Shown here: positions 1 to 64,000 of the stretch, in pieces
Layout: every line of letters begins with the position of its first letter
How positions within the stretch are numbered: the stretch's first letter is position 1
Source of the DNA: an uncultured Clostridia bacterium
Lineage (GTDB): Bacteria; Bacillota; Clostridia; TANB77; CAG-508
NCBI GenBank assembly: GCA_944389225.1
Contig: CALXLP010000003.1
Coordinates: forward strand, 31,206-95,205
Direction of reading: 5' to 3'
DNA length: 64,000 nt
The notes under the pieces: generated by a model
The model's input: the letters and a program-made list of their open reading frames with translations, nothing else
Database searches by the model: none
What the model was told of the DNA's origin: nothing
Position numbers and translations under genes: made by a program

Positions 1-54
1 AATTTAACAACAGAAGATTTGATTAAGAAAGGTTTAACCATTTTAGCAAATTAA
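1..54 (+). CDS. 3' end of an unidentified upstream gene (partial)
   Basis: Frame-1 ORF is open from the window edge to TAA at 52-54 (..NLTTEDLIKKGLTILAN*). Too short to assign. Confidence 0.3.
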   Translation, partial: NLTTEDLIKKGLTILAN

Positions 55-72
55 AAAAGGATTGAAGAAATT

Positions 73-1317
73 ATGAATAGTAATGAACCATTAGCATTTA
101 GAATGAGACCAAGAACATTAGAAGAATATGTTGGACAAGAACATGTTTTAGGAAAAGGAAAAATATTATATAGAACCATTAAGGCGGACAGATTATCTAG
201 TATCATATTGTTTGGACCACCTGGATGTGGGAAAACATCACTAGCAAGGGTGATTAGTGAAACCACTAAATATAAATTTTATAAAATTAATGCGGTTACT
301 TCTGGCGTAGCAGATATTAAAAGAGTTGTAGAAGAAACCAAAAACTTTATGATCAATCCAGCTGGAAAAAGTATTTTATTTATTGATGAGATTCATAGAT
401 TTAATAAGTTGCAACAAGATGCATTACTTCCTTATGTGGAAAATGGAACAGTGATTTTAATTGGAGCAACTACAGAAAATCCATATTTTGAGGTCAATAA
501 AGCTTTAATTTCTAGGTCAATGGTTATCAAATTAGAACCATTAACAATAGAAAATATTTTTACGATTTTAAAAAATGCACTTGAAAGGAAAGATGGATTA
601 GGAGAATACAATATAAAAATAGAAGATGAAACTTTAAAGAAATTAGCGATTATTTCTAATGGAGATGTAAGAACAGCTTTAAATGGTCTGGAAGTTGCAG
701 TATTAACAACAAATATGGATGCAGATGGATATATTCATATTACAGATGATATTATAAAAAATAGTGTACAAGATAGAAAAGCAATATTTGATAAAAATGG
801 AGAAGCACATTATGATAATATTAGTGCATTTATTAAATCTATGAGAGGTTCTGATCCTGATGCAGTTGTATTTTATTTAGCAAGAGCTTTAAATGGGGGA
901 GAAGATCCCATGTTTTTGGCAAGAAGAATCGTTATTTGTGCTTCAGAAGATGTAGGATTAGCAAATCCACAAGCATTAGTTGTCGCTAACGCTGCTATGC
1001 AAGCTGTTCACATGGTGGGAATGCCTGAAGCGAGAATTATTTTATCAGAGGCAGCTATATATGTGGCATTATCTAAAAAATCAAATGCAAGTTATTTAGC
1101 CATAAATAAAGCGTTAGAAGATGTAAAAAATAAAGAAACAGGAGAAGTACCAATGCATTTAAGAAATGCACCAATTGAAGATATGAAAAACTTAGGATAT
1201 AGCAATGGTTATTTGTATCCACATGATTTCCCTGGACATTATGTAGAACAACAATATTTACCAGATGAAATGGTAGGGACAAAATATTTTATAAAAGATG
1301 AAAATATTGATTTATAA
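73..1317 (+). CDS. rarA: Replication-associated recombination protein A (AAA+ ATPase, RarA/MgsA family)
   Basis: 414-aa ORF with Walker A 'GPPGCGKTS' and Walker B-like 'ILFIDEIHRF'. Has the C-terminal MgsA-type region ('GSDPDAVVFYLARAL', 'SEDVGLANP'). Confidence 0.9.
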   Translation: MNSNEPLAFRMRPRTLEEYVGQEHVLGKGKILYRTIKADRLSSIILFGPPGCGKTSLARVISETTKYKFYKINAVTSGVADIKRVVEETKNFMINPAGKSILFIDEIHRFNKLQQDALLPYVENGTVILIGATTENPYFEVNKALISRSMVIKLEPLTIENIFTILKNALERKDGLGEYNIKIEDETLKKLAIISNGDVRTALNGLEVAVLTTNMDADGYIHITDDIIKNSVQDRKAIFDKNGEAHYDNISAFIKSMRGSDPDAVVFYLARALNGGEDPMFLARRIVICASEDVGLANPQALVVANAAMQAVHMVGMPEARIILSEAAIYVALSKKSNASYLAINKALEDVKNKETGEVPMHLRNAPIEDMKNLGYSNGYLYPHDFPGHYVEQQYLPDEMVGTKYFIKDENIDL

Positions 1318-1341
1318 GAATAGAATAGTGCGTTATATAAT

Positions 1342-1386
1342 AAAGATGACATTTTATAAAAAAACTGTCATCTTTATATTTTTTTA
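1342..1386 (+). terminator. Rho-independent terminator after rarA
   Basis: 10-bp stem AAAGATGACA / TGTCATCTTT (1342-1351 / 1366-1375) followed by a T-rich tail. Confidence 0.7.
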
Positions 1387-1443
1387 GTATATGATATCAA
1401 AATATGGAAATGATATATAGAAATATAGCAGTAGGAGGATGAA

Positions 1444-1671
1444 ATGCCAAGAGATGGAAATAATGAACATAATACAAAAGAAAGCAAATGGAAAAATGAA
1501 GATGAAATATACTTATTTGAATTACAAAAATTTTTGGATATAGTAGAAAATGTAAAGGATGAAGAATTACGAAAAGAAATTATTGCACAGATGTTGAAAT
1601 GTGATAAAAGAGTTACACAATTAGCAGAAAATATTTTTCAAAAGCTGGAAAAAAATAGTGGGATATTTTGA
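1444..1671 (+). CDS. Small hypothetical protein (75 aa, charged, helical)
   Basis: ATG preceded by the strong SD GTAGGAGGA. No recognisable family. Confidence 0.55.
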   Translation: MPRDGNNEHNTKESKWKNEDEIYLFELQKFLDIVENVKDEELRKEIIAQMLKCDKRVTQLAENIFQKLEKNSGIF

Positions 1672-1759
1672 ACTTTTTAGTTTATAAAAAATGAAATTCC
1701 TATAATAAAAAATTAGAAATATGTGCATAAAAAATGAGAATTTGCAAAAAATACAAAAT

Positions 1760-2116
1760 ATGAAAAATATAGCAAAGAAAATCATAATAGGAATTTTGGC
1801 TGGGATTGTGAGTGGACTTTTTTCAACAGGTGGAGGAATGATTGTGGTTCCAGCATTAATATATTTATTAAATATGGAAGATAAAAAGGCTAGAGGAACG
1901 TCTATTTTTTGCATATTACCAATGGTTATGACAAGTGGATTTTTCTATTATAAAAGTAATTATATTGACTGGAATATTTCTATACTTTGTGCTATTGGTG
2001 GGATGATAGGAGGATATATTGGGGCAAAATTGTTAAAAAAAATACCAGTCCAATATTTAAAAATTGTATTTACCATTTTTCTAATATATGCATCCTATAA
2101 AATGATTTTTAAGTAA
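1760..2116 (+). CDS. Half-size TSUP/TauE-SafE family membrane protein (4 TM)
   Basis: Hydrophobic ORF with Gly-rich TM motifs ('GILAGIVSGLFSTGGGMIVVPALI') typical of TauE/SafE (TSUP) repeats. The start is uncertain (ATG 1721 or 1760). Confidence 0.65.
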   Translation: MKNIAKKIIIGILAGIVSGLFSTGGGMIVVPALIYLLNMEDKKARGTSIFCILPMVMTSGFFYYKSNYIDWNISILCAIGGMIGGYIGAKLLKKIPVQYLKIVFTIFLIYASYKMIFK

Positions 2117-2125
2117 GAGGAAAAT

Positions 2126-2521
2126 ATGATACAAATTTTAATAGGAATTTTATCAGGAATTATTAGTGGAACAGGAATGGGAGGAGGAACTATATTAATA
2201 TTCCTTCTTGTATATGTATTGGGAATAGAACAACATATTGCACAAGCGACAAATTTAATTTTTTTTATCCCAACTTCTATCATAGCAATTATCATAAATT
2301 TAAAAAATAAAAACATTGCTATACAAAGTGCAATATTGATTTCTATATTCGGAATATTAGGTGCTATTATTGGTGCGAATATATCCATTAATATTGATGT
2401 TAATTTATTAAGAAAATGTTTTGGTATATTTTTGGCAATCATTGCCATTCATGAAATTTATACCATTGTAAAATGGTATAAAAAGAAAAAAATACGAGAT
2501 ACTAATAAAAATGAAAGTTAA
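2126..2521 (+). CDS. Half-size TSUP/TauE-SafE family membrane protein (4 TM), second half-gene
   Basis: Own SD (AAGAGGAAAA) and ATG 10 nt after the previous stop. Contains 'GILSGIISGTGMGGGTILIFLLV', which parallels the upstream gene. Confidence 0.7.
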   Translation: MIQILIGILSGIISGTGMGGGTILIFLLVYVLGIEQHIAQATNLIFFIPTSIIAIIINLKNKNIAIQSAILISIFGILGAIIGANISINIDVNLLRKCFGIFLAIIAIHEIYTIVKWYKKKKIRDTNKNES

Positions 2522-2549
2522 AAATAAGATTTTAGAGAGGATGATGTAT

Positions 2550-2690
2550 ATGAAATTTGTAAAAGGTGTTGTTATAGGAGGATTATTAGTAACAGGAGCA
2601 GCTATGCTATATACAGAAATGGGAAAAAGTACAAAAAGAAAAATGATGAAAAAAGGAAGAAATATGATAAAAAAGATGGGGATAGCATAA
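2550..2690 (+). CDS. Small membrane-anchored Lys-rich protein (about 46 aa; below the ORF-track cutoff)
   Basis: SD AGAGAGG at 2534-2540. ORF reads MKFVKGVVIGGLLVTGAAMLYTEMGKSTKRKMMKKGRNMIKKMGIA*, ends TAA at 2688-2690, and is followed by a terminator. Confidence 0.35.
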   Translation: MKFVKGVVIGGLLVTGAAMLYTEMGKSTKRKMMKKGRNMIKKMGIA

Positions 2691-2757
2691 CAGATTTAAA
2701 ATATGTGAATAAGAAAATATAAAGAAATATGCTTACCGATAATTAAAAAGCCTAAAA

Positions 2758-2786
2758 ATCCAACTTAAATAAAAGTTGGATTTTTT
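2758..2786. terminator. Bidirectional rho-independent terminator
   Basis: Stem ATCCAACTT / AAGTTGGAT with an A-run upstream and a T-run downstream. Lies between convergent genes. Confidence 0.75.
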
Positions 2787-2811
2787 AGACTTTTAGTGAC
2801 AGATTTAAATA

Positions 2812-3378
2812 TTAGTAATTTGATTTATCACAACAACATGGTCTATCGTAGTAACCTGGTTTTTTATCATCCTGTTTTTCATCACATTTTTTATTACATT
2901 TATCATCATGTTTCTCATCATATTTTTCATCGCATTTTTTATCACATTTATCGTCTTTTTTATCTTTATCCTTACATTTATCAGATTCTAAAAAGCAATC
3001 ACACTTTTCATGTTTTTCACCTTTTAAACATCTTCCTTCATGATGACATTTTGCACAAATTTTAATTTTTTTGGTATCATTTACCCAGATTTGAATAGCA
3101 TATTGTTTTCCTGGACATAAAGGACCAAAAACAAATTCTCCTTCGCAATCTGTAAACGTATGCCCAATTGGTCTACGTTCTTCTTTACCACAATCATAAA
3201 CAATTTCGACTAATTTTACAACAGCATCTGTTACTGGTTCTTTAAAGCAATCTTTTACAACTCCATAGATGACATCACGATTATCTTCTGGTAAAGTGAT
3301 GTCTAAATCAAATTGTTTTCCTCCAGATATAACTCCATCAACATCTAAAATTTGACATGGCTTTTTATTATATTCCAT
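2812..3378 (-). CDS. Cys-rich protein: CarboxypepD_reg-like beta-sandwich plus a Cys/Lys/Asp periodic tail. Possibly a spore-coat/exosporium or metal-binding protein.
   Basis: 188-aa ORF. The core 'VIYGVVKD..PVTDAVVKLVEI...TDCEGEFVFGPLCPGKQYAIQIW' fits the carboxypeptidase-regulatory-like fold pattern. The C-terminus is 'DKCDKKCDEKYDEKHDDKCNKKCDEKQDD...PCCCD'. Confidence 0.7.
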   Translation of the reverse strand: MEYNKKPCQILDVDGVISGGKQFDLDITLPEDNRDVIYGVVKDCFKEPVTDAVVKLVEIVYDCGKEERRPIGHTFTDCEGEFVFGPLCPGKQYAIQIWVNDTKKIKICAKCHHEGRCLKGEKHEKCDCFLESDKCKDKDKKDDKCDKKCDEKYDEKHDDKCNKKCDEKQDDKKPGYYDRPCCCDKSNY

Positions 3379-3482
3379 TTAAAAATCACCCTTTCTAAAA
3401 CAACTTAAGTTGCTTTATATATCATATGAAGAATTTTGTCGAAAGTGAAAGAAATAGGGATAAAAATAAAAAATAAAAAAAG

Positions 3483-3510
3483 TTTACAATATATTTTTTT
3501 ATGATATAAT
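3483..3510 (+). promoter_or_regulatory. Sigma-A-type promoter
   Basis: TTTACA (3483-3488), a 16-nt spacer containing TG, then TATAAT (3505-3510). Sits about 30 nt upstream of the 3540 gene. Confidence 0.45.
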
Positions 3511-3539
3511 ATAAAAGAATTAACATAGGAGGAACTTAT

Positions 3540-4445
3540 ATGAGAAAGAAACAAGAACAAGAAAAAGAAGAGAGAATAACAGAATATGCAAATAAGTTAA
3601 TGACAAGAAAAGAAAGAAAAAATGGAAGAAAATTGACACCAGATGAGATAGAAGAAGCTTTTAAAAGGGCTGATAGAAGAGAAAAAAGAAGAGAAAGAAT
3701 AAAGAAAAGAATTGCTAAAATTTTAGCAGTATTTGGAATAACGGTTACTATTGGAGGCGTTGCATTATTAAATTCAGGAGAAAAACCAGAGCCAAAGCAT
3801 CCTAGTGGGCAAGAGACAGATATTGATAATGAAAAAGACAATGAAACACAGAAAACAGATAGAGAAAAATTTTTAGAGGGACTTCAAGAAGGCGTAGATA
3901 TAAGTATAAATGGAATAGGGGAAAGTCAAAATGAAATCAATGAACAACTAAATGATACAATAGATGCTATTCTGGAAGAATATAATGGAAATTTACCAGA
4001 AGAACAACAAATTACTGAAGAAAATTTAGGAATTATTTTACGAAATAATGTAGGAGCAGGACATATTAGAGAAGTGACTTCAGAAGATGGAAAAATAGAT
4101 TATGTAGAAAATCCTTTGGTATCAGGAGATTTGCCGGAAGGACAAGAATGGATAGATGAGCAAGATATAAGTAATGAATATATTTTAGTAGATACAGAAA
4201 ATAATAGTACAGTAGCAGGTATGGGAACAATTCATAATACGAAAACAGAAATAGATGTACAATATGCAAGTTTCGGTGGGCAAGAATATATAAAAAATGA
4301 TGAAACATATGTAGGTTTACCAGAAGGTGTTGATTTAGAAGAAGCTTATGAAGATTTTTCTGATTATTATGAATTTAGAGTTCAACAACAGGAAAAACAA
4401 CAGGAAAGTGAATCAAAAATACAAAATAATGGATTTGAACATTAA
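3540..4445 (+). CDS. Hypothetical single-pass membrane protein with an acidic extracellular domain
   Basis: SD AGGAGGAA. K/R/E-rich N-terminus, TM 'IAKILAVFGITVTIGGVALL', then an acidic 220-aa region with no family recognised. Confidence 0.7.
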   Translation: MRKKQEQEKEERITEYANKLMTRKERKNGRKLTPDEIEEAFKRADRREKRRERIKKRIAKILAVFGITVTIGGVALLNSGEKPEPKHPSGQETDIDNEKDNETQKTDREKFLEGLQEGVDISINGIGESQNEINEQLNDTIDAILEEYNGNLPEEQQITEENLGIILRNNVGAGHIREVTSEDGKIDYVENPLVSGDLPEGQEWIDEQDISNEYILVDTENNSTVAGMGTIHNTKTEIDVQYASFGGQEYIKNDETYVGLPEGVDLEEAYEDFSDYYEFRVQQQEKQQESESKIQNNGFEH

Positions 4446-4605
4446 AAAAAGAAAGCCAAAAAATAAATTTTGTCATGTATGAAAAGATTTATATAATTCA
4501 AAATTTAAAGCAAAAATTCAATACAAAAAAATAACAGAAGAGTATAAAAAATCCACTCTTTGCAAACAATATGTGTAAAACATATTTGCAAGGAGTGGAA
4601 TTTTT

Positions 4606-7600
4606 TTGAAAACAAATAAAATATTAAAAATTGATGGAACAATACTAGATAAAAAGCAATTAGAGAACCATTTGCAAAAAATTGCATCAAATCATAATTT
4701 AGTAAATAAACCTTCTAAAGAAACCTATCCAATTCCTCAATTAATCGAAAATTATGAAACTATTAAGAGTGTGTATAATTTATTGAATGAACATGTAAAA
4801 CTAGGAATAACAACACATCCAGCAGGTGAATGGCTATTAGATAATTTCTATATCATAGAAGAAACTGTAAAACAAATTCAAAAAGAATTAACTTTGAAAA
4901 AATACATGAATTTTCTAGGAATTGCGAATGGAAGATACAAAGGATTTGCCAGAATATATGTGTTAGCAGCAGAAATTGTAGCTTACACAGATAATAAAAT
5001 TGAAAAAGAAGATTTAGAAGATTATTTGGCAAGTTATCAAGAAAAAAAGACTTTAAGTATGGAAGAAATTTGGAATATTGGTTTGTTTCTTCAAATAGCC
5101 ATTATTGAAAATATTAGAGAAATTTGTGAAAAAATATATAGTAGCCAAATACAAAAAATGAAAGCAGAAAATATAGTACAAAAACTAATTGAAATACCTC
5201 AAGGGAATAAAGAAAGTCATATATATCATTTAAAGAATGTAAAAAAAGATATGTTAAATGATGTTAAATATCCATTTATTGAATATATGTCATATATCTT
5301 AAAACGATATGGAAAAAAGGGATATCGTTTTTTAAAAATACTAGATGAAATTGTAGAAATGACAGGAACAACTGTACAAGAAGTTATCAAAAAAGAACAT
5401 TTTGATATTGCTGTAAAAAAAGTATCTATAGGGAATAGCATTACCAGTATAAAAACCATACAAAGAATAAATTTCTTAGAAATTTTTGAAAAAATAAATG
5501 GTGTAGAAGAAATTTTAAAACAGGATCCAGCAAATGTTTATGATAAAATGGATAATGATACGAAAGATGATTACAGAAATGTTATTAAAGAAATATCGAA
5601 AAAAACAAAAATATCAGAAATTTATATAGCAAAAAAGATTTTACAATTGGCAAAAGATAGCAAAGATAATGAAAAAAAGAAACATATAGGATATTACATT
5701 ATTGATAAAGGAATTGAAAAAGTTTATCAAGAATTAGAATGTAAAGTACCAAAACATATGCCAGAAAAAACAAAGCAAAAACTATATATTGCAACAAATA
5801 TTATTTTATCAATTGTATTATCACTAGTATTTAGTAGTATTTTAAATCTATATATAAGAAATGTAGGGATATATCTATTAAGTTTTTTTATTTTATGGAT
5901 TCCATCATCAGAAATTGTGACACAAATCATACAATATATCTTAAGTAAAGTAGTAAAACCAAAACCAATTCCCAAAATGGATTTTTCAAAAGGAATTGAT
6001 GAGAAACATGCATGTATGGTAGTGATTCCAACAATCCTAAAAAACAAACAAAAGGTAGAAGAATTTATGCACAAATTAGAAGTATATTATATTGCCAATA
6101 AGTCTGAAAACTTGTATTTCACTTTGTTGGGGGATTGCTCGGAAAGTACTATGAAAGAAGAAAAATGGGATAATGAAGTGATTGAAACAGGAATGCAATT
6201 AGTGGAAAAATTAAATAAAAAATATGTAGTAGAAAGTGAATTTCCTATTTTTCATTTTATTTATAGAAAAAGAGAATGGAATGAAAAAGAGAACTGTTAT
6301 TTAGGTTGGGAAAGAAAAAGGGGAATGCTAACACAATTTAATGAATATCTGTTAGGAAATGAAGAAAATCCATTTCGTGTCAATACCATAGAAGAATACA
6401 AAGATTGCATTCCTAAAATACAATATGTGATTACATTAGATGCAGATACAGAGCTAATTTTAAATTCTGCTTTTGAATTAGTAGGTGCAATGGCACATAT
6501 TTTAAATAAACCAGTGATAGATGAAGGAAAAAATATTGTCATAGAGGGACATGGAATCATTCAACCAAGAATTGGAATCAATTTAGATATTTCATATAAA
6601 ACCATATTTACACAAATATTTGCAGGAGCAGGGGGAATAGACTCTTATACAAATGCTATTTCTGATTTATACCAAGATAATTTTGGAGAAGGAATTTTTA
6701 CAGGAAAAGGCATTTATGATTTGAAGGTGTTCTCAAAAGTACTAAAAGATGCGATACCAGAAAATACGGTATTAAGTCATGATTTATTAGAAGGATGTTA
6801 TTTACGTTGTGGTTTAGCAACAGACATTATACTAATGGATGGATATCCTTGCAAATATAATAGTTTTATGAACCGATTATCTAGATGGATAAGAGGAGAT
6901 TGGCAAATTATTAGTTGGTTAAAAGGAAAGGTAAATAGCAAAATAGGAGAGATACAAAATCCGCTAAATTGTCTTTCAAAATATAAAATATTTGATAATT
7001 TGAGAAGAAGTTTAATTGAAATCATGGTTATCATTTCTTTCATTCTGTTTGTTATATTAGGAAAAGTATATCAATTTGAAATGTATTCATTGATTATCAT
7101 AAGTATGATACCAGTTGTTATGCCTTATATATTAGAAGTCTTTAATACGATGTTAGTAAAAAAAGAAGGGGAGCATAAGCAAAAGAAATTTTCTCCTAGA
7201 ATATCAGGATATAAAGGAATTGGATTAAGAATCTTGATAACGATAGGTGTATTACCATATAAAGCATATGTTTCTTGTGCAGCTATTGTAAAAACATTGT
7301 ATCGTAAATGGATTAGTCATAAAAGATTATTAGAATGGATGACATCTGAAGAGGCGGAAAAACAAGCAAAGAATAATATGATATCCTATATAAAACAAAT
7401 GTGGTTTAATATCGCTTTAGGAATTTTGAGTCTAGGACTTGCATTAACCAACAAAGGTTTTGGTGATTTTATCATTCAGACCATGTTAGGTATTTTATGG
7501 ATTTTTACACCTTTTATCATGTGGTATATAAGTAAGGAGAAAAAAGAAGTAAAAGCAATTGAAAAATTAAATAAAACAGAAATAGAATATGTCTTAGAAA

Positions 7601-10600
7601 TCGGAAGAAAAACATGGCAATTCTTTAAACAATATATTACCAAAGAAAACAATTATCTAATGCCAGACAATTATCAAGAGGATAGAAAACAAAAAATTGT
7701 TGCAAGGACATCTTCCACTAATATAGGATTATCCATATTAGCGATTGTTTCAAGTTATGATTTACAATATGAAACTTTACCAGATACCATAGATTTATTG
7801 TATAAAGTACTAACTTCAGTCGATAGTTTGCAAAAATGGAATGGACATTTATACAATTGGTATGATACCAAAACAAAAGAACCATTAAGACCAAGATATA
7901 TTTCAACAGTAGATAGTGGAAATTTTGTGGGATATTTGTATGTGACAAAAGCATTTTTAGAAGAAATACAAGAAATATTACAAAGTCACAATATGCTTTT
8001 CCCAGAACAAAATATACAAGATAAAGAAGAAATGATAATCTTGCAAAATCAAATACAAGAAATGCTAGAAATCATTAAAAGAACCATTAATCAAACAGAC
8101 TTTACCTGCTTATATAGTCAGGAACATCAAATATTTTCAATCGGATACAATATTGAAGAAAATAAATTAACAGATTCCTATTATGACCTCTTAGCAACAG
8201 AAGCAAGACAAGCAAGTTTAGTTGCTATTGCCAAAAAAGATATTCCATCAAAACATTGGAATCACTTAAGTAGAACACTAACAGTTTTAGGAAAATATAA
8301 GGGATTAATTTCTTGGTCAGGAACTGCATTTGAATATTTAATGCCAAATATGAATATTCCAAAATACAAAGGGAGTTTGTTAGATGAATCTTGCAAATTT
8401 ATGATGATGAGTCAAATGAAATATGCAGAAGAAATGCATTTACCGTTTGGAGTATCCGAATCTGCATTTAATTTAAAAGATTTACAATCTAATTACCAAT
8501 ATAAAGCATTTGGAATTCCATGGTTGGGATTAAAAAGAGGATTAGCAGATGAAATGGTCGTATCTTCTTATGCTAGTATATTAGCCATTACAGATATTCC
8601 AAAAGAAGTGGTTAGAAATTTAAAAGTATTAGAACAATATGGCATGCATCATAAATATGGATTTTATGAATCTTTAGATTTTACTCCAGAAAGAGTTAGA
8701 AAAGGAAAAGAAGCGGAAGTTGTCAAAACTTATATGGCACATCATCAAGGATTAATTTTATTATCAATCAATAACTTAATTAATCAACTAATTTTACAAA
8801 AACGATTTACGAAAAATCCAGAAATCCAAGCAGTTACTATTTTATTACAAGAAACAATGCCAGAAAAAGCAATTATCACAAAGGAAGATAAAGAAAAGGT
8901 AGAAAAATTAAAATATAAAGATTATGAAGATTATATAGTAAGAACATATACCAAAATAGACGAAAGATTAATCTCAGGAAATGTTATTTCTAATGAAAAT
9001 TATATGGTAGCAATGAACCAAAAAGGAGAAGGAGTAAGTAAGTACAAAAATATATATGTCAATCATTTTAAACGTACTGATGATGATACACAAGGAATCA
9101 TATTTTATATAAAAAGTATAAAGAACAAACAAATTATTAGTTCTAGTTATTCACAAAATATAAAAAATGAAAATCAATATCAAGTTCGATTTATGCCAGA
9201 TAAGAATGAACAAGAGATAATTAGTGGAAATATAAAAGTAAGAATTAAAACAACAGTTGCTTCAAACGAACCTGTAGAATTGAGAAGATTAATATTAGAA
9301 AATTCCGGAAATGAAGAAGAAATTGTAGAATTGACAGGATATTTTGAACCAATTTTAGCACCAAAGGAACAATATTATGCACATCCTGCATTTAATAATC
9401 TATTTTTAGTATATGAGTATGATGAAAAAAATGAAGCAATCATTGTCAAAAGAAAGAAAAGAGAATTAGGGGAAAAAGAAGTTTATTTGACTACAACATT
9501 ACATGCAAGTAGAGAAGATAGAATTGGCGATTTGGAATATGAAATAGAAGAGGAAAAATTTATTGGAAGAGGAAATTTAAAAATATCAAAAATGGTTAAA
9601 GATTCATTACCATTTTCTAAAAAGATAGGACTTGTGACTGAACCAGTAGTAGCCATGAAAAGAACGGTTAAAATAAAGAAACAGGAAAAAGTCGTGATTG
9701 ATTTTATATTATCTGTAGAAGAAGAAAAAGAACAAGCTCTTCAAAATCTAGAAAAATATACATCATTTGAAAATGTAAAAAATGAATTTGAGTTATCAAA
9801 AGCGAGAGTGGAAGCAGAAACAAGATATTTAAATATGAAAGGAAAAGATATTGAAATTTATCAAAAGATGTTATCTTATATTGTGTTTGATGATTCCGTT
9901 AAAAGTGTAGAAAAAGAAAAAATCAATCATACACAAGTTTACAAACAAAGTGATTTATGGAAATATGGAATATCAGGGGATTTACCAATTATATTGGTAA
10001 AAATGAAAAATGCAAATGATGTACAAGGACTAAAAGAAGTATTAAAAGCGTATGAGTATTTTAGAACCAAAAATGTAGAAACAGAAATTGTTATTATGGA
10101 TGAAGAAAAATATAGTTATGAAAATTATGTAAGAGAAGAAATAGATTCTACTATATTAAATCAACATATGGGATATTTAAAAAATATAAAGGGTGGTATC
10201 TTTATATTAAATGAAGAGGAAATGGATAAACAAGATATTACATTTCTAGAATTTATATCTGTTATCACAATCGATTGTGCAAAAGGAAATTTAGAAAATA
10301 ATCTAAAAGAAATAGAAGAAACCTACTTAGAAAATTATAAAGAAATTAGTGAAGAAGAAAATATGAATCAATTTGTTGAAGAAAATACAGAAGATATCAA
10401 TATTTTGAAAGATACAGAAAAATTAAAATATTATAATGAGTATGGAGCTTTTTCAGAAGATGGAAAAGAATATTGGATGTGTGTCAATAAAGAAAAAAGA
10501 TTACCAACTGTATGGTCACACATTATGGCAAATGAAAAATTTGGAACCATTGTAACAGAAAATATGGGAGGATATAGTTGGTATAAAAATAGCAGATTAA

Positions 10601-12843
10601 ATCGATTAACTAGTTGGAATAATAATCCAAGTTTTGATATTCCATCAGAAATTATCTATGTAAAAGATATGGATACAAAGGAGAGTTGGTCTTTGGGATT
10701 AAACCCAATGCCAGATGATAGAAATTATAATGTTGTCTATGGTTTTGGTTATTGTAAATATATTCATAGTCGTTTAGGAATAGTGCAAGAATTAGAAATG
10801 TTTGTTCCAAGAGAAGATAGTTGTAAAGTGGGGATTTTAAAACTAAGTAATAAAACACCAAATCGAAGACATCTGAAATTATATTATTATATTAAACCAG
10901 TGATTGGAGAAGATGAAATTAAAACATCTGGAAATATTAGCATTCGATTTGATAGAAATAGTAATACTGTAATAGCATGTAACTTATATGCTAGTGAAAT
11001 AGACAATACAAAATTATATATGTCATCTAGTGAAAAAATAAAAAGCTATACAGGAGATAAAAAATTTTTCTTAGGAAAAAATGGATTATCCAATCCAGAT
11101 GGTATCAAAAAACTTAAGCTAAATAATAGTAATGCCATTGGTAGAGATGCCTGTATTGTATTAGAAATTGAAGTAGATATTGAAAGCTTTTCAAATAAAG
11201 AAATTTCTTTTGTTTTAGGAGCAGAAGAAACAATGATTGATTGTAAAAATATAGCATATAAGTATAGCAAAATACAGAATTGTAGACAAGAATTAGAATA
11301 TGTAAAAAATGATTGGAAGGACTTATTGGGAAAACTTCAGGTATATACGCCATTAGAATCAACCAATATTTTACTAAATGGTTGGTGTATTTATCAGACA
11401 TTAGAAAGTAGGCTTTTAGGAAGGAGTGGATATTATCAATCAGGAGGTGCTTTTGGATTTAGAGATCAATTGCAAGATACCATTGCTTTAAAATATATTT
11501 CACCAGAATTTTTAAAACAGCAAATTATTAAACATAGTAAACATCAATTTGAAGAGGGAGATGTAGAACATTGGTGGCATGAAGAAACAGGTAGAGGAAT
11601 TCGTACAAGATTTTCAGATGACTTACTATGGTTACCATATCTTGTATTGCAGTATGTTCATTTTACAGGAGATACTAGCATCTTAGAAATTGAAACACCA
11701 TATTTAAAAGGACCAATTTTAGAAGAAGGGATAGATGAAAGATATGACCAATATCCACAAAGTGAGATACAAGAAAGTATTTATTTACATTGTATTAGAG
11801 CAATAGAAAAAAGTTTTAACTTTGGAGAAAATGGATTACCGAAAATTGGTAGTGGTGATTGGAATGATGGATTTAGTACAGTAGGAAATAAAGGTAGAGG
11901 AGAAAGTGTTTGGTTAGGATTTTTCTTATATAATATCTTAGATGAATTTATTCCGATATGTGAAATGATGGAAAAGAAAGAAGATAAATTTCAAAAGGAA
12001 GAAGTTGAAAATCGAAGTGCAACATGGAGAACAATCAAAATACAATTGAAAAAAGCATTAAATACAAATGGATGGGATGGTAGATGGTATAAAAGAGCGT
12101 TTATGGATGATGGAAATGTATTAGGTAGTATGGAAAATGATGAATGTAGAATTGATAGTATTGCACAAAGTTGGAGTATCATATCAAAAGCAGGAGATAA
12201 TGATAAAAAATATATTTCGATGGAAAGTTTAGAAAACCATTTAGTGGATAAAGAAAATGGTATTATAAAATTATTAGATCCACCATTTGAAAAAGGACAT
12301 TTAGAACCAGGATATATTAAAGCATATTTACCAGGTGTTAGAGAAAATGGAGGACAATATACACATAGTAGTTGTTGGGCAATTATTGCAGAAGCTTTAT
12401 TAGGATTTGGTGATAAAGCCTTAGAATTCTATCGAATGATTAATCCAATCGAACATGCGAGAACAAAAGATGCTAGTAGTAAATATAAAGTAGAACCATA
12501 TGCCATTGCAGCAGATATTTATGGAGCTGGTAATCTAGCAGGAAGAGGTGGTTGGACTTGGTATACTGGTTCAAGTAGTTGGTATTATACTGCAGGAATC
12601 GAATATATATTAGGTTTAAAAATAAAAGAAGGATATTTAACGATAGAACCATGCATTCCAAAAGATTGGAAGGAGTATCTAATGAGATATAAATGGAAAG
12701 ATAGTATTTATAATATAAAAGTTATCAATCAAAATCAAAAAAATACGGGAGTAGAGAAAGTATTATTAAATGGGGAAGAGGTTGAGAATAAGATTAAATT
12801 AGATGGAAGTAATAAAGTATGCAATATTGAAGTAGTTATGTAG
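4606..12843 (+). CDS. Cyclic beta-1,2-glucan synthase-like giant protein (GT84-like glycosyltransferase, TM segments, central alpha-barrel-like region, C-terminal GH94 phosphorylase-like domain)
   Basis: 2745-aa ORF with a TTG start 10 nt after AGGAG. GT motifs 'VITLDADTEL' and 'VLSHDLLEG' are flanked by multiple TM stretches. The C-terminal GH94-type motifs are 'GFRDQLQD', 'GSGDWNDG' and 'GVRENGGQYTHSSCW'. Confidence 0.85.
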   Translation: MKTNKILKIDGTILDKKQLENHLQKIASNHNLVNKPSKETYPIPQLIENYETIKSVYNLLNEHVKLGITTHPAGEWLLDNFYIIEETVKQIQKELTLKKYMNFLGIANGRYKGFARIYVLAAEIVAYTDNKIEKEDLEDYLASYQEKKTLSMEEIWNIGLFLQIAIIENIREICEKIYSSQIQKMKAENIVQKLIEIPQGNKESHIYHLKNVKKDMLNDVKYPFIEYMSYILKRYGKKGYRFLKILDEIVEMTGTTVQEVIKKEHFDIAVKKVSIGNSITSIKTIQRINFLEIFEKINGVEEILKQDPANVYDKMDNDTKDDYRNVIKEISKKTKISEIYIAKKILQLAKDSKDNEKKKHIGYYIIDKGIEKVYQELECKVPKHMPEKTKQKLYIATNIILSIVLSLVFSSILNLYIRNVGIYLLSFFILWIPSSEIVTQIIQYILSKVVKPKPIPKMDFSKGIDEKHACMVVIPTILKNKQKVEEFMHKLEVYYIANKSENLYFTLLGDCSESTMKEEKWDNEVIETGMQLVEKLNKKYVVESEFPIFHFIYRKREWNEKENCYLGWERKRGMLTQFNEYLLGNEENPFRVNTIEEYKDCIPKIQYVITLDADTELILNSAFELVGAMAHILNKPVIDEGKNIVIEGHGIIQPRIGINLDISYKTIFTQIFAGAGGIDSYTNAISDLYQDNFGEGIFTGKGIYDLKVFSKVLKDAIPENTVLSHDLLEGCYLRCGLATDIILMDGYPCKYNSFMNRLSRWIRGDWQIISWLKGKVNSKIGEIQNPLNCLSKYKIFDNLRRSLIEIMVIISFILFVILGKVYQFEMYSLIIISMIPVVMPYILEVFNTMLVKKEGEHKQKKFSPRISGYKGIGLRILITIGVLPYKAYVSCAAIVKTLYRKWISHKRLLEWMTSEEAEKQAKNNMISYIKQMWFNIALGILSLGLALTNKGFGDFIIQTMLGILWIFTPFIMWYISKEKKEVKAIEKLNKTEIEYVLEIGRKTWQFFKQYITKENNYLMPDNYQEDRKQKIVARTSSTNIGLSILAIVSSYDLQYETLPDTIDLLYKVLTSVDSLQKWNGHLYNWYDTKTKEPLRPRYISTVDSGNFVGYLYVTKAFLEEIQEILQSHNMLFPEQNIQDKEEMIILQNQIQEMLEIIKRTINQTDFTCLYSQEHQIFSIGYNIEENKLTDSYYDLLATEARQASLVAIAKKDIPSKHWNHLSRTLTVLGKYKGLISWSGTAFEYLMPNMNIPKYKGSLLDESCKFMMMSQMKYAEEMHLPFGVSESAFNLKDLQSNYQYKAFGIPWLGLKRGLADEMVVSSYASILAITDIPKEVVRNLKVLEQYGMHHKYGFYESLDFTPERVRKGKEAEVVKTYMAHHQGLILLSINNLINQLILQKRFTKNPEIQAVTILLQETMPEKAIITKEDKEKVEKLKYKDYEDYIVRTYTKIDERLISGNVISNENYMVAMNQKGEGVSKYKNIYVNHFKRTDDDTQGIIFYIKSIKNKQIISSSYSQNIKNENQYQVRFMPDKNEQEIISGNIKVRIKTTVASNEPVELRRLILENSGNEEEIVELTGYFEPILAPKEQYYAHPAFNNLFLVYEYDEKNEAIIVKRKKRELGEKEVYLTTTLHASREDRIGDLEYEIEEEKFIGRGNLKISKMVKDSLPFSKKIGLVTEPVVAMKRTVKIKKQEKVVIDFILSVEEEKEQALQNLEKYTSFENVKNEFELSKARVEAETRYLNMKGKDIEIYQKMLSYIVFDDSVKSVEKEKINHTQVYKQSDLWKYGISGDLPIILVKMKNANDVQGLKEVLKAYEYFRTKNVETEIVIMDEEKYSYENYVREEIDSTILNQHMGYLKNIKGGIFILNEEEMDKQDITFLEFISVITIDCAKGNLENNLKEIEETYLENYKEISEEENMNQFVEENTEDINILKDTEKLKYYNEYGAFSEDGKEYWMCVNKEKRLPTVWSHIMANEKFGTIVTENMGGYSWYKNSRLNRLTSWNNNPSFDIPSEIIYVKDMDTKESWSLGLNPMPDDRNYNVVYGFGYCKYIHSRLGIVQELEMFVPREDSCKVGILKLSNKTPNRRHLKLYYYIKPVIGEDEIKTSGNISIRFDRNSNTVIACNLYASEIDNTKLYMSSSEKIKSYTGDKKFFLGKNGLSNPDGIKKLKLNNSNAIGRDACIVLEIEVDIESFSNKEISFVLGAEETMIDCKNIAYKYSKIQNCRQELEYVKNDWKDLLGKLQVYTPLESTNILLNGWCIYQTLESRLLGRSGYYQSGGAFGFRDQLQDTIALKYISPEFLKQQIIKHSKHQFEEGDVEHWWHEETGRGIRTRFSDDLLWLPYLVLQYVHFTGDTSILEIETPYLKGPILEEGIDERYDQYPQSEIQESIYLHCIRAIEKSFNFGENGLPKIGSGDWNDGFSTVGNKGRGESVWLGFFLYNILDEFIPICEMMEKKEDKFQKEEVENRSATWRTIKIQLKKALNTNGWDGRWYKRAFMDDGNVLGSMENDECRIDSIAQSWSIISKAGDNDKKYISMESLENHLVDKENGIIKLLDPPFEKGHLEPGYIKAYLPGVRENGGQYTHSSCWAIIAEALLGFGDKALEFYRMINPIEHARTKDASSKYKVEPYAIAADIYGAGNLAGRGGWTWYTGSSSWYYTAGIEYILGLKIKEGYLTIEPCIPKDWKEYLMRYKWKDSIYNIKVINQNQKNTGVEKVLLNGEEVENKIKLDGSNKVCNIEVVM

Positions 12844-12929
12844 ATAATAAAAAATAATTTTCAATAGTCACAAAAAAATAATTCTCTCATATATATAGTA
12901 ATAAAAGCTATAAAGGGAGGATTATTTTT

Positions 12930-13610
12930 ATGGCAAAAATATTAGTGTTTAATAATGACACAGATAGAATGGAAACTTATTATAGAAATGAAGCTGACCC
13001 AATGCCATATAATACAAATGGAACACTAAGAGTAAGAGAATTTAGAGGTTCAAGTAAAAGTAATATATTGTGGACAACAAAAAGAACTATGCAAAGTTGG
13101 AATAGTCAAAGATATATTTTTGGAGGACCAATACCAGTAGGATTTGCTTTTAAAAGACCATATGAAGGTGGACATGGAAACCAAAGTCAACATTATGCAG
13201 GAGTAGCCTTTGATGTTGGGCAAACATTATCAGCAGAGAGAAGGAGAGTACTTTGGAACAGTGCCAATAATTCAGGAGTATGGACATATGTAGAGCCAAT
13301 TTCTTTGACACCAACATGGGTACATTTTGATAAACGATTTGGATCTCCTGCTTGTAGTACAGGAGGTTTTCCACAATTAAAAAGAGGAAGTTTAAGTAAT
13401 TATGTTCTAATTGCACAAGATGATTTAAATACATTAGGATATCGTACAAACGGATTGGATGGTATCTTTGGTCCGGCAACACAAAATGCTGTAAGAGAAT
13501 ATCAAAGAAGAAGAGGATTGGCTGTTGATGGAATTGTTGGTTGTAATACATGGCGTTCACTTCAAGAAGAAGTGGTAGGAACAGGTGCAACAAGTACAAC
13601 GATTAATTAA
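12930..13610 (+). CDS. Peptidase M15 (zinc D-Ala-D-Ala carboxypeptidase-like) with a C-terminal PG_binding_1 domain
   Basis: 'SQHYAGVAFD' (SxHxxGxAxD) and 'WVHFD' are metal-ligand motifs. The C-terminal 'LGYRTNGLDGIFGPATQNAVREYQRRRGLAVDGIVGCNTWRSL' is a peptidoglycan-binding repeat. Confidence 0.8.
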   Translation: MAKILVFNNDTDRMETYYRNEADPMPYNTNGTLRVREFRGSSKSNILWTTKRTMQSWNSQRYIFGGPIPVGFAFKRPYEGGHGNQSQHYAGVAFDVGQTLSAERRRVLWNSANNSGVWTYVEPISLTPTWVHFDKRFGSPACSTGGFPQLKRGSLSNYVLIAQDDLNTLGYRTNGLDGIFGPATQNAVREYQRRRGLAVDGIVGCNTWRSLQEEVVGTGATSTTIN

Positions 13611-13613
13611 TCA

Positions 13614-13647
13614 AAAAGACTATTTCTAACAAAGAAATAGTCTTTTA
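13614..13647 (+). terminator. Rho-independent terminator
   Basis: Stem AGACTATTTCT / AGAAATAGTCT with loop AACAA, followed by TTT. Confidence 0.75.
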
Positions 13648-13686
13648 TCATATATGGAGAATTTTGTGATAATAGTCGTAAATTAA

Positions 13687-13715
13687 TTGACAAAAGAACA
13701 AAAGTTTGATAGTAT
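13687..13715 (+). promoter_or_regulatory. Sigma-A-type promoter
   Basis: TTGACA (13687-13692), a 17-nt spacer with TG, then TAGTAT (13710-13715). Confidence 0.45.
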
Positions 13716-13744
13716 ATAGCAAATAAATAGAGGTGAAATTTAAA

Positions 13745-14779
13745 ATGAACAATAAAAATTTATATATAAGAAGTAGTTCAGCAGAATTTCTAATATTTGA
13801 ACAACAGAAAAAAGAACATGGAATTGAAGTGCGTTTTGAAGATGGAGACTTATGGCTTACTCAAAAAGCATTGGGAGAATTATTTAATACTACAAGAAAT
13901 AATATAACTATGCATCTTCAAGATATATATAGTAGTAATGAACTTGACGAAATTTCAACTAGTAAGGATTTCTTACTAGTTCAAAAAGAGGGAAATAGAG
14001 AAGTAAAAAGAAAAGTAAAGTATTACAATTTAGATGCAGTAATTTCTGTTGGATATAGAGTAAATACAGATAGAGCAATTCAATTTAGAAGATGGGCAAC
14101 AAATGTATTAAAAGAGTTTGCAAAAAAAGGATATATTATAGATAAAAAAAGAATGGAGAATGGCACATTTTTTGATGAGGATTATTTCGAATCATTACTT
14201 GCAGAAATTAGAGAAATAAGAGTATCAGAAAGAAGATTTTATCAAAAAATAACAGATATATATGCGACCGCTATTGATTATGATAGTAAATCTCCCACTA
14301 CAATTAAATTTTTCAAAAAAGTCCAAAATAAGATGCACTATGCAGTAACGCATCAAACAGCAGCAGAGATAATTTATAATAGAGCAGATCATACGAAAGA
14401 ACATATGAATCTAACGAATTGGAAAAACTCTCCTAATGGTAAAATAATAGAAACAGATGTAGTTATTGCTAAAAATTATTTAAAGAAAGAAGAACTAGAA
14501 CAATTAGAACTTATCGTTTCAGCTTTCTTAGATTTAGCAGAAGCAAGAGCAAAAAGAAATATTCCAATGACGATGGAAGACTGGGCAAACAGAATAGACA
14601 AATATTTATTATCAGATGATAGAGATGTATTAAAAGATGCAGGTGAAATATCTCACGAAATAGCAAAAGAAAAAGCGTTAACAGAATTTGAAAAGTATAG
14701 AGTTGTACAAGATAAATTATACAAATCTGACTTTGATAAATTAATGGAAAGTAGTGAAATTTATAGAATATTAAAATAA
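13745..14779 (+). CDS. RhuM-family (virulence-protein RhuM-like) protein
   Basis: 'IEVRFEDGDLWLTQKALGELFNTTRNNITMHL', 'YYNLDAVISVGYRVNTDRAIQFRRWATNVLKEF' and 'RVSERRFYQKITDIYATAIDYD' are characteristic RhuM blocks. ATG 13745 sits after the SD AGAGGTG; the ORF track starts at GTG 13733. Confidence 0.8.
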   Translation: MNNKNLYIRSSSAEFLIFEQQKKEHGIEVRFEDGDLWLTQKALGELFNTTRNNITMHLQDIYSSNELDEISTSKDFLLVQKEGNREVKRKVKYYNLDAVISVGYRVNTDRAIQFRRWATNVLKEFAKKGYIIDKKRMENGTFFDEDYFESLLAEIREIRVSERRFYQKITDIYATAIDYDSKSPTTIKFFKKVQNKMHYAVTHQTAAEIIYNRADHTKEHMNLTNWKNSPNGKIIETDVVIAKNYLKKEELEQLELIVSAFLDLAEARAKRNIPMTMEDWANRIDKYLLSDDRDVLKDAGEISHEIAKEKALTEFEKYRVVQDKLYKSDFDKLMESSEIYRILK

Positions 14780-14814
14780 AAATTGACAGAACGGTATAAC
14801 AAGTAATAGAAACG

Positions 14815-14856
14815 AAAAGAAGTGTTCAATACTAAAGTGAACACTTCCTTTTTTTG
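14815..14856. terminator. Bidirectional rho-independent terminator
   Basis: Stem GAAGTGTTCA / TGAACACTTC (14819-14828 / 14838-14847), with an A-run before and a T7 run after. Lies between convergent genes. Confidence 0.8.
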
Positions 14857-14858
14857 TT

Positions 14859-15239
14859 TTAAGCATCTTTATAATTACCACTTTTTTCTTCTTGCATTTT
14901 TACAAGTTGTGTTGTTAATAAATAAACAACTTCTTTATTATAATTATTCAACTTTAAGTAAGCTTCTAAAAACTTATCATCTACTAAATCATTCAAAGAG
15001 GAAGCTTGATTGTCTATTAAATCATCAAAAAGAAAATTAGAACTAATATTTAGTGCTTTACAAAGATTGATGATAGTTGTAGCACTTCCAAAAGCAATAC
15101 CTCTTTCTAATTGACTAATATATCTTGTTGATAAAGAGAGTTTTTCAGCTAATTTTTCTTGTGTGTAGTTTGTTCTAGATCTAGCTAATTTGATTTTTCT
15201 ACCAATATTTTTTCTTAAATATTTTTCATTACTATCCAT
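14859..15239 (-). CDS. XRE-family helix-turn-helix transcriptional regulator
   Basis: 'YTQEKLAEKLSLSTRYISQLERGIAFGS' is an HTH_3 motif. 126 aa. Confidence 0.8.
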   Translation of the reverse strand: MDSNEKYLRKNIGRKIKLARSRTNYTQEKLAEKLSLSTRYISQLERGIAFGSATTIINLCKALNISSNFLFDDLIDNQASSLNDLVDDKFLEAYLKLNNYNKEVVYLLTTQLVKMQEEKSGNYKDA

Positions 15240-15404
15240 AGACTTTCCTCCATATTAATTTGTATAAAAGTATATCAATTAGAAAAATAAAATAGAACGA
15301 ACTTATAATTAGAGAAAAATGATAGCTAAGAACTAACTATTCATAAGAAATTAAAAAAAATAAATAAAAAAATCAAAAAAATATAAAAAAATTTGTAAAA
15401 ACTA

Positions 15405-15433
15405 TTGCAAAATCAAAAAAGTTATATTAGAAT
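15405..15433 (+). promoter_or_regulatory. Candidate dcw (mraZ) promoter
   Basis: TTGCAA (15405-15410), a 17-nt spacer, then TAGAAT (15428-15433). Lies immediately upstream of the AAGTGG boxes. Confidence 0.4.
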
Positions 15434-15440
15434 TTAGGTG

Positions 15441-15466
15441 AAGTGGAGAGAAGTGGTACAAAGTGG
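15441..15466 (+). promoter_or_regulatory. Candidate MraZ operator: three AAGTGG direct repeats at exact 10-bp spacing
   Basis: AAGTGG at 15441, 15451 and 15461 (AAGTGGAGAG AAGTGGTACA AAGTGGTGGA), 29 nt upstream of the mraZ start. Confidence 0.6.
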
Positions 15467-15494
15467 TGGAAAAAGGAAATGAGGTGGAAGACCA

Positions 15495-15920
15495 TTGCTA
15501 ATTGGTGAATATGAGCATTCTCTAGACGCTAAAGGCAGATTAATCATGCCAGTAAAATTAAGACAAGATATGGGAGAAAAGTTCATCGTAACAAAAGGGT
15601 TAGATGGATGTTTATTTGCTTTTTCACAAGAAGAATGGTTGAACTTTGAAACAAAATTAAAAGCATTACCTCTTTCTGATAAAAATGCCAGAAACTTTGT
15701 AAGATTTTTCTTATCAGGTGCAACAGAATGTGAAATAGACAAACAAGGAAGATTTTTAATACCAAATAATTTAAGAAATGCAGCAAATCTAGAAAAAGAA
15801 GTCGTTATCATCGGTGTTGGGACAAGACTAGAAATATGGGATAAAGGCATTTGGGAAAAATGTGATGAAGATATATCAGCAGATGAAATAGCTGAAAACA
15901 TGGCAAACTTAGGTATATAA
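15495..15920 (+). CDS. mraZ: Transcriptional regulator MraZ
   Basis: '[22 protein letters not shown]' plus a second SpoVT-AbrB repeat '[17 protein letters not shown]'. TTG start after the SD GAGGTGG. Confidence 0.9.
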
Positions 15921-15940
15921 CTTGAAAAAGTTTATATAGA

Positions 15941-16190
15941 TACAAAAGACAAAAATACAAAAGATAAATATAAAAGATACAAAAGATAAAGTGAGAAGAA
16001 AACAAAAGATAAGTATACGAAAGATAAAAATACAAAAGCTTTAAAAAATACAAAAGATAAATTTTTTAAAGTACAAAAGATTCTAAGATACGAATCATAA
16101 AATAAAAAAATACAAAAGCATAAAAGAACAAAAGAATTCGTGAAAACAATTTGAAACCCAAAAGAAAAAAGACAATATACAAAGATAAAG
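15941..16190 (+). repeat. Array of about 12 same-orientation TACAAAAGATAAA-like motifs in the mraZ-rsmH spacer
   Basis: Copies start near 15941, 15956, 15978, 16001, 16016, 16031, 16049, 16072, 16111, 16127 and 16176 (15-23 nt apart). A 10-bp-stem hairpin follows at 16191-16220. Confidence 0.7.
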
Positions 16191-16251
16191 ACAACTGGTA
16201 GTTTTCTAATTACCAGTTGTTTAAGCATAATAAAAAATAAGAGGTGTAAAA

Positions 16252-17181
16252 TTGAAATTTGAACATAAACCAGTCTTGCTACAAGAATGTATAGAAGGAT
16301 TACAGATAAAACCAGATGGAATATATGTAGATGGCACAATGGGAGGAGCAGGACATAGTATAGAAATTGTAAAAAGACTATCAAGTGAAGGAAAATTAAT
16401 TGGAATTGATAGAGATGAAGAAGCTTTAAAAGCTTCAAAAGAAAGGTTATCAGAATATAAAAATGTGACATATATTCATGATAATCATGATAATATAAAA
16501 GAAATATTACGAAAAATTGGAATGAATCAGGTAGATGGAATTTTACTAGACTTGGGTGTTTCTTCTTATCAATTAGATGAAAGAAATAGAGGTTTTAGCT
16601 ACTTAGGTGAAAATGAGCTAGATATGAGAATGGATAAAAGCCAAGAATTGACAGCTAAAAAAGTTGTTAATTATTATTCTGAAAAAGAATTAGCAAATAT
16701 TATTTATGAATATGGAGAAGAACGATTTTCAAGACAAATTGCTAGAAATATTTGTAATTACAGGAAAGAAAAGACAATTAATACAACAAAAGAATTAGTA
16801 GATATTATTGAAAAATCCATTCCAAAAGCAAAACAAAATGATGGACATCCAGCCAAAAGAACATTTCAAGCAATTAGAATAGAAGTCAATAATGAAATTA
16901 AACCATTATATAATACAGTAAAAGATTGTATTGATTGTTTAAAACCACAAGGAAGATTATGTATTATTACATTTCATTCTTTAGAAGATAGAGCAGTCAA
17001 AAATGCTTACATAGAAGCGAAAGGAAAATGTACTTGCCCAAGTGATTTACCATATTGCGTATGTGGAGCAAAAACATTAGGAAAAATAATTACCAAAAAA
17101 CCAATTATTGCAACAAAAGAAGAACAAGAAGAAAATTCTAGAAGTAAAAGTGCAAAATTAAGAATTTTTGAAAAGATATAA
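16252..17181 (+). CDS. rsmH: 16S rRNA (cytosine1402-N4)-methyltransferase RsmH
   Basis: '[13 protein letters not shown]', '[12 protein letters not shown]', '[11 protein letters not shown]' and 'ITFHSLEDR' motifs. TTG start after GAGGTG. Confidence 0.9.
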
Positions 17182-17210
17182 ACAAAAGTGAAGAGGAGGT
17201 GAGATAACCT

Positions 17211-17708
17211 ATGGCAACAAGATATCAATATGAGACAAGCCCAAGAAAATTAGAACCAGATATTCGAAAAGAAAAGAAAAAACAAAATATTAAAGTAGTA
17301 AAAGACTTGCCAAAACAAGATATTAAATTATCAAAAGAACAAAAGAAAAAACATAAAAAAGCAACTTTATTAGTTATTGCTATATTTGCTGTACTATTTA
17401 CCATAAGTTATCGAAACACTCAAATCAATGAAAAGTTTAATGAAATACAGAATTTAAGAACAGAGTTGTCTTCTTTACAAAAAGAAAATGAACAATTACA
17501 AGTGACGATAGAAAATAGTTTAAATTTAAGTAATATAGAAAAACAAGCAAAAGAAAAATTAGGTATGCAAAAATTAACCAATAAACAAACTGTATATGTA
17601 AGTTTACCAAAGAAAGATTATATTGAATCTGCAACAGAAAAGGTAGAAGTTAGCAATAATAATGAAAATTGGTTTCAAAAATTTGTAGATAAAATTTTTA
17701 ATAGATAA
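17211..17708 (+). CDS. ftsL: Cell division protein FtsL-like (septum formation initiator)
   Basis: Position after rsmH. Basic N-terminus, single TM 'ATLLVIAIFAVLFTISY', then coiled coil 'LRTELSSLQKENEQLQVTIE'. Confidence 0.7.
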   Translation: MATRYQYETSPRKLEPDIRKEKKKQNIKVVKDLPKQDIKLSKEQKKKHKKATLLVIAIFAVLFTISYRNTQINEKFNEIQNLRTELSSLQKENEQLQVTIENSLNLSNIEKQAKEKLGMQKLTNKQTVYVSLPKKDYIESATEKVEVSNNNENWFQKFVDKIFNR

Positions 17709-17729
17709 TTATATAATAAATATAGAATT

Positions 17730-17841
17730 AGTCAGTAGTATACATTTTAATATTTTTCAATACCTTGTGTGTCGCAATCACTTCGTTCGTTTAATCGCTT
17801 ATGCGGTATTTAAAAAAATATTAAAATGTATACTACTGACT
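17730..17841. repeat. 112-bp palindromic element (perfect 28-bp arms)
   Basis: AGTCAGTAGTATACATTTTAATATTTTT (17730-17757) is the exact reverse complement of 17814-17841. The stem is extended by AATACC/GGTATT. The 40-nt loop is comparatively GC-rich. Confidence 0.8.
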
Positions 17842-17865
17842 ACTTTTATATAGGAATAAAAACAA

Positions 17866-17898
17866 ACACCTCTAATACATATTATTAGAGGTGTTTTT
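17866..17898 (+). promoter_or_regulatory. Terminator-like hairpin that sequesters the PBP Shine-Dalgarno
   Basis: 12-bp stem ACACCTCTAATA / TATTAGAGGTGT (17866-17877 / 17883-17894), then TTTT, then ATG at 17899. The SD AGAGGTG lies inside the 3' arm. Confidence 0.6.
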
Positions 17899-19890
17899 AT
17901 GAATGAAATCAAACTATCAAGTAAGAAAAAAATGAGGAATGTTTTATTTATATCTTTTTTAATTATCATATGTTTGATTGTTAGAATTGGATATATTCAA
18001 TTGATACAAGGGAAAGAATTAAATAAACTTGCTTATGAACAACAAACATTAGATAGAAAAATCAATCCTAAAAGAGGAACCATTTATGACGCAACAGGAA
18101 AAAATATATTAGCCGTTAGTAGTACAGTAGAAACAGTTACAGTCAATCCAGGAAATATTTCTGCTGAAAATAAAGAAAAAGTGGCAAAAGTGTTGTCAGA
18201 TATATTTGAATTAGATTATGAAACAGTATTAAAGAAAGTGAAAAAAAGAAGTTCTATTGAAACTATTGTAAGAAGAGTAGAAAAAGATAAAACAGATGAG
18301 TTAAGAGAATGGATGGAACAAAATAATATTACAACAGGAATTAATATTGACGAAGATACAAAAAGATATTATCCATATAACAATTTGGCGTCACAAATTA
18401 TTGGCTTTTGTGGAAGTGATAATCAGGGATTAGATGGAATAGAAGCAAAATATGAAGAAGAACTAAAAGGAGAGCAAGGAGCGATTCAAAAACATACAGA
18501 TGCAAAGGGAGGAGAAATAGGAGAAGAAGGGGAAAACTATATACCTGCTGTCGATGGAAATGATTTAGTATTAACCATTGATTTAACAATACAATCTATT
18601 GTTGAAAAATATTTAGAGGAAGCTTGTATAGATAATGTTTGTACTGATGGCGGAAGTATTATTGTTATGAATCCACAAAATGGTGATATTTTGGCTATGG
18701 CCAATTATCCAAATTATAACTTAAATGAGCCATATGAACCATATACAGAAGAATTAAAAGCAACTTGGGATTCTTTAGAACAAGCGGAGAAAACAACATA
18801 TTTGCAAGCTGTATGGAGAAATAAGGCGATTGCAGATACCTATGAGCCAGGTTCTGTGTTTAAGTTAATTACAGCCTCAGCAGCACTAGAAGAAGGAATT
18901 ACAGATACAGATAATGAAGGAGAATTTTGTTGCACAGGTGGAATTGAAGTGTCAGGAGTTAGGATAAAATGTTGGAGATATTATAGACCACATGGTTCAG
19001 AAAGTTTAAGGCAAGCTTTGATGAATTCTTGTAACCCTGTTTTCATAGGATTAGGGCAGAAAATAGGTGTAACAAAATATTATGAATATTTGGAAAAATT
19101 CAAATTGCTACAAACGACAGGGATAGATTTACCAGGGGAAGCAGGAAGTATTTTTTTAGCTAAGGAAAAGGCTGGACCAGTGGAGTTAGCAACTATTAGC
19201 TTTGGTCAAAGATTTGAAATTACACCAATACAACTAGCAACAGCGGTATCTAGCATTGCTAATGGAGGAACTAGTATCAAACCAAGAGTGGTTAAACAAA
19301 TTATTGATAGTGAAACAAAAGAAGTAACAGATATTCCGGTAGAAAAAGGAGATACAGTTATATCAAAAGAAACTTCTGAAAAAGTATTAAGTATGATGGA
19401 AAGTGTTGTATCAGAAGGAACTGGTAAAAATGCAAAAGTAGCAGGATATAGAATTGGTGGCAAAACAGGGACTTCAGAAGATGGTGTAAATACGAATAAA
19501 TATGTAACATCTTTTTGTGGAGTAGCACCAATTGACAATCCGCAAGTAGTTGTTTTGGTTACTTTATATAATCCAACAGGTGAAGGAGGACATCAAGGTG
19601 GTGGCGTAGCGGCACCTGTAGGTGGGCAAATATTTAGTGAAATATTGCCATATTTAGAAGTGAATAAAGAAGTATTAGAAGATGATGAAGAAGAAGTGGT
19701 AAATCAAGTACAGGTACCAGATGTGATGGGAAAAACATTAAAAGAGGCAAAACAAATTCTAAAAGAAAATAACTTGGAAATATATTTAGAAAATGAAGAA
19801 ATAGATATGGAAAATACTTATGTAAAAAATCAAATTCCAAGTTCAGGAATTACTGTAAATGAACAAAGTAAAGTGATTATAGAATATTAA
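17899..19890 (+). CDS. Class B penicillin-binding protein (FtsI/PBP2B/SpoVD type) with one PASTA domain
   Basis: PBP dimerisation region, then transpeptidase motifs 'SVFK' (SxxK), 'SCN' (SxN) and 'KTGT'. C-terminal PASTA 'VQVPDVMGKTLKEAKQIL'. Confidence 0.9.
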   Translation: MNEIKLSSKKKMRNVLFISFLIIICLIVRIGYIQLIQGKELNKLAYEQQTLDRKINPKRGTIYDATGKNILAVSSTVETVTVNPGNISAENKEKVAKVLSDIFELDYETVLKKVKKRSSIETIVRRVEKDKTDELREWMEQNNITTGINIDEDTKRYYPYNNLASQIIGFCGSDNQGLDGIEAKYEEELKGEQGAIQKHTDAKGGEIGEEGENYIPAVDGNDLVLTIDLTIQSIVEKYLEEACIDNVCTDGGSIIVMNPQNGDILAMANYPNYNLNEPYEPYTEELKATWDSLEQAEKTTYLQAVWRNKAIADTYEPGSVFKLITASAALEEGITDTDNEGEFCCTGGIEVSGVRIKCWRYYRPHGSESLRQALMNSCNPVFIGLGQKIGVTKYYEYLEKFKLLQTTGIDLPGEAGSIFLAKEKAGPVELATISFGQRFEITPIQLATAVSSIANGGTSIKPRVVKQIIDSETKEVTDIPVEKGDTVISKETSEKVLSMMESVVSEGTGKNAKVAGYRIGGKTGTSEDGVNTNKYVTSFCGVAPIDNPQVVVLVTLYNPTGEGGHQGGGVAAPVGGQIFSEILPYLEVNKEVLEDDEEEVVNQVQVPDVMGKTLKEAKQILKENNLEIYLENEEIDMENTYVKNQIPSSGITVNEQSKVIIEY

Positions 19891-19895
19891 AATGG

Positions 19896-19936
19896 ATAAG
19901 AATAAACAGATTTTCTTTTGTTTATTCTTATTTTTT
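19896..19936 (+). terminator. Rho-independent terminator
   Basis: Stem ATAAGAATAAACA / TGTTTATTCTTAT followed by T6. Confidence 0.75.
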
Positions 19937-20078
19937 GGATAGTGTTAAATATATAAAAAGGAAAAAATTGGTTATACAAAATTAGACATATTGCTTATAA
20001 AAATATTGTAAAAAATTATAGAATCATATATAATAAAAAAGATAAATATAATTAACAAAAGAAAGGAAGAAAAAAACA

Positions 20079-23000
20079 TTGAAAGTGAAGTTAAAAAACA
20101 AAAGTAAAGTTATTATTAGCATTATTTTTATGGTAATATTAATAATAGGAATCGTATCAATGTATTTACGAAGTAATACAGAAATTGTATCCTTAGCAGG
20201 AAATTGGTTAAATGCAATGAATGCCAATGTGGAACAAAGAATAGTAGGAAGTGGACTAGAATCAGCATATATTGAATGGGAAAGTGTTGATGGAGCAACA
20301 GGATATAATGTATATATATGTGATGAGTCATCTGGTAACTATGAGCAACTAGATAATGAATTAATAAGAAGATATAAAGATGGAACAGATTCTTATTGGA
20401 GAGCAGATGCTGTTGGTTTAAAAGCAGGAAAATATCATTTTAGAATTGTACCAATCATAAATAATCAAAATGATAGTAGTAAACAATTTGATTCTGATGT
20501 TATAACTGTACAAGCACATGATAGAACAGGATTTGCATGGGTAGATGGAGAAACAACAGGTGCATATAATATAGATGGTACATTAAAAGAAAATGCGAAT
20601 GTTATATATGTTACAGAAGAAACTAAAGATACCGTTTCTTTAGAAGTGCAAACAAGTTCAAATGGGAAAACAGAAACAGCACAAGGATTACAAAATATAT
20701 TGGATTTATATAAAAAAGGATATGATAACACACCACTTGTGATAAGATTTATTGGTAAAGTAACAGATCCAAGTGCATTAGATGGTGGAGATATTGTCAT
20801 TAGTGGAAGTGGTTCAGATAAAAGAATCAATTGTGGAATCACATTAGAAGGAATTGGAGAAGATGCCACTTTATATGGATATGGTATCAGAATCAAAAAT
20901 GCCACAAATGTAGAAATTAGAAATATAGCAGTTATGCTAACAGATAGTGATGAAGGAGATAATATTGGGCTTCAACAAGAGAATGACCATGTATGGGTAC
21001 ACAATTGTGATTTCTTTTATGGAGAGCCAGGAAGTGATTCAGACCAAGCAAAAGGTGATGGAGCATTAGATTGTAAAAAATCAACTTATGTAACATTTTC
21101 ATATAATCATTTTTGGGATTCAGGAAAAAGTAACCTTTTAGGATTAAGTGAAAATACAACAGAAGGATTGTATATCACATATCATCATAATTGGTATGAC
21201 CATTCTGATTCAAGACATCCAAGAATTAGATTTTACTCTGCACATGTATACAATAATTATTATGATGGAAATTCAAAATATGGTGTAGGAGCATGTTTAG
21301 GTTCATCTGTTTTAGTAGAAGGAAACTACTTTAGAAATTGTAAAAAACCAATGATGATATCAATGCAAGGTTCTGACACAAGCGGAACATTTTCTAAAGA
21401 AGATGGAGGAATGATAAAAGCATATAACAATTATATGATAGGACAAGATTCCTATATTCCATATTCAAAAGATAATGAAAGTTTTGATGCTTATGAAGTA
21501 TCAAATATAGATGAAACAGTACCAAGTTCAGTAAAATCATTGCAAGGAGAAAATACATACAACAATTTTGATACATCAAGTATCATGTATGAATATGAAG
21601 CAGATAGCCCAGAAGTAGCAAAACAAAAAGTAGAAACATATGCTGGTCGTTTAAATGGTGGAGATTTAAAATGGGAATTTAATGATTCTAAAGATGATGA
21701 ATCAGATAAATTAAATACAGAACTAAAAAATGCTTTAGAAAATTATGAAACAAATTTATTATCAGTAGGTGGAAATTCTATTGATTCTCCAGAACAGCCA
21801 GAAGATCCAGAGCCAGAACCAGAAGTCATCCCAGTAGAAAATGTAGTCTTAAATCAAAATAATGTAACTTTAAATATTGGAGAAACAACAACATTACAGG
21901 CAACCATAACACCGGATAATGCAACAAACAAAAATGTGACATGGACTTCAGAAGATAGTGATATAGCAAGTGTAGATAAAGATGGGAAAGTGACAGCAAA
22001 AAAAGTAGGAAAAACAACCATAACAGTTACAACAGAGGATGGACAAAAAATAGCAACATGTGAGGTTACAGTTATAGAAAAACAAGACCCAGAGCCTGAC
22101 CCAGAACCAGAAGTCATCCCAGTAGAAAATGTAGCCTTAAATCAAAATAATGTGACTTTAAACATTGGAGAAACAACAACATTACAGGCAACCATAACAC
22201 CAGATAATGCAACAAATAAAACTGTAACTTGGAGTTCAGAAGATAGTGATATAGCAAGTGTAGATAAAGATGGAAAAGTGACAGCAAAAGAAGTAGGAAA
22301 AACAACCATAACAGTTACAACAGAGGATGGAGAAAAAACAGCAACATGTGAGGTTACAGTTATAAAAAAACAAGAACCAGAGCCTGACCCAGAACCTGAG
22401 CCAGAAGTCATACCAGTAGAAAATGTAGTATTAAATCAAAATAATGTAACTTTAAATATTGGAGAAACAACAACATTACAGGCAACCATAACACCAGATA
22501 ATGCAACAAATAAAACTGTAGCTTGGACTTCAGAAAATGAAGATATAGCAAGAGTAAACAATGGTATTGTAACTGCAATAGGACCAGGAGAAACAACCAT
22601 AACAGTAACTACACAAGATGGTCAAAAAACTGCAAAATGTACGATTACAGTAATAGAACCAGAGCCAGAAGAAATTCATGTAGAAAAAGTAGAGTTAAAT
22701 ATGCAAAACATTTCTTTAGAAATTGGAGAAACAGCAACATTAGTGGCAGTTATCACACCAAATGATGCAACAAATAAAAATGTAACTTGGACATCTGAGG
22801 ATGAAAATATAGCAAGTGTAAATAATGGTATTGTAACAGCAATAGGACCAGGAGAGACAATGATAACCGTAACAACAGAAGATGGAGAAAAAACAGCAAC
22901 ATGTAAAATTACGGTTACTGAAGAAGAGGAAGAACTTGTATCAACTATTTCTTATGATTATACAGAACTAACCAATCAAAATGTCACAGCAACCATCACA

Positions 23001-23576
23001 TTTAATAGAGATGATGTAACCATAACTAATAATGATGGAAGTAATGAATATGTTTTTGAAAAAAATGGGACATTTACATTTGAATATATAGATAGTGAAG
23101 GAAATCGTTCTCAAAATATAGCTAGAGTTACCTGGATAGATAAAGAAGGACCACAAATCAATATCAATTATGAAACGATAAATAATGGTAAAGCAGTAAA
23201 AGTAACCATACAAGCAAATGAAGAATTAAAACCAATAGAAGGATGGACATTATCAGAAGATAGATTGACAATTAGTAAGACATTTGATGAAAACCAAACA
23301 GAAACCATCCAATTAAGTGATTTAGCAGGAAATATCGTTGAAACAACTATAAATGTTCAAAATATAGAACAATCAGAAGATGAAAATCAAAATAATGAGA
23401 GTACAACAAATACGATTACAGGAAATACAAATAACTATAAAGATGATACAGTAGCAAACACTATTTTACCAAGTGCAGGACTTTCAATAATTATAAAAGC
23501 ACTTATTGTACTTGTATTACTAGGAACAATTGGTTTCTATATTCGTTATAGATATTTGAAAGGGATAATAAAATAA
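20079..23576 (+). CDS. Cell-surface protein: PL1 pectate-lyase-like domain, 4 Big_2 Ig-like repeats, Ig-like C-terminal region and an LPSAG sorting signal
   Basis: N-terminal signal/anchor. PL1 motifs 'HVWVHNCDF', 'GDGALDCKK', 'SRHPRIRF' and 'HVYNNYYDG'. Four 'LNIGETTTLQATITPDNATNK.VTW.SED' Big_2 units with PEPEPE linkers. The C-terminus is 'LPSAG', a hydrophobic stretch, then 'RYRYLKGIIK'. Confidence 0.85.
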   Translation: MKVKLKNKSKVIISIIFMVILIIGIVSMYLRSNTEIVSLAGNWLNAMNANVEQRIVGSGLESAYIEWESVDGATGYNVYICDESSGNYEQLDNELIRRYKDGTDSYWRADAVGLKAGKYHFRIVPIINNQNDSSKQFDSDVITVQAHDRTGFAWVDGETTGAYNIDGTLKENANVIYVTEETKDTVSLEVQTSSNGKTETAQGLQNILDLYKKGYDNTPLVIRFIGKVTDPSALDGGDIVISGSGSDKRINCGITLEGIGEDATLYGYGIRIKNATNVEIRNIAVMLTDSDEGDNIGLQQENDHVWVHNCDFFYGEPGSDSDQAKGDGALDCKKSTYVTFSYNHFWDSGKSNLLGLSENTTEGLYITYHHNWYDHSDSRHPRIRFYSAHVYNNYYDGNSKYGVGACLGSSVLVEGNYFRNCKKPMMISMQGSDTSGTFSKEDGGMIKAYNNYMIGQDSYIPYSKDNESFDAYEVSNIDETVPSSVKSLQGENTYNNFDTSSIMYEYEADSPEVAKQKVETYAGRLNGGDLKWEFNDSKDDESDKLNTELKNALENYETNLLSVGGNSIDSPEQPEDPEPEPEVIPVENVVLNQNNVTLNIGETTTLQATITPDNATNKNVTWTSEDSDIASVDKDGKVTAKKVGKTTITVTTEDGQKIATCEVTVIEKQDPEPDPEPEVIPVENVALNQNNVTLNIGETTTLQATITPDNATNKTVTWSSEDSDIASVDKDGKVTAKEVGKTTITVTTEDGEKTATCEVTVIKKQEPEPDPEPEPEVIPVENVVLNQNNVTLNIGETTTLQATITPDNATNKTVAWTSENEDIARVNNGIVTAIGPGETTITVTTQDGQKTAKCTITVIEPEPEEIHVEKVELNMQNISLEIGETATLVAVITPNDATNKNVTWTSEDENIASVNNGIVTAIGPGETMITVTTEDGEKTATCKITVTEEEEELVSTISYDYTELTNQNVTATITFNRDDVTITNNDGSNEYVFEKNGTFTFEYIDSEGNRSQNIARVTWIDKEGPQININYETINNGKAVKVTIQANEELKPIEGWTLSEDRLTISKTFDENQTETIQLSDLAGNIVETTINVQNIEQSEDENQNNESTTNTITGNTNNYKDDTVANTILPSAGLSIIIKALIVLVLLGTIGFYIRYRYLKGIIK
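21790..22930 (+). repeat. In-frame tandem coding repeats (about 288-294 bp units, first three nearly identical)
   Basis: GAAGTCATCCCAGTAGAAAATGTAG recurs at about 21822, 22110 and 22404. A fourth, diverged unit starts at about 22677. Confidence 0.85.
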
Positions 23577-23580
23577 TTAA

Positions 23581-23620
23581 AAAGCAACATAAAGAATAGA
23601 AATATTTTTTGTGTTGCTTT
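23581..23620 (+). terminator. Candidate terminator after the surface-protein gene
   Basis: Stem AAAGCAACA / TGTTGCTTT with a 22-nt loop and a weak T tail. Confidence 0.5.
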
Positions 23621-23840
23621 ATTTGTTGTAGATAAGAAGGATATATGCTACTTGACTGCAAGCTTTGATTATTAAATACGATTAAATTATTTTATAAAAA
23701 ACTAATTGAAATTATTAATTTTTAAAAGTAAAAAAATATAAAAACTCTATACAAAAAATAATTTTCGTTATATAATATGAAGGATTAAATGGAATAATTT
23801 GCATATAATTAAGTATTAATAATCGAAAGGATTGAAAAAA

Positions 23841-25337
23841 ATGAAATTAAAAGAAATGTTAGTAGGTTTAGAAAATTTAAAAGTAAAAGGAGATTTAGAT
23901 ATTGAAATATCTGGAGTTGAAAACAACTCAAAAAATGTAAAGCAAGGATATTTATTTGTAGCAATACAAGGCTTTTCAACAGATGGTCATCAATATGTGG
24001 AAAATGCTATAGAAAATGGTGCAGTAGCTATTATGATACAAGAAGGCTGTAACTTAAAAGGTGCTAAAATACCAGATAATATAACTGTTATCATGGCAAA
24101 AGATACAAGAGAAGGATTAGCTATTGTATCAGATAATTTTTATGATCATCCATCAAGAAAATTTAAATTAATTGGTGTTACAGGAACAAAAGGAAAAACA
24201 ACAACAACGTTTATGATAAAAGAAATATTTGAAAAAGCAGGAAAAAAAGTAGGTTTAATTGGAACAATTGCAACATATATTAATGGAAAAAAAGTGAAAG
24301 ATAGTGATAGAACAACACCAGAAAGTTTAGAATTACAACAAACATTTGATGAAATGGTAAAACAAGGTGTTGAAGTGGTTGTTATGGAAGTTTCATCACA
24401 AAGCTTGAAATTAAATAGAGTAGAGGGATGTAATTTTGATATTGTTGTATTTACAAACTTTTCAGAAGATCATATCAGCCCTAAAGAGCATCCAGATATG
24501 GAGGACTACTTTAATTCAAAATTAAAGTTATTTAAAATGTGTAAAACAGGAATCACAAATGCAGATGATTTACATGGAGCAAAAATACCAAGATTATTCC
24601 CAGATAGCAATATTACAACATATGGAATTGATAATTATGCAAATCTTTTAGCAAAAGATATTACTATTACAAATTCTTATGTGGATTTTAAAGTAAAATT
24701 AAAAGATAAAAATGAAAGAGTAAAAACAGGAATACCTGGAAGGTTTAGTGTATATAATTCATTAGCGGCTATTTGTGTTGCACAAAAATTTGGAATTGCT
24801 CCTGAACCTATAAAAGAAGCTTTGGCAGAGGTGAGAGTACCAGGAAGATCTGAATTAGTAGATAATAAAAGAGAAATACCAATCATGATAGATTATGCCC
24901 ATTCACCAGAAAGTCTAGAAAATATATTACAAGCAACAAAAAGTTATACAAGAGGAAAAGTTATATCTGTATTTGGCTGTGGTGGAGATAGAGATGCTGG
25001 TAAAAGACCAATTATGGGAGAAATATCAGGAAGAATTGCAGATTTTACAATTATTACATCTGATAACCCAAGAACAGAAGATCCTAAAAAAATAGTAGAC
25101 CAAATAGAAGAAGGTATGAAAAAAACAAATGGAAAATATGAAGTCATTGTAGATAGAACAGAAGCAATAAAAGAAGCTATTAAAATGGCTACTAAAAGAG
25201 ACATTGTTATTTTAGCAGGAAAAGGACATGAACCATATCAAGAAATTAATGGAGAAAAATATCCATTTGATGAGAGAGTGATTGTTAGAAACATCATAGA
25301 TGAATTAGAAAATGAAACAAAAAATAAGAAAAAATAA
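23841..25337 (+). CDS. murE: UDP-N-acetylmuramoyl-L-alanyl-D-glutamate--2,6-diaminopimelate ligase
   Basis: 'GVTGTKGKTTT' P-loop, Mur ligase middle and C-terminal domains, and the 'TSDNPRTEDP' (DNPR) motif typical of meso-DAP-adding MurE. ATG 23841 is preferred over TTG 23832. Confidence 0.9.
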   Translation: MKLKEMLVGLENLKVKGDLDIEISGVENNSKNVKQGYLFVAIQGFSTDGHQYVENAIENGAVAIMIQEGCNLKGAKIPDNITVIMAKDTREGLAIVSDNFYDHPSRKFKLIGVTGTKGKTTTTFMIKEIFEKAGKKVGLIGTIATYINGKKVKDSDRTTPESLELQQTFDEMVKQGVEVVVMEVSSQSLKLNRVEGCNFDIVVFTNFSEDHISPKEHPDMEDYFNSKLKLFKMCKTGITNADDLHGAKIPRLFPDSNITTYGIDNYANLLAKDITITNSYVDFKVKLKDKNERVKTGIPGRFSVYNSLAAICVAQKFGIAPEPIKEALAEVRVPGRSELVDNKREIPIMIDYAHSPESLENILQATKSYTRGKVISVFGCGGDRDAGKRPIMGEISGRIADFTIITSDNPRTEDPKKIVDQIEEGMKKTNGKYEVIVDRTEAIKEAIKMATKRDIVILAGKGHEPYQEINGEKYPFDERVIVRNIIDELENETKNKKK

Positions 25338-25360
25338 AACGAAAGAAAGGTTGGATTAAA

Positions 25361-26341
25361 TTGATATTCGAGGCAAAAGTATTGATAATTGCATTTATTA
25401 TAGCCATTATCATGGGATTTATCATTATACCAATATTAAAGAAAAGAAAAGTAGGGCAAATAGAGAGGGACGATGGACCACAATCTCATTTAAAAAAACA
25501 AGGAACTCCAACAATGGGAGGAATTATTATCATTATTACCATGACTTTGGTGGTAATAGGAACATATATATATTTGTCAAGGATTGGAGAAACAGATATA
25601 GCTCATAAATTGTTACCAATATTGTTATTGACGATTGGATTTGGCTTGATTGGATTTATCGATGATTTTAAAAAATTAGTATTAAAAAATACAGAAGGTT
25701 TAAAACCAAGTTATAAGATGATTGGATTACTGATTATTTCAGTAGCATATGTCATTTATTTAGTATATGGATTAAAAATTGAAACACAAACATATATACC
25801 AATTATAAAAACATATATTGATATGCCTGTTTTTATATATATTCCATTTGCAATTGTTGTTATATTAGGAGCGACAAATGCAGTAAATTTAACAGATGGA
25901 ATTGATGGTTTATCATCTAGTGTGTGTGCGATTATAATTACTACTTTAGCGATTATAGGAATTAGTTTACAATTATATGAAGTATCTATATTTGCAAGTA
26001 TTGTCATAGGTGCAGTTTTAGGATTTTTAATGTTTAATATTCATCCAGCAAAAGTATTTATGGGAGATACAGGATCTCTTATGCTAGGAGGCGTTATATC
26101 AGGATTAGCACTATACCTAGAAATGCCATTATTATTACTTGTCATTGCATTAATACCAGTATTGGAAACTATATCTGTTATGATACAAGTGGTATACTTT
26201 AAAAAGACAGGAAAACGATTTTTCAAAATGGCACCTTTACATCACCACTTTGAATTATCAGGTTGGAAAGAAAATAAGGTAGTCGTTGTATTTAGTGTAG
26301 TAACATTATTATTATGTATCATTGGACTAAAGATAATATAA
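25361..26341 (+). CDS. mraY: Phospho-N-acetylmuramoyl-pentapeptide transferase
   Basis: 'GTPTMGG', 'NAVNLTDGIDGL', 'VFMGDTGSL' and 'APLHHHFE' motifs. 10 TM. Confidence 0.9.
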   Translation: MIFEAKVLIIAFIIAIIMGFIIIPILKKRKVGQIERDDGPQSHLKKQGTPTMGGIIIIITMTLVVIGTYIYLSRIGETDIAHKLLPILLLTIGFGLIGFIDDFKKLVLKNTEGLKPSYKMIGLLIISVAYVIYLVYGLKIETQTYIPIIKTYIDMPVFIYIPFAIVVILGATNAVNLTDGIDGLSSSVCAIIITTLAIIGISLQLYEVSIFASIVIGAVLGFLMFNIHPAKVFMGDTGSLMLGGVISGLALYLEMPLLLLVIALIPVLETISVMIQVVYFKKTGKRFFKMAPLHHHFELSGWKENKVVVVFSVVTLLLCIIGLKII

Positions 26342-26439
26342 GGAAAGCATGCATCACGAAATCAAAGATTTCTATGCATAAATGTGAAGACTGCTATGCA
26401 GTACTTCACGAATATAAGGAGCTTAACCTTGTTGTATAC

Positions 26440-26488
26440 GAAAAAATCTATATAGGGTCAAGATAAAAGAGGATTTTTTCTATACAAT
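26440..26488 (+). repeat. Conserved intergenic element, copy 1 (family with 39507-39556 and 58614-58725)
   Basis: GAAAAAATCTATATAGGGTCAAGATAAAAGAGGATTTTTTCTATACAAT. Over 90% identical to the copy upstream of ispH. Confidence 0.7.
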
Positions 26489-26592
26489 AAAAAAATAGAC
26501 AAAAGAAAAGGTCGAAAAAAAGATTCTTTTCCAAAAGATTAAGGAATTTTAGTCATATGACTTTTTTCTTGAGAAAGGAATGATAAAAAAGA

Positions 26593-27726
26593 ATGGTAAA
26601 AAAGAAAGGTAAGAGTTTTTCAAGCTTTCTAAAAAACCCAATTGATTTTACATTATTGATAACGATATTGTTATTGTTATCAATAGGACTAATTATGGTA
26701 CTTTCAGCAAGTTCACCATCAGCACTTTCTGAAAGTGGAAATAGTTACTCATATTTTTTTAGACAGGCAATTTTTGCGGTAGCTGGATTGTTTATGATGT
26801 GGGTAATTTCTAACATTGATTATCGATTTTATCAAAAATATTCTAAATTAGCATATATTATAGCATTCTTATTGCTATTAGCAGTACCACTTATAGGTAG
26901 AGAAGTAAATGGTGCAAAAAGATGGATATATATTACAGAATCACTTTCGTTTCAACCATCTGAAATTGTAAAATTATTAATGATATTATTTTATGCAGGA
27001 ATATTGGTGAAAAATAGAGATGAATTAAATAAATATGGAAAGGGCTTTTTAAAACATATCATCATGATAGCACCAATTATTGCTTTGTTATTAATAGAAC
27101 CACACTTTAGTGCATCAATCATTATTATTGGAATTGTAGCAATTATGATGATTATAGCAGGATGTAAATTTTGGCATTTTCTTGTATCTGGTTTAGTAGT
27201 AGGAGTACCTGGAATTATAGCATTAATTTTTCTAGAGCCTTATAGATTACAAAGGGTTATTACATTCTTAAATCCATGGAGTGATCCAACAGGAGATGGT
27301 TGGCAGGTAATACAAAGTTTATATGCTATTGGTTCAGGAGGATTATTTGGAGCAGGATTAGGAGAAAGTAAACAAAAATATTTGTATATCCCAGAACCAC
27401 ATAATGATTTTATATTCTCAATATTAGCAGAAGAATTAGGATTTATAGGATGTGCAGTCGTGATTATATTATTTGCTATATTTATATGGAGAGGAATTTT
27501 AATTGCCATGAAATCTCCAGATATGTTTGGTAGTTTAATTGCTATAGGAATTACAGCACAAATTGCTATTCAAGTAATTATCAATATTGCCGTTGTTACT
27601 TCATCAATGCCGGCAACAGGAATGCCATTACCATTCTTTAGTTATGGAGGTACATCATTATTTATATTACTCTGTGAGATGGGAGTGCTCTTAAATATTT
27701 CGAAAGCAGGGGCGAAGAAGGATTAA
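26593..27726 (+). CDS. ftsW: SEDS-family peptidoglycan polymerase FtsW/SpoVE
   Basis: 10-TM SEDS protein with 'GAKRWI', 'FQPSE', 'PEPHNDFIF' and 'LPFFSYGGTS' motifs. Confidence 0.9.
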   Translation: MVKKKGKSFSSFLKNPIDFTLLITILLLLSIGLIMVLSASSPSALSESGNSYSYFFRQAIFAVAGLFMMWVISNIDYRFYQKYSKLAYIIAFLLLLAVPLIGREVNGAKRWIYITESLSFQPSEIVKLLMILFYAGILVKNRDELNKYGKGFLKHIIMIAPIIALLLIEPHFSASIIIIGIVAIMMIIAGCKFWHFLVSGLVVGVPGIIALIFLEPYRLQRVITFLNPWSDPTGDGWQVIQSLYAIGSGGLFGAGLGESKQKYLYIPEPHNDFIFSILAEELGFIGCAVVIILFAIFIWRGILIAMKSPDMFGSLIAIGITAQIAIQVIINIAVVTSSMPATGMPLPFFSYGGTSLFILLCEMGVLLNISKAGAKKD

Positions 27727-27771
27727 GGTGTATGTCTTTAATCCTTATTTTGTAATAAAGGAGAGAAAAAA

Positions 27772-28899
27772 ATGAAAGTAGTTATTGCAGCAGCAGGAAC
27801 AGCAGGTCATATCAATCCAGGATTAGCCATAGCAAAAAAAATACAAGAAGAAGAAAAAGATTCCAAAATTATTTTTATAGGAACAACAAGGGGATTGGAA
27901 AATGATTTGGTTCCAAGAGCAGGATATGAATTAAAAACCATTGATGCATATGGATTAAGTAAAAAAATATCTATTGAAAATATAAAAAAGATGATAAAAA
28001 CATTAAAAGGGTTTGGAGAAGCAAAAAAAATATTAAAAGAAATCAATCCAGATATTGTTATAGGAACTGGAGGATATATTTGTGGTGCAACCATATCAGC
28101 AGCACATCGATTGAAAATTCCAACAGTATTACATGAAAGTAATGCTTTCCCGGGAAAAGCAGTGAAAATGTTAGCTAAAAAAACAGATACAATTTTAGTA
28201 TCTTTTGAAGATGCAATAGAAAGAATAAAACATGCAAAAAGAATTGTATATACAGGAACACCTGTAAAAATAAAGAAACAAAATTATACAGAAGAACAAA
28301 AAGCAGAAATAATAAAAAAAGTAGGATTAAATAGTCAAATGCCAATTGATTTAGTTTTTGGTGGAAGTCAAGGAGCAAGAAGAATTAATCAAGCAATTAT
28401 GGAGATTATAAAATCAGGATTGAATGAAAAGTACCAAATGATTTGGGCGACAGGACCAAAACAGTATGATATTGTAAAAGAAGAACTAGAAAATCAGCAT
28501 AAAAATATAAATCATATAAAAAATATGAAAATTCTTCCATATATATATAATATGGAAGAAATAATGAATATCGTAGATGTAATTGTAGCAAGAAGTGGTG
28601 CTATGACAATTACTGAAATTGCAAATTTAGGAAAACCATCTATATTAGTACCATTACCAAATGTGAGTCATGATCATCAATTGTATAATGCAAAAGTATT
28701 ACAAAACATTGGAGCAGCAGATATTATATTAGATAATGAATTAACTGGAGAAAAATTAAATACAAATATAGAAAAAATTGTATTAGATAAAGAAAAGTGC
28801 AAAAATATGGGAGAAAAGGCATTAACTATTGCGACTGATGATGTGGAAAATAAAATATATGCACAAATTATAGAAACTATAAAAGAAAGAAATAAATGA
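27772..28899 (+). CDS. murG: UDP-N-acetylglucosamine--N-acetylmuramyl-(pentapeptide) pyrophosphoryl-undecaprenol GlcNAc transferase
   Basis: 'AAGTAGHINPGLAIA', 'GTGGYICGA' and 'FGGSQGARRIN' motifs. GT28 architecture. Confidence 0.9.
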   Translation: MKVVIAAAGTAGHINPGLAIAKKIQEEEKDSKIIFIGTTRGLENDLVPRAGYELKTIDAYGLSKKISIENIKKMIKTLKGFGEAKKILKEINPDIVIGTGGYICGATISAAHRLKIPTVLHESNAFPGKAVKMLAKKTDTILVSFEDAIERIKHAKRIVYTGTPVKIKKQNYTEEQKAEIIKKVGLNSQMPIDLVFGGSQGARRINQAIMEIIKSGLNEKYQMIWATGPKQYDIVKEELENQHKNINHIKNMKILPYIYNMEEIMNIVDVIVARSGAMTITEIANLGKPSILVPLPNVSHDHQLYNAKVLQNIGAADIILDNELTGEKLNTNIEKIVLDKEKCKNMGEKALTIATDDVENKIYAQIIETIKERNK

Positions 28900-28910
28900 G
28901 AGGGAAAAGA

Positions 28911-30377
28911 ATGTTTAGAAGTATTCAATTTAAAATAATTGTTGTATTCTTTTTAATAGGTATTATTGTAATTACAGGATTAGGACTTGTATATATACAA
29001 TCAATCAACCAGTTAGAAATGAATCTTAGTAATAAAGAAATTGGAAATATAGAGCAATTAGCACAATATATTGAACAAATGCGAAATACGAATATTACTG
29101 CATTAATAGTAGCAGGTGTTGTATTTTTGATAGGTGGTATTTTAATAGCGATTGTTTTATCTAGATTTGTCATTTATCCAATTAATAAATTAATAAAAAG
29201 TGCAGAAAAGATAACAGAAGAAGAAAAGAAAAAAGATAAAACAAATTCGCCAAAAGAAGATGTTAAAAAGTCAAAAAACAAAAAAGATGTGGTAAATATA
29301 GAAGATGTATTAGGTGCTATGACAACAGAATTAAAGGAAAAGTTGAGTGAAGTTTCTACACAAAAAAATCAAATAGAAACCATACTTCTACATATGACAG
29401 ATGGAATTATTGCATTTAATATGGAAGGAGAAATTATTTTAATTAATCCAGCAGCAAAAAAATTCTTGAGCATAGGACCAGAAGATATCACATTTGATGA
29501 TATTTTTGCAAAATTTAAATTAGGAATTAATATGGAAAAAATTATTTATCTAGAAAATTGGACATCAACCGAACAAAGAATTCAAGTCGAAGATAAATAC
29601 ATGAATGTATTTTTTGCACCTTTTAAAAATGAGTCAGATAGACCAAATGGTGTCATAGCAGTTGTACAAGATATAACAGAACATGTAAAATTGGATAATA
29701 TGCAAAAAGAATTTGTTGCAGATGTATCACATGAATTAAAAACACCAATTACATCTATTATGGGATATGCAGATACTTTATTAGAAGGAGAATATGATAA
29801 AGAAACACAGGACAAGTTTTTAAATGTGATTGCTTCAGAAGCAAGAAGAATGGCAAGACTTGTTACAGATTTATTAACTTTATCAAGATACGATAATAAT
29901 AAAAATAGAGTGAAAAAAGTATCATTTGATTTAGGTGAACTAGTAAAAAAATGTCAAGACAAATTAGCTATTGAAATTAAAAAGAAAAATCATACAGTAA
30001 ATTCTTTTGTAACTGCAGATGTTCCACCAGTTTATGCAGATAAAGATGATATTGAAAGAGTAATTTTAAATATTTTAACCAATAGTATTAAATATACGCC
30101 AGAAGGTGGAAAAATTAAAATATATGTAGGATTTGTATATAATGATGCTTATATAAAAATCTTTGATAATGGAATCGGAATACCAGAAGAAGATTTATCT
30201 AGAATATTTGAAAGATTTTATCGAGTAGATAAAGCTCGTACAAGAGAAATGGGAGGAACAGGTTTAGGCTTATCTATCGCCAAAGAAATATTAGATAAAA
30301 ATGGGGGAAGCATTGATATCAAAAGTACAGTAGGAAAAGGTACAGAAGTTGTTATTCGAATTCCAACTAAAGATTAA
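28911..30377 (+). CDS. Sensor histidine kinase (TM-HAMP-PAS-HisKA-HATPase), WalK/VicK-like
   Basis: Two TM segments. H-box 'VSHELKTPITSIMGYADTL', N-box 'NILTNSIKYTPEGG', and G-boxes 'DNGIGIP' and 'GGTGLGLSI'. The start 28911 (SD GAGAGGG) follows murG directly. Confidence 0.85.
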   Translation: MFRSIQFKIIVVFFLIGIIVITGLGLVYIQSINQLEMNLSNKEIGNIEQLAQYIEQMRNTNITALIVAGVVFLIGGILIAIVLSRFVIYPINKLIKSAEKITEEEKKKDKTNSPKEDVKKSKNKKDVVNIEDVLGAMTTELKEKLSEVSTQKNQIETILLHMTDGIIAFNMEGEIILINPAAKKFLSIGPEDITFDDIFAKFKLGINMEKIIYLENWTSTEQRIQVEDKYMNVFFAPFKNESDRPNGVIAVVQDITEHVKLDNMQKEFVADVSHELKTPITSIMGYADTLLEGEYDKETQDKFLNVIASEARRMARLVTDLLTLSRYDNNKNRVKKVSFDLGELVKKCQDKLAIEIKKKNHTVNSFVTADVPPVYADKDDIERVILNILTNSIKYTPEGGKIKIYVGFVYNDAYIKIFDNGIGIPEEDLSRIFERFYRVDKARTREMGGTGLGLSIAKEILDKNGGSIDIKSTVGKGTEVVIRIPTKD

Positions 30378-30478
30378 AAGATGTTGATTTTTTATAATAA
30401 AAATGAGTGATTAGATTGAAAAATAAAAATAGATAGGGTATAATATATTAGATTTTAAAATACAAAGGAGAGAGAAAA

Positions 30479-31117
30479 TTGAATCCAAAGATAAAAGAGA
30501 TATTAGAATGGGTATATTGTATTATTATAGCAATTGTATTGGCATTATTGTTTAGATATTTTATAGGAACACCAACAATTGTACAACAAGTTTCTATGTA
30601 TCCAACCTTAGAGCAAGATCAAAGATTGTGGTTAAATAGATGGTCAAGAACTACAAAAACATTACCTGAAAGAGGAAAAATCATTACATTTGAAGCACCA
30701 ACGAAAAAGTTCTTTACAAGCTCAGAAATCGACACAGATAATCCAATTGCTCAATATGAAAATGAACCAACCAATATATTTGGAAAATTTGTAAAATATG
30801 TATTAGAAATCGGAAAAGAAAGTTATATAAAAAGAGTTATCGCACTTCCAGGAGAACATGTAGAAATAAAAGAAGGAAAAGTATATATAAATGGAAACGA
30901 GTTAGATGAACCATATTTACAAGATGGTGTTGTAACAGATGTAGAAGGTGTAGGTTTTTCGGATTTTGTTGTTCCAGAAAATAGCGTATTTGCAATGGGA
31001 GATAATAGAACACATAGTACAGATTGTAGAGCATTTGGTTGTATACCATTAGAAAAGATAGAAAGTACAGTAGCCATAAGAATTTGGCCATTAAACAAAT
31101 GGGGACATGTAGATTAA
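30479..31117 (+). CDS. lepB: Signal peptidase I
   Basis: 'VSMYPTL' (catalytic Ser box), 'YIKRVIALPGE' (Lys box) and 'GDNRTHSTDCR'. TTG start after AAGGAGAGAG. Confidence 0.85.
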   Translation: MNPKIKEILEWVYCIIIAIVLALLFRYFIGTPTIVQQVSMYPTLEQDQRLWLNRWSRTTKTLPERGKIITFEAPTKKFFTSSEIDTDNPIAQYENEPTNIFGKFVKYVLEIGKESYIKRVIALPGEHVEIKEGKVYINGNELDEPYLQDGVVTDVEGVGFSDFVVPENSVFAMGDNRTHSTDCRAFGCIPLEKIESTVAIRIWPLNKWGHVD

Positions 31118-31146
31118 AAGATAGAGATTATCTATCTTTTTTTTAT
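31116..31146 (+). terminator. Rho-independent terminator
   Basis: Stem AAGATAGA / TCTATCTT followed by a T8 run. Confidence 0.75.
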
Positions 31147-31208
31147 TGAAAAATCAATTGTTTTAGTATATAATAATAGAGGTTAAGAAAAAAGGAGCGA
31201 AATCTTTG

Positions 31209-32102
31209 ATGTTTGATGAGATTATTGGGAATGAACAAATCAAAAAAGAATTAAAAAAATCGATACTTGAAAATAAAGTATCTCATAGCTATATGTTTGT
31301 CGGAATAGAAGGAATTGGAAAACAAATGATAGCTAAAGAGTTTGCTCAAATGATATTATGTACAAGTGAACAAGAAAAAGGATGTCATCAATGTAAATCT
31401 TGTATTGAATTTATGTCTCATAATCATCCTGATTTTTTGTATTTAGAACCAGATGGCAATAGTATAAAGATTGAACAAATTCGATATTGGCAAAGGAAAA
31501 TACAAGAAAAGCCAATTATTTCTGACAACAAAGTATATATTATCAACGATGCTGATAAAATGACAACTGAAGCACAAAATTGTTTATTAAAAACATTGGA
31601 AGAACCACCAGAATATGGTACAATCATATTAATCGGTAGTAATGAAAATGCTTTTTTAAATACGATAAAATCAAGATGTATGAAGATAGCATTTCAACCT
31701 ATTGAAAATGAAGATATAAAACAATATATGGAAAAAACATATGGAATGACAGATATTAGTCAAAATCTATTGGAAGCGTTTCAAGGGAGTATTGGAAAAG
31801 CAATTTTATTAAAAGATAAAAAAGAACAATATGAGAATATTGAAAGTATGATAGAAAAACTAGATAAAACAGATATGACAGAATTGATAAAATTAGGGGA
31901 ACCACTATATCAATCTAAAGATGAAATTATGAATATATTAGATTATATAAATATAATCTTATTAAGATTAGCAAAAGAAAATATGCATTATGCAAATTGT
32001 ATAGATATTATAGAAGAGACCAAAAAAAGGTTGAATCAAAATGCAAATTATGATATGTGCATAGATAACATGATATTTAATATGTGGGAGGAAGTAAATT
32101 GA
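31209..32102 (+). CDS. holB: DNA polymerase III subunit delta'
   Basis: 'SHSYMFVGIEGIGK', zinc module 'CHQCKSCIEFMSHNHPDF' and 'NCLLKTLEEPP'. Confidence 0.85.
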   Translation: MFDEIIGNEQIKKELKKSILENKVSHSYMFVGIEGIGKQMIAKEFAQMILCTSEQEKGCHQCKSCIEFMSHNHPDFLYLEPDGNSIKIEQIRYWQRKIQEKPIISDNKVYIINDADKMTTEAQNCLLKTLEEPPEYGTIILIGSNENAFLNTIKSRCMKIAFQPIENEDIKQYMEKTYGMTDISQNLLEAFQGSIGKAILLKDKKEQYENIESMIEKLDKTDMTELIKLGEPLYQSKDEIMNILDYINIILLRLAKENMHYANCIDIIEETKKRLNQNANYDMCIDNMIFNMWEEVN

Positions 32103-33010
32103 AAGATATTGTAGGGGTAAGATTTAAAAAATTAGGAAAAATCTATTTCTTTAACCCAAAAAAATGGAGACTAAAAAAGGGAGATAAGGTTATTGTAGAA
32201 ACAGCACAAGGAGAAGAGTTTGGAGAAGTTATGATTCCTAATAGAGCTGTTCCAGAAGACAAAATTGTAGAACCTTTAAAAGTAGTTATCAGAATTGCCA
32301 ATGGAAAAGATTATAAACGTTTTGATGAATGTAGAGCATTAGAAAAAAAGGCTTTTGAAGTATGTAAAAAGAAAATTAAAGAACATGGATTAGAAATGAC
32401 ATTAACAGATGTAGAAGTAAAATTTGATAATAGTAAGATTTTATTCTATTTCACAGCAGATGGAAGAATTGATTTTAGGGAATTGGTAAAAGATTTAGCA
32501 GCGGTATATAAAACAAGAATAGAATTAAGACAAATAGGTGTAAGAGATGAAGTTAGAAAAATCGGTGGAAATGGTGTATGTGGAAGAGAATTATGTTGTT
32601 GCACATTTTTAAATGATTTTGAAGCAGTATCTATTAAAATGGCAAAAGAACAAAATATTTCCTTAAATCCTTCAAAAATTTCAGGAAATTGTGGAAGATT
32701 AATGTGTTGCTTAAAATTTGAGAGTGAAGTTTATGAAGAAAAATTGAAAAAATTACCACATATAGGGGCTATTGTAAAAACAGAAGAAGGTGAGGGAGAA
32801 GTAGATTCTATTGAAACCTTAAAAGAAAGAGTTAGAGTAAAGATTAAGGATGGAGATACTTTTATATATAGAAGATATGATGTAAAAGATATTCAAGTCA
32901 TTAAAGATGCTGAAAAAGAAAGGTTAGATCAAGAGGAAATAGAACATCAAAAAGAATTAGAAGAATTAGAAAAATTGGAAAAAGAAGAAGAAGGCATGAG
33001 AGAAGAATAA
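32099..33010 (+). CDS. ricT: PSP1-domain protein YaaT/RicT (stage 0 sporulation protein YaaT family)
   Basis: 'VGVRFKKLGKIYFF' N-terminus and the Cys cluster 'GVCGRELCCCTFL...GNCGRLMCCLKFE'. TTG 32099 overlaps the holB stop and follows GGGAGGAAG. Confidence 0.85.
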   Translation: MKDIVGVRFKKLGKIYFFNPKKWRLKKGDKVIVETAQGEEFGEVMIPNRAVPEDKIVEPLKVVIRIANGKDYKRFDECRALEKKAFEVCKKKIKEHGLEMTLTDVEVKFDNSKILFYFTADGRIDFRELVKDLAAVYKTRIELRQIGVRDEVRKIGGNGVCGRELCCCTFLNDFEAVSIKMAKEQNISLNPSKISGNCGRLMCCLKFESEVYEEKLKKLPHIGAIVKTEEGEGEVDSIETLKERVRVKIKDGDTFIYRRYDVKDIQVIKDAEKERLDQEEIEHQKELEELEKLEKEEEGMREE

Positions 33011-33043
33011 AAATATTAGAATAATCAATTAAAGGAGGTGAAT

Positions 33044-33217
33044 ATGATGGCATATAAAATAACAGATAAATGTATATCATGCGGAGCTTGTGCTGCTGAA
33101 TGTCCAGTTCAATGTATATCACAAGGAGATGATAAATTCGTAATTGATCAATCTGCTTGCATAAGCTGTGGAACTTGCGCAGGTGTTTGTCCAGTAGAAG
33201 CACCAGAAGAAGAATAA
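33044..33217 (+). CDS. 2x[4Fe-4S] clostridial-type ferredoxin (57 aa; below the ORF-track cutoff)
   Basis: SD AAAGGAGGTG. ORF reads MMAYKITDKCISCGACAAECPVQCISQGDDKFVIDQSACISCGTCAGVCPVEAPEEE*, with two CxxCxxCxxxCP motifs. Confidence 0.85.
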   Translation: MMAYKITDKCISCGACAAECPVQCISQGDDKFVIDQSACISCGTCAGVCPVEAPEEE

Positions 33218-33324
33218 GATTACATAGACAAGAAAAGAAAATAAAACCATGATGCATTTCTATATAGAATTTATCATGGCTTTTCTTATATAATAAAGAT
33301 TGTGTATAAAAAGGAGAAATAGAA

Positions 33325-33973
33325 ATGGAAACATTAATTGTATCAGGTGGAGATATCAATATTGAAGAATTAAAAAGATATTGTGAAAAACATGTACGGA
33401 CAAAATATAATTGCTGGAGATAGAGGATTAGAGGCATTATATCAACTAAAAATAATACCAAATCATGTAGTAGGAGATTTTGATTCTGTTTCTCCTGAAA
33501 TTTTAGAATTTTATAGAAAACAACCTCAAATTATTTTTCATACATACCGTGCAGAAAAAGATAATACAGACACAGATATTGCTTTAAAGTTAGCAATCCA
33601 ATTAAAAAGCTCCAAGATTACTATGCTAGGAGCATTAGGGAAGAGAATGGATCATGCACTTGCTAATATTCACATATTAAAAGATGCATTAGAAGCCAAT
33701 ATTCCTTGTCAAATTCTAGATGAACATAATCGAATCTATTTAATTGATACAGAAAAGACTTTAGAAAAAGATAAAGTTTATGGAAAATATATATCACTAA
33801 TTCCTTTGACAAGTACAGTAGAAGGACTAACTTTAACTGGTTTTAAATATCCTTTAAATCATTATACATTGCCAATAGGAACCAGTTTAGGCATTAGTAA
33901 TGAAATGATAGAAGATAGTGCACATGTAAAAATGGAAAAGGGTATTTTGATTGTAGTAGAAAGTAAAGATTAA
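33325..33973 (+). pseudogene. thiN: Thiamine pyrophosphokinase, interrupted by a +1 frameshift in an A5 run
   Basis: ATG 33325 (SD AAAGGAGAAA) gives METLIVSGGDINIEELKRYCEK.., which stops at TAG 33421-33423. The rest ('NIIAGDRGLEAL...VVGDFDS...DNTDTD...') lies in the next frame (33383-33973). Deleting one A at 33386-33390 joins them. Confidence 0.75.
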
Positions 33974-33995
33974 GAAGAAAAGGTAGTAGTGATTT

Positions 33996-34046
33996 GAAAA
34001 AAATTCCTCAAGAAGTAATAAGTAAATCTTCTTGAGGAATTTTCTA
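33996..34046. terminator. Bidirectional rho-independent terminator
   Basis: 15-bp stem AAATTCCTCAAGAAG / CTTCTTGAGGAATTT with an A-run before and a T-run after. Lies between convergent genes. Confidence 0.8.
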
Positions 34047-35000
34047 TTTATTTTTATTTGTGATTTCTTCTAAATCTAATAATTCTTGCCATCTTTCATC
34101 AACAATTCTTTGGAAGTCTTCTATCATCCATTCATTTCCTGGTTTAAACATATGTCTAAATCTTTTTTGTGGTTTTAAGAATTCTTCAATTGGTAATTTT
34201 TTAGCTGGTTTGTATGAAATATGATATACACCATCTACAACCTCATATAATGGCCAATAGCATGTTTCAACAGCAAGTTTATTAATTTTCATTAAATCTT
34301 CTGTTGGGTATCCCCATCCTCTAGGACATGGTGACATAACATTTAAGAATGCTGGCCCCTCTGTATAAATGGCCTTTTCAGCTTTTTCATATAAATCTTT
34401 GAAATTCATATAAGCAATGGTTTGAGCAACATAAGGAATATGATGGCCTACCATGATTTTACTTAAGTCTTTTCGACATTGTGTTTTTCCAGGAATAACG
34501 GTTCCAGCAGGTGAAGTAGTTGTATCTGCATATTTAGGAGTTGCAGAAGAACGTTGAATACCTGTATTCATGTATGCACCATTATCATAACATACATATA
34601 CCATATCATGTCCTCTTTCCATAGCACCTGATAATGATTGTAAACCAATATCATATGTTCCACCATCTCCACCAAAGGCAATGAATTTTGTGTCACCATC
34701 AGCTGGCAATTTTCCTTGTTTTTTCATAGAAACATAAGCGGCTTCTGCTCCTGCAAGTGTAGCACCTGCACATTCAAAAGCTGTATGAATAAATGAATCT
34801 GTCCAAGCAGTATATGGATAGATAAAAGTAGAAACTTCCATACATCCAGTAGCATTTGCAATAACAGCATGATCTTCTGGTTTTAAAGCTCTTAATATGT
34901 GTCTTGCAACAGGAGGAGCTCCACAACCAGCACACATTCTGTGTCCAGAAGTAAATCTTGAAGGTTTATTGGCAACGATTTCTTTTACATTATAAGGCAT
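34044..35000 (-). CDS. 2-oxoacid:ferredoxin oxidoreductase, beta (TPP-binding) subunit (PorB/VorB-type)
   Basis: 'GHRMCAGCGAP' and 'GGDGGTYDIGLQSL' (TPP-binding GDG) motifs. The substrate (pyruvate or another 2-oxoacid) cannot be determined from sequence. Confidence 0.85.
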   Translation of the reverse strand: MPYNVKEIVANKPSRFTSGHRMCAGCGAPPVARHILRALKPEDHAVIANATGCMEVSTFIYPYTAWTDSFIHTAFECAGATLAGAEAAYVSMKKQGKLPADGDTKFIAFGGDGGTYDIGLQSLSGAMERGHDMVYVCYDNGAYMNTGIQRSSATPKYADTTTSPAGTVIPGKTQCRKDLSKIMVGHHIPYVAQTIAYMNFKDLYEKAEKAIYTEGPAFLNVMSPCPRGWGYPTEDLMKINKLAVETCYWPLYEVVDGVYHISYKPAKKLPIEEFLKPQKRFRHMFKPGNEWMIEDFQRIVDERWQELLDLEEITNKNK

Positions 35001-36205
35001 TATTTGTCACCTTCCTTTCTTAATCCTAAATAACGATAAGGATTATCTATTTTTCCAGTTTTTACGATTTCTGATAAATCTGTATATACACTTTCGATGT
35101 CATCAGCTTTTGTATCTCTACCACCAATACCATATACATAGTTAACTGCAGGTACATGAATATTGTTTACATACATTGCAGATGTAACATCTTCAAATAA
35201 AGCACCACCAGCGGCATTTAAAGAATCTGCTTTATCTAATACAGCAATTGCTTTTAGATGTGATAAAGCTTTTGCAATTTCTTCTACTGGGAATGGTCTA
35301 AATATACGAACTTTTAATAAACCTGCTTTTACACCTTGTTCTCTTAATTTATCAACAACAAATTTGGTTGTACCAGCTGTTGAGTTCATACAAACAATGG
35401 CGATTTCTGCATCATCTAATTTATATTCTTCAAAAAGACCATATTTTCTACCAGTCATTTTTTCAAAATCTTTTGCTACATCTAAAATAACTTGTTTTGC
35501 ATTTTTCATAGCTTCTGCTTGTTGTGCCTTATGTTCAAATAGATAGCTTTGTAAGTCTAATGGACCAACAGCAATTGGTTCATTTTTATTTAATAAATAA
35601 TGTTCTGGTTTATATGTTCCAACAAATTCTTTTACTTTATCATCTTCTTCTAATTCTATGTTTTCGATAGAGTGAGAAGTGATAAATCCATCTTGACAAA
35701 CCATTAATGGAAGCATAACATTTTTGTTTTCAGCAATTCTATGTGCCATTAAAAGATTGTCATAAGCTTCTTGGTTACTTTCAGAAAATAACATAATCCA
35801 ACCAGCATCTCTAACACCCATAGCATCTGAATGATCGTTATGAATGTTTAAAGGTCCTGATACAGCTCTGTTTACTAAAGACATAACAATAGGTAAACGT
35901 AAGCTAGAAGCGATATATATCATTTCCCACATTAAAGATAAACCATTTGCAGATGTCGCTGTCATAGCTCTTGCTCCTGCAGCTTCTGCACCAATACAAG
36001 CACTCATAGCACTGTGTTCACTTTCAACAGCAACAAATTCAGTATCTACAAGACCATTATCAACAAAAGTTGAAAAGTATTGTGGAATTTCTGTTGAAGG
36101 TGTAATAGGGAAGGCTGCGACAACGTCTGGATTAATTTGTTTCATAGCAGTTGCTGCTGCTTCATTACCACTTAATCTTTCTCTAATACTCATATTATTC
36201 AACAC
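35000..36205 (-). CDS. 2-oxoacid:ferredoxin oxidoreductase, alpha subunit
   Basis: 'GNEAAATAMKQINPDVVAAFPITPSTEI' is a typical PorA N-terminus. 401 aa. Confidence 0.85.
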   Translation of the reverse strand: MLNNMSIRERLSGNEAAATAMKQINPDVVAAFPITPSTEIPQYFSTFVDNGLVDTEFVAVESEHSAMSACIGAEAAGARAMTATSANGLSLMWEMIYIASSLRLPIVMSLVNRAVSGPLNIHNDHSDAMGVRDAGWIMLFSESNQEAYDNLLMAHRIAENKNVMLPLMVCQDGFITSHSIENIELEEDDKVKEFVGTYKPEHYLLNKNEPIAVGPLDLQSYLFEHKAQQAEAMKNAKQVILDVAKDFEKMTGRKYGLFEEYKLDDAEIAIVCMNSTAGTTKFVVDKLREQGVKAGLLKVRIFRPFPVEEIAKALSHLKAIAVLDKADSLNAAGGALFEDVTSAMYVNNIHVPAVNYVYGIGGRDTKADDIESVYTDLSEIVKTGKIDNPYRYLGLRKEGDK

Positions 36206-36497
36206 CTTCCTCTCTCATTTCAATAGCACCGAAAGGGCATACTTTGGCACATACACCGCAACCTTTACAGTAATCATAATTGAAATCTTTTCTTTTTAAA
36301 TCTTCTTTTCCTACTGGAATAGCATCTTCAGGGCAAACAGGGAAGCATAAACCACATTGTTTACATTTATCAGATAGAAATACAGGGTAAGAACTTCTCC
36401 AGTCACCTGTTTTAAAATCTCTTGCGTTTCCAGCAGTATAAATATCACCACCAGGAGTTAATTTCTCCATAGGTGTGTTTGCATTTATATCTGTCAT
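36195..36497 (-). CDS. 2-oxoacid:ferredoxin oxidoreductase, delta (2x[4Fe-4S]) subunit
   Basis: 'CKQCGLCFPVCPE' and 'CKGCGVCAKVCP' motifs. Overlaps the alpha-subunit start. Confidence 0.85.
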   Translation of the reverse strand: MTDINANTPMEKLTPGGDIYTAGNARDFKTGDWRSSYPVFLSDKCKQCGLCFPVCPEDAIPVGKEDLKRKDFNYDYCKGCGVCAKVCPFGAIEMREEGVE

Positions 36498-36510
36498 AAT
36501 TAAATCCTCC

Positions 36511-37092
36511 TTATTGAACTTTCTTAACTTCTTTTAAAGCCATTTCTAATGCTTTCATATTTCCGTCTATAACTTCAGGTTTCTTAGCAAATTTGTGTTT
36601 AAAAGAACCTTTCATATCTTCTAATAATTCATCATCAGTCATAATTTTACTTACTTTTACAATGGCTGCTAGCATAGGTGTATTTGGAAAATATCTTCCT
36701 AAAGCCTCCTCTGAGATTTTTCTAGCATCGATTGTGTAAACTTCTCCAGAATATCCTTTTAACGCTTTTTTTAGATATTCAGCAGATTTTGTTGTGTTAA
36801 TAACAATAGCTCCTGTTTCTTTTAAACCAGAAGTAACATCAACTGATTCTAAAAGCGTGTCATCGACAACTACCACATAATCTGGTTCATAGATATTACT
36901 ATGAATTGTGATAGGTGTTTTGCTAATTCTGTTATATGCAGTGATAGGGGCACCCATTCTTTCAGGACCATATTCAGGAAATCCTTGAATATATTTACCA
37001 GTATTAAAAGCTGCATCAGCTAATAATAAAGATGCTGTTTTGGCACCTTGACCACCTCTACCATGCCATCTAATTTCTATCATGTTATCCAT
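36511..37092 (-). CDS. 2-oxoacid:ferredoxin oxidoreductase, gamma subunit
   Basis: 'IRWHGRGGQGAKTAS' motif. First gene of the gamma-delta-alpha-beta operon. Confidence 0.85.
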   Translation of the reverse strand: MDNMIEIRWHGRGGQGAKTASLLLADAAFNTGKYIQGFPEYGPERMGAPITAYNRISKTPITIHSNIYEPDYVVVVDDTLLESVDVTSGLKETGAIVINTTKSAEYLKKALKGYSGEVYTIDARKISEEALGRYFPNTPMLAAIVKVSKIMTDDELLEDMKGSFKHKFAKKPEVIDGNMKALEMALKEVKKVQ

Positions 37093-37275
37093 TCGTAATT
37101 GCCTCCTTTTATTAAAATTTTACGACTTTAGTATATGCCTAAATGGTCTTAATGTCAATACATTTGACTAAAAGGACAGATGAAAAAAATTTAAAGAAAT
37201 TACTTGTATAATGGCAATAAGTGTGATATAAATATAAGTATAAAAATAAAGCTAAGGAAGAAAGGCGGAGTTTTT

Positions 37276-38010
37276 GTGGAAGAAGAAATAGATAGAGATC
37301 AAAAAACAATTTTAATTGTTGATGATGAACAACCAATAAGGGAAATATTAGTATATAATTTGAAAAAAGAAGGATATAATGTCATTGAAGCAAGTGATGG
37401 TGTAACAGCATTAAATATTGCTTTAGAACAATACCCAGATTTAATTTTGCTAGATATTATGCTTCCAAAAATGGATGGGTTATCTGTATGTAAAAGAATA
37501 AAGAATTCATATAATGTACCAATTTTGATGCTAACAGCCAAAGATAGTGAAATTGATAAAATATTAGGATTAGAATTAGGAGCAGATGACTATATTACAA
37601 AACCATTTAGTGTTAGAGAATTGATAGCAAGAGTAAAAGCAAATCTAAGAAAAGTCGAAAATATGTCTATGGCAAGATTAGATAATGACAATTCAAAAAA
37701 GAAAGAAAATAAGATTGTTGTTAATGATTTAGAATTAGATTTAGACAAATTTGAGGTAAAAATCAGAGGAGAAGTTATTGATTTAACAGTAAGAGAATTT
37801 GAGGTTATTAAATTTTTAGCATCACAACCAGGACAAGTAGTCACGAGGGAGACATTATTAGAAAAAGTTTGGGGTTATGAATATTATGGTGATATTAGAA
37901 CAGTTGATGTTACAGTAAGAAGAATCAGAGAAAAAATTGAAAAAGATACATCTTCACCAAAAATATTAATAACAAAAAGAGGAGTCGGATATTATATAGC
38001 TTCTAAATAA
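37276..38010 (+). CDS. OmpR-family response regulator, WalR/YycF-like
   Basis: 'ILIVDDEQPIREIL', 'DLILLDIMLPKMDG' and 'MLTAKDSEIDKILGLELGADDYITKPFSVRELIARVKANLRK' closely parallel the WalR receiver. Winged-helix C-terminus 'IRTVDVTVRRIREKIE'. GTG 37276 after AAAGGCGGAG is preferred over the longer track ORF. Confidence 0.85.
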   Translation: MEEEIDRDQKTILIVDDEQPIREILVYNLKKEGYNVIEASDGVTALNIALEQYPDLILLDIMLPKMDGLSVCKRIKNSYNVPILMLTAKDSEIDKILGLELGADDYITKPFSVRELIARVKANLRKVENMSMARLDNDNSKKKENKIVVNDLELDLDKFEVKIRGEVIDLTVREFEVIKFLASQPGQVVTRETLLEKVWGYEYYGDIRTVDVTVRRIREKIEKDTSSPKILITKRGVGYYIASK

Positions 38011-38015
38011 GATTC

Positions 38016-38052
38016 AAGGAAAACTTGGAAATATCCATGTTTTCCTTTTTTG
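38016..38052 (+). terminator. Rho-independent terminator
   Basis: Stem AAGGAAAAC / GTTTTCCTT followed by T5. Confidence 0.8.
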
Positions 38053-38330
38053 TTGAATAGGAAAAATGGCTTTTTCCTATTCAACAAAAAAACAACGTTG
38101 CACAGAAAAATTGCTATGCAATTTTTCGTGTCGACAAATCTTTACGCTCCTTCGAGAACTTAAATACATGTAGTAAAATTAGAAAAGTAGAGAAAAGTTC
38201 TCGCAAAGCGAGATTTGTCCTTGAATAGGAAAAATTGAGTTTTTCCTATTCAAGAACGTCGCTTCGCTCTAACGATTGCACACAAATTTTACTAACGTAA
38301 AATTTGGCGCCGAACAATGACGCGGGCTTT
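38052..38330. repeat. Hairpin-dense intergenic block with a duplicated 15-bp-stem hairpin
   Basis: GTTGAATAGGAAAAA-TGGC-TTTTTCCTATTCAAC (38052-38085) and CTTGAATAGGAAAAA-TTGAG-TTTTTCCTATTCAAG (38220-38254) flank nested inverted repeats: GACAAATCT/AGATTTGTC, CGAGAACTT/AAGTTCTCG and CACAGAAAAATTGC/GCAATTTTTCGTG. Confidence 0.75.
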
Positions 38331-38450
38331 GAAATGTTATGAACAGAAAAAATGTTTAAGAAAGCCTGCTATTGTTCTGATTATGTTTTTTGAATAAAAT
38401 TTAGATGAAATGAAAGATACAAATAAAAATGCAAAAGGAAGGAATAAAAA

Positions 38451-39506
38451 ATGAATAGAACAGAAACAAGAAAAATTATGGTAGGAAATGTACAAATTGG
38501 TGGACAAGATAAAGTCGTTATTCAATCTATGTGTAATACAAAAACAAAAGATATAGAATCAACTGTAAAACAAATATTAGATTTGGAAAAAGCAGGATGT
38601 GAAATTATTAGAGTAGCAGCATTAGATATGGAAGATGCAAAAGCGATAAAAGAAATAAAAAAGCAAATTCATATTCCAATTGTTGCAGACATACATTTTG
38701 ATTATAAGATTGCATTAGAAGCTATAAAAGCAGGTGTTGATAAAGTTAGAATTAATCCAGGAAATATTGGAAGTGAAGAAAAAGTAAAAGCTGTTGTAGA
38801 TCAATGTAAGGAACACCATATTCCTATTCGAATAGGGGTAAATGCAGGCTCTTTAGAAAAAGATTTATTAGAACAATATGGAAAACCAACAGCAAAAGCG
38901 ATGGTAGAAAGTGCAAGAAGACATATAGAAATATTAGAAAAATTAGATTTTAAGGATTATTTAATTTCTTTAAAAGCATCTAATTTAGACTTATGTATAG
39001 AAAGCTATGAAGAAGCAGCAAAGGCTTTTGATTGTCCATTACATTTAGGAATTACAGAAAGTGGAACAGAATTTAGTGGAACTGTGAAATCTAGTATCGG
39101 ATTAGGATATATGTTAAGAAATGGAATAGGAGATACCATGAGGGTTTCTCTTTCAGATGATCCTGTAAAAGAAATTAAAGTAGCAAAAGAAATACTAAAG
39201 GATTGTAATTTGTATCATAAAGTACCAACATTAGTAGCTTGTCCTACTTGTGGAAGAACACAAATTGACTTAATTCCAATAGCGAAAGAAGTAGAAGAAT
39301 TTTTAAGTACAATAGAATCAGATATTACAGTGGCTGTTATGGGATGTGCAGTAAATGGACCTGGTGAAGCAAGAGAAGCAGATATTGGAATTGCAGGTGG
39401 TGTGAAAGAAGGTTTATTATTTAAAAAAGGTCAAATTATTAAAAAAGTACCACAAGAAAAAATTGTGGAAGTGTTAAAACAAGAAATTTTAGAGATGATA
39501 AAATAA
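38451..39506 (+). CDS. ispG: 4-hydroxy-3-methylbut-2-en-1-yl diphosphate synthase
   Basis: '[21 protein letters not shown]', 'RINPGNIG' and the C-terminal Cys ligands 'CPTCGR...GCAVNGPGE'. Confidence 0.9.
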
Positions 39507-39556
39507 GAAAAATCTTATATATGGTCAACGATAAAAGATGATTTTTTCTATACAAT
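39507..39556 (+). repeat. Conserved intergenic element, copy 2
   Basis: GAAAAATCTTATATATGGTCAACGATAAAAGATGATTTTTTCTATACAAT, 32 nt upstream of the ispH start. Confidence 0.7.
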
Positions 39557-39587
39557 ACTATATATAGTAGAATGGAGAGGGAAGAAT

Positions 39588-40448
39588 ATGGAATTAATAG
39601 TGGGAAAGACAGCTGGCTTTTGCTATGGAGTGAAAAGAGCTGTTGATGGTGCAAAAGAAGCGTTAAAACAAAATAAAATCTTATACGGATTAGGAGAAAT
39701 TGTGCATAATCAAGATGTAATAAAAGAATTAGAAAATCTAGGAATGCAATTTATTGAAAATATAGGAGAAGCAAACGGAAAGACGATTATTCGTGCACAT
39801 GGTATTCCAAAACAGGTTTATGAGGAAGCAAGACAAAACCAGATAGAATTAATAGATTATACTTGTCCAAAAGTATTAAAAGTTCATCAAATTGCAGAAG
39901 AATATGCTAATAAAGGATATTATATCTTCCTTTTAGGAAATAAAAAACATCCAGAAATTATAGGAACATTAAGCTATTGTGGAGAAAATAAATTTGTAAT
40001 AGAAAAAGAAGATGATACAATAAAAGCTTTAGAAACGTTTGAGAAGTCTGGAATGAAAAAAATATTAGTGATTTCACAAACAACATATAGTTTAGAAAAA
40101 TTTTATATCATAGAAGAAATCATTAAAAATGAAATACCAAGAGATGTAGAAGTAGTTGTAAAAAATACCATATGTCAAGCAACAGAAATTAGACAAAAAG
40201 AAACAGAGGAAATGGCAAAAAAAGTAGATGCAATGATTGTTATCGGAGGAAAAAATAGTTCTAATACTAAAAAATTATATGAAATTGCAAAACAATATTG
40301 TAAAACGGTTTTATTGATAGAAAATGAAACAGAATTAGTATTAGATAATATCAAATCTACGGATAAAGTTGGGATTATGGCAGGAGCTTCAACACCTAAA
40401 GAAAGTATAGAAAAGGTAATAGAAGAGTTAAAAAGAGTTTCATCTTAG
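39588..40448 (+). CDS. ispH: 4-hydroxy-3-methylbut-2-enyl diphosphate reductase
   Basis: 'GFCYGVKRAV', 'GEIVHN', 'CPKVLKVH' and 'TICQATEIRQ' motifs (three Cys ligands). Confidence 0.9.
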   Translation: MELIVGKTAGFCYGVKRAVDGAKEALKQNKILYGLGEIVHNQDVIKELENLGMQFIENIGEANGKTIIRAHGIPKQVYEEARQNQIELIDYTCPKVLKVHQIAEEYANKGYYIFLLGNKKHPEIIGTLSYCGENKFVIEKEDDTIKALETFEKSGMKKILVISQTTYSLEKFYIIEEIIKNEIPRDVEVVVKNTICQATEIRQKETEEMAKKVDAMIVIGGKNSSNTKKLYEIAKQYCKTVLLIENETELVLDNIKSTDKVGIMAGASTPKESIEKVIEELKRVSS

Positions 40449-40510
40449 ATTGAATTTAACGAAAGAATAGGATATTTGTCGAATTTTGCGATGAAAAATA
40501 GAAAAAATGG

Positions 40511-40539
40511 AAAAGAACTTGTTGACAAGTTCTTTTTTT
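40511..40539 (+). terminator. Rho-independent terminator
   Basis: Stem AAAAGAACTTG / CAAGTTCTTTT followed by a T7 run. Confidence 0.85.
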
Positions 40540-40742
40540 GACAGTATACTGGAAGAAATTATATAATTTTTATTCAATAGAAATTTCTATTATTTGTTAA
40601 ATATCAATTTATCTATATTTTTTATTAAGTTTGAATCTTTTATCAAGAAAGTTCCATAATTCATCAAAATTATTAATCAAATCCCGAATTTCGAATAAAA
40701 TATGAAAAGGAGGTTTATTTTTAGTGCACTAAAAACATATAT

Positions 40743-41372
40743 ATGAATCGAAAATTTGTTGCAAAAAGTAATTTTGTACTAAGGAGAGTTTTAAATACAG
40801 AAGAAAATGTGGATATATTAAAAGAATTTATAGAAGTAGTGTTAAATTTAGAAATTAAAGAAGCAAAAATTAATCCATATTTGGAAAAAATAAAAGATTA
40901 TTTACCAGCAGAAGAAAATTTTGGTATTGCAGATTTAAGAATTAAAACAACTGAAAATGAAGAAAGAAATGTGGGAATACAAATTATTGATGGAGAACAT
41001 GTTATAACAAAAATGTTATTGTATTATGCACAAATTCATGGAAATCAGTTAGAATATGATGAAGATAGAGAAATTACAAAGACAAATACTATCAATATAT
41101 TAGATTTTGTATTAAATAAAGATTTAGATTATCATAGTAAAATGGTCTTATCGAAAGAGAAAATGACCAATATTTTAGATGACTATTTCGAAATTCATAT
41201 TTTACAATTACCAAAATTTAGAATTGAAAACAGTAAAAATATGACATTAAAACAAGCATGGATAAGTTATTTGAAAGGAGAAAATATAGAAGAAACAATT
41301 AAGAAAAGTGAAAAGATTAAAAAATTAGATATATTATTAAGAAAGTATTGGAGGGAAGAAGTAATGGAATAA
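40743..41372 (+). CDS. PD-(D/E)XK nuclease-family transposase-like protein (Rpn/YhgA-like), short form
   Basis: The pattern 'SNFVLRRVL..EENVDILKEFIEVVL...IADLRIKTTENEERNVGIQIID...LLYYAQIH' resembles the Rpn/PDDEXK_2 layout. There is no SD directly upstream. Confidence 0.5.
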   Translation: MNRKFVAKSNFVLRRVLNTEENVDILKEFIEVVLNLEIKEAKINPYLEKIKDYLPAEENFGIADLRIKTTENEERNVGIQIIDGEHVITKMLLYYAQIHGNQLEYDEDREITKTNTINILDFVLNKDLDYHSKMVLSKEKMTNILDDYFEIHILQLPKFRIENSKNMTLKQAWISYLKGENIEETIKKSEKIKKLDILLRKYWREEVME

Positions 41373-41418
41373 AAAAGCATGCATAGAAATCTTTGATTTC
41401 ATTATGCATGCTTTTTTT
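41371..41418. terminator. Bidirectional terminator built from a GCATGCAT..GAAATC hairpin element
   Basis: AAAAAAGCATGCATAGAAATCTTTGATTTCATTATGCATGCTTTTTTT. Contains a 22-nt exact inverted match to 26358-26379. Confidence 0.8.
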
Positions 41419-41429
41419 ATATGTATATA

Positions 41430-43829
41430 TTAATGAGCATCTGTTAAAGTTGGTTTTAGTGTTACATTGATAATTGTTCCTTCTTGTACAAGTTCACCAG
41501 CTGCATAGTCTTGTGTTGTAACAATTCCTGAACCAGTAACACTAATATTTAAGTTTTTCGATTTTAAAGCATTGGTTGCTTGTGATAAATTCATATTAGA
41601 TAAATCAGGAACTTCAACAGAGGTAGCAACAGCATCACCTTCACCATATAACATGATAATAGAATTAGCAGCCAACTTAGCACCTGGTTTTGGATTTTGA
41701 TCTGCCACTAATGTTGCATTTTCATCTCCAGAAGAAACAATTTTACAATCAAATCCAGCATCAGTAAGTACTTTTTTAGCTTCTGTAAGTGTTTTATTTC
41801 TAACATCAGGAACAGTAATTAAATTTTCAGCACTATTATTTTCTTCTGTGGTATCTGAAGGAACACCTAAATATGGTAATATTTCAGATAACATTTGTGA
41901 AACAACAGGAGCAGCAACAGAACCTCCTTGATAACCATATTGTTTGTTTTGAGGATCATATAAAGTAAGTAATATAACAACTTGTGTATCTTCAATAGGA
42001 GAGATAGCAACAAATGATGAAACATAACCATCATCTTTATTTGCTTCTGTAGGTTCTGAAGTTCCAGATTTTCCTCCTATAGAATATCCAGAAACTTGAA
42101 CATTTTTACCAGTTCCTTCTAAAACAACAGATTCCATCATAGATTTTACTTTTTCGGCAGTTGATGGAGATATGACTTGTCTAACTTCTGTAGGTTGTGT
42201 TTCAGTCACAGCACCAGTATCTGTATTCGTAATAGATTTGATAATATTTGGTTTCATTAAAACCCCATCATTTGCTACACATGAAATAGCGGTTATCATT
42301 TGAAGAGGTGTTATTTGAAATCTTTGACCAAATGCATATGTGGCAAGTTCAACAGGACCTATATCATCCAAATCATGGAAAATACTGGTTTGTTCTCCAT
42401 ATAATCCGGAATTGGTTGTTTCAAATAATCCGAAAGCTTGATAATATTTATATAAAGTAGAGGCCCCAATTCTTTGTGCTAATTGGATGAAAGCAGGGTT
42501 ACAAGAATTGCAAAGTGCTTTTCTTAATGTTTGAGAACCATGAGGAGCATACCATTTCCAACATTTAATTTCTCGATCTTCAACAATTTGAGAGCCTGAA
42601 CAGTAAAAATCACCAGCTTTATCTGTTGTTGTAATTCCTTCTTCTAAAGCAACACTAGCAGTAATAATTTTAAAGGTAGAACCTGGTTCATAACTTTCTG
42701 CAACAGATTTGTTAGACCACATTTTGTATAAAGCTTCACTTTTTTCTTCAGTAGATAAAGAATCATAAGTTTTCGCTAAAGTAGAATTTGGTGTATATGG
42801 CGAATTTAAGTCATAATCTGGATAACAAGCCATTCCTAAAATATCTCCAGTTTGTGGATTCATAACAATGACATTTCCACCATCCTTACATTCATATTTT
42901 TCAACAGCTTGTTCTAAGTATTTTTCAATAGTAGATTGTATTTTTAAATCAATTGTTAATGTGATATCATTTCCATTTTCAGCAGATATATAGGTTTCTT
43001 CTGCATTTGGAATTTCCTTTTGACTACTATCTTTGGCGCTAACAATTTTTCCAGGAGTACCAGTTAAAACAGAATCCCATTTAGATTCAATTCCACTTAA
43101 ACCTTGATTGTCATCACCACAAAAACCAATGACACTAGATGCTAAATCTCCATAAGGATAGTATCTTTTTGTATCTTCATCTATATTAATACCAACAGAT
43201 ATATCATTTTCATCCATCCAAGCTTCCAATTCATCTACTTTTTCTTGTTCTACTTTTTTGATAATGGTTTCTACTTGAGAATTACTATTTACTTTTTCGA
43301 ATGTTTCGTTATAATCTAGTCCAAATATATCAGAAAGACCTTTAGCAACAGTTTCTTTTAAAGTTTTTGTTTCTTCGTCGGTATCTCCAACAATTCTAGT
43401 AGGATTAATGGTTATGGTATCTACTTGTGCACTGATAGCTAAAGCATTTCCGGTAGAATCATAGATATTTCCTCTTTTAGGACTAAGAATTTGGTTAATG
43501 GCTTGTTGCTGATAAGCCATTTCTGTTAGATAGGCACCATCAACAAATTGTAGATAGCCAATTCTTCCTAAAAGTAAGATAAAAATAATAAGAATCACAA
43601 TAAAAGTATTACGTAATTTTGGTGTATAAATTAAATTTTTAGAATCAAATTTACGATTTAAACTAATGACGTTTGAATCTTTTTCTTTCTTTATTTTTAC
43701 AGTATTTTTATCTTTTTTCTTATCTGTCTTTATTGCTCTTTTTTTATAGGAATCTTTATGTGTATTTTTATTTTTTACATCTTTCTTATTTGTATCCATA
43801 GCTTCGCCTCTTTTGTTAAAAATTTGCAA
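41430..43829 (-). CDS. Class B penicillin-binding protein (SpoVD/PBP2B-like) with tandem C-terminal PASTA domains
   Basis: 799 aa. Motifs 'STFK', 'SCN' and 'KSGT'. C-terminal PASTA-like units 'ITVPDVRNKTLTEAKKVL' and 'VEVPDLSNMNLSQATNAL'. Paralogue of 17899-19890. Confidence 0.9.
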   Translation of the reverse strand: MQIFNKRGEAMDTNKKDVKNKNTHKDSYKKRAIKTDKKKDKNTVKIKKEKDSNVISLNRKFDSKNLIYTPKLRNTFIVILIIFILLLGRIGYLQFVDGAYLTEMAYQQQAINQILSPKRGNIYDSTGNALAISAQVDTITINPTRIVGDTDEETKTLKETVAKGLSDIFGLDYNETFEKVNSNSQVETIIKKVEQEKVDELEAWMDENDISVGINIDEDTKRYYPYGDLASSVIGFCGDDNQGLSGIESKWDSVLTGTPGKIVSAKDSSQKEIPNAEETYISAENGNDITLTIDLKIQSTIEKYLEQAVEKYECKDGGNVIVMNPQTGDILGMACYPDYDLNSPYTPNSTLAKTYDSLSTEEKSEALYKMWSNKSVAESYEPGSTFKIITASVALEEGITTTDKAGDFYCSGSQIVEDREIKCWKWYAPHGSQTLRKALCNSCNPAFIQLAQRIGASTLYKYYQAFGLFETTNSGLYGEQTSIFHDLDDIGPVELATYAFGQRFQITPLQMITAISCVANDGVLMKPNIIKSITNTDTGAVTETQPTEVRQVISPSTAEKVKSMMESVVLEGTGKNVQVSGYSIGGKSGTSEPTEANKDDGYVSSFVAISPIEDTQVVILLTLYDPQNKQYGYQGGSVAAPVVSQMLSEILPYLGVPSDTTEENNSAENLITVPDVRNKTLTEAKKVLTDAGFDCKIVSSGDENATLVADQNPKPGAKLAANSIIMLYGEGDAVATSVEVPDLSNMNLSQATNALKSKNLNISVTGSGIVTTQDYAAGELVQEGTIINVTLKPTLTDAH

Positions 43830-44039
43830 TTCTATTGTATCTTAAAAATAGATAAAAAGCAACAAATACACAGAAAATTTACAATAGATTACGATTCATC
43901 ATAAAGATATTTTTAAAATGAATCATAATAATGAATGTCGAATTGTAAAGGAAAATATCATAATAAATTATTTGAATTGTTGAAAAAGATAGAGTTTTAC
44001 AATATAATATATATGTAAAAAAAGAAAGGAAATAGAAAG

Positions 44040-44936
44040 ATGAGTCATATTTTAGAAGATACCCAATTTATTATGAAAAAATATAAAATTAGAGCGAATA
44101 AAGCATTGGGACAAAATTTTTTAATTAATCAAAAGGTAGTAGATAAAATTGTAGAAAGTAGTAATATAACAAAAGAAGACTTGGTTATTGAAATTGGGCC
44201 AGGTTTAGGAACATTAACAAAAGAATTATTAGAAAAAGCAGGAAAAGTTATTTGTATCGAATTAGATAAAAAGATGATAAAGATATTAACAGACAGATTT
44301 TCTTTATATGAAAATTTTGAATTGATTCATGGAGATGTATTGAAAGTTAGATTAAATAAAATCATAAAAGAAGAGAAAGAAAAAAATGGTTTTCAATCTG
44401 CTAAAATCGTAGCAAATTTACCATATTATATAACCACACCAATTATTATGAAATTATTGGAAGATCGATTAGATTTAGAAAGTATTACAGTTATGATACA
44501 AAAAGAAGTTGCAGATAGATTAATTGCAATTCCAGGAGAGAAAGAAACAGGCGCTATTACATATTCTGTATATTATTATGCGACAGCTGAAGGTATCATG
44601 GAAGTACCAAATGATTCGTTTATACCAGAACCAGAAGTAACTTCAAAAGTAATTAAGCTAACTTTAAGAAAAGAGCCACCAGTAGAAGTAAAAAGTAGAG
44701 GGGTTATGTTTAAAATTATCAAAAGTGCTTTTATGCAAAGAAGAAAAACATTGTTAAATGCATTAACAAATACAAAAGTATTTATGTCTAAAGAAGAAGG
44801 ATTGAGAATCTTAAAAGAGTTACAGTTAGATGAAAATGTAAGAGCTGAAAAATTAACACTAGAAGATTTTGCTGAAATAACAAACAAAATATTAGTGGAT
44901 GATGGAGAGGAGGAGAAAAGTATTAAGAAAAAATAA
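44040..44936 (+). CDS. rsmA: 16S rRNA (adenine1518/1519-N6)-dimethyltransferase
   Basis: 'LGQNFLINQKVVDKIV', 'VIEIGPGLGTLT' and 'VANLPYYITTPI' motifs. Confidence 0.9.
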   Translation: MSHILEDTQFIMKKYKIRANKALGQNFLINQKVVDKIVESSNITKEDLVIEIGPGLGTLTKELLEKAGKVICIELDKKMIKILTDRFSLYENFELIHGDVLKVRLNKIIKEEKEKNGFQSAKIVANLPYYITTPIIMKLLEDRLDLESITVMIQKEVADRLIAIPGEKETGAITYSVYYYATAEGIMEVPNDSFIPEPEVTSKVIKLTLRKEPPVEVKSRGVMFKIIKSAFMQRRKTLLNALTNTKVFMSKEEGLRILKELQLDENVRAEKLTLEDFAEITNKILVDDGEEEKSIKKK

Positions 44937-44958
44937 GAAAATAATATATGGAGGAAAT

Positions 44959-45474
44959 ATGGAAAAAAGAGATTTATTAGATAAGAATAGAAAACCAATC
45001 GGAGAAACAACAACAGGAGAAGGAAATGTAGAAGAAGGAAAATATATTCAAATTGTTATTATTTGTTTTGAAAATGATAACCATGAGTTTTTAATCCAAA
45101 AACGAGCTGAAAAGAAAAATGGAAAATGGGCATTAACAGGTGGACATGTTGTTTCAGGAGAAGATAGTGTAACAGCAATCATAAGAGAAACACAAGAAGA
45201 ATTAGGGTTAAAATTAACAGAAAATGAACTGGAATGGGTATTTTCCAAAAGAGCATATGATTGTTTTGTAGATATGTATTATGTAAGAAGAAATATGGAA
45301 GTATCTATATTAAATCTGGAAAAAGAAGAAGTAGAAAAGGTTGAATGGGCAAGCTTGGAAAAAATAAAAGAATTGAGACAAAAAGGTATATTTTTAGAAT
45401 GTCATTATGATTGTTTAAGAGAATGTATGTATTTTTTAGAAAAAATAGAAGAAGAGGAGAAGAAAAATGTATAA
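44959..45474 (+). CDS. NUDIX hydrolase
   Basis: Nudix box 'GGHVVSGEDSVTAIIRETQEELGL'. ATG 44959 sits after GGAGGAAA; the track ORF starts earlier. Confidence 0.8.
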   Translation: MEKRDLLDKNRKPIGETTTGEGNVEEGKYIQIVIICFENDNHEFLIQKRAEKKNGKWALTGGHVVSGEDSVTAIIRETQEELGLKLTENELEWVFSKRAYDCFVDMYYVRRNMEVSILNLEKEEVEKVEWASLEKIKELRQKGIFLECHYDCLRECMYFLEKIEEEEKKNV

Positions 45475-46288
45475 ATTAGTAGCTATAGATTTTGATGGAA
45501 CATTGGCAACAGATGAAAAGGAATTAACAAAGAAAACAATTGAAGTAATAAAAGAGGCATCAAAAAAAGGTGTCAAAATTATGATTTCAAGTGGAAGGTC
45601 ATTTTATCGATTAGAAAGATTTATAGATGCGTTAGATTTAAGGAAAGAAAATCAATGTACAATTTGTCTTAATGGGGGAATGATTGTAGAAAATACAACA
45701 AAAGAATTGTTATATTCGAAAAATTTAGATACTGAAGAAGTAGAAGAATTAATTCAATTGGGAAAGGCTTTAAAATTACCAATTATGATATATACAAAAG
45801 ATACCCAGTATGTAGAAACGATACCAGAAGTTGTACGAAAAAATACAAAAAATCTAAAGGGAATGCATTTAAAAGTAGTAAATTTTAATCAATTAAATTT
45901 TAACAAACCACAAAATTATATTTATAAAGTTTGCTTTATAGATAAACCGGAAAAAATTATAGAAAAAAGAGAACAAATTTCCAAGGAAATACTAAAAAAA
46001 TACGAGATAACCAGTAGTGTTCCAGAATATTTAGAAATTGTAAAAAAAGGAATCAAAAAATCAGAAGCGATTAAAGTGGTTATGGAAAAATATGATATCA
46101 AAAAAGAAGAAGTTATGGCGATAGGTGATGGAGAAAATGATATAGAAATGTTAGATTTTGCAGGATTAGGAATTGCAATGGAAAATGCAAGTGACTTCGT
46201 AAAAGAATTTGCAAATGATGTTACAACTTCTAATAATCATGATGGTGTTGCAAATGCCATTGAAAAATATATATTAAGGGGAGAATAA
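45467..46288 (+). CDS. HAD-superfamily hydrolase, Cof-type (subfamily IIB)
   Basis: 'LVAIDFDGTL' (DxD), 'ISSGR' and 'GDGENDIEML' motifs. Confidence 0.85.
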   Translation: MYKLVAIDFDGTLATDEKELTKKTIEVIKEASKKGVKIMISSGRSFYRLERFIDALDLRKENQCTICLNGGMIVENTTKELLYSKNLDTEEVEELIQLGKALKLPIMIYTKDTQYVETIPEVVRKNTKNLKGMHLKVVNFNQLNFNKPQNYIYKVCFIDKPEKIIEKREQISKEILKKYEITSSVPEYLEIVKKGIKKSEAIKVVMEKYDIKKEEVMAIGDGENDIEMLDFAGLGIAMENASDFVKEFANDVTTSNNHDGVANAIEKYILRGE

Positions 46289-46289
46289 A

Positions 46290-46682
46290 ATGGATAAAGA
46301 TTTTCAGATATTATTAGAAGAAGCCAAAAAGATAGCGAAAAAAAGAATACTAAATGAATATGCATCTTGTGGTCATTGTGGTTGTGCATTAATGACAGAA
46401 AAAGGTAATATTTATACAGGTATTTCAACTCGTACTAAGTGTAATCTTGGAAAATGTGCAGAGTATGCAGCAATTGCAGAAATGTTAAAACATAATGAAA
46501 GTGAAATTAAAAAGCTAGTTTCTTATTCAGCAAAAGATGTTATATATCCACCTTGTGGAAGTTGTAGAGAATTAATTCGTATGGTGAATACTAAAAATTT
46601 AGAGACTGAAATTATGGTAAGTGAAAATAAAGTGTGCAAAATAAAAGAATTGCTACCAGAAATGTTTATAAGTAAACACTAA
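46290..46682 (+). CDS. Cytidine/deoxycytidylate deaminase-fold protein (cytidine or blasticidin-S deaminase-like)
   Basis: Zinc motifs 'CAEYAAI' (C/HAE) and 'PCGSCRELI' (PCxxC). 130 aa. Confidence 0.75.
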   Translation: MDKDFQILLEEAKKIAKKRILNEYASCGHCGCALMTEKGNIYTGISTRTKCNLGKCAEYAAIAEMLKHNESEIKKLVSYSAKDVIYPPCGSCRELIRMVNTKNLETEIMVSENKVCKIKELLPEMFISKH

Positions 46683-46706
46683 AATTTTCTGAAAGGAATG
46701 ATAAAG

Positions 46707-47087
46707 ATGAAAATACAATTAGATCATGTGTATTTTTTGGTAGAAGATATGGAAAGAGCAGTTCATTTTTATGAAACATTTTTAGATACAAAAGTAACTC
46801 ACAGAGAAGGAGATAGATGGGCTGATTTTGAAATAGAAGGACAAGATGGTATGTATTTTGGTTTGCTAAATAAAAAAGCAATCGATGAAAAGATAGTAGT
46901 AGGAAATAATGCTGTGCTAGGAATTTATACAGAAGATATCCAAAAAGCATTTGAAAAAGCAAAGAGTTTAGGTGCTACAATTTTATATGAACCAGATGAT
47001 GTGCAAGATAGCCCATATAAATATGTTTGCTTTGGAATATTAGATTTAGATGGGAATATGATAGAAGTGGCAAATTATGAGAGATAA
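46707..47087 (+). CDS. VOC/glyoxalase-family protein
   Basis: 'LDHVYFLVEDMERAVHFYE' and a C-terminal 'DGNMIEV' beta-alpha-beta-beta-beta pattern. An alternative start is ATG 46698. Confidence 0.7.
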   Translation: MKIQLDHVYFLVEDMERAVHFYETFLDTKVTHREGDRWADFEIEGQDGMYFGLLNKKAIDEKIVVGNNAVLGIYTEDIQKAFEKAKSLGATILYEPDDVQDSPYKYVCFGILDLDGNMIEVANYER

Positions 47088-47101
47088 AATTGGAGGAAAA
47101 T

Positions 47102-48019
47102 ATGTTAGCAAATAAACTAAAAATAGGAGATACTATAGGAATTGTATCACCTTCTACACCGATCATAGGAGATAGAGAAGAGGCATTAAATAAAGGAAGA
47201 AAATTATTAGAAGAAATAGGGATAAATAGTGTAAAGGGAAAATATGTTAATAAAAATACATTAAGGTATTCTGCAACAAAGGAAGAAAAAGCAGAAGATA
47301 TAAACAATATGTTCTCTGATAAAAATATAAAAGGTGTGTTTTCTTCAAAAGGAGGAGAAAATAGTTTTACTTGTTTAGGATTGATTGATTATGAAAACAT
47401 AAAGAAGAATCCGAAAATTGTGTATGGGATTAGTGATGCGACAAATTATCTAAATGCCATATATGCTAAAACAGGATTAATTACATTTCATCAATCAGAT
47501 GTAAAAAGTTTTTCTCTAATAGATAAAAATAGTTTTGAATTTCAAGATTTTAAACGAAGATTAGTTGATGGAGAAATAGGAAAGATACATAAAAATTCTA
47601 AATGGAAATGCTTAAGAGAAGGGATAGTAGAAGGTATTATTGTTGGAGGAAATTTAAAGGCATTAATGAATTTATTAAATACAGAATATATGCCAGATAT
47701 AACAGATAAAATCTTATTTTTAGAAGCATATGCTAGTTCCACACCATTAGAATTGGTGGATTGTTACTTATCAGTTTTAAAATATCATAAAGTATTTGAT
47801 AAAATAAAAGGATTATGGATAGGACATTATCATGGAGATACAGAAACTGTAAAATTTGAAGATGTTATTATGAATAATTTAAAAGATTACCATTTCCCAA
47901 TATTAAAATGTGATGATTTTGGACATGATTGTGAAGACATAGTGATTCCAATTGGTGGAAAAATTAGATTAGATGCAACGAATTGTGAAGTAGAAATATT
48001 AGAAAAGATTGTAAATTAA
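47102..48019 (+). CDS. LD-carboxypeptidase (peptidase S66, LdcA/MccF-like)
   Basis: 'GDTIGIVSPS', 'GGENS' and 'GISDATN' (nucleophile Ser), plus a C-terminal 'FGH' His region. Confidence 0.8.
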   Translation: MLANKLKIGDTIGIVSPSTPIIGDREEALNKGRKLLEEIGINSVKGKYVNKNTLRYSATKEEKAEDINNMFSDKNIKGVFSSKGGENSFTCLGLIDYENIKKNPKIVYGISDATNYLNAIYAKTGLITFHQSDVKSFSLIDKNSFEFQDFKRRLVDGEIGKIHKNSKWKCLREGIVEGIIVGGNLKALMNLLNTEYMPDITDKILFLEAYASSTPLELVDCYLSVLKYHKVFDKIKGLWIGHYHGDTETVKFEDVIMNNLKDYHFPILKCDDFGHDCEDIVIPIGGKIRLDATNCEVEILEKIVN

Positions 48020-48113
48020 AAAATGAAGCAAATTTTATTACAAATAACTTTTCAGAAAATAACTTATATGTTATTATATAAGTATCTAGATTTTATAAGA
48101 AAAGGGGATTAAG

Positions 48114-48884
48114 ATGAAAAGAAAAATAGCAAGAATTTTTATGATTTGTATAGTACTTATAGTGGTGAATATCATGTTTTTTAATAAAAAAGCATATGCA
48201 TTGGAAAATACATATAAAGGATTTGAGGTAGTTGGACAAATAGAAATACCAAAAATATCTTTAGATTTACCAATATTGGAAACGGTTAGTCAAAGTTCAT
48301 TAACGACATCTGTTGCATTTTTATATGGTGTAGGAATTAATCAAGTAGGAAATACGGTTATTGTAGGACACAATTATCAAAATGGTACATTTTTTTCTGA
48401 TTTAGACCAATTAGAAAGTGGAGATTATATAAAGATAACAGATATGGAAGATAATGTTATCAATTATAAAGTTTATGAAACTAAAATAACCACTCCAGAC
48501 GATGCTTCTTTTTATAATAGAGATACAAACGGAAAAAGAGAAATCACTTTGACAACAACAACTGATGATACTTTAAAACGTTTTGTTGTCTTTGCTTCAG
48601 AAACAACGGATGTTATTGATGATTCTAATGATAACAATAATCAAGACTCATCATCTAATAGCACAGATAATTCTGTTAGTGAAAATCAAACAGATAAAGA
48701 TAATGGTAATTCTAATAATTCCAATATATCATCAACAAATATAATCAATCAAGATAATACAATTACAACAAAAACAGCATTACCAAAGGCAGGAAGAAAT
48801 TTAGTATTGAGTATACTTGCACTTATAACAATCATTGGTATAATCATTAGTTATTATAAATTTGAAAAATATAAAAAAGTTTAA
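48114..48884 (+). CDS. Sortase-fold protein lacking the catalytic Cys (TLTTT instead of TLxTC), with its own C-terminal LPKAG sorting signal
   Basis: N-terminal TM. 'GQIEIPKISLDLPI', 'GNTVIVGHNY' (His) and 'REITLTTTTDD..KRFVVFA' (Arg present, Cys replaced by Thr at codon 48558-48560). An S/N/D-rich linker precedes 'LPKAG', a TM and 'YKFEKYKKV'. Confidence 0.8.
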   Translation: MKRKIARIFMICIVLIVVNIMFFNKKAYALENTYKGFEVVGQIEIPKISLDLPILETVSQSSLTTSVAFLYGVGINQVGNTVIVGHNYQNGTFFSDLDQLESGDYIKITDMEDNVINYKVYETKITTPDDASFYNRDTNGKREITLTTTTDDTLKRFVVFASETTDVIDDSNDNNNQDSSSNSTDNSVSENQTDKDNGNSNNSNISSTNIINQDNTITTKTALPKAGRNLVLSILALITIIGIIISYYKFEKYKKV

Positions 48885-48928
48885 TAAAGAAGGCTAAAGG
48901 AATTAATAAAGTAAATAGATAAAAATGG

Positions 48929-48973
48929 AAGTTCTAAAATTTCAATATAATGTTGAAGTTTTAGAACTTTTTT
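48929..48973 (+). terminator. Rho-independent terminator
   Basis: Stem AAGTTCTAAAA / TTTTAGAACTT followed by a T-run. Confidence 0.75.
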
Positions 48974-49040
48974 AATAGAAATACACCTTTTATGTAAAGA
49001 AAACATAAAATATAACAAAAACATAAAAGGAGGAGAGAAC

Positions 49041-49397
49041 ATGTCTAGCTACATAATACAAGGAGGAAATCGACTAGAAGGAACAGTTAAAATATCTGGT
49101 TCTAAAAATTCAAGTTTACCGATTATTGCAGCAACCATATTAAATGGTGGAGAAACCACATTATATAATGTACCCAATATTCATGATACACAAATGATGT
49201 TTGAAATCTTAAGACAAATAGGAGGAAAAGTAACCAAAAAGAAGAATAAAGTCATCATTAATACAAAAGACATTAACAAATATGAAATACCAGAAGAACT
49301 GATGAGACAAATGCGTTCTTCTGTGATTTTTGCAGGAAGTTTGTTAGGAAAATATAGGAAATGTACCTTATCTTATCCAGGGGATTGCGATATTTGA
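49041..49397 (+). pseudogene. murA: murA 5' fragment (UDP-GlcNAc 1-carboxyvinyltransferase residues 1 to about 113), truncated by element insertion
   Basis: Canonical MurA N-terminus 'IIQGGNRLEGTVKISGSKNSSLPIIAATIL' ends '..LSYPGDCDI*' at the junction with the element. Confidence 0.9.
49377..49397 (+). other. attL core
   Basis: CCAGGGGATTGCGATATTTGA matches attR ACAGGAGGTTGTGACATAGGA at 14 of 21 positions. Confidence 0.6.
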
Positions 49398-49458
49398 TTG
49401 ATACATCGGACAAGTTTAAGATAAATGAGTGGATACAGGAATTTAAATAATAAAATAG

Positions 49459-49495
49459 ATAAGCTTTAAAAGTAATATTTTAAGGCTTATTTTTT
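49459..49495 (+). terminator. Rho-independent terminator just inside the left end of the element
   Basis: Stem ATAAGCTTTAAAA / TTTTAAGGCTTAT (1 mismatch) followed by T5. It would stop read-through from truncated murA. Confidence 0.6.
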
Positions 49496-49569
49496 AACCT
49501 TAAAACTATACTAAAAATTATTTTAAAAACCACAAAATTGAATGTGAGGCGAAAGGAGATGTAGAAAAT

Positions 49570-50106
49570 ATGGTAACACAAAAACTAAAAGGACTATGGA
49601 TACCAGTAGAAATTTTATTAAATAAAGATTTATCAGATAAAGAAAAGATAATACTATCTATGATTTTGTATTTAAGCGAAGAAACTAAAAGTTGTTTTGC
49701 CAGTAATAAATATATAGCAAGTATTGTAAATGTAACAGCAAATAGAGTATCTAAAATTATAAGTTCTCTGAAAGAAAAAGAGTATATAAAAGTAAAATTA
49801 AAATATAAAACAGACAGTAAAGAAATAGAGCAAAGACAAATTACACCTATTGTTCAAAATATTAATAGGTATAATTCAAAAAGCCAAGAGGATATTGAAA
49901 CAAATAACTATTTAAATAGTCAAAAACAACAATACCCTATATATAATAAAGACAAAGATATAATAAATAATATAAAAAATAAAAATAATTATAATAAATG
50001 GGACACATGTAAAAAGGAAAATACTTCATATAGAAGCGACAGAAATTACGATGACTTCGATTGGAGTAGCTTATATGCAAATTTAAAAGAGGTTAATTCT
50101 ACTTAA
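49570..50106 (+). CDS. Helix-turn-helix protein, plasmid/phage replication-initiator-like N-terminus
   Basis: 'GLWIPVEILLNKDLSDKEKIILSMILYLS....CFASNKYIASIVNVTANRVSKIISSLKEKEYI' is a winged-helix pattern common in small Firmicute replicons. The tail is N/K-rich. Confidence 0.5.
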   Translation: MVTQKLKGLWIPVEILLNKDLSDKEKIILSMILYLSEETKSCFASNKYIASIVNVTANRVSKIISSLKEKEYIKVKLKYKTDSKEIEQRQITPIVQNINRYNSKSQEDIETNNYLNSQKQQYPIYNKDKDIINNIKNKNNYNKWDTCKKENTSYRSDRNYDDFDWSSLYANLKEVNST

Positions 50107-50135
50107 TATTAGAACTAGCCTCTTTTTAAATTTGT

Positions 50136-50250
50136 CTAAAAAACTATTTATAGTTTTTTAGCAATCAAAAATAAAAATTTGCTTTTTTATTTTTGATTGA
50201 ATGGGGTGTGGGGCAATAGCCCTGCCATACAGACAAACTTGTTTGTCTAG
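50136..50250 (+). promoter_or_regulatory. Candidate oriT (three inverted repeats plus a GTGTGGGGC tract) upstream of the MobV gene
   Basis: Hairpins at 50136-50161, 50162-50199 and 50231-50248. GGGGTGTGGGGCAATAGCCC lies between them. The position immediately 5' of mob is typical for MobV oriT sites. Confidence 0.4.
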
Positions 50251-50302
50251 TATGTTAGACATTCAAAGAATATCTTAAGTAAAAAGGAGGTGCAAAGAAG
50301 AT

Positions 50303-51475
50303 ATGAGTTATGCAATTATAAGAAACGAAAAGATGACTAGAATAGAAGCAAAAGGAAGTTATGTTCATAATGAAAGAAGAACAAGAGGTCATACAAATAA
50401 AGATATTGATTCAGAAAAAACACGTTTGAATTATTACTTAAAGAAAAACGAATTGAGTTATATAAAAGAATTTGATAGATTAAAGAAAGAAAATGATTTA
50501 CAAGGACATATAAGAAGCAACAGTATAATAATGTGCGAAATGATATTTACATCAGATAAAGAATTTTTTGATGAAATTGGAGAAAAAGAAACCAAAAGAT
50601 ATTTTGAAGAAAGTTATAATTTTATATGTAGTTACAAAAATCTTGGAGAAAAAAATATAATATCAGCAGTAGTACATTTAGACGAAGGAACACCACATAT
50701 GCACTTGATATATATTCCAGTAATTCATACAAAAGATAAAGAAAGAAAAGAAATAGATAAAATATGTTGTAGGGATTTTTGGAAAGGTAGAGATAGTTAT
50801 AGGCAATTACAAAATACTTTTTTTGAATATATTACTTCAAAAGGATTTGAACTAGAAAGGGGATTGCCAGTTGAGGAAACAGGAGCAAAACATGAAAAAA
50901 TAGAAAACTTAAAGAAGATGACTAATTTAGAAAATACTAAAAAAGTATTAGATAATATAAAACTTGAATTACCAGAAACACCTAATATAAATGATATTAA
51001 ACTTATAAAATTAAATAGAGAAAAAGTAGAAGATGAAATCATTAAACCAAAAGATAAATTGATTAATGAGTTGTACCAAGAGAATAGGATTCTTCACAAA
51101 GAATTATCAAAACAAGTGAATTTAGTAGATAAAGTAATAAAATATGAAAAAGAAAGAAAAGAAATAATGTATGACAATAAAGAATTGCACAATGAAGTAG
51201 ATAAAATCAAGTCAGAATATAAAGAAAAAGCATTTGATTTAGAATGGAAATATAAAAGTAAAATTAAAAGTTTAGAAAAAGAGAATAGCCATTTGAATAA
51301 GATAATAGATAAATTTTATGAAGTGATGGAAAAATTTATAAAATGGATTTGTAAAAAATTCGATATGGGTGCTGAAGATTATTTAATGCGAGATTTCCAA
51401 AAAGAAACTAATACTTTATTGGATACTGAAAAACAAATAGAACACGAAGCCATAGAAAAGGATTTAGAAATGTAG
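50303..51475 (+). CDS. MobV-family relaxase (Mob/Pre plasmid recombination enzyme)
   Basis: 'MSYAIIRNEKMTR....GSYVHNERR' N-terminus and the 'VVHLDEGTPHMHLIYIPV' (HxDE..PHxH) motif. The C-terminus is coiled coil. Confidence 0.85.
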   Translation: MSYAIIRNEKMTRIEAKGSYVHNERRTRGHTNKDIDSEKTRLNYYLKKNELSYIKEFDRLKKENDLQGHIRSNSIIMCEMIFTSDKEFFDEIGEKETKRYFEESYNFICSYKNLGEKNIISAVVHLDEGTPHMHLIYIPVIHTKDKERKEIDKICCRDFWKGRDSYRQLQNTFFEYITSKGFELERGLPVEETGAKHEKIENLKKMTNLENTKKVLDNIKLELPETPNINDIKLIKLNREKVEDEIIKPKDKLINELYQENRILHKELSKQVNLVDKVIKYEKERKEIMYDNKELHNEVDKIKSEYKEKAFDLEWKYKSKIKSLEKENSHLNKIIDKFYEVMEKFIKWICKKFDMGAEDYLMRDFQKETNTLLDTEKQIEHEAIEKDLEM

Positions 51476-51568
51476 TCTTAAATTAAAGTGTTGAAAAAAA
51501 ATAAATGTAATGTTATAATTTTTTTGGGAATATAGAAAAATATTTTATAGATAATATTTGGAGGAAAA

Positions 51569-52429
51569 ATGGAAAAAGAAGATATATATTTATCAACAGC
51601 GAGTTGGGGAAAATCAGAACCAACATATGAAACCAAACAATTTTTATTAGCGTTAATTATAAAGGAAAAGATTAATAATAAAAAACCAAATATAATAGAT
51701 GCTGGAGCGGGATTAGGTCGAAATTCTATATATTTATCTGAAAATGGATTTGATGTAACAGCAATTGAATATGATGAAGGAGCGATTAATCCGCTTAAAG
51801 ATAATATAAGAGAAAATAATCAGTCAGATAATATAAGAGTTATCAATTTAAACATTATAGATTATTTAAGGAGACAAGAAGATCATAGTATTGATGCAGT
51901 ATTAGATAGTGGAATGTCTCATTATTTAACATTAGATGAAAAAGAAGAATATTTTATGTTGCTAAGACAAAAAATGGCAGAAGACGGATTATTTTCTATA
52001 ACTCATTTTTCAAAGGAAGACAAAAGTGCAAATGGCTTATCAGAAGATCAATTAAGATTATTATTAGAAGGAATGATTGAATTAGATGATATACATTTTG
52101 ACACATGGACTGACTCTATTTCTAAGAGTGAACATTTTGCATATAAAGGATTATTGGCTATGCCAGGTGGTCGTTGCAATGAAATTAAAGATATATATAT
52201 AAGAGTATATGAATTGATTTTAGATAAAAAAATAACAAGTGTGAAACAAATACATGAATATTTAAATGGCCTAAATGTCAAAACACAAATATTGGACAGC
52301 AAAACAATAGGACAAGGTGTAGTAGGTGAAATGCAACAAATAGAAGAAATAGATGCTACTATGTCAGTTCTTCAGGCACATCAACAGATAATAAGAAAAC
52401 AACAAGATGGAAGACAATATGAAAACTAA
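51569..52429 (+). CDS. Class I SAM-dependent methyltransferase with a C-terminal extension of about 90 aa and unknown function
   Basis: Motif I 'IIDAGAGLGRNSIYLSENGFDVTAIEYD' and post-I/II 'AVLDSGMSHYL'. SD TGGAGGAAAA. Confidence 0.7.
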   Translation: MEKEDIYLSTASWGKSEPTYETKQFLLALIIKEKINNKKPNIIDAGAGLGRNSIYLSENGFDVTAIEYDEGAINPLKDNIRENNQSDNIRVINLNIIDYLRRQEDHSIDAVLDSGMSHYLTLDEKEEYFMLLRQKMAEDGLFSITHFSKEDKSANGLSEDQLRLLLEGMIELDDIHFDTWTDSISKSEHFAYKGLLAMPGGRCNEIKDIYIRVYELILDKKITSVKQIHEYLNGLNVKTQILDSKTIGQGVVGEMQQIEEIDATMSVLQAHQQIIRKQQDGRQYEN

Positions 52430-52446
52430 AAAGGAGAAAATAAAAA

Positions 52447-52884
52447 ATGATTGAAAACATAAGTATAGAATATGCTAATGCTTATACAGAAGTTTTAGAA
52501 ATTTTAAGTAAAATGTCAAAAAATGATTATAATAAGATACCTAGAGATATGATACAAGTTTTTGAAATTTACAGCAATAAGGACTATGCTTTTGAATATA
52601 ATTTAAAAAAAGACTTTGACCAACAAGGTATTTCTAAAAGGGCCAAGTTAATTTTAGCAATTCTATTTAGAGACTATTGGGCTAATGATAATCAAAGAGA
52701 AAAAATTATTGCTAAGCAAAATTATGACAGACAAAAACTTGAAGAAGAAAAAAGAAAAATATATAATACGAATGTATTTAAAAATAAAGAAAATAATATT
52801 GAGACAGATGGAATAGAAAATATTTCAGAACAAGTTAATTTGATACAATATGAACATAAAGAGTCAATCATAAAAAAATTATAA
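52447..52884 (+). CDS. Hypothetical protein (145 aa)
   Basis: SD AAAGGAGAAAA. No recognisable motif. Confidence 0.55.
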   Translation: MIENISIEYANAYTEVLEILSKMSKNDYNKIPRDMIQVFEIYSNKDYAFEYNLKKDFDQQGISKRAKLILAILFRDYWANDNQREKIIAKQNYDRQKLEEEKRKIYNTNVFKNKENNIETDGIENISEQVNLIQYEHKESIIKKL

Positions 52885-52906
52885 ATAAACTAAAAAGTAT
52901 ATTTAG

Positions 52907-52945
52907 AAAATAGAACAAGTACTTATTTACTTGTTCTATTTTTTG
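52907..52945. terminator. Bidirectional terminator between convergent cargo genes
   Basis: Stem AAATAGAACAAGTA / TACTTGTTCTATTT followed by a T-run. Overlaps the stop of the minus-strand gene. Confidence 0.7.
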
Positions 52946-54220
52946 CAATATACCTGGCTTAATTTTTGTAATTCTAGCCTAAATTCTTCTATTTTACTAT
53001 CATTATAACTATTTCTTAATTCTCTAGCTTTTTCTGACCATTCTTTAAATTTATTTTCTTTAAATTCTTTAGGATGATTATAGTGTAAACCATGCATCCT
53101 TTTGTATTCCCTATTATATTCCTGCAAAATTAAACTGTTTTTTACTTTCTCTTTTCTTTTATTTAAAGCACCAATTTCTCTGCAAGTTTTTCCTGTATCT
53201 AAATATATATTATTACAATATTTTTGGTCATTTCTGCCTTTTTGATTTTTATTCTTACTAGTAGTTACAGGTATAAATAATTTGCCACAATTTTCACATT
53301 TATTAATTGTAAAATTATTTTGGATTATTTTAAATAATTCAAACCTAATTTGTTCTTCAGCATTAGCTAATTCATACACTTCTTCAGCCATAATATGCTT
53401 TTCTTTTATTAAATTAACTACATCTTCTACATCTAATCTTTTTTCTTGTAATGACAATTCTGCATTACATATATATTTTGTTTTGAATTTTGTATCTAAA
53501 AATAGTGCGTGTGCAGGATTAGTATTTACATAGTGTATATCAAAAACTCTTTTTGCTTCATATAAATATAATCTTTCATTAGTAGATAAGTTTTTTACAG
53601 TAGGGTTTTGAGAATATTTGCTAATCAATTCTAATCTTTCTTTTAAATCAGACTTTTTCTCCATAAAATCTTTTATCAATAAATCTCTAATTGTTTCAAA
53701 AAAATCCATATATTTTTTATGTGTTTTCTTAGATATTTTTTCTATTTTCTGAGTAAATTCGTGCATTATAAGATTTATATTATATTCGTTTTCTTCCAAT
53801 TCTTCAAAAAATTCATTTGGAGAGTATTCTGGATTTTCAATAAAGCATCCAATATCAGATTTAAATAATAAATCAGACCTAAATACTTTTGTATTATAGG
53901 TTTTTACAATTATATCTATTAATAATTGAGTATAGAAGTGTGTATAAGGAGAAAATTCTAAACACGCTCTAACTATTTGAAACATTTTAAAGAAACAATC
54001 TAATTTTTCATCCATTATATCAGATTCTTTTGCAGTTGATACAAGTTCTATTAATTGAGAGTATATATTTTTCAATCTTTCAAATTCTTTATTATCCATT
54101 ATAGCAAATTCATATAGTTTATCTCCAATATTATATTCAAAATCATGAATTGCACCAAAATATTCTCCGATTATTTTTTATTATAATTTTATTATTATCA
54201 ATTGCGAAATTAGTTATCAT
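52936..54220 (-). CDS. Hypothetical protein with a C-terminal Cys cluster. The N-terminal ~40 codons and SD lie in another frame (+1 frameshift in a homopolymer run).
   Basis: The track ORF 52936-54099 has no SD. ATG at 54220 follows GGAGGAAG and gives MITNFAIDNNKIIIK.., which joins the main frame (..IIGEYFGAIHDFEYNIGDKLYEFAIMDNKEF..) if one A of the A6 run (plus-strand T6, 54174-54179) is removed. Contains 'CENCGKLF...QKYCNN...C'. Confidence 0.6.
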
Positions 54221-54393
54221 TACAGCACTTCCTCCATTTAAAAAATAGACTATAACTATTTTGAATTTTACTTTAGCTATAGACTTATAAAAATCTATTT
54301 ACAAGCCATTTTAAGGCTTTTATAATAAAAATAGATAATAGAAAATAGTAATTATAAATAACTATTTTCTATAATAGTATAGCACATTGAAAA

Positions 54394-54422
54394 TTGAATA
54401 GCAAACTACAAGTACATATAAT
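54394..54422 (+). promoter_or_regulatory. Near-consensus sigma-A promoter inside the element
   Basis: TTGAAT (54394-54399), a 17-nt spacer, then TATAAT (54417-54422). Confidence 0.5.
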
Positions 54423-54583
54423 GATACTTTTGTCTGGCTAACGTGATGTAAAGGGGCAATTCTCTAAAAAGAGGAATGAGGGCAAATCTCATATGGGTAT
54501 TTGATTTACCACTTGTAGTTTTAGTAATAAGGACAAACAAGAAACGAATACAATTGATAGAAAGGTAGGTGAATACTCTGAAA

Positions 54584-54736
54584 ATGACAAAAAAGAATGA
54601 TAAGGATAAGAAGCAAAAAGACAAACTACCATTTGCAGTTTTTATATGTCCAAAATCAAATGTGGGTGAATTAGATGATTATAAACAGGTATTCACCGAT
54701 ATTATATCTGATAGAATACAAGAAAAATATAAATAA
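54584..54736 (+). CDS. Small hypothetical ORF (50 aa; below the ORF-track cutoff)
   Basis: MTKKNDKDKKQKDKLPFAVFICPKSNVGELDDYKQVFTDIISDRIQEKYK*. The SD (AGGTAGGTG) is weak and distant. Confidence 0.3.
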   Translation: MTKKNDKDKKQKDKLPFAVFICPKSNVGELDDYKQVFTDIISDRIQEKYK

Positions 54737-54805
54737 AAAAATGAGAACAAATTTTCGCAAACATATTGAAAAATTGTAAGAAATATGATATAAATAAGAG
54801 GATTC

Positions 54806-54830
54806 AACTGTTCGGAATTTCCGAACAGTT
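54806..54830. promoter_or_regulatory. Perfect 12+1+12 palindrome (operator-like) upstream of the DinD-like gene
   Basis: AACTGTTCGGAA-T-TTCCGAACAGTT, 20 nt upstream of ATG 54850. Confidence 0.6.
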
Positions 54831-54849
54831 AAAAAAGGAGATGAGATAT

Positions 54850-63313: not shown

Positions 63314-64000
63314 ATGATGGATTACAATGATGATAATAATATTACAATGATGGATGGAACAGCAACAATAAAGGTTATAGGTGTTGGAGGAGCAGGAAAC
63401 AATGCTGTTAATAGAATGATTGACGCAGGAATTAAAGGTGTAGACTTTATTGCTGTTAATACAGATAGACAAGCTCTTCAAACTTCAAAAGCAAATACAA
63501 AAATTCAAATAGGAGAAAAAATCACAAGAGGTTTAGGTGCAGGAGCAAACCCAGATATCGGAGCACAATCAGCAGAAGAAAGCAAAGGAGAATTAGCAGA
63601 AGTCTTAAGAGGAGCAGATATGGTATTTGTTACAGCCGGAATGGGTGGAGGAACAGGTACAGGAGCTGCACCTGTTGTTGCACAAGCTGCAAAAGAAATG
63701 GGAATTTTAACAATTGGTGTTGTTACAAAACCATTTACATTTGAAGGAAAGAAAAGACTTTCACAAGCTGAAAGAGGAATTGATAGTTTAAAAGGAAAAG
63801 TAGATACATTAGTGGTTATACCAAATGATAAATTATTACAAATAATTGATAGAAAAACATCAATTATAGAAGCTTTCAAAATGGCAGATGATGTATTAAG
63901 ACAAGGTGTACAAGGTATATCAGACTTAATTGCAATTCCAGGTCTTGTTAACTTAGACTTTGCCGATGTAAAAACAATCATGTTAAATCAAGGTATGGCA
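63314..64000 (+). CDS. ftsZ: Cell division GTPase FtsZ (5' part; runs off the window)
   Basis: SD AAGGGAGGAAAA and ATG 63314. '[18 protein letters not shown]' and '[16 protein letters not shown]' (tubulin signature). No stop before 64000. Confidence 0.95.

Follow-up and report, generated by a model that had tools for sequence, protein, structure and literature searches.

The locus analysed here is the head of a division operon, in which mraZ, rsmH, ftsL and the gene for a class B PBP follow one another (Table 1). It lies within a window of 64,000 nucleotides, by which we mean the whole stretch of DNA that was analysed. The host genome is metagenome-assembled (1.72 Mb, 28% G+C, 86.6% complete) and, of the relatives that bear names, the nearest are uncultured Clostridia of the gut, for example 'Clostridium sp. 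CAG:343' and 'CAG:440'; the sequence of the spacer region is present in chicken-gut sequencing runs. The gene ends at 15920 and 16252 leave 331 nt between mraZ and rsmH, as first stated in an earlier, sequence-only reading of this DNA. On the plus strand this spacer holds no open reading frame of at least 40 amino acids. The motif copies that it carries occupy different reading frames, spacer lengths are not multiples of 3, and a 65-codon frame in one related locus (L147) is a by-product of the 21-nt period there. The 179-residue minus-strand frame at 15932-16471 is an artefact, as the sequence-only reading also held, because it is of low complexity and overlaps the start of rsmH. A promoter and terminator scan called neither element within the mraZ-rsmH spacer. 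Upstream of mraZ, three AAGTGG boxes phased at 10 bp (15441, 15451 and 15461, ending at 15466) come after a candidate promoter, TTGCAA-17-TAGAAT (15405-15433). These boxes represent the MraZ operator to be expected here and are separate from the array in the spacer.

Table 1. Features at the head of the division operon (window coordinates)
Feature	Position	Strand	Remarks
mraZ (upstream cistron)	15495-15920	+	ORF list; stop codon TAA at 15918-15920
Hairpin 1	15915-15937	+	Straddles the mraZ stop; core AACUU-GAAA-AAGUU at 15919-15932 with GNRA-type loop, then UAUAUA
Motif array	15941-16185	+	Consensus (U)AC-N-AAAGA(U/A)AA; A-rich (58% A), predicted largely unpaired
Internal hairpin	16039-16071	+	CUUUAAAAAA / UUUUUUAAAG; in MFE and centroid folds
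Terminal degenerate copy (part of the array)	16178-16185	+	UACAAAGA
Hairpin 2	16190-16222	+	Arms ACAACUGGUA (16191-16200) and UACCAGUUGU (16211-16220)
rsmH Shine-Dalgarno and start codon	16240-16246; 16252-16254	+	AGAGGUG; TTG; sequence and ORF list
rsmH (first cistron downstream of the spacer)	16252-17181	+	ORF list
ftsL	17211-17708		Next after rsmH
Class B PBP	17899-19890		After ftsL

The spacer is occupied by an array of short motif copies. Exact ACAAAAG occurs nine times on the plus strand, starting at 15942, 15957, 15979, 16002, 16032, 16050, 16073, 16112 and 16128, and is accompanied by a single ACGAAAG copy at 16017 and by the degenerate copies CCAAAAGA (16158-16165) and TACAAAGA (16178-16185), likewise on the plus strand. 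The sequence-only reading had recognised these copies but placed their starts one nucleotide too low, because the preceding T was counted, and the copy that it put at 16176 starts at 16178. It was right that all units share one orientation: every copy lies on the plus strand and the minus strand of the spacer carries none. The enrichment is not a by-product of the 58% A composition, since none of 5000 dinucleotide-preserving shuffles of the spacer reached the nine copies observed (mean 0.35, maximum 4). The array thus survives the local-composition test that had been set for it. Counted genome-wide, as had also been suggested, the spacer is the only site with at least four ACAAAAG per 300 nt in the 1.72-Mb genome, and it holds the genome's sole non-coding cluster of AC-N-AAAG.

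The predicted RNA fold of the spacer has a z-score of -5.7 relative to shuffled sequences, with most of the array unpaired and three helices formed (hairpin 1, the internal hairpin and hairpin 2; Table 1). The loop of the internal hairpin presents a single copy of the motif, UACAAAAGAUAAA (16049-16061). The hairpin before rsmH had been correctly drawn from the sequence, with arms ACAACTGGTA (16191-16200) and TACCAGTTGT (16211-16220); it sits 18 nt 5' of the rsmH Shine-Dalgarno sequence and ~30 nt before the start codon. The terminator scan makes no call at this hairpin, which has no proper U tract. The order of the module is therefore hairpin 1, an array with a modal period of 15 nt, the covarying hairpin 2 and the rsmH ribosome-binding site.

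Conservation within the genus was assessed on 81 species-level genomes, whose loci were recovered by DNA and protein searches and whose MraZ proteins are 80-100% identical. All 81 spacers, which range in length from 180 to 572 nt, contain between 3 and 13 copies of ACAAAAG on the sense strand, and the opposite strand is free of them. The information in the sequence logo resides in AC and AAAGA, with the third position free (A 0.87, U 0.06, C 0.04, G 0.02); the G-A step is invariant, and a U is found at position -1 in only 69% of the copies. The spacing had been described as irregular, at 15-23 nt, which is not simply so: in the 73 distinct spacers from the genus, copies most often start 15 nt apart (a sharp peak of 163 cases), with lesser peaks at 22-23, 18 and 30 nt. 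An alignment of 15 close species gives 0.91-0.96 identity in the motif columns as against 0.58-0.75 between motifs, with the indels falling in the inter-motif columns. This contrast in identity is the mark of purifying selection that acts on the motif, not on the repeat unit.

The hairpin 1 block, TAACTTG(A/C)AAAAGTTTATATA, is nearly invariant across the genus, and in sister families other, unrelated self-complementary sequences replace it at the same place. The internal-hairpin block is conserved in the 15 closest species but is lineage-specific and not seen genus-wide. Hairpin 2, analysed with RNAalifold on 26 species, shows compensatory double changes in six of its ten pairs (GC/AU at one pair, CG/UA at another) together with G-U pairs; as the latter would be C-A mismatches on the opposite strand, they point to the sense-strand RNA as the molecule that folds. 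In some relatives (L002, L010, L034 and L040) the mraZ-rsmH spacer has an additional ~170 nt, inserted after hairpin 2 and before the rsmH ribosome-binding site and containing two strong hairpins. The first hairpin of this insert, GAAAAATTGCnnnGCAATTTTTC, occurs exactly once in the window, at 38105-38127, which makes the insert a member of a dispersed family of small repeats.

Beyond the genus, the array module is found in sister families f3, f4 and f5 of the same order, in which MraZ is only 56-62% identical; in the three genomes examined from family f2 the array is absent and the spacer measures 32-35 nt. Comparison of the spacer in relatives, which had been named in advance as a possible refutation, thus finds the array conserved in the genus, in the order and, as set out below, in further families of Clostridia.

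We searched 401 Clostridia genomes for three AC-N-AAAGA motifs in succession, using the pattern read backwards as a control. Matches were found in 35 of the genomes and the control was near zero, with some noise from coding repeats or simple repeats (L124-L126, L137, L139-L141 and L145). The non-coding matches lie mostly within the division operon, at other positions than in the host and always on the operon's strand. Arrays of up to 23 copies stand between rsmH and ftsL (L119-L123, L128-L136, L146, L147, L151, L168, L190, L195, L208 and L212), and others occupy the mraZ 5' UTR (L148, L162, L209, L210 and L217). When a single genome was taken from each family, 7 of the 60 had at least four copies adjoining the operon head; RsmH homologues are present in 108 of 110 Clostridia genomes searched. 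In several other families (L114-L116, L136, L128 and L131) the array is followed, before the ftsL or rsmH ribosome-binding site, by a GC-rich hairpin and a U run, an arrangement that looks like an intrinsic terminator or attenuator.

Placement of the array is therefore not limited to the mraZ-rsmH junction, but extends to the division-operon head generally and to at least two other loci. One of these is sepF: in genome G182 three copies of ACAAAAGA bracket the GAGGAGG Shine-Dalgarno sequence of this gene (L211, 1506-1550), the third overlapping the ATG, and the same genome has four motif copies in its mraZ 5' UTR (L217). Another is the region upstream of spoIVA. In genome G285 (L127; contig C1, ~252.1-253.3 kb) a sigma-70-type promoter, a c-di-GMP-I riboswitch (56 bits against a gathering score of 35), 17 motifs and an intrinsic terminator form a unit that ends ~80 nt before spoIVA, and the division operon of this genome has no array. 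Two congeners, G453 and G440 (L222 and L223), have a promoter, 8-9 motifs and a terminator followed by spoIVA, so that the riboswitch is present in only one of the three congeners with such a unit. A perfect Spo0A-box-like TGTCGAA stands immediately before spoIVA in L127. The host genome's own spoIVA has no array in front of it.

Further triple matches were seen away from division genes. At L138 (~1440-1590, minus strand, G270) and L214 (G393) a promoter-like box, three motifs and a strong intrinsic terminator form units resembling small RNAs, which could be chance triple matches. In G252 three motifs surround the Shine-Dalgarno sequence and start of a gene for a PHD-like antitoxin (L215, 1489-1535), upstream of which lies a divergent AbrB/SpoVT-type gene.

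The array is real and evolutionarily selected, and its recurrence on the transcribed strand at the operon head in many Clostridia makes an RNA control element, so far undescribed, the likeliest reading. We propose that it is a multivalent single-stranded-RNA platform through which a sequence-specific reader sets the expression of the downstream division genes, a reading to which we would assign a probability of about one half. The largely unstructured A-rich core would offer ~10-12 copies of the 8-nt site AC-N-AAAGA to a trans-acting factor specific for single-stranded RNA, most likely a multivalent RNA-binding protein. Occupancy of these sites would set how much of the rsmH-ftsL-pbp message is translated or survives, and mraZ would thereby be uncoupled from the division genes downstream. 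Hairpins 1 and 2 would bracket the platform, probably protecting the mRNA segments on either side of it. In other Clostridia the factor would find the same sites in the leader of mraZ, ahead of ftsL and on either side of the start codon of sepF, and the stand-alone promoter-array-terminator RNAs would be decoys for the same factor, although these units might be long spoIVA leaders rather than decoys. That the reader is a protein we infer, as we do its identity and the direction of its effect.

Several lines of evidence favour the RNA-platform reading: the motif lies on the sense strand in several independent contexts, arrays are found between a promoter or riboswitch and a terminator, copies surround a ribosome-binding site, the composition is A-rich and unpaired, and the flanking hairpins covary. 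Tandem duplication by itself leaves all copies in one orientation, so that the case for strand specificity is made only by the few genomic contexts that are independent of one another. The sequence-only reading had suggested either an array of binding sites for a DNA- or RNA-binding factor or a processing or stability element by which MraZ would be uncoupled from the remainder of the operon. Selection and conservation uphold this suggestion in outline, but the spacing, strand and context speak against its iteron-like, DNA-level form. A single metatranscriptome contig bridges mraZ, the spacer and rsmH, which hints at their co-transcription, and only weakly so because assembled contigs cannot show ends, strand or abundance and may include DNA; in two metatranscriptome runs the spacer contigs are deeper than their flanks, contig depth and ends being uninterpretable.

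As to the reader, the KH-domain proteins KhpA, KhpB and RNase Y are candidates only. All three are encoded in the host genome, the one genome in which they were sought, and our literature search found no RNA sequence motif for KhpA/KhpB. No match to Hfq was found in the host genome, which is 86.6% complete. Presence and absence do not discriminate between readers, since MazF, SpoVG and SpoIVA all occur in the array-free family f2 as well. In the host genome no regulon could be made out: single copies of the motif ahead of genes numbered 47, as against 40 for the reversed control, which is no enrichment, and no gene had two or more upstream copies. Shine-Dalgarno mimicry was rejected, as only 4 bp of pairing with the 16S 3' end could be made out by eye.

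The RNA-platform reading can be made more specific, if only tentatively and with more doubt than belief. AC-N-AAAGA may be the site of a post-transcriptional regulator of Clostridia, possibly the KhpA/KhpB pair, that controls rsmH-ftsL-pbp, mraZ and sepF through multi-site leaders, and that is titrated by dedicated decoy RNAs, one of them switched by c-di-GMP. Through such a regulator, cell division would be tied to second-messenger and sporulation signals.

The array could instead be an endonucleolytic processing site of the kind used in selective RNA processing and stabilisation, which is the main alternative and which we consider possible but rather unlikely. In this scheme RNase Y, possibly with the Y-complex, would cut the array at its invariant G/A step, and exonucleases would trim the products back to hairpin 1, as the stable 3' end of the mraZ message, and to hairpin 2, as the protected 5' end of the rsmH-ftsL message, giving the cistrons differing half-lives. 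The layout fits this scheme, with a hairpin after the upstream stop codon, an unpaired AU-rich intercistronic tract containing a G/A step, and a second hairpin before the downstream start; the enzyme, moreover, is present in the host. In B. subtilis, RNase Y acts on AU-rich RNA with little structure, where it cuts preferentially within G/A, and its consensus is weak (PMC11780869). This preference matches the invariant G-A of the motif, but a weak consensus does not account for an 8-nt site in which AC and the A run are strictly conserved. The known sites in cggR-gapA and saePQRS (PMC11780869, PMC5449607) resemble the array in being intercistronic, AU-rich and unpaired, with a G/A step and structure nearby; they differ in being single and lacking a strong motif, whereas the array repeats an 8-nt motif 4-25 times. 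Arrays without flanking hairpins also exist (L020, L092, L101, L110, family f3 and L147), and neither the stand-alone units nor the copies around the sepF ribosome-binding site are easily understood as sites of operon maturation.

We think it improbable that the array acts at the level of DNA, as a roadblock or second operator in the division operon coated by a DNA-binding protein such as an AbrB-type transition-state regulator. Proteins that bind DNA cooperatively typically do so at multiple direct repeats, and Spo0A and SpoIIID are encoded in the host genome. An in-vitro-selected AbrB site is said to contain TTT-W-CAAAAAA, which resembles the TTT-ACAAAAGA of some families. The observations above are nevertheless difficult to reconcile with this explanation: the modal spacings of 15 and 22-23 bp are out of helical phase, the motif keeps to the sense strand wherever it was found, arrays lie between riboswitch and terminator or surround a ribosome-binding site, the flanking hairpins show covariation and G-U pairs, and the motif is unlike the 10-bp-phased AAGTGG boxes for MraZ upstream of mraZ. 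The consensus sequences of SpoIIID, Spo0A and sigma-E, as we take them to be, do not fit the array motif.

A cluster of cleavage sites for a MazF/EndoA toxin (U^ACAAA type), with ACNAAAGA RNA as the substrate and the division operon mRNA severed on activation of the toxin, is an explanation that we largely reject. The MazF enzyme of Ca. Desulforudis audaxviator prefers UACAAA and cleaves UACUAA, UACGAA and UACCAA weakly (PMC8634880), a tolerance that matches the base frequencies at the third position of the array motif. A conserved MazF/PemK toxin gene lies 26 kb upstream on the same contig (G000:C3:21049-21372, 118 bits, 10 kb before the start of the window). Its relatives, present in 39 of 41 related genomes and 97 of 110 Clostridia genomes, including those of the array-free family f2, are near-universal, so that the gene behaves as a core gene and not as part of a mobile toxin-antitoxin module. 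MazF fails as an obligatory reader because the 5' U is not conserved, the conserved G-A falls outside the six-base site, and genome G095 (100% complete, 13 motif copies) has no PF02452 match. In addition to the copies without U at position -1 in the genus, AACAAAAG copies are conserved, and position -1 is C, A or U in other families.

Least credible of all is a neutral, functionless minisatellite generated by slippage, for although copy number and spacer length vary (320-572 nt) among strains with 99-100% identical MraZ and the 15-nt unit resembles a product of tandem duplication, the motif is kept in the sister families with strongly diverged MraZ, is found at different operon positions in other families, and evolves more slowly than the spacers between its copies.

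ftsL is rate-limiting in model bacteria; to our knowledge, the tuning of the first division-operon genes in Gram-positive anaerobes, and that of ftsL above all, is poorly understood, and we know of no CsrA- or Hfq-like hub for division genes in the phylum that bears the array. The array provides a strongly selected and easily recognised RNA signature at the division-operon head of a large group of gut Clostridia, uncultured and cultured, and AC-N-AAAGA is a defined 8-nt bait for finding the reader factor. Should the stand-alone array RNAs act as decoys, a sponge-type regulatory circuit would be revealed. For annotation, the array accounts for 'abnormally long' mraZ-rsmH and rsmH-ftsL gaps in array-bearing genomes.

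Comparison with known systems yields resemblances of organisation. A permissive Rfam 15 scan of 15200-16500 (E up to 10) gave chance-level hits only (E of at least 1, well below gathering), and Rfam scans of 43 related loci gave nothing on the arrays themselves. Our literature search found no paper containing both ACAAAAGA and ftsL, and those that it returned on mraZ/rsmH intergenic regions have no bearing on the array. Plasmid-type iterons and centromere repeats, which are regular and adjoin a replication or partition gene on a mobile replicon, were rejected, given the fixed chromosomal position in the division operon of 81 species with mraZ and rsmH as neighbours. So was a ToxI-like type III toxin-antitoxin system, with its exact ~36-nt units, terminator and toxin gene, as the array units are irregular and the gene downstream is rsmH.

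At the head of division operons themselves, UpsM of the Rhodobacteraceae (PMC5089854) is, like the array RNA, a lineage-specific long non-coding RNA, lying in the 5' leader and having a terminator and a proposed role in trans. It differs in being structured, dependent on Hfq and RNase E, alphaproteobacterial, located upstream of mraZ and without a motif array (PMC5089854), and the two are unrelated in sequence. The MraZ-binding repeats, GTGG-type boxes one helical turn apart in the mraZ promoter or leader, are direct repeats at the head of the same operon, here the AAGTGG boxes at 15441-15466. In sequence, in their exact 10-bp phasing and in lying upstream of mraZ they are unlike the array. 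The mraW RNA motif of Actinobacteria in Rfam is a conserved structured hairpin in front of mraW/rsmH; it belongs to another phylum, is structured, and has no match at the spacer.

Closer in organisation to the stand-alone units are Rli55 of Listeria and EutX of Enterococcus, reportedly riboswitch-controlled RNAs that sequester EutV. The G285 unit similarly consists of a riboswitch followed by non-coding repeats resembling protein-binding sites and a terminator; it differs in its ligand (c-di-GMP) and in lacking ANTAR dual hairpins, and the riboswitch is confined to one of the three congeners. The concept of multi-site leaders combined with decoys is already known from other systems; the motif described here, its distribution and its targets are not. 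The array motif, AC-N-AAAGA with a period of 15-23 nt, differs from that of CsrA (GGA in loops; the logo is without GGA) and from that of TRAP ((G/U)AG at 2-3-nt spacing), and no CsrA- or TRAP-like reader is linked to it. The resemblance to CsrB, which is functional only, lies in the coexistence of cis arrays with the stand-alone units of G285, G453 and G440. The CsrB/RsmZ decoys, the multi-site leaders bound by CsrA and the TRAP-bound trp leader of Bacillus thus share with the array many short single-stranded motifs separated by variable spacers, a conserved motif in varying copy number, and a division between leaders acting in cis and stand-alone RNAs acting in trans.

Follow-up and report, generated by a model that had tools for sequence, protein, structure and literature searches.

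Sortases, the enzymes that staple proteins to the Gram-positive cell wall, are defined by a Cys-His-Arg active site; interest in them comes from work on virulence or anti-infective targets and from protein engineering, where they are used as tools. The family (PF04203/TIGR01076, MEROPS C60) also includes "non-peptidase homologues", an example of pseudoenzymes. We found no description of a sortase pseudoenzyme family in the searchable literature. Here, we discuss a protein encoded in a 64-kb stretch of DNA from an uncultured gut-type Clostridia bacterium (hereafter the window), which belongs to a conserved and apparently undescribed family of "dead" sortases.

With the sortases, the window protein shares the eight-stranded barrel, the IEIPKI...LPI strands, the GHN His, the TLxT strand, the Arg opening beta8, and the beta6/beta7 loop. 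It differs from them in lacking the nucleophilic Cys, in its signal-peptide-like N-terminus, and in carrying a C-terminal linker with a sorting signal. The latter features are those of LPXTG-type surface proteins (including SasF), which have the same order of signal peptide (a predicted one here), passenger on a low-complexity stalk, pentapeptide, hydrophobic segment, and basic tail, but here the passenger is a sortase fold rather than an adhesin, an enzyme, or an Ig-like domain. Class C (pilus) sortases show the same type-I order of signal peptide, domain, and C-terminal hydrophobic helix, as do the Cys-bearing relatives P0028 and P0191; the window protein differs in its missing Cys, in the LPxTG motif before the helix, and in a class C HMM score far below the cut-off. 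What it has in common with pseudoenzymes in general is the loss of catalytic residues, while the fold and the substrate-contact elements are kept under purifying selection.

The gene and its landmarks

According to the ORF list, the putative pseudo-sortase is an ATG-started open reading frame of 256 aa at 48114-48884 (+). Its features, together with the one other sorting-signal protein of the window, are as follows.

48102..48108 (+): Shine-Dalgarno-like AAGGGGA, 5 nt 5' of the ATG (direct sequence reading)
48114..48884 (+): putative pseudo-sortase gene, 256 codons plus stop (Pfam Sortase, E=1.5e-25)
48114..48200 (+): predicted cleavable signal peptide, residues 1-29, holding C12 (inspection, -3/-1 rule)
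48213..48608 (+): sortase-fold beta-barrel, eight strands, residues 34-165 (AF2, Foldseek, phmmer)
48369..48371 (+): His86 (CAC) in VGHNY, catalytic-His position kept (alignments)
48546..48560 (+): TLTTT replacing TLxTC, residues 145-149 (sequence, PDB alignments, relatives, AF2 model)
48579..48581 (+): Arg156 (CGT) in KRFVVFA, the sortase Arg opening beta8, kept (alignments, AF2 model)
48609..48779 (+): disordered S/N/D/T-rich linker ("stalk"), residues 166-222 (pLDDT <50 for 171-227)
48780..48794 (+): LPKAG pentapeptide, residues 223-227 (TTA CCA AAG GCA GGA)
48798..48857 (+): hydrophobic, putatively membrane-spanning segment, residues 229-248 (helix 228-255 predicted, pLDDT about 80; inspection)
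48858..48881 (+): basic tail KFEKYKKV (inspection; KYK-type tail kept in the clade)
20079..23576 (+): other sorting-signal protein, a pectate lyase with four Big_2 domains, LPSAG, TM, and basic tail

The weak sigma-70-like site at 48049-48077 is a match expected by chance alone, and a consensus scan returned no intrinsic terminator 3' of the gene. By eye, an AT-rich inverted repeat, GTTCTAAAA...TTTTAGAAC, followed by a T-run can be seen downstream at about 48931-48976; it was discounted as a terminator because it has too few G-C pairs.

The sortase landmarks that the initial annotation had read from the sequence were all confirmed, namely the N-terminal strand motif GQIEIPKISLDLPIL (residues 41-55), His86 in VGHNY, Arg156 in KRFVVFA, and ITLTTTTDD (residues 144-152). 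Its claim that Thr occupies the Cys position was borne out as well, with Thr149 (ACA, 48558-48560) standing opposite the TLxTC Cys in the PDB alignments. On the other hand, a Cys codon had been placed two base changes away, which holds only for the neighbouring codon ACT (Thr150); ACA needs three changes to reach TGT or TGC. The sole Cys is indeed found in the N-terminal hydrophobic segment (C12), which would leave the mature protein without any, but this segment resembles a cleavable signal peptide and not the TM anchor first proposed.

Sortase fold and active-site register

The Pfam Sortase model PF04203 matches residues 43-163 with E=1.5e-25 (89.8 bits vs. a cut-off of 26.6), and TIGR01076 also scores above its cut-off (58.9 vs. 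39.35 bits). The NCBIfam models for individual classes all remain below theirs: class C at 65.3 vs. 160 bits, class D at 48.7 vs. 165, class E at 48.9 vs. 160, and class F at 22.8 vs. 166. The AF2 model has a pLDDT above 90 over residues 31-160 and of about 84 for residues 161-170. In a Foldseek search against the PDB, 50 of 50 among the matches listed were sortases, with a target-normalised TM-score of up to 0.81. The nearest solved structures are Bacillus anthracis SrtA (2KW8), the class C enzymes 8T28 and 6IXZ, Lactobacillus rhamnosus SrtA (7F87), and Clostridium perfringens SrtD (4D70), the first of which is also the best phmmer match in the PDB (2kw8, E=1.7e-14).

The register of the active site was read from HMMER alignments to solved sortases, in which the TLxTC Cys faces Thr149 (e.g., "LTLVTC" of 8t28 against "ITLTTT"). 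The AF2 model predicts beta7 at residues 142-149 and beta8 at 156-164, with Thr149 at the end of beta7. Both alignment and model thus identify the region as the active-site strand of a sortase, the point on which the initial reading depended. Judged by them, the window protein has a true sortase fold from which the nucleophilic Cys is missing.

N-terminus, stalk, and sorting signal

By eye, MKRK at the N-terminus is followed by a hydrophobic core of 19 residues and by AYA|LE, and AF2 predicts a helix at residues 2-23. The KKAYA|LE stretch is kept across the clade as K-K-x-Y-A-L-E. From these features, a cleavable signal peptide is predicted, unlike the signal-anchor of true sortases. The position of the domain differs correspondingly: its median start is residue 33 in Cys-less relatives vs. 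residue 99 in Cys-containing ones. Behind the domain, the linker varies in length and sequence within the clade, and a repeat expansion results in a 342-aa protein in P0015.

The C-terminus is tripartite, as first described, with LPKAG followed by NLVLSILALITIIGIIISYY (about 20 hydrophobic residues) and KFEKYKKV, and this arrangement turned out to be conserved over a deep clade. The pentapeptide is represented there by LPK[AT]G, LPYTG, or IPQTG, in which L223 and P224 are mostly kept and G227 is invariant. No match to the C-terminus was obtained at E<=1 with the Pfam Gram_pos_anchor and NCBIfam LPXTG anchor models; NF053819, an LPXTG surface-protein family, matches weakly and below its cut-off (E=0.0017). 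LPxAG variants do occur in staphylococcal surface proteins, as first stated: LPKAG is a working sorting motif in Staphylococcus aureus SasF (PMC3398289). LPXAG proteins have also been found on the surface of Staphylococcus haemolyticus (PMC7137321).

A family of sortase domains without the Cys

The comparison covered 258 relatives with a complete domain, 57 of which are Cys-less and 201 Cys-containing. An LPxTG-type signal is present in 33 of the 57, whereas none of the 201 has one (Fisher p=1e-26, with kinship ignored). In these sequences, loss of the Cys and gain of a sorting signal go together. All complete members of the Cys-less clade combine a predicted signal peptide, the domain, a linker, and an LPxTG signal. 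Elsewhere in the Cys-less family, the domain is fused to BspA-LRR, to Big_2, to dockerin, to CHAP with ricin and dockerin, or to BlaR1-M56 with M23. The nearest Cys-containing sortases (TLSTCTDD, from uncultured Clostridia) are 55-60% identical to the window protein in the domain; they have an N-terminal TM with a linker of roughly 70 aa and stop just past beta8.

A single origin of all Cys-less forms was considered and rejected, as they fall into a clade of 24, which includes the window protein, and up to about 18 small groups; this count derives from a rough NJ tree with Fitch parsimony and no support values, so that the number of independent losses is uncertain.

What replaces the Cys is variable. 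Orthologues 77-96% identical to the window protein have T, S, or A at position 149 (e.g., a TCA Ser codon in L005), clade relatives down to about 41% identity have T, S, A, N, P, or V, and all Cys-less relatives pooled show T, S, A, N, P, V, D, K, I, E, or L. The commonest are T and S, found in 29 of 49 Cys-less relatives. The idea that Thr might be conserved within the clade did not survive the alignment of homologues, where members with intact signals have any of T, S, A, N, P, and V. The last four of these occur together with an intact signal peptide and sorting signal in P0014, P0026, P0149, P0150, P0151, P0156, and P0157.

Column by column, conservation was compared between 49 Cys-less and 165 Cys-containing relatives, and in the former it is at the level of true sortases everywhere but at Cys149, His86, Tyr88, and Arg89. 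The catalytic His is present in all 165 Cys-containing relatives vs. 32 of the 49 Cys-less ones; in several Cys-less members, R, N, L, or Q replaces it. The sortase Arg is kept in 45 of 49 and 160 of 165, respectively, with His instead in P0014. Within the groove, the beta6/beta7 loop RDTNGKRE stays conserved, as do Arg156 and the TLxT strand.

Genomic context

The gene is chromosomal and lies within a dcw-type cluster. A plasmid or phage origin was rejected, as megablast of the 44-54 kb region gave no match to PLSDB; a tblastn search on the same question matched distant sortases of class C/D and nothing closer. At the murA insertion, the search for att sites gave no clean direct repeats. The order S66 peptidase, gene, murA is shared with the orthologues L005, L014, and L015, which have T, S, or A at residue 149. 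This synteny is limited to relatives at least 77% identical, and the contexts of P0014, P0015, and P0018 are mutually unrelated. A conserved operon partner was therefore rejected, and since the context is not conserved, there is no such partner to hint at a ligand.

The large surface protein at 20079-23576, noted earlier for its LPSAG ending, does have this motif followed by a TM and a basic tail. It is the only other sorting-signal protein of the window and likewise has Ala at motif position 4. Motif variants agree within a genome, with LPKAG and LPSAG in the window, and LPKTG twice in the genome of L011. A true sortase had been proposed to display the pseudo-sortase on the wall. A search through every ORF in the window from 70 aa upwards by a family HMM (none specific to class B) and phmmer recovered only the pseudo-sortase gene itself and no true sortase.

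Function and alternative explanations

We favor the reading that the window protein is a non-catalytic pseudo-sortase and serves the sorting pathway as a substrate, not as its catalyst; a real sortase would attach it to the wall, where it would act as a peptide- or peptidoglycan-binding module. From sequence and model together, we give this a probability of roughly 0.6. Export of the precursor would go through Sec, with cleavage of the signal peptide behind AYA. Another locus of the genome would encode a real sortase, which would then cleave LPKA|G and join the protein to peptidoglycan, placing the barrel at the cell surface on a flexible stalk of roughly 60 residues. Most likely, the barrel would serve as a ligand-binding module through the former substrate groove, with the beta6/beta7 loop, the TLxT strand, and Arg156 as the proposed contact elements. 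The retention of these elements, and the fusion of the Cys-less domain to other extracellular modules, lend indirect support to a substrate-binding or decoy function. The ligand might be a peptide resembling a sorting signal or a stem peptide of peptidoglycan, and candidate roles are adhesion or aggregation, docking of other proteins, or a decoy function. Against this reading, a wall-binding role would seem superfluous once the protein is covalently fixed to the wall; the missing match to the LPXTG anchor models, the absence of a true sortase gene from the window, the unconserved context, and the lineages and whole-gene dN/dS taken up below under decay also count against it.

That the Cys is missing through a sequencing or assembly error, or through a mis-called ORF, can practically be dismissed. 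The protein recurs without change on at least 13 contigs, of which the four listed come from four different samples, a Cys codon would require three substitutions in ACA, orthologues have TCA in its place, and dozens of related sequences are Cys-less. Sequencing error was thus ruled out, and the Thr codon is genuine. The initial annotation had left a choice between a catalytically dead protein and a Thr-dependent one. For the latter, an active Ser/Thr-type transpeptidase or hydrolase on the wall, speaks that the window protein has Thr149, His86, and Arg156 together and that T or S (Ser in relatives) is the commonest choice at the position. However, A, N, P, V, D, K, I, E, and L are also found there, the first four alongside an intact signal peptide and sorting signal, and T, S, and A interchange even among orthologues at least 77% identical. 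The family has no conserved nucleophile, because the Cys position varies and the His has been lost in several lineages. Furthermore, a secondary alcohol at the end of a beta-strand, without a tuned base geometry, is a poor substitute for the sortase thiolate. An active enzyme is thus highly improbable and the Thr-dependent alternative is not supported; the catalytically dead reading agrees with the absent Cys, the unconserved position, and the missing His.

A dead domain could also be a decaying one, i.e., an inactivated sortase gene heading for loss without a function of its own. Apart from the lost Cys, this would account for the whole-gene dN/dS of 0.34, the highest among its neighbours (0.02-0.26 for neighbouring housekeeping genes), and for two lineages that seem to be decaying: the P0018 group, where three assemblies have a 1-nt frameshift after the signal peptide as well as a His-to-Arg change, and the P0008-P0011 lineage (P0010 group), where the sorting signal is degraded to LLKAG and the basic tail is truncated or missing. 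These lineages suggest that the function is dispensable at least in some hosts. Against general decay, many lineages, having diverged to 41-60% identity since the loss of the Cys, still have the reading frame, signal peptide, and sorting signal unbroken, the domain is as conserved as in true sortases outside the catalytic dyad, the change in architecture is coordinated rather than random, and the AF2 model is very confident. In six pairs, the dN/dS of the domain is 0.16-0.26 (0.3-0.9 for the linker), and this purifying selection argues for a maintained, non-enzymatic role. We therefore consider decay improbable for this gene. Somewhat less improbable, though still unlikely, is a protein tethered to the membrane instead of the wall, in which the C-terminal helix would be a type-I anchor and LPKAG would stay unprocessed; the dead domain would then sit at the membrane surface beside the sorting machinery, acting, e.g., in regulation or in competition for sorting signals or lipid II. 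The Cys-containing P0028 and P0191 point in this direction: they share the short N-terminus that looks like a signal peptide, and their hydrophobic C-terminal segment lacks an LPxTG, so that the helix may predate the sorting motif. The LLKAG lineage without its basic tail and the lack of a match to the LPXTG anchor HMMs fit as well. On the other side, L-P-x-[TA]-G abuts the helix down to 41% identity, with canonical spacing and a K/R-rich tail, no sorting signal occurs in the 201 Cys-containing relatives, and within a genome, the motif variant changes in step with the one on other substrates.

Biological meaning

The "dead" sortases of the Cys-less family probably act as binding modules; if so, the sortase barrel would have a second life in this role. 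More tentatively, the Cys-less barrel may be a hitherto unrecognised extracellular recognition domain that repeatedly arose when a Clostridial sortase of the housekeeping type lost its Cys-His dyad and kept the groove. It would then be carried on LPxTG stalks, with dockerins, and in peptidoglycan hydrolases or BlaR1-like sensors, and would bind sorting-signal-like or stem peptides. Should this broader proposal hold, gut and rumen-type Clostridia would deploy the barrel in these three ways, and it would provide a new non-covalent docking of proteins or cells at the Gram-positive surface.

The finding would also have practical consequences. Sortase counts in Clostridia MAGs would be inflated by an annotation error, because Pfam and TIGR01076 label Cys-less proteins as "sortase". 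Biotechnology would gain naturally occurring LPxTG- or peptidoglycan-binding domains that are catalytically silent, for instance as an LPxTG-binding scaffold. In evolutionary terms, it would be a case of an enzyme turned into cargo of its own pathway.

A sortase fold without its nucleophile

The pseudo-sortase is encoded in a window of 28% G+C and is laid out as follows.

Layout of the pseudo-sortase gene and protein
48114-48884, + strand: pseudo-sortase ORF, 256 residues
5 nt upstream of the ATG: AAGGGGA
Residues 1-31: N-terminus, with MKRK, a 19-residue hydrophobic core and AYA followed by LE
Domain landmarks: GQIEIPKISLDLPIL, VGH86NY, ITLTTTTDD and KR156FVVFA
Residues 166-222: stretch rich in S/N/D/T
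C-terminus: LPKAG from L223, a hydrophobic segment of about 20 residues, then KFEKYKKV

Pfam Sortase matches residues 43-163 (E=1.5e-25), and the protein lies above the cut-off of the general NCBIfam sortase model; it reaches the cut-off of none of the class-specific NCBIfam sortase models. An AlphaFold2 model, for which 68 homologues were used, has pLDDT >90 across residues 31-160 and contains eight strands, with residue 149 at the end of beta7 and Arg156 at the start of beta8, followed by a disordered stretch (171-227) and a C-terminal helix (228-255). The 50 PDB matches listed by Foldseek are all sortases, from classes A, C, D, and E, at target-normalised TM-scores of at most 0.81. In HMMER alignments to solved sortases, Thr149 (ACA, 48558-48560) stands opposite the TLxTC cysteine. 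The sequence, Pfam, HMMER, AlphaFold2, and Foldseek together confirm the sortase landmarks, the Thr at the Cys position, and the tripartite LPKAG end described in the initial annotation, and the sole Cys is indeed C12, within the N-terminal hydrophobic core. Two details need correction: ACA needs three substitutions, not two, to become a Cys codon, and the N-terminal segment described as a TM looks more like a cleavable signal peptide. Since the nucleophile that defines a sortase enzyme is missing, the protein should carry neither the classification nor the annotation of a sortase.

Nucleophile loss and topology

The same protein, residue for residue, is predicted on at least 13 contigs, four of them traced to four samples. 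An 85% identical orthologue (locus L005) is carried by an uncultured Clostridia bacterium whose MAG is a GTDB species representative. Of the 120 top-ranking database relatives (numbered with P), the Cys is absent in P0001-P0026 and P0030. In the complete members of this group, a helix and a KYK-type tail follow an LPK[AT]G, LPYTG, or IPQTG motif at the C-terminus, with the P0008-P0011 lineage (LLKAG) as the sole exception. Apart from P0030, the relatives from P0027 onward are ordinary TLSTCTDD sortases; they have an N-terminal TM helix and after it a linker of some 70 aa, and the chain ends a few residues past the Arg strand.

When a profile of the Cys-less clade was run against 1.84 billion cluster representatives, about 40 of the 150 best matches were Cys-less; the nucleophile position of these holds T, S, A, N, P, D, V, K, I, E, or L, and no nucleophile is thus conserved in the family. 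In several of these, the catalytic His is replaced as well (by R, N, L, Q, Y, M, or S). Among relatives whose domain is complete (258 in all), 33/57 Cys-less and 0/201 Cys-containing proteins carried the tripartite sorting signal (Fisher p ~1e-26, a descriptive value given the relatedness of the sequences), and the median start of the domain was residue 33 versus 99. Loss of the nucleophile is therefore coupled with a shift in topology from a membrane-anchored enzyme to a secreted, C-terminally anchored cargo. A rough neighbor-joining/parsimony analysis, without support values, suggests one large Cys-less clade and many small ones.

Lost catalysis, kept constraint

Column-wise conservation is nearly the same throughout in 49 Cys-less and 165 Cys-containing domains. 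The kept columns include the IEIP strand, N76, G79-N80, F94, G103-D104, Y118, L146, T148, and D151, as well as the beta6/beta7 loop (R136-D137-T138-x-G140) and R156 (45/49 Cys-less). In sortase-substrate complexes, this loop and this Arg contact the sorting signal, as does the beta7 strand. The columns that differ are the Cys itself, the other dyad residue His86 (32/49 Cys-less versus 165/165 Cys-containing), and the neighboring Tyr88 and Arg89. This pattern is the classical pseudoenzyme signature, with the catalytic dyad freed from constraint and the fold and substrate-contacting elements kept. The catalytic triad of sortases is documented in PMC11231552.

By the Nei-Gojobori method, the domain has a dN/dS of 0.16-0.26 in all six pairs among the window and its syntenic orthologues L005, L014, and L015, and the linker and anchor have 0.3-0.9. 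Ten neighboring chromosomal genes (window versus L005) range from 0.02 to 0.26. Even without its Cys, the domain is thus under purifying selection, somewhat more relaxed than in housekeeping genes. A conserved Ser/Thr nucleophile is unsupported, because residue 149 varies within the window lineage (ACA for Thr, TCA for Ser, or Ala) and A, N, P, or V takes its place in other members with an intact signal peptide and sorting signal; the "Thr-dependent" enzyme once considered is disfavored on the same grounds.

Probable decay in some lineages

In the P0018/P0025/P0030 lineage, a 1-nt insertion parts the signal peptide from the domain, and the catalytic His has become Arg. The signal peptide (MRKLLLKVFIIFLLVFVFCSFRYVYG, followed by LESTYQGFDVV) lies in another frame than the domain, whose 228-aa downstream frame is intact.

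Frameshift sites in three related loci
L012, 580-700
L013, 7890-8010
L008, about 7000-7100

The insertion is identical in L012 and L013, and L008 (a GTDB representative MAG) has the same truncated reading frame, so that the frameshift is seen in three independent assemblies; the gene is probably a recent pseudogene. In the LLKAG lineage, the ORF of P0010 (L015, 3001-3726) ends directly past the hydrophobic segment, and Bro-N and DUF4258 proteins follow where murA is expected; an inserted element appears to have replaced the 3' end of the gene, clipping the basic tail. Given these two lineages, the family is dispensable in some hosts.

Genomic context

In the window lineage, the gene has an S66 LD-carboxypeptidase gene on one side and murA on the other, within a division/cell-wall cluster (PBP, murE, mraY ... 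ftsQ, DUF881, ftsA). The context shows no operon partner, and in more distant members the neighbors are unrelated. The orthologous locus L014, which is 90% identical, has three additional small genes (1183-2927; 100, 328, and 117 aa, no Pfam match) between the peptidase gene and the pseudo-sortase gene; the window lacks them.

Two other elements of the window deserve mention. An insertion of about 8.2 kb (49398-57599) splits murA into parts at 49041-49397 and 57785-58522; the gene is unbroken (420 aa) at L005 and L014, and the split arrangement recurs in several metagenome contigs (L001-L004). The insertion encodes an HTH_36 protein, a Mob_Pre relaxase, a TehB-like methyltransferase, DUF6076, Bro-N, and a large serine recombinase itself in two ORFs (55935-56708 and 56899-57609). 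The whole resembles an integrative mobilizable element; a search for clean att repeats found none. The second is a 2745-aa ORF (4606-12843, +) that combines a glucoamylase-like domain with GH94 supersandwich and catalytic domains at its C-terminus. Giant proteins of the cyclic beta-1,2-glucan synthase-like kind have this architecture, which is unusual for a low-GC Clostridia genome.

Sorting signal and wall anchoring

Across the clade, L223 is kept by 90% or more of the sequences, P224 by most, and G227 by all, and the helix and the basic tail follow at canonical distances. LPKAG is a documented functional motif in Staphylococcus aureus SasF (PMC3398289), and LPXAG proteins were recovered from the surface of S. 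haemolyticus (PMC7137321). The window holds one other sorting-signal protein, a pectate lyase (20079-23576, +), whose LPSAG end is as initially annotated. It carries four Big_2 repeats before this wall anchor, and its gene sits amid the division/cell-wall cluster, flanked by murE (23832-25337) and a PBP gene (17899-19890). At L011, where the relative bears LPKTG, a second small substrate of that genome likewise has LPKTG. The Thr/Ala variant thus tracks the genome, in two genomes only, as expected if a resident sortase processes the pseudo-sortase.

The main alternative is that the C-terminal helix is a mere type-I membrane anchor. Such a topology without LPxTG is found in two Cys-containing relatives, P0028 and P0191, which combine a short signal-peptide-like N-terminus with a C-terminal hydrophobic segment; they may mark a step on the way from the N-anchored enzyme to the C-anchored pseudo-sortase, their topology being perhaps ancestral. 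No sortase gene lies in the 64-kb window, and the anchor HMMs do not match the C-terminus, so wall anchoring is put forward as a well-founded inference. The comparative evidence supports the original proposal of a probably dead pseudo-sortase that is itself sorted.

Modular use and possible function

MEROPS family C60 includes "non-peptidase homologues," and Cys-less homologues as mere database entries are therefore probably not new. A full-text literature search, covering few subscription journals, gave no account of sortase homologues that lack the Cys or of LPXTG proteins with a sortase domain, and we found no description of the family, the architecture switch, or the modular use. For the last, domain architecture is more informative than genomic context.

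Architectures of Cys-less relatives
P0167: BspA-type LRRs, then the Cys-less domain, LPQTG anchor
P0151: Cys-less domain, then Big_2, LPKAG
P0152: Cys-less domains in tandem
P0226, P0258: Cys-less domain behind dockerins
P0177: CHAP, Bsp-like, ricin, and dockerin, with the Cys-less domain at the end
P0290: Cys-less domain flanked by a BlaR1-type M56 membrane domain and an M23 peptidase

P0168 is also grouped with these multidomain extracellular proteins. The Cys-less domains occupy places usually typical of binding or targeting modules, and on this basis we propose that a non-catalytic barrel would be displayed on a flexible stalk, its former substrate groove binding a peptide ligand. This ligand could be a peptide resembling a sorting signal or else a stem peptide of peptidoglycan. 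A binding or decoy function of the pseudo-sortase is plausible, and its physiological role may lie in aggregation, docking, decoy, or sensing.

What the first reader, a model, noticed from the sequence alone, without database searches (positions are those of the whole stretch)
49377..49409. Junction cores are related (14/21) and the element ends are imperfect inverted repeats, as expected for serine-recombinase att sites
Seen in sequence:
- attL CCAGGGGATTGCGATATTTGA (49377-49397) and attR ACAGGAGGTTGTGACATAGGA (57599-57619) are identical at 14 of 21 positions, including CAGG, TTG and GA.
- The element's inner left end (GGATTGCGATATTTGATTGATACATCGG), when reverse-complemented, resembles its inner right end (TATGTATCCGCAAACTATCACAAACAGG). 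They share ATGTATC and a CAAA.TATC.CAA block.

Inference:
- A crossover in or next to the shared CAGG would rebuild CCA GGA GGT TGT GAC ATA GGA (P-G-G-C-D-I-G).
- A crossover further right would leave PGDC instead of PGGC.
- The mimicry explains why the truncated 5' fragment still ends ..PGDCDI.
Basis: partly seen in the sequence, partly recalled or inferred. Interest (0 to 1): 0.6.

Follow-up and report, generated by a model that had tools for sequence, protein, structure and literature searches.

The report
murA-specific serine-recombinase element att sites
The two related 21-base junctions are the real left and right attachment sites of an 8.2-kb mobilizable element that a large serine recombinase inserts, by exchange at a GG dinucleotide, into the catalytic-loop codons of one of two murA copies in chicken-gut Clostridia; this is ordinary att-site anatomy, and the recombinase gene's conserved one-base frameshift is the less ordinary part.

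Summary
attL (49377-49397) and attR (57599-57619) match at 14 of 21 positions. In that fixed register, chance gives this about 9 times in 10,000.

Left flank plus right flank lines up without gaps with uninterrupted murA of 13 relatives. One metagenome contig skips exactly 8222 bp.

attL, attR and attB share only CAGG. Four relatives keep the host codon CCG or CCT in attL but have ACAGG in attR, which places the exchange at GG (49380-81 and 57602-03). The rebuilt attP is an imperfect inverted repeat, 16 of 24 complementary, centred on that GG.

The 'mimicry' is attP-attB likeness (21 of 42 in register). It does not repair the gene.

The element carries HTH, MobV relaxase, cargo, DUF6076, Bro-N and the recombinase. 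It is one of a mosaic family of 1.9-17.6 kb. All 78 relatives examined sit at the same murA codon, and 82 of 338 species genomes of the genus carry the junction.

The recombinase is broken by an extra C (GGT-C-GGA), not by the A run. At least nine host species carry this allele, and both halves are under purifying selection. The 0-frame codon CGG is the host's rarest. A corrective +1 ribosomal frameshift is plausible but untested.

The parts
49041..49381 (+). murA 5' fragment (codons 1-113 plus the first two bases of the next codon, up to and including the crossover GG). The open frame runs on into the element and stops at 49395-49397 (..YPGDCDI*).
   Evidence: Pfam EPSP_synthase, profile positions 1-117; translation; 94-98% aa identity to N-termini of intact relatives.
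49357..49406 (+). attL: host B arm (to 49379), crossover GG (49380-49381), element P' arm (GGATTGCGATATTTGATTGATACAT, from 49382).
   Evidence: The P' arm is nearly invariant in 31 elements from different hosts.
49380..49381 (.). Crossover dinucleotide GG, attL copy.
   Evidence: attL keeps host CCG or CCT in L048, L086, L120 and L125, while their attR has ACAGG. The next base is the element's G in attL and the host's A, T or G in attR. This GG is also the symmetry centre of attP.
49382..57603 (+). Integrated mobilizable element, 8222 bp. The boundary is ambiguous by the 2-bp GG.
   Evidence: A contig in run X7 skips exactly 8222 bp; empty sites in relatives.
49570..50106 (+). HTH_36 / DnaD_N-like DNA-binding protein.
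   Evidence: Pfam.
50303..51475 (+). MobV-type relaxase (Mob_Pre).
   Evidence: Pfam PF01076, E = 3e-41.
51569..52884 (+). Variable cargo: a class I SAM methyltransferase (51569-52429) and a 145-aa ORF with no family.
   Evidence: Pfam. This stretch is not shared with most related elements.
52936..54099 (-). DUF6076 protein, a conserved backbone gene.
   Evidence: Pfam; conserved in related elements.
54766..55695 (+). Bro-N domain protein.
   Evidence: Pfam.
55965..56684 (+). Large serine recombinase, 0-frame part (Resolvase domain plus the first two thirds of the Recombinase domain). It ends with ..YVG (GGT 56682-56684).
   Evidence: Pfam; alignment to 65 intact alleles.
56685..56687 (+). Frameshift site. 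The extra C is at 56685, so the 0 frame reads the rare codon CGG and the +1 frame reads GGA. The 0 frame stops at 56709-56711.
   Evidence: Contigs of three studies keep the base, and one contig of run X15 lacks it.
56686..57612 (+). Large serine recombinase, +1-frame part (rest of the Recombinase domain, zinc ribbon, K/E-rich helical region). The stop TGA at 57610-57612 lies in murA-derived DNA.
   Evidence: Pfam.
57577..57627 (+). attR: element P arm (ATGTATCCGCAAACTATCACAAACA, to 57601), crossover GG (57602-57603), host B' arm (AGGTTGTGACATAGG.., from 57604).
57604..58525 (+). murA 3' fragment (from the third base of a Gly codon: ..GGCDIGTRPIDLH.. to the stop).
   Evidence: Pfam EPSP_synthase, profile positions 112-416, E = 5e-75.

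Best explanation
The two junctions are attL and attR of a site-specific integrative mobilizable element. Its large serine recombinase (LSR) recombines an element site, attP, with a host site, attB.

- attP is an imperfect inverted repeat of about 50 bp: ..ATGTAYCCACAAACTATCACAAACA-GG-GGATTGCGATATTTGNTNGATACAT..
- attB lies in the codons Y-P-G-G-C-D-I of the dcw-cluster copy of murA: TCATATCCA-GG-AGGATGTGAYAT.
- Strand exchange is at the central GG. There is no target duplication.
- Integration splits murA at its catalytic-cysteine loop. A second murA copy elsewhere in the genome is intact.
- The 14 of 21 likeness of attL to attR exists because attP resembles attB in register over about +-16 bp, as expected for two sites read by one protein.
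- The MobV relaxase would let the excised circle be mobilized by a conjugative helper.

Shown here: the site anatomy, the empty sites, the position of the exchange, the strict target choice, and the horizontal spread. Inferred: catalysis by this LSR, circle formation and mobilization.
For: - 14 of 21 and its chance level.
- Element genes: Resolvase + Recombinase + Zn_ribbon_recom, and Mob_Pre.
- Empty sites in relatives are colinear with the reconstruction. A contig with a precise 8222-bp skip exists.
- attL, attR and attB share only CAGG.
- Host-codon variants CCG or CCT are kept in attL while attR has ACAGG, in 4 independent elements. The base 3' of GG is element-type in attL and host-type in attR.
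- attP arms are 16 of 24 complementary, centred on GG, P about 1.5e-4, a unique maximum. In the consensus it is 17 of 25.
- attP and attB agree at 21 of 42 in register, against 6-15 out of register.
- 78 of 78 related LSR loci have attR at the same murA codon. 82 of 338 species genomes of the genus carry the junction.
- Related elements are 80-94% identical in nucleotides where host flanks are 67-69%. LSR genes are 93-96% identical where murA is 67-79%.
- A second, intact murA lies at G000:C4. Its site differs from attB.
Against: - No circular (attP) junction of this element was seen in the contigs laid. These runs are stored as contigs, which drop rare forms.
- The window's LSR gene has a frameshift, so this copy's activity is not certain.
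- No excision cofactor (RDF) was identified.
- attB is only weakly symmetric.
- The empty-site contig may come from a related strain that never had the element rather than from excision.
Confidence: 0.9

Rival explanations
1. The element is a dead, immobile remnant. Its recombinase is a pseudogene, and the junctions are fossils of a past insertion that can no longer be reversed.
For: - There is one extra base in the LSR gene, and the 0 frame stops 9 codons later.
- No other Recombinase-domain gene was found in this 87%-complete assembly that could act in trans.
- No circle junction was seen.
Against: - The same extra C occurs in at least 9 elements whose host murA genes are only 67-70% identical.
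- Both halves are free of further stops in all the alleles checked (6 alleles; three more over the stretch held).
- dN/dS is 0.02-0.16 among the six alleles compared.
- In the 69 codons right after the shift, 17 variable codons are synonymous and 7 are not in the +1 frame, against 2 and 23 in the 0 frame.
- attL and attR are intact and match the family consensus.
Confidence: 0.3
2. The element is a domesticated 'intervening element' like skin or SPbeta. It is excised in the mother cell during sporulation to rebuild murA for cortex synthesis, and it is inherited vertically.
For: - The host has Spo0A and SpoIVA.
- An LSR gene abuts the junction and the insertion splits a coding gene reversibly, as in sigK/skin.
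- 24% of species in the genus carry it.
Against: - The element carries a MobV relaxase.
- Elements are far more alike than their hosts, so they spread horizontally.
- Cargo is mosaic and sizes run from 1.9 to 17.6 kb.
- A second intact murA exists.
- This murA copy is frameshifted outright in some relatives, so it looks dispensable.
- No sporulation promoter or RDF was looked for or seen.
Confidence: 0.07
3. The likeness of the two junction cores is a target-site duplication or a chance match, unrelated to a serine-recombinase crossover.
For: If the register may float within 41-nt windows, 14% of random pairs from this AT-rich window reach 14 of 21.
Against: - The register is fixed by the murA frame, where P is about 9e-4.
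- Only CAGG is shared exactly, and nothing is duplicated relative to empty sites.
- The same arms recur in 78 attR and 31 attL.
- The symmetry centre coincides with the mapped exchange point.
Confidence: 0.02

Closest known systems
Large serine recombinase integration systems with defined attP/attB (phiC31, Bxb1, TP901-1, Listeria A118 / LI integrase).
   Same: - The recombinase has Resolvase + Recombinase + zinc-ribbon architecture.
- attP is an imperfect inverted repeat with inner and outer motif blocks.
- Exchange is at a non-palindromic central dinucleotide, and there is no target duplication.
- The target lies inside a coding gene, as for A118 in comK. That comparison is from established knowledge.
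   Different: - The sequence is distant: no solved structure matches the C-terminal half, and only two chains match the catalytic domain.
- The carrier is a relaxase-bearing mobilizable element, not a phage.
- The target is the murA catalytic loop. I found no paper describing that target, though the search was limited.
- The LSR ORF crosses attP.
Tn4451/Tn4453 (TnpX + TnpZ) and Tn5397 (TndX): clostridial and enterococcal elements moved by large serine recombinases.
   Same: - The element is small, lives in Firmicutes, and combines an LSR with a Mob_Pre (MobV) relaxase.
- TndX and TnpX-type (DUF4368-annotated) proteins are the nearest named relatives. The catalytic half is about 32% identical, and PDB entries 2mhc (TnpX) and 3g13 are the only structure hits.
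- The ends resemble the target.
   Different: - Identity is only about 32%.
- The crossover is GG, not the GA reported for TnpX and TndX. That figure is from my recollection of the literature and was not checked here.
- Target choice is strict (78 of 78 in one murA codon), rather than spread over several sites.
- The LSR sits at the right end and reads outward across the junction.
Integrative and mobilizable elements (IMEs) of streptococci that encode serine recombinases (Coluzzi et al. 2017, PMC5357655; Guedon et al. 2017, PMC5704250).
   Same: - The make-up is modular: an integration module, a relaxase, and variable cargo.
- Integration is site-specific and inside conserved genes.
- Reversible gene disruption is discussed for this class.
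   Different: - The host clade differs: uncultured gut Clostridia.
- The target gene and the recombinase lineage differ.
- murA does not occur as a gene or target in the main text of PMC5357655; the single word hit was an author's name.
Corrective +1 frameshifting at rare CGG_A / UGG_A codons in glass-sponge mitochondria, and Ty3-type +1 frameshifting (Atkins et al. 2016, PMC5009743).
   Same: - A single inserted C lies directly 5' of a GGA codon.
- It creates a 0-frame CGG that is extremely rare in the host.
- A glycine codon precedes it.
- Skipping the C restores the ancestral protein.
   Different: - This is a bacterial mobile-element recombinase gene, not a mitochondrial gene.
- No expression or protein data exist here.
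- The allele is a minority: 6 of 72 related LSR genes.

Membership tests
Large serine recombinase (LSR) integrase system | N-terminal resolvase catalytic domain with the serine nucleophile. | tested here: met
   Pfam Resolvase PF00239, E = 4.5e-19, residues 11-151. The motif ..VVIYCRESRDD.. is present. Catalysis was not assayed.
Large serine recombinase (LSR) integrase system | Recombinase domain, zinc-ribbon domain, and a C-terminal helical or coiled-coil region. | tested here: met
   PF07508 is split across the frameshift (positions 2-64 and 65-102). PF13408 Zn_ribbon_recom has E = 5.8e-11. A K/E-rich helical stretch gives a weak PspA_IM30 hit.
Large serine recombinase (LSR) integrase system | A single uninterrupted recombinase ORF. 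| tested here: not met
   An extra C at 56685 splits the gene. 65 of 72 related genes are uninterrupted.
Large serine recombinase (LSR) integrase system | attP x attB exchange at a 2-bp central dinucleotide, with no target duplication, and attL/attR as hybrid sites. | tested here: met
   Comparative mapping places the exchange at GG. Empty sites are colinear with the reconstruction. A contig skips 8222 bp. The biochemical cut was not tested.
Large serine recombinase (LSR) integrase system | attP is an imperfect inverted repeat centred on the crossover. | tested here: met
   16 of 24, P about 1.5e-4, a unique maximum at GG. 17 of 25 in the consensus.
Integrative mobilizable element of the Tn4451 type (LSR + Mob_Pre) | Encodes a MobV/Pre relaxase together with a serine recombinase, and has no conjugation pore genes. 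| tested here: met
   Mob_Pre, E = 3e-41. No other element ORF has a transfer-apparatus family.
Integrative mobilizable element of the Tn4451 type (LSR + Mob_Pre) | Recombinase orthologous to TnpX, GA crossover, and several target sites. | tested here: not met
   About 32% identity to TndX and TnpX-type proteins. The crossover is GG. 78 of 78 insertions are in one murA codon.
Integrative mobilizable element of the Tn4451 type (LSR + Mob_Pre) | Excision to a circle and mobilization from an oriT. | not testable with these tools
   No circle junction was seen among the contigs laid. An attP-like junction occurs only inside a tandem array in G262. oriT was not examined.
Sporulation intervening elements (skin, SPbeta type) | Interrupts a gene needed late in the mother cell and is excised there under sigma-E/K control with an RDF. 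| not tested
   The host has Spo0A and SpoIVA. The element is horizontally mobile. murA has an intact second copy.
Programmed or corrective +1 ribosomal frameshift site | The shift site is conserved, with purifying selection in the 0 frame upstream and in the +1 frame downstream. | tested here: met
   Nine alleles are all GGY-C-GGR. Flanking changes are synonymous in the respective frames. dN/dS among the six alleles compared is 0.02-0.16. Caveat: the alleles are not monophyletic in the LSR tree, so recombination may have spread the patch.
Programmed or corrective +1 ribosomal frameshift site | A slow-to-decode 0-frame A-site codon and a well-decoded +1 codon. | tested here: met
   CGG is the rarest sense codon of G000 (36 of 311,506) and occurs 0 times in 38,766 in-frame LSR codons. 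GGA makes up 64.5% of Gly codons, and there are three tRNA-Gly(UCC) genes. Whether tRNA-Arg(CCG) is absent is inconclusive, because only 27 tRNAs were assembled.
Programmed or corrective +1 ribosomal frameshift site | A trans-frame protein is actually made. | not testable with these tools
   No RNA runs or proteome data are available.

The most novel reading that the evidence does not exclude
The recombinase of this element family may be regulated in two unusual ways.

1. A sub-lineage carries a conserved single-C insertion (GGY-C-GGR). It would be read through by a +1 ribosomal frameshift at CGG, the host's rarest codon. Full-length recombinase output would then depend on host tRNA supply. 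This would be a bacterial counterpart of the glass-sponge mitochondrial CGG_A shift, and I found no report of frameshifting in a serine recombinase gene.

2. The LSR ORF spans attP. The circle would encode a conserved tail of 22-25 aa (GLRYL.DTSDK.KINEWI.EF..). Integration replaces that tail with two residues (RL in this window) and a stop supplied by the murA Cys-Asp codons. That could act as a built-in sensor of integration state, or as a directionality switch.
Probability: 0.4. Interest if true: 0.65.

Novelty: new member of a known kind. Interest (0 to 1): 0.42.

Why it matters
**Use as a site-specific integration system.** The att sites are now defined to the base: the crossover is GG, and the arm consensus rests on 78 attR and 31 attL junctions. 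This gives a ready, natural attP/attB pair with strict specificity for a very conserved bacterial sequence. It could serve as an integration tool for gut Clostridia that cannot yet be cultured or engineered.

**Biology of the host genus.** About a quarter of the species genomes in a 338-species gut genus carry a mobile element in the catalytic loop of one murA copy. That marks this copy as dispensable or conditionally used, and it marks the site as a hotspot for gene flow.

**Translation.** If the conserved frameshift is really decoded, it would add a rare bacterial +1 recoding case. It would also link recombinase dosage to codon rarity.

Tried and rejected
- **Apparent attP junction in L122.** It was a false hit. 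It is murA with unusual codons.
- **Second break class in murA.** I first took the murA open frames of about 190-210 aa in relatives for a second insertion hotspot. They are plain frameshifts near residue 175 in a clade of close relatives.
- **Solved structures.** The C-terminal LSR half found nothing.
- **Literature.** Searches for a murA-targeting serine recombinase found nothing relevant. The murA word hits were resistance-gene tables, a discussion of fosfomycin resistance, or authors' names. One search for programmed frameshifting together with 'serine recombinase' found only an unrelated paper. Two searches failed on syntax.
- **Contigs laid on the window.** Contigs of four runs showed no circular junction. 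They are assemblies, so this says nothing about absence.
- **tRNA-Arg(CCG).** Its presence or absence could not be settled, because only 27 tRNA genes are in this 87%-complete assembly.
- **Ancient vertical inheritance.** I considered this because of the high prevalence and rejected it. Elements are much more alike than their hosts.
- **One script timed out** and was rerun with faster settings.

Full report
**1. What is in the window**

A murA gene starts at 49041. It reads a normal MurA N-terminus as far as ..LSYPG and then ..DCDI* (stop at 49395-49397). MurA resumes 8.2 kb downstream, at 57604, as ..GGCDIGTRPIDLH.. and runs to 58525.

Pfam places the two pieces on EPSP_synthase profile positions 1-117 and 112-416.

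Between the two pieces lie these genes:
- an HTH_36/DnaD_N-like gene;
- a Mob_Pre (MobV) relaxase;
- a SAM methyltransferase and a small ORF with no family;
- a DUF6076 gene on the minus strand;
- a Bro-N gene;
- a large serine recombinase (Resolvase + Recombinase + Zn_ribbon_recom) at the right end. It reads outward, and its stop (57610-57612) lies in murA-derived DNA.

Flanking genes are an LD-carboxypeptidase and a sortase-like gene upstream, and FtsQ/DivIB and DUF881 downstream. This is therefore the cell-division-cluster copy of murA. A second, intact murA lies on another contig.

**2. The observation**

The two 21-mers agree at 14 of 21 positions. In the register fixed by the reading frame, 0.085% of random pairs from this 28% G+C window do as well. 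With a free register in 41-nt windows, 14% do. The match is therefore meaningful only because the frame fixes the register.

The inverted-repeat claim is stronger. With attP rebuilt as right end + GG + left end, the arms are complementary at 16 of 24 positions. The null mean is 6.8 and P(>=16) is about 1.5e-4. This is the only centre within about 46 nt on either side that scores above 11.

**3. Empty sites and the exchange point**

Searching relatives with the 3' fragment and with the 5' fragment found many uninterrupted copies. All read TA(T/C)-CCN-GGN-GGN-TGT-GA(C/T)-AT. The window's left flank joined to its right flank aligns to 13 of them without gaps, at 89-95% nucleotide identity.

Contigs of a bird-gut metagenome (run X7) include one that joins 49377 to 57600. 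It skips exactly 8222 bp, with four letters that fit either side.

attL, attR and attB share only CAGG, so the 2-bp exchange must be CA, AG or GG. Three observations choose GG:
- Four elements sit in hosts whose proline codon is CCG or CCT (L048/G007, L086, L120, L125). Their attL keeps CCG-GG or CCT-GG while their attR has ACA-GG, so the A is not part of the exchanged dinucleotide.
- The base after GG is the element's (G, or A in two variants) in attL. In attR it is the host's wobble base (A, T or G).
- The symmetry centre of attP is that same GG.

The element is therefore 49382-57603, give or take the 2-bp overlap.

**4. The sites**

From 78 attR and 31 attL junctions, the consensus attP is ATGTAYCCACAAACTATCACAAACA-GG-GGATTGCGATATTTGNTNGATACAT. 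Its arms are 17 of 25 complementary, in an inner block and an outer ATGTA block.

The consensus attB is ..TCATATCCA-GG-AGGATGTGAYAT.. It is symmetric over roughly the inner 11 bp only.

attP and attB agree at 21 of 42 positions in register, against 6-15 in any other register. That likeness, expected for two sites bound by one protein, is why the truncated 5' fragment still reads PGDCDI. It does not restore the gene.

The corresponding site in the second murA copy (GGTATGCCTGGTGGTTGTAAA) is a poor match. This fits the exclusive use of one copy.

**5. The family**

A scan of species-representative genomes with the LSR C-terminal half returned 80 loci, 80-98% identical in protein. All are uncultured gut Clostridia, from human, rabbit, mouse, sheep, deer and chicken samples. 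In all 78 loci where the junction is present, attR is at the same murA codon.

In the window's genus, 82 of 338 species genomes (24%) carry the junction. Among high-quality genomes the figure is 35 of 200.

Element sizes run from 1.9 kb (little more than the recombinase) to 17.6 kb. The backbone is HTH, relaxase, variable cargo, DUF6076, (Bro-N), LSR, and it is mosaic.

The elements are far more alike than their hosts. Elements are 80-94% identical in nucleotides where flanks are 67-69%. LSR genes are 93-96% identical where murA is 67-79%. They therefore move horizontally.

The nearest named recombinases are TndX and TnpX-type proteins, at about 32% identity. The only solved-structure hits are 3g13 and TnpX (2mhc).

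I found no paper describing a murA-targeting serine recombinase. That search covers open-access text only.

The window's sequence is held by chicken-gut and related metagenomes from 10 studies.

**6. The recombinase frameshift**

Aligned to 65 uninterrupted alleles, the window's gene has one extra C. Intact genes read GTA-GGN-GGA-CAT (V-G-G-H). The window reads GTA-GGT-C-GGA-CAT (56679-56691).

The base is real. Contigs from three studies keep it, and one contig in a fourth run lacks it.

The same insertion occurs in at least nine elements, in hosts whose murA genes are only 67-70% identical. The evidence for selection on these alleles is as follows:
- Both halves are free of further stops wherever they were checked: in full for six alleles, and over the stretch held for three more.
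- dN/dS among the six alleles compared is 0.02-0.16 in both halves, the same as among intact alleles.
- Variants next to the site are synonymous in the 0 frame upstream (GTA>GTG, GGT>GGC). Downstream they are synonymous in the +1 frame (GGA>GGG, CAT>CAC, ACA>ACT).
- In the 69 codons after the site, 17 variable codons are synonymous and 7 are not in the +1 frame. In the 0 frame the counts are 2 and 23, with 9-14 stops per sequence.

The 0-frame codon created is CGG. It is the rarest sense codon of this genome (36 of 311,506) and is never used in frame in 38,766 LSR codons. The +1 codon GGA is the commonest glycine codon.

This is the same arrangement as the +1 shifts at rare CGG_A codons, with the insert 5' of GGA, reported in glass-sponge mitochondria (Atkins et al. 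2016, PMC5009743).

Three caveats apply:
- The frameshifted alleles are interspersed with intact ones in the LSR tree. Recombination may therefore have moved the patch, although WIN, L055 and L056 form a clade made up only of frameshifted alleles, with dS 0.19-0.33 and dN/dS 0.02-0.07.
- tRNA-Arg(CCG) status is unknown.
- There are no expression data.

No other Recombinase-domain gene was found in this assembly, so no helper is evident. I rate corrective +1 decoding as plausible, roughly even odds. The rival is a recently dead gene.

**7. Other points**

- The LSR ORF spans attP. In the circle it would continue for 22-25 codons (GLRYL(I/V)DTSDK(F/H)KINEWI(Q/R)EF..). This extension is open for at least 22 codons in 24 of 31 attL sequences (25 counting one of 19 codons). 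Synonymous variants are enriched in that frame (16, against 6 and 8 in the other two). Integration replaces the tail with two residues (RL in this window; RM or RV in other hosts) and a stop taken from the murA Cys-Asp codons.
- One relative (G262) has a decayed LSR remnant joined through a P-GG-P' junction to a second element. This is a tandem array, and it shows an attP-type joint in nature.
- The host has Spo0A and SpoIVA. A skin-like developmental excision cannot be excluded, but the relaxase, the horizontal spread, the second murA copy, and the outright decay of this copy in some relatives all disfavour it.

**8. Verdict**

The finding is correct and is now resolved to the base pair. In kind it is an ordinary large-serine-recombinase attachment-site pair on a mobilizable element, so it is a new member of a known class. 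Its target is unusual, highly conserved and often occupied. The frameshift and the junction-spanning ORF are the parts that could prove new.

Noticed in passing
window 56679-56711: The LSR frameshift is an extra C (GTA GGT C GGA), not an extra A in the A5 run. The same allele is in at least 9 host species with both halves under purifying selection. The 0-frame CGG is the host's rarest codon. This is a candidate corrective +1 ribosomal frameshift.
   Followed up: partly
window 57572-57612 with 49382-49450: The LSR ORF crosses attP. The excised circle would encode a conserved tail of 22-25 aa (GLRYLIDTSDKFKINEWIQEFK in this window). In the integrated state that tail is replaced by RL and a stop from the murA Cys-Asp codons. 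Synonymous variants are enriched in that frame among 31 attL sequences.
   Followed up: partly
L141 (G262:C86), junction near base 738 of the reverse complement: A decayed LSR remnant is followed by P arm-GG-P' arm and then a second element with its own LSR. This is a tandem array with an attP-type internal junction. The array's attR lies on G262:C49 (L142).
   Followed up: partly
L041, L043, L045 (G149, G073, G098), murA near codon 175: In a clade of close relatives the same murA copy has an intact att site but a frameshift near ..ASCLAE|RKNHYN... Many other genus members show open frames of 190-210 aa. This suggests the murA copy is dispensable and decays, though homopolymer errors in these assemblies are not excluded.
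   Followed up: partly
L074, 2556-4477: The smallest family member is about 1.9 kb between attL and attR, which is essentially the recombinase gene alone.
   Followed up: no
G177:C19 and G177:C70 (L034): One relative has two contigs with identical murA 5' fragments ending in attL. This is either strain heterogeneity in the bin or a duplicated locus.
   Followed up: no
whole genome G000: Only 27 tRNA genes were found in the 87%-complete assembly. No tRNA-Arg(ACG) was detected although CGT and CGA codons are used, so tRNA-based arguments cannot be made from this assembly.
   Followed up: no
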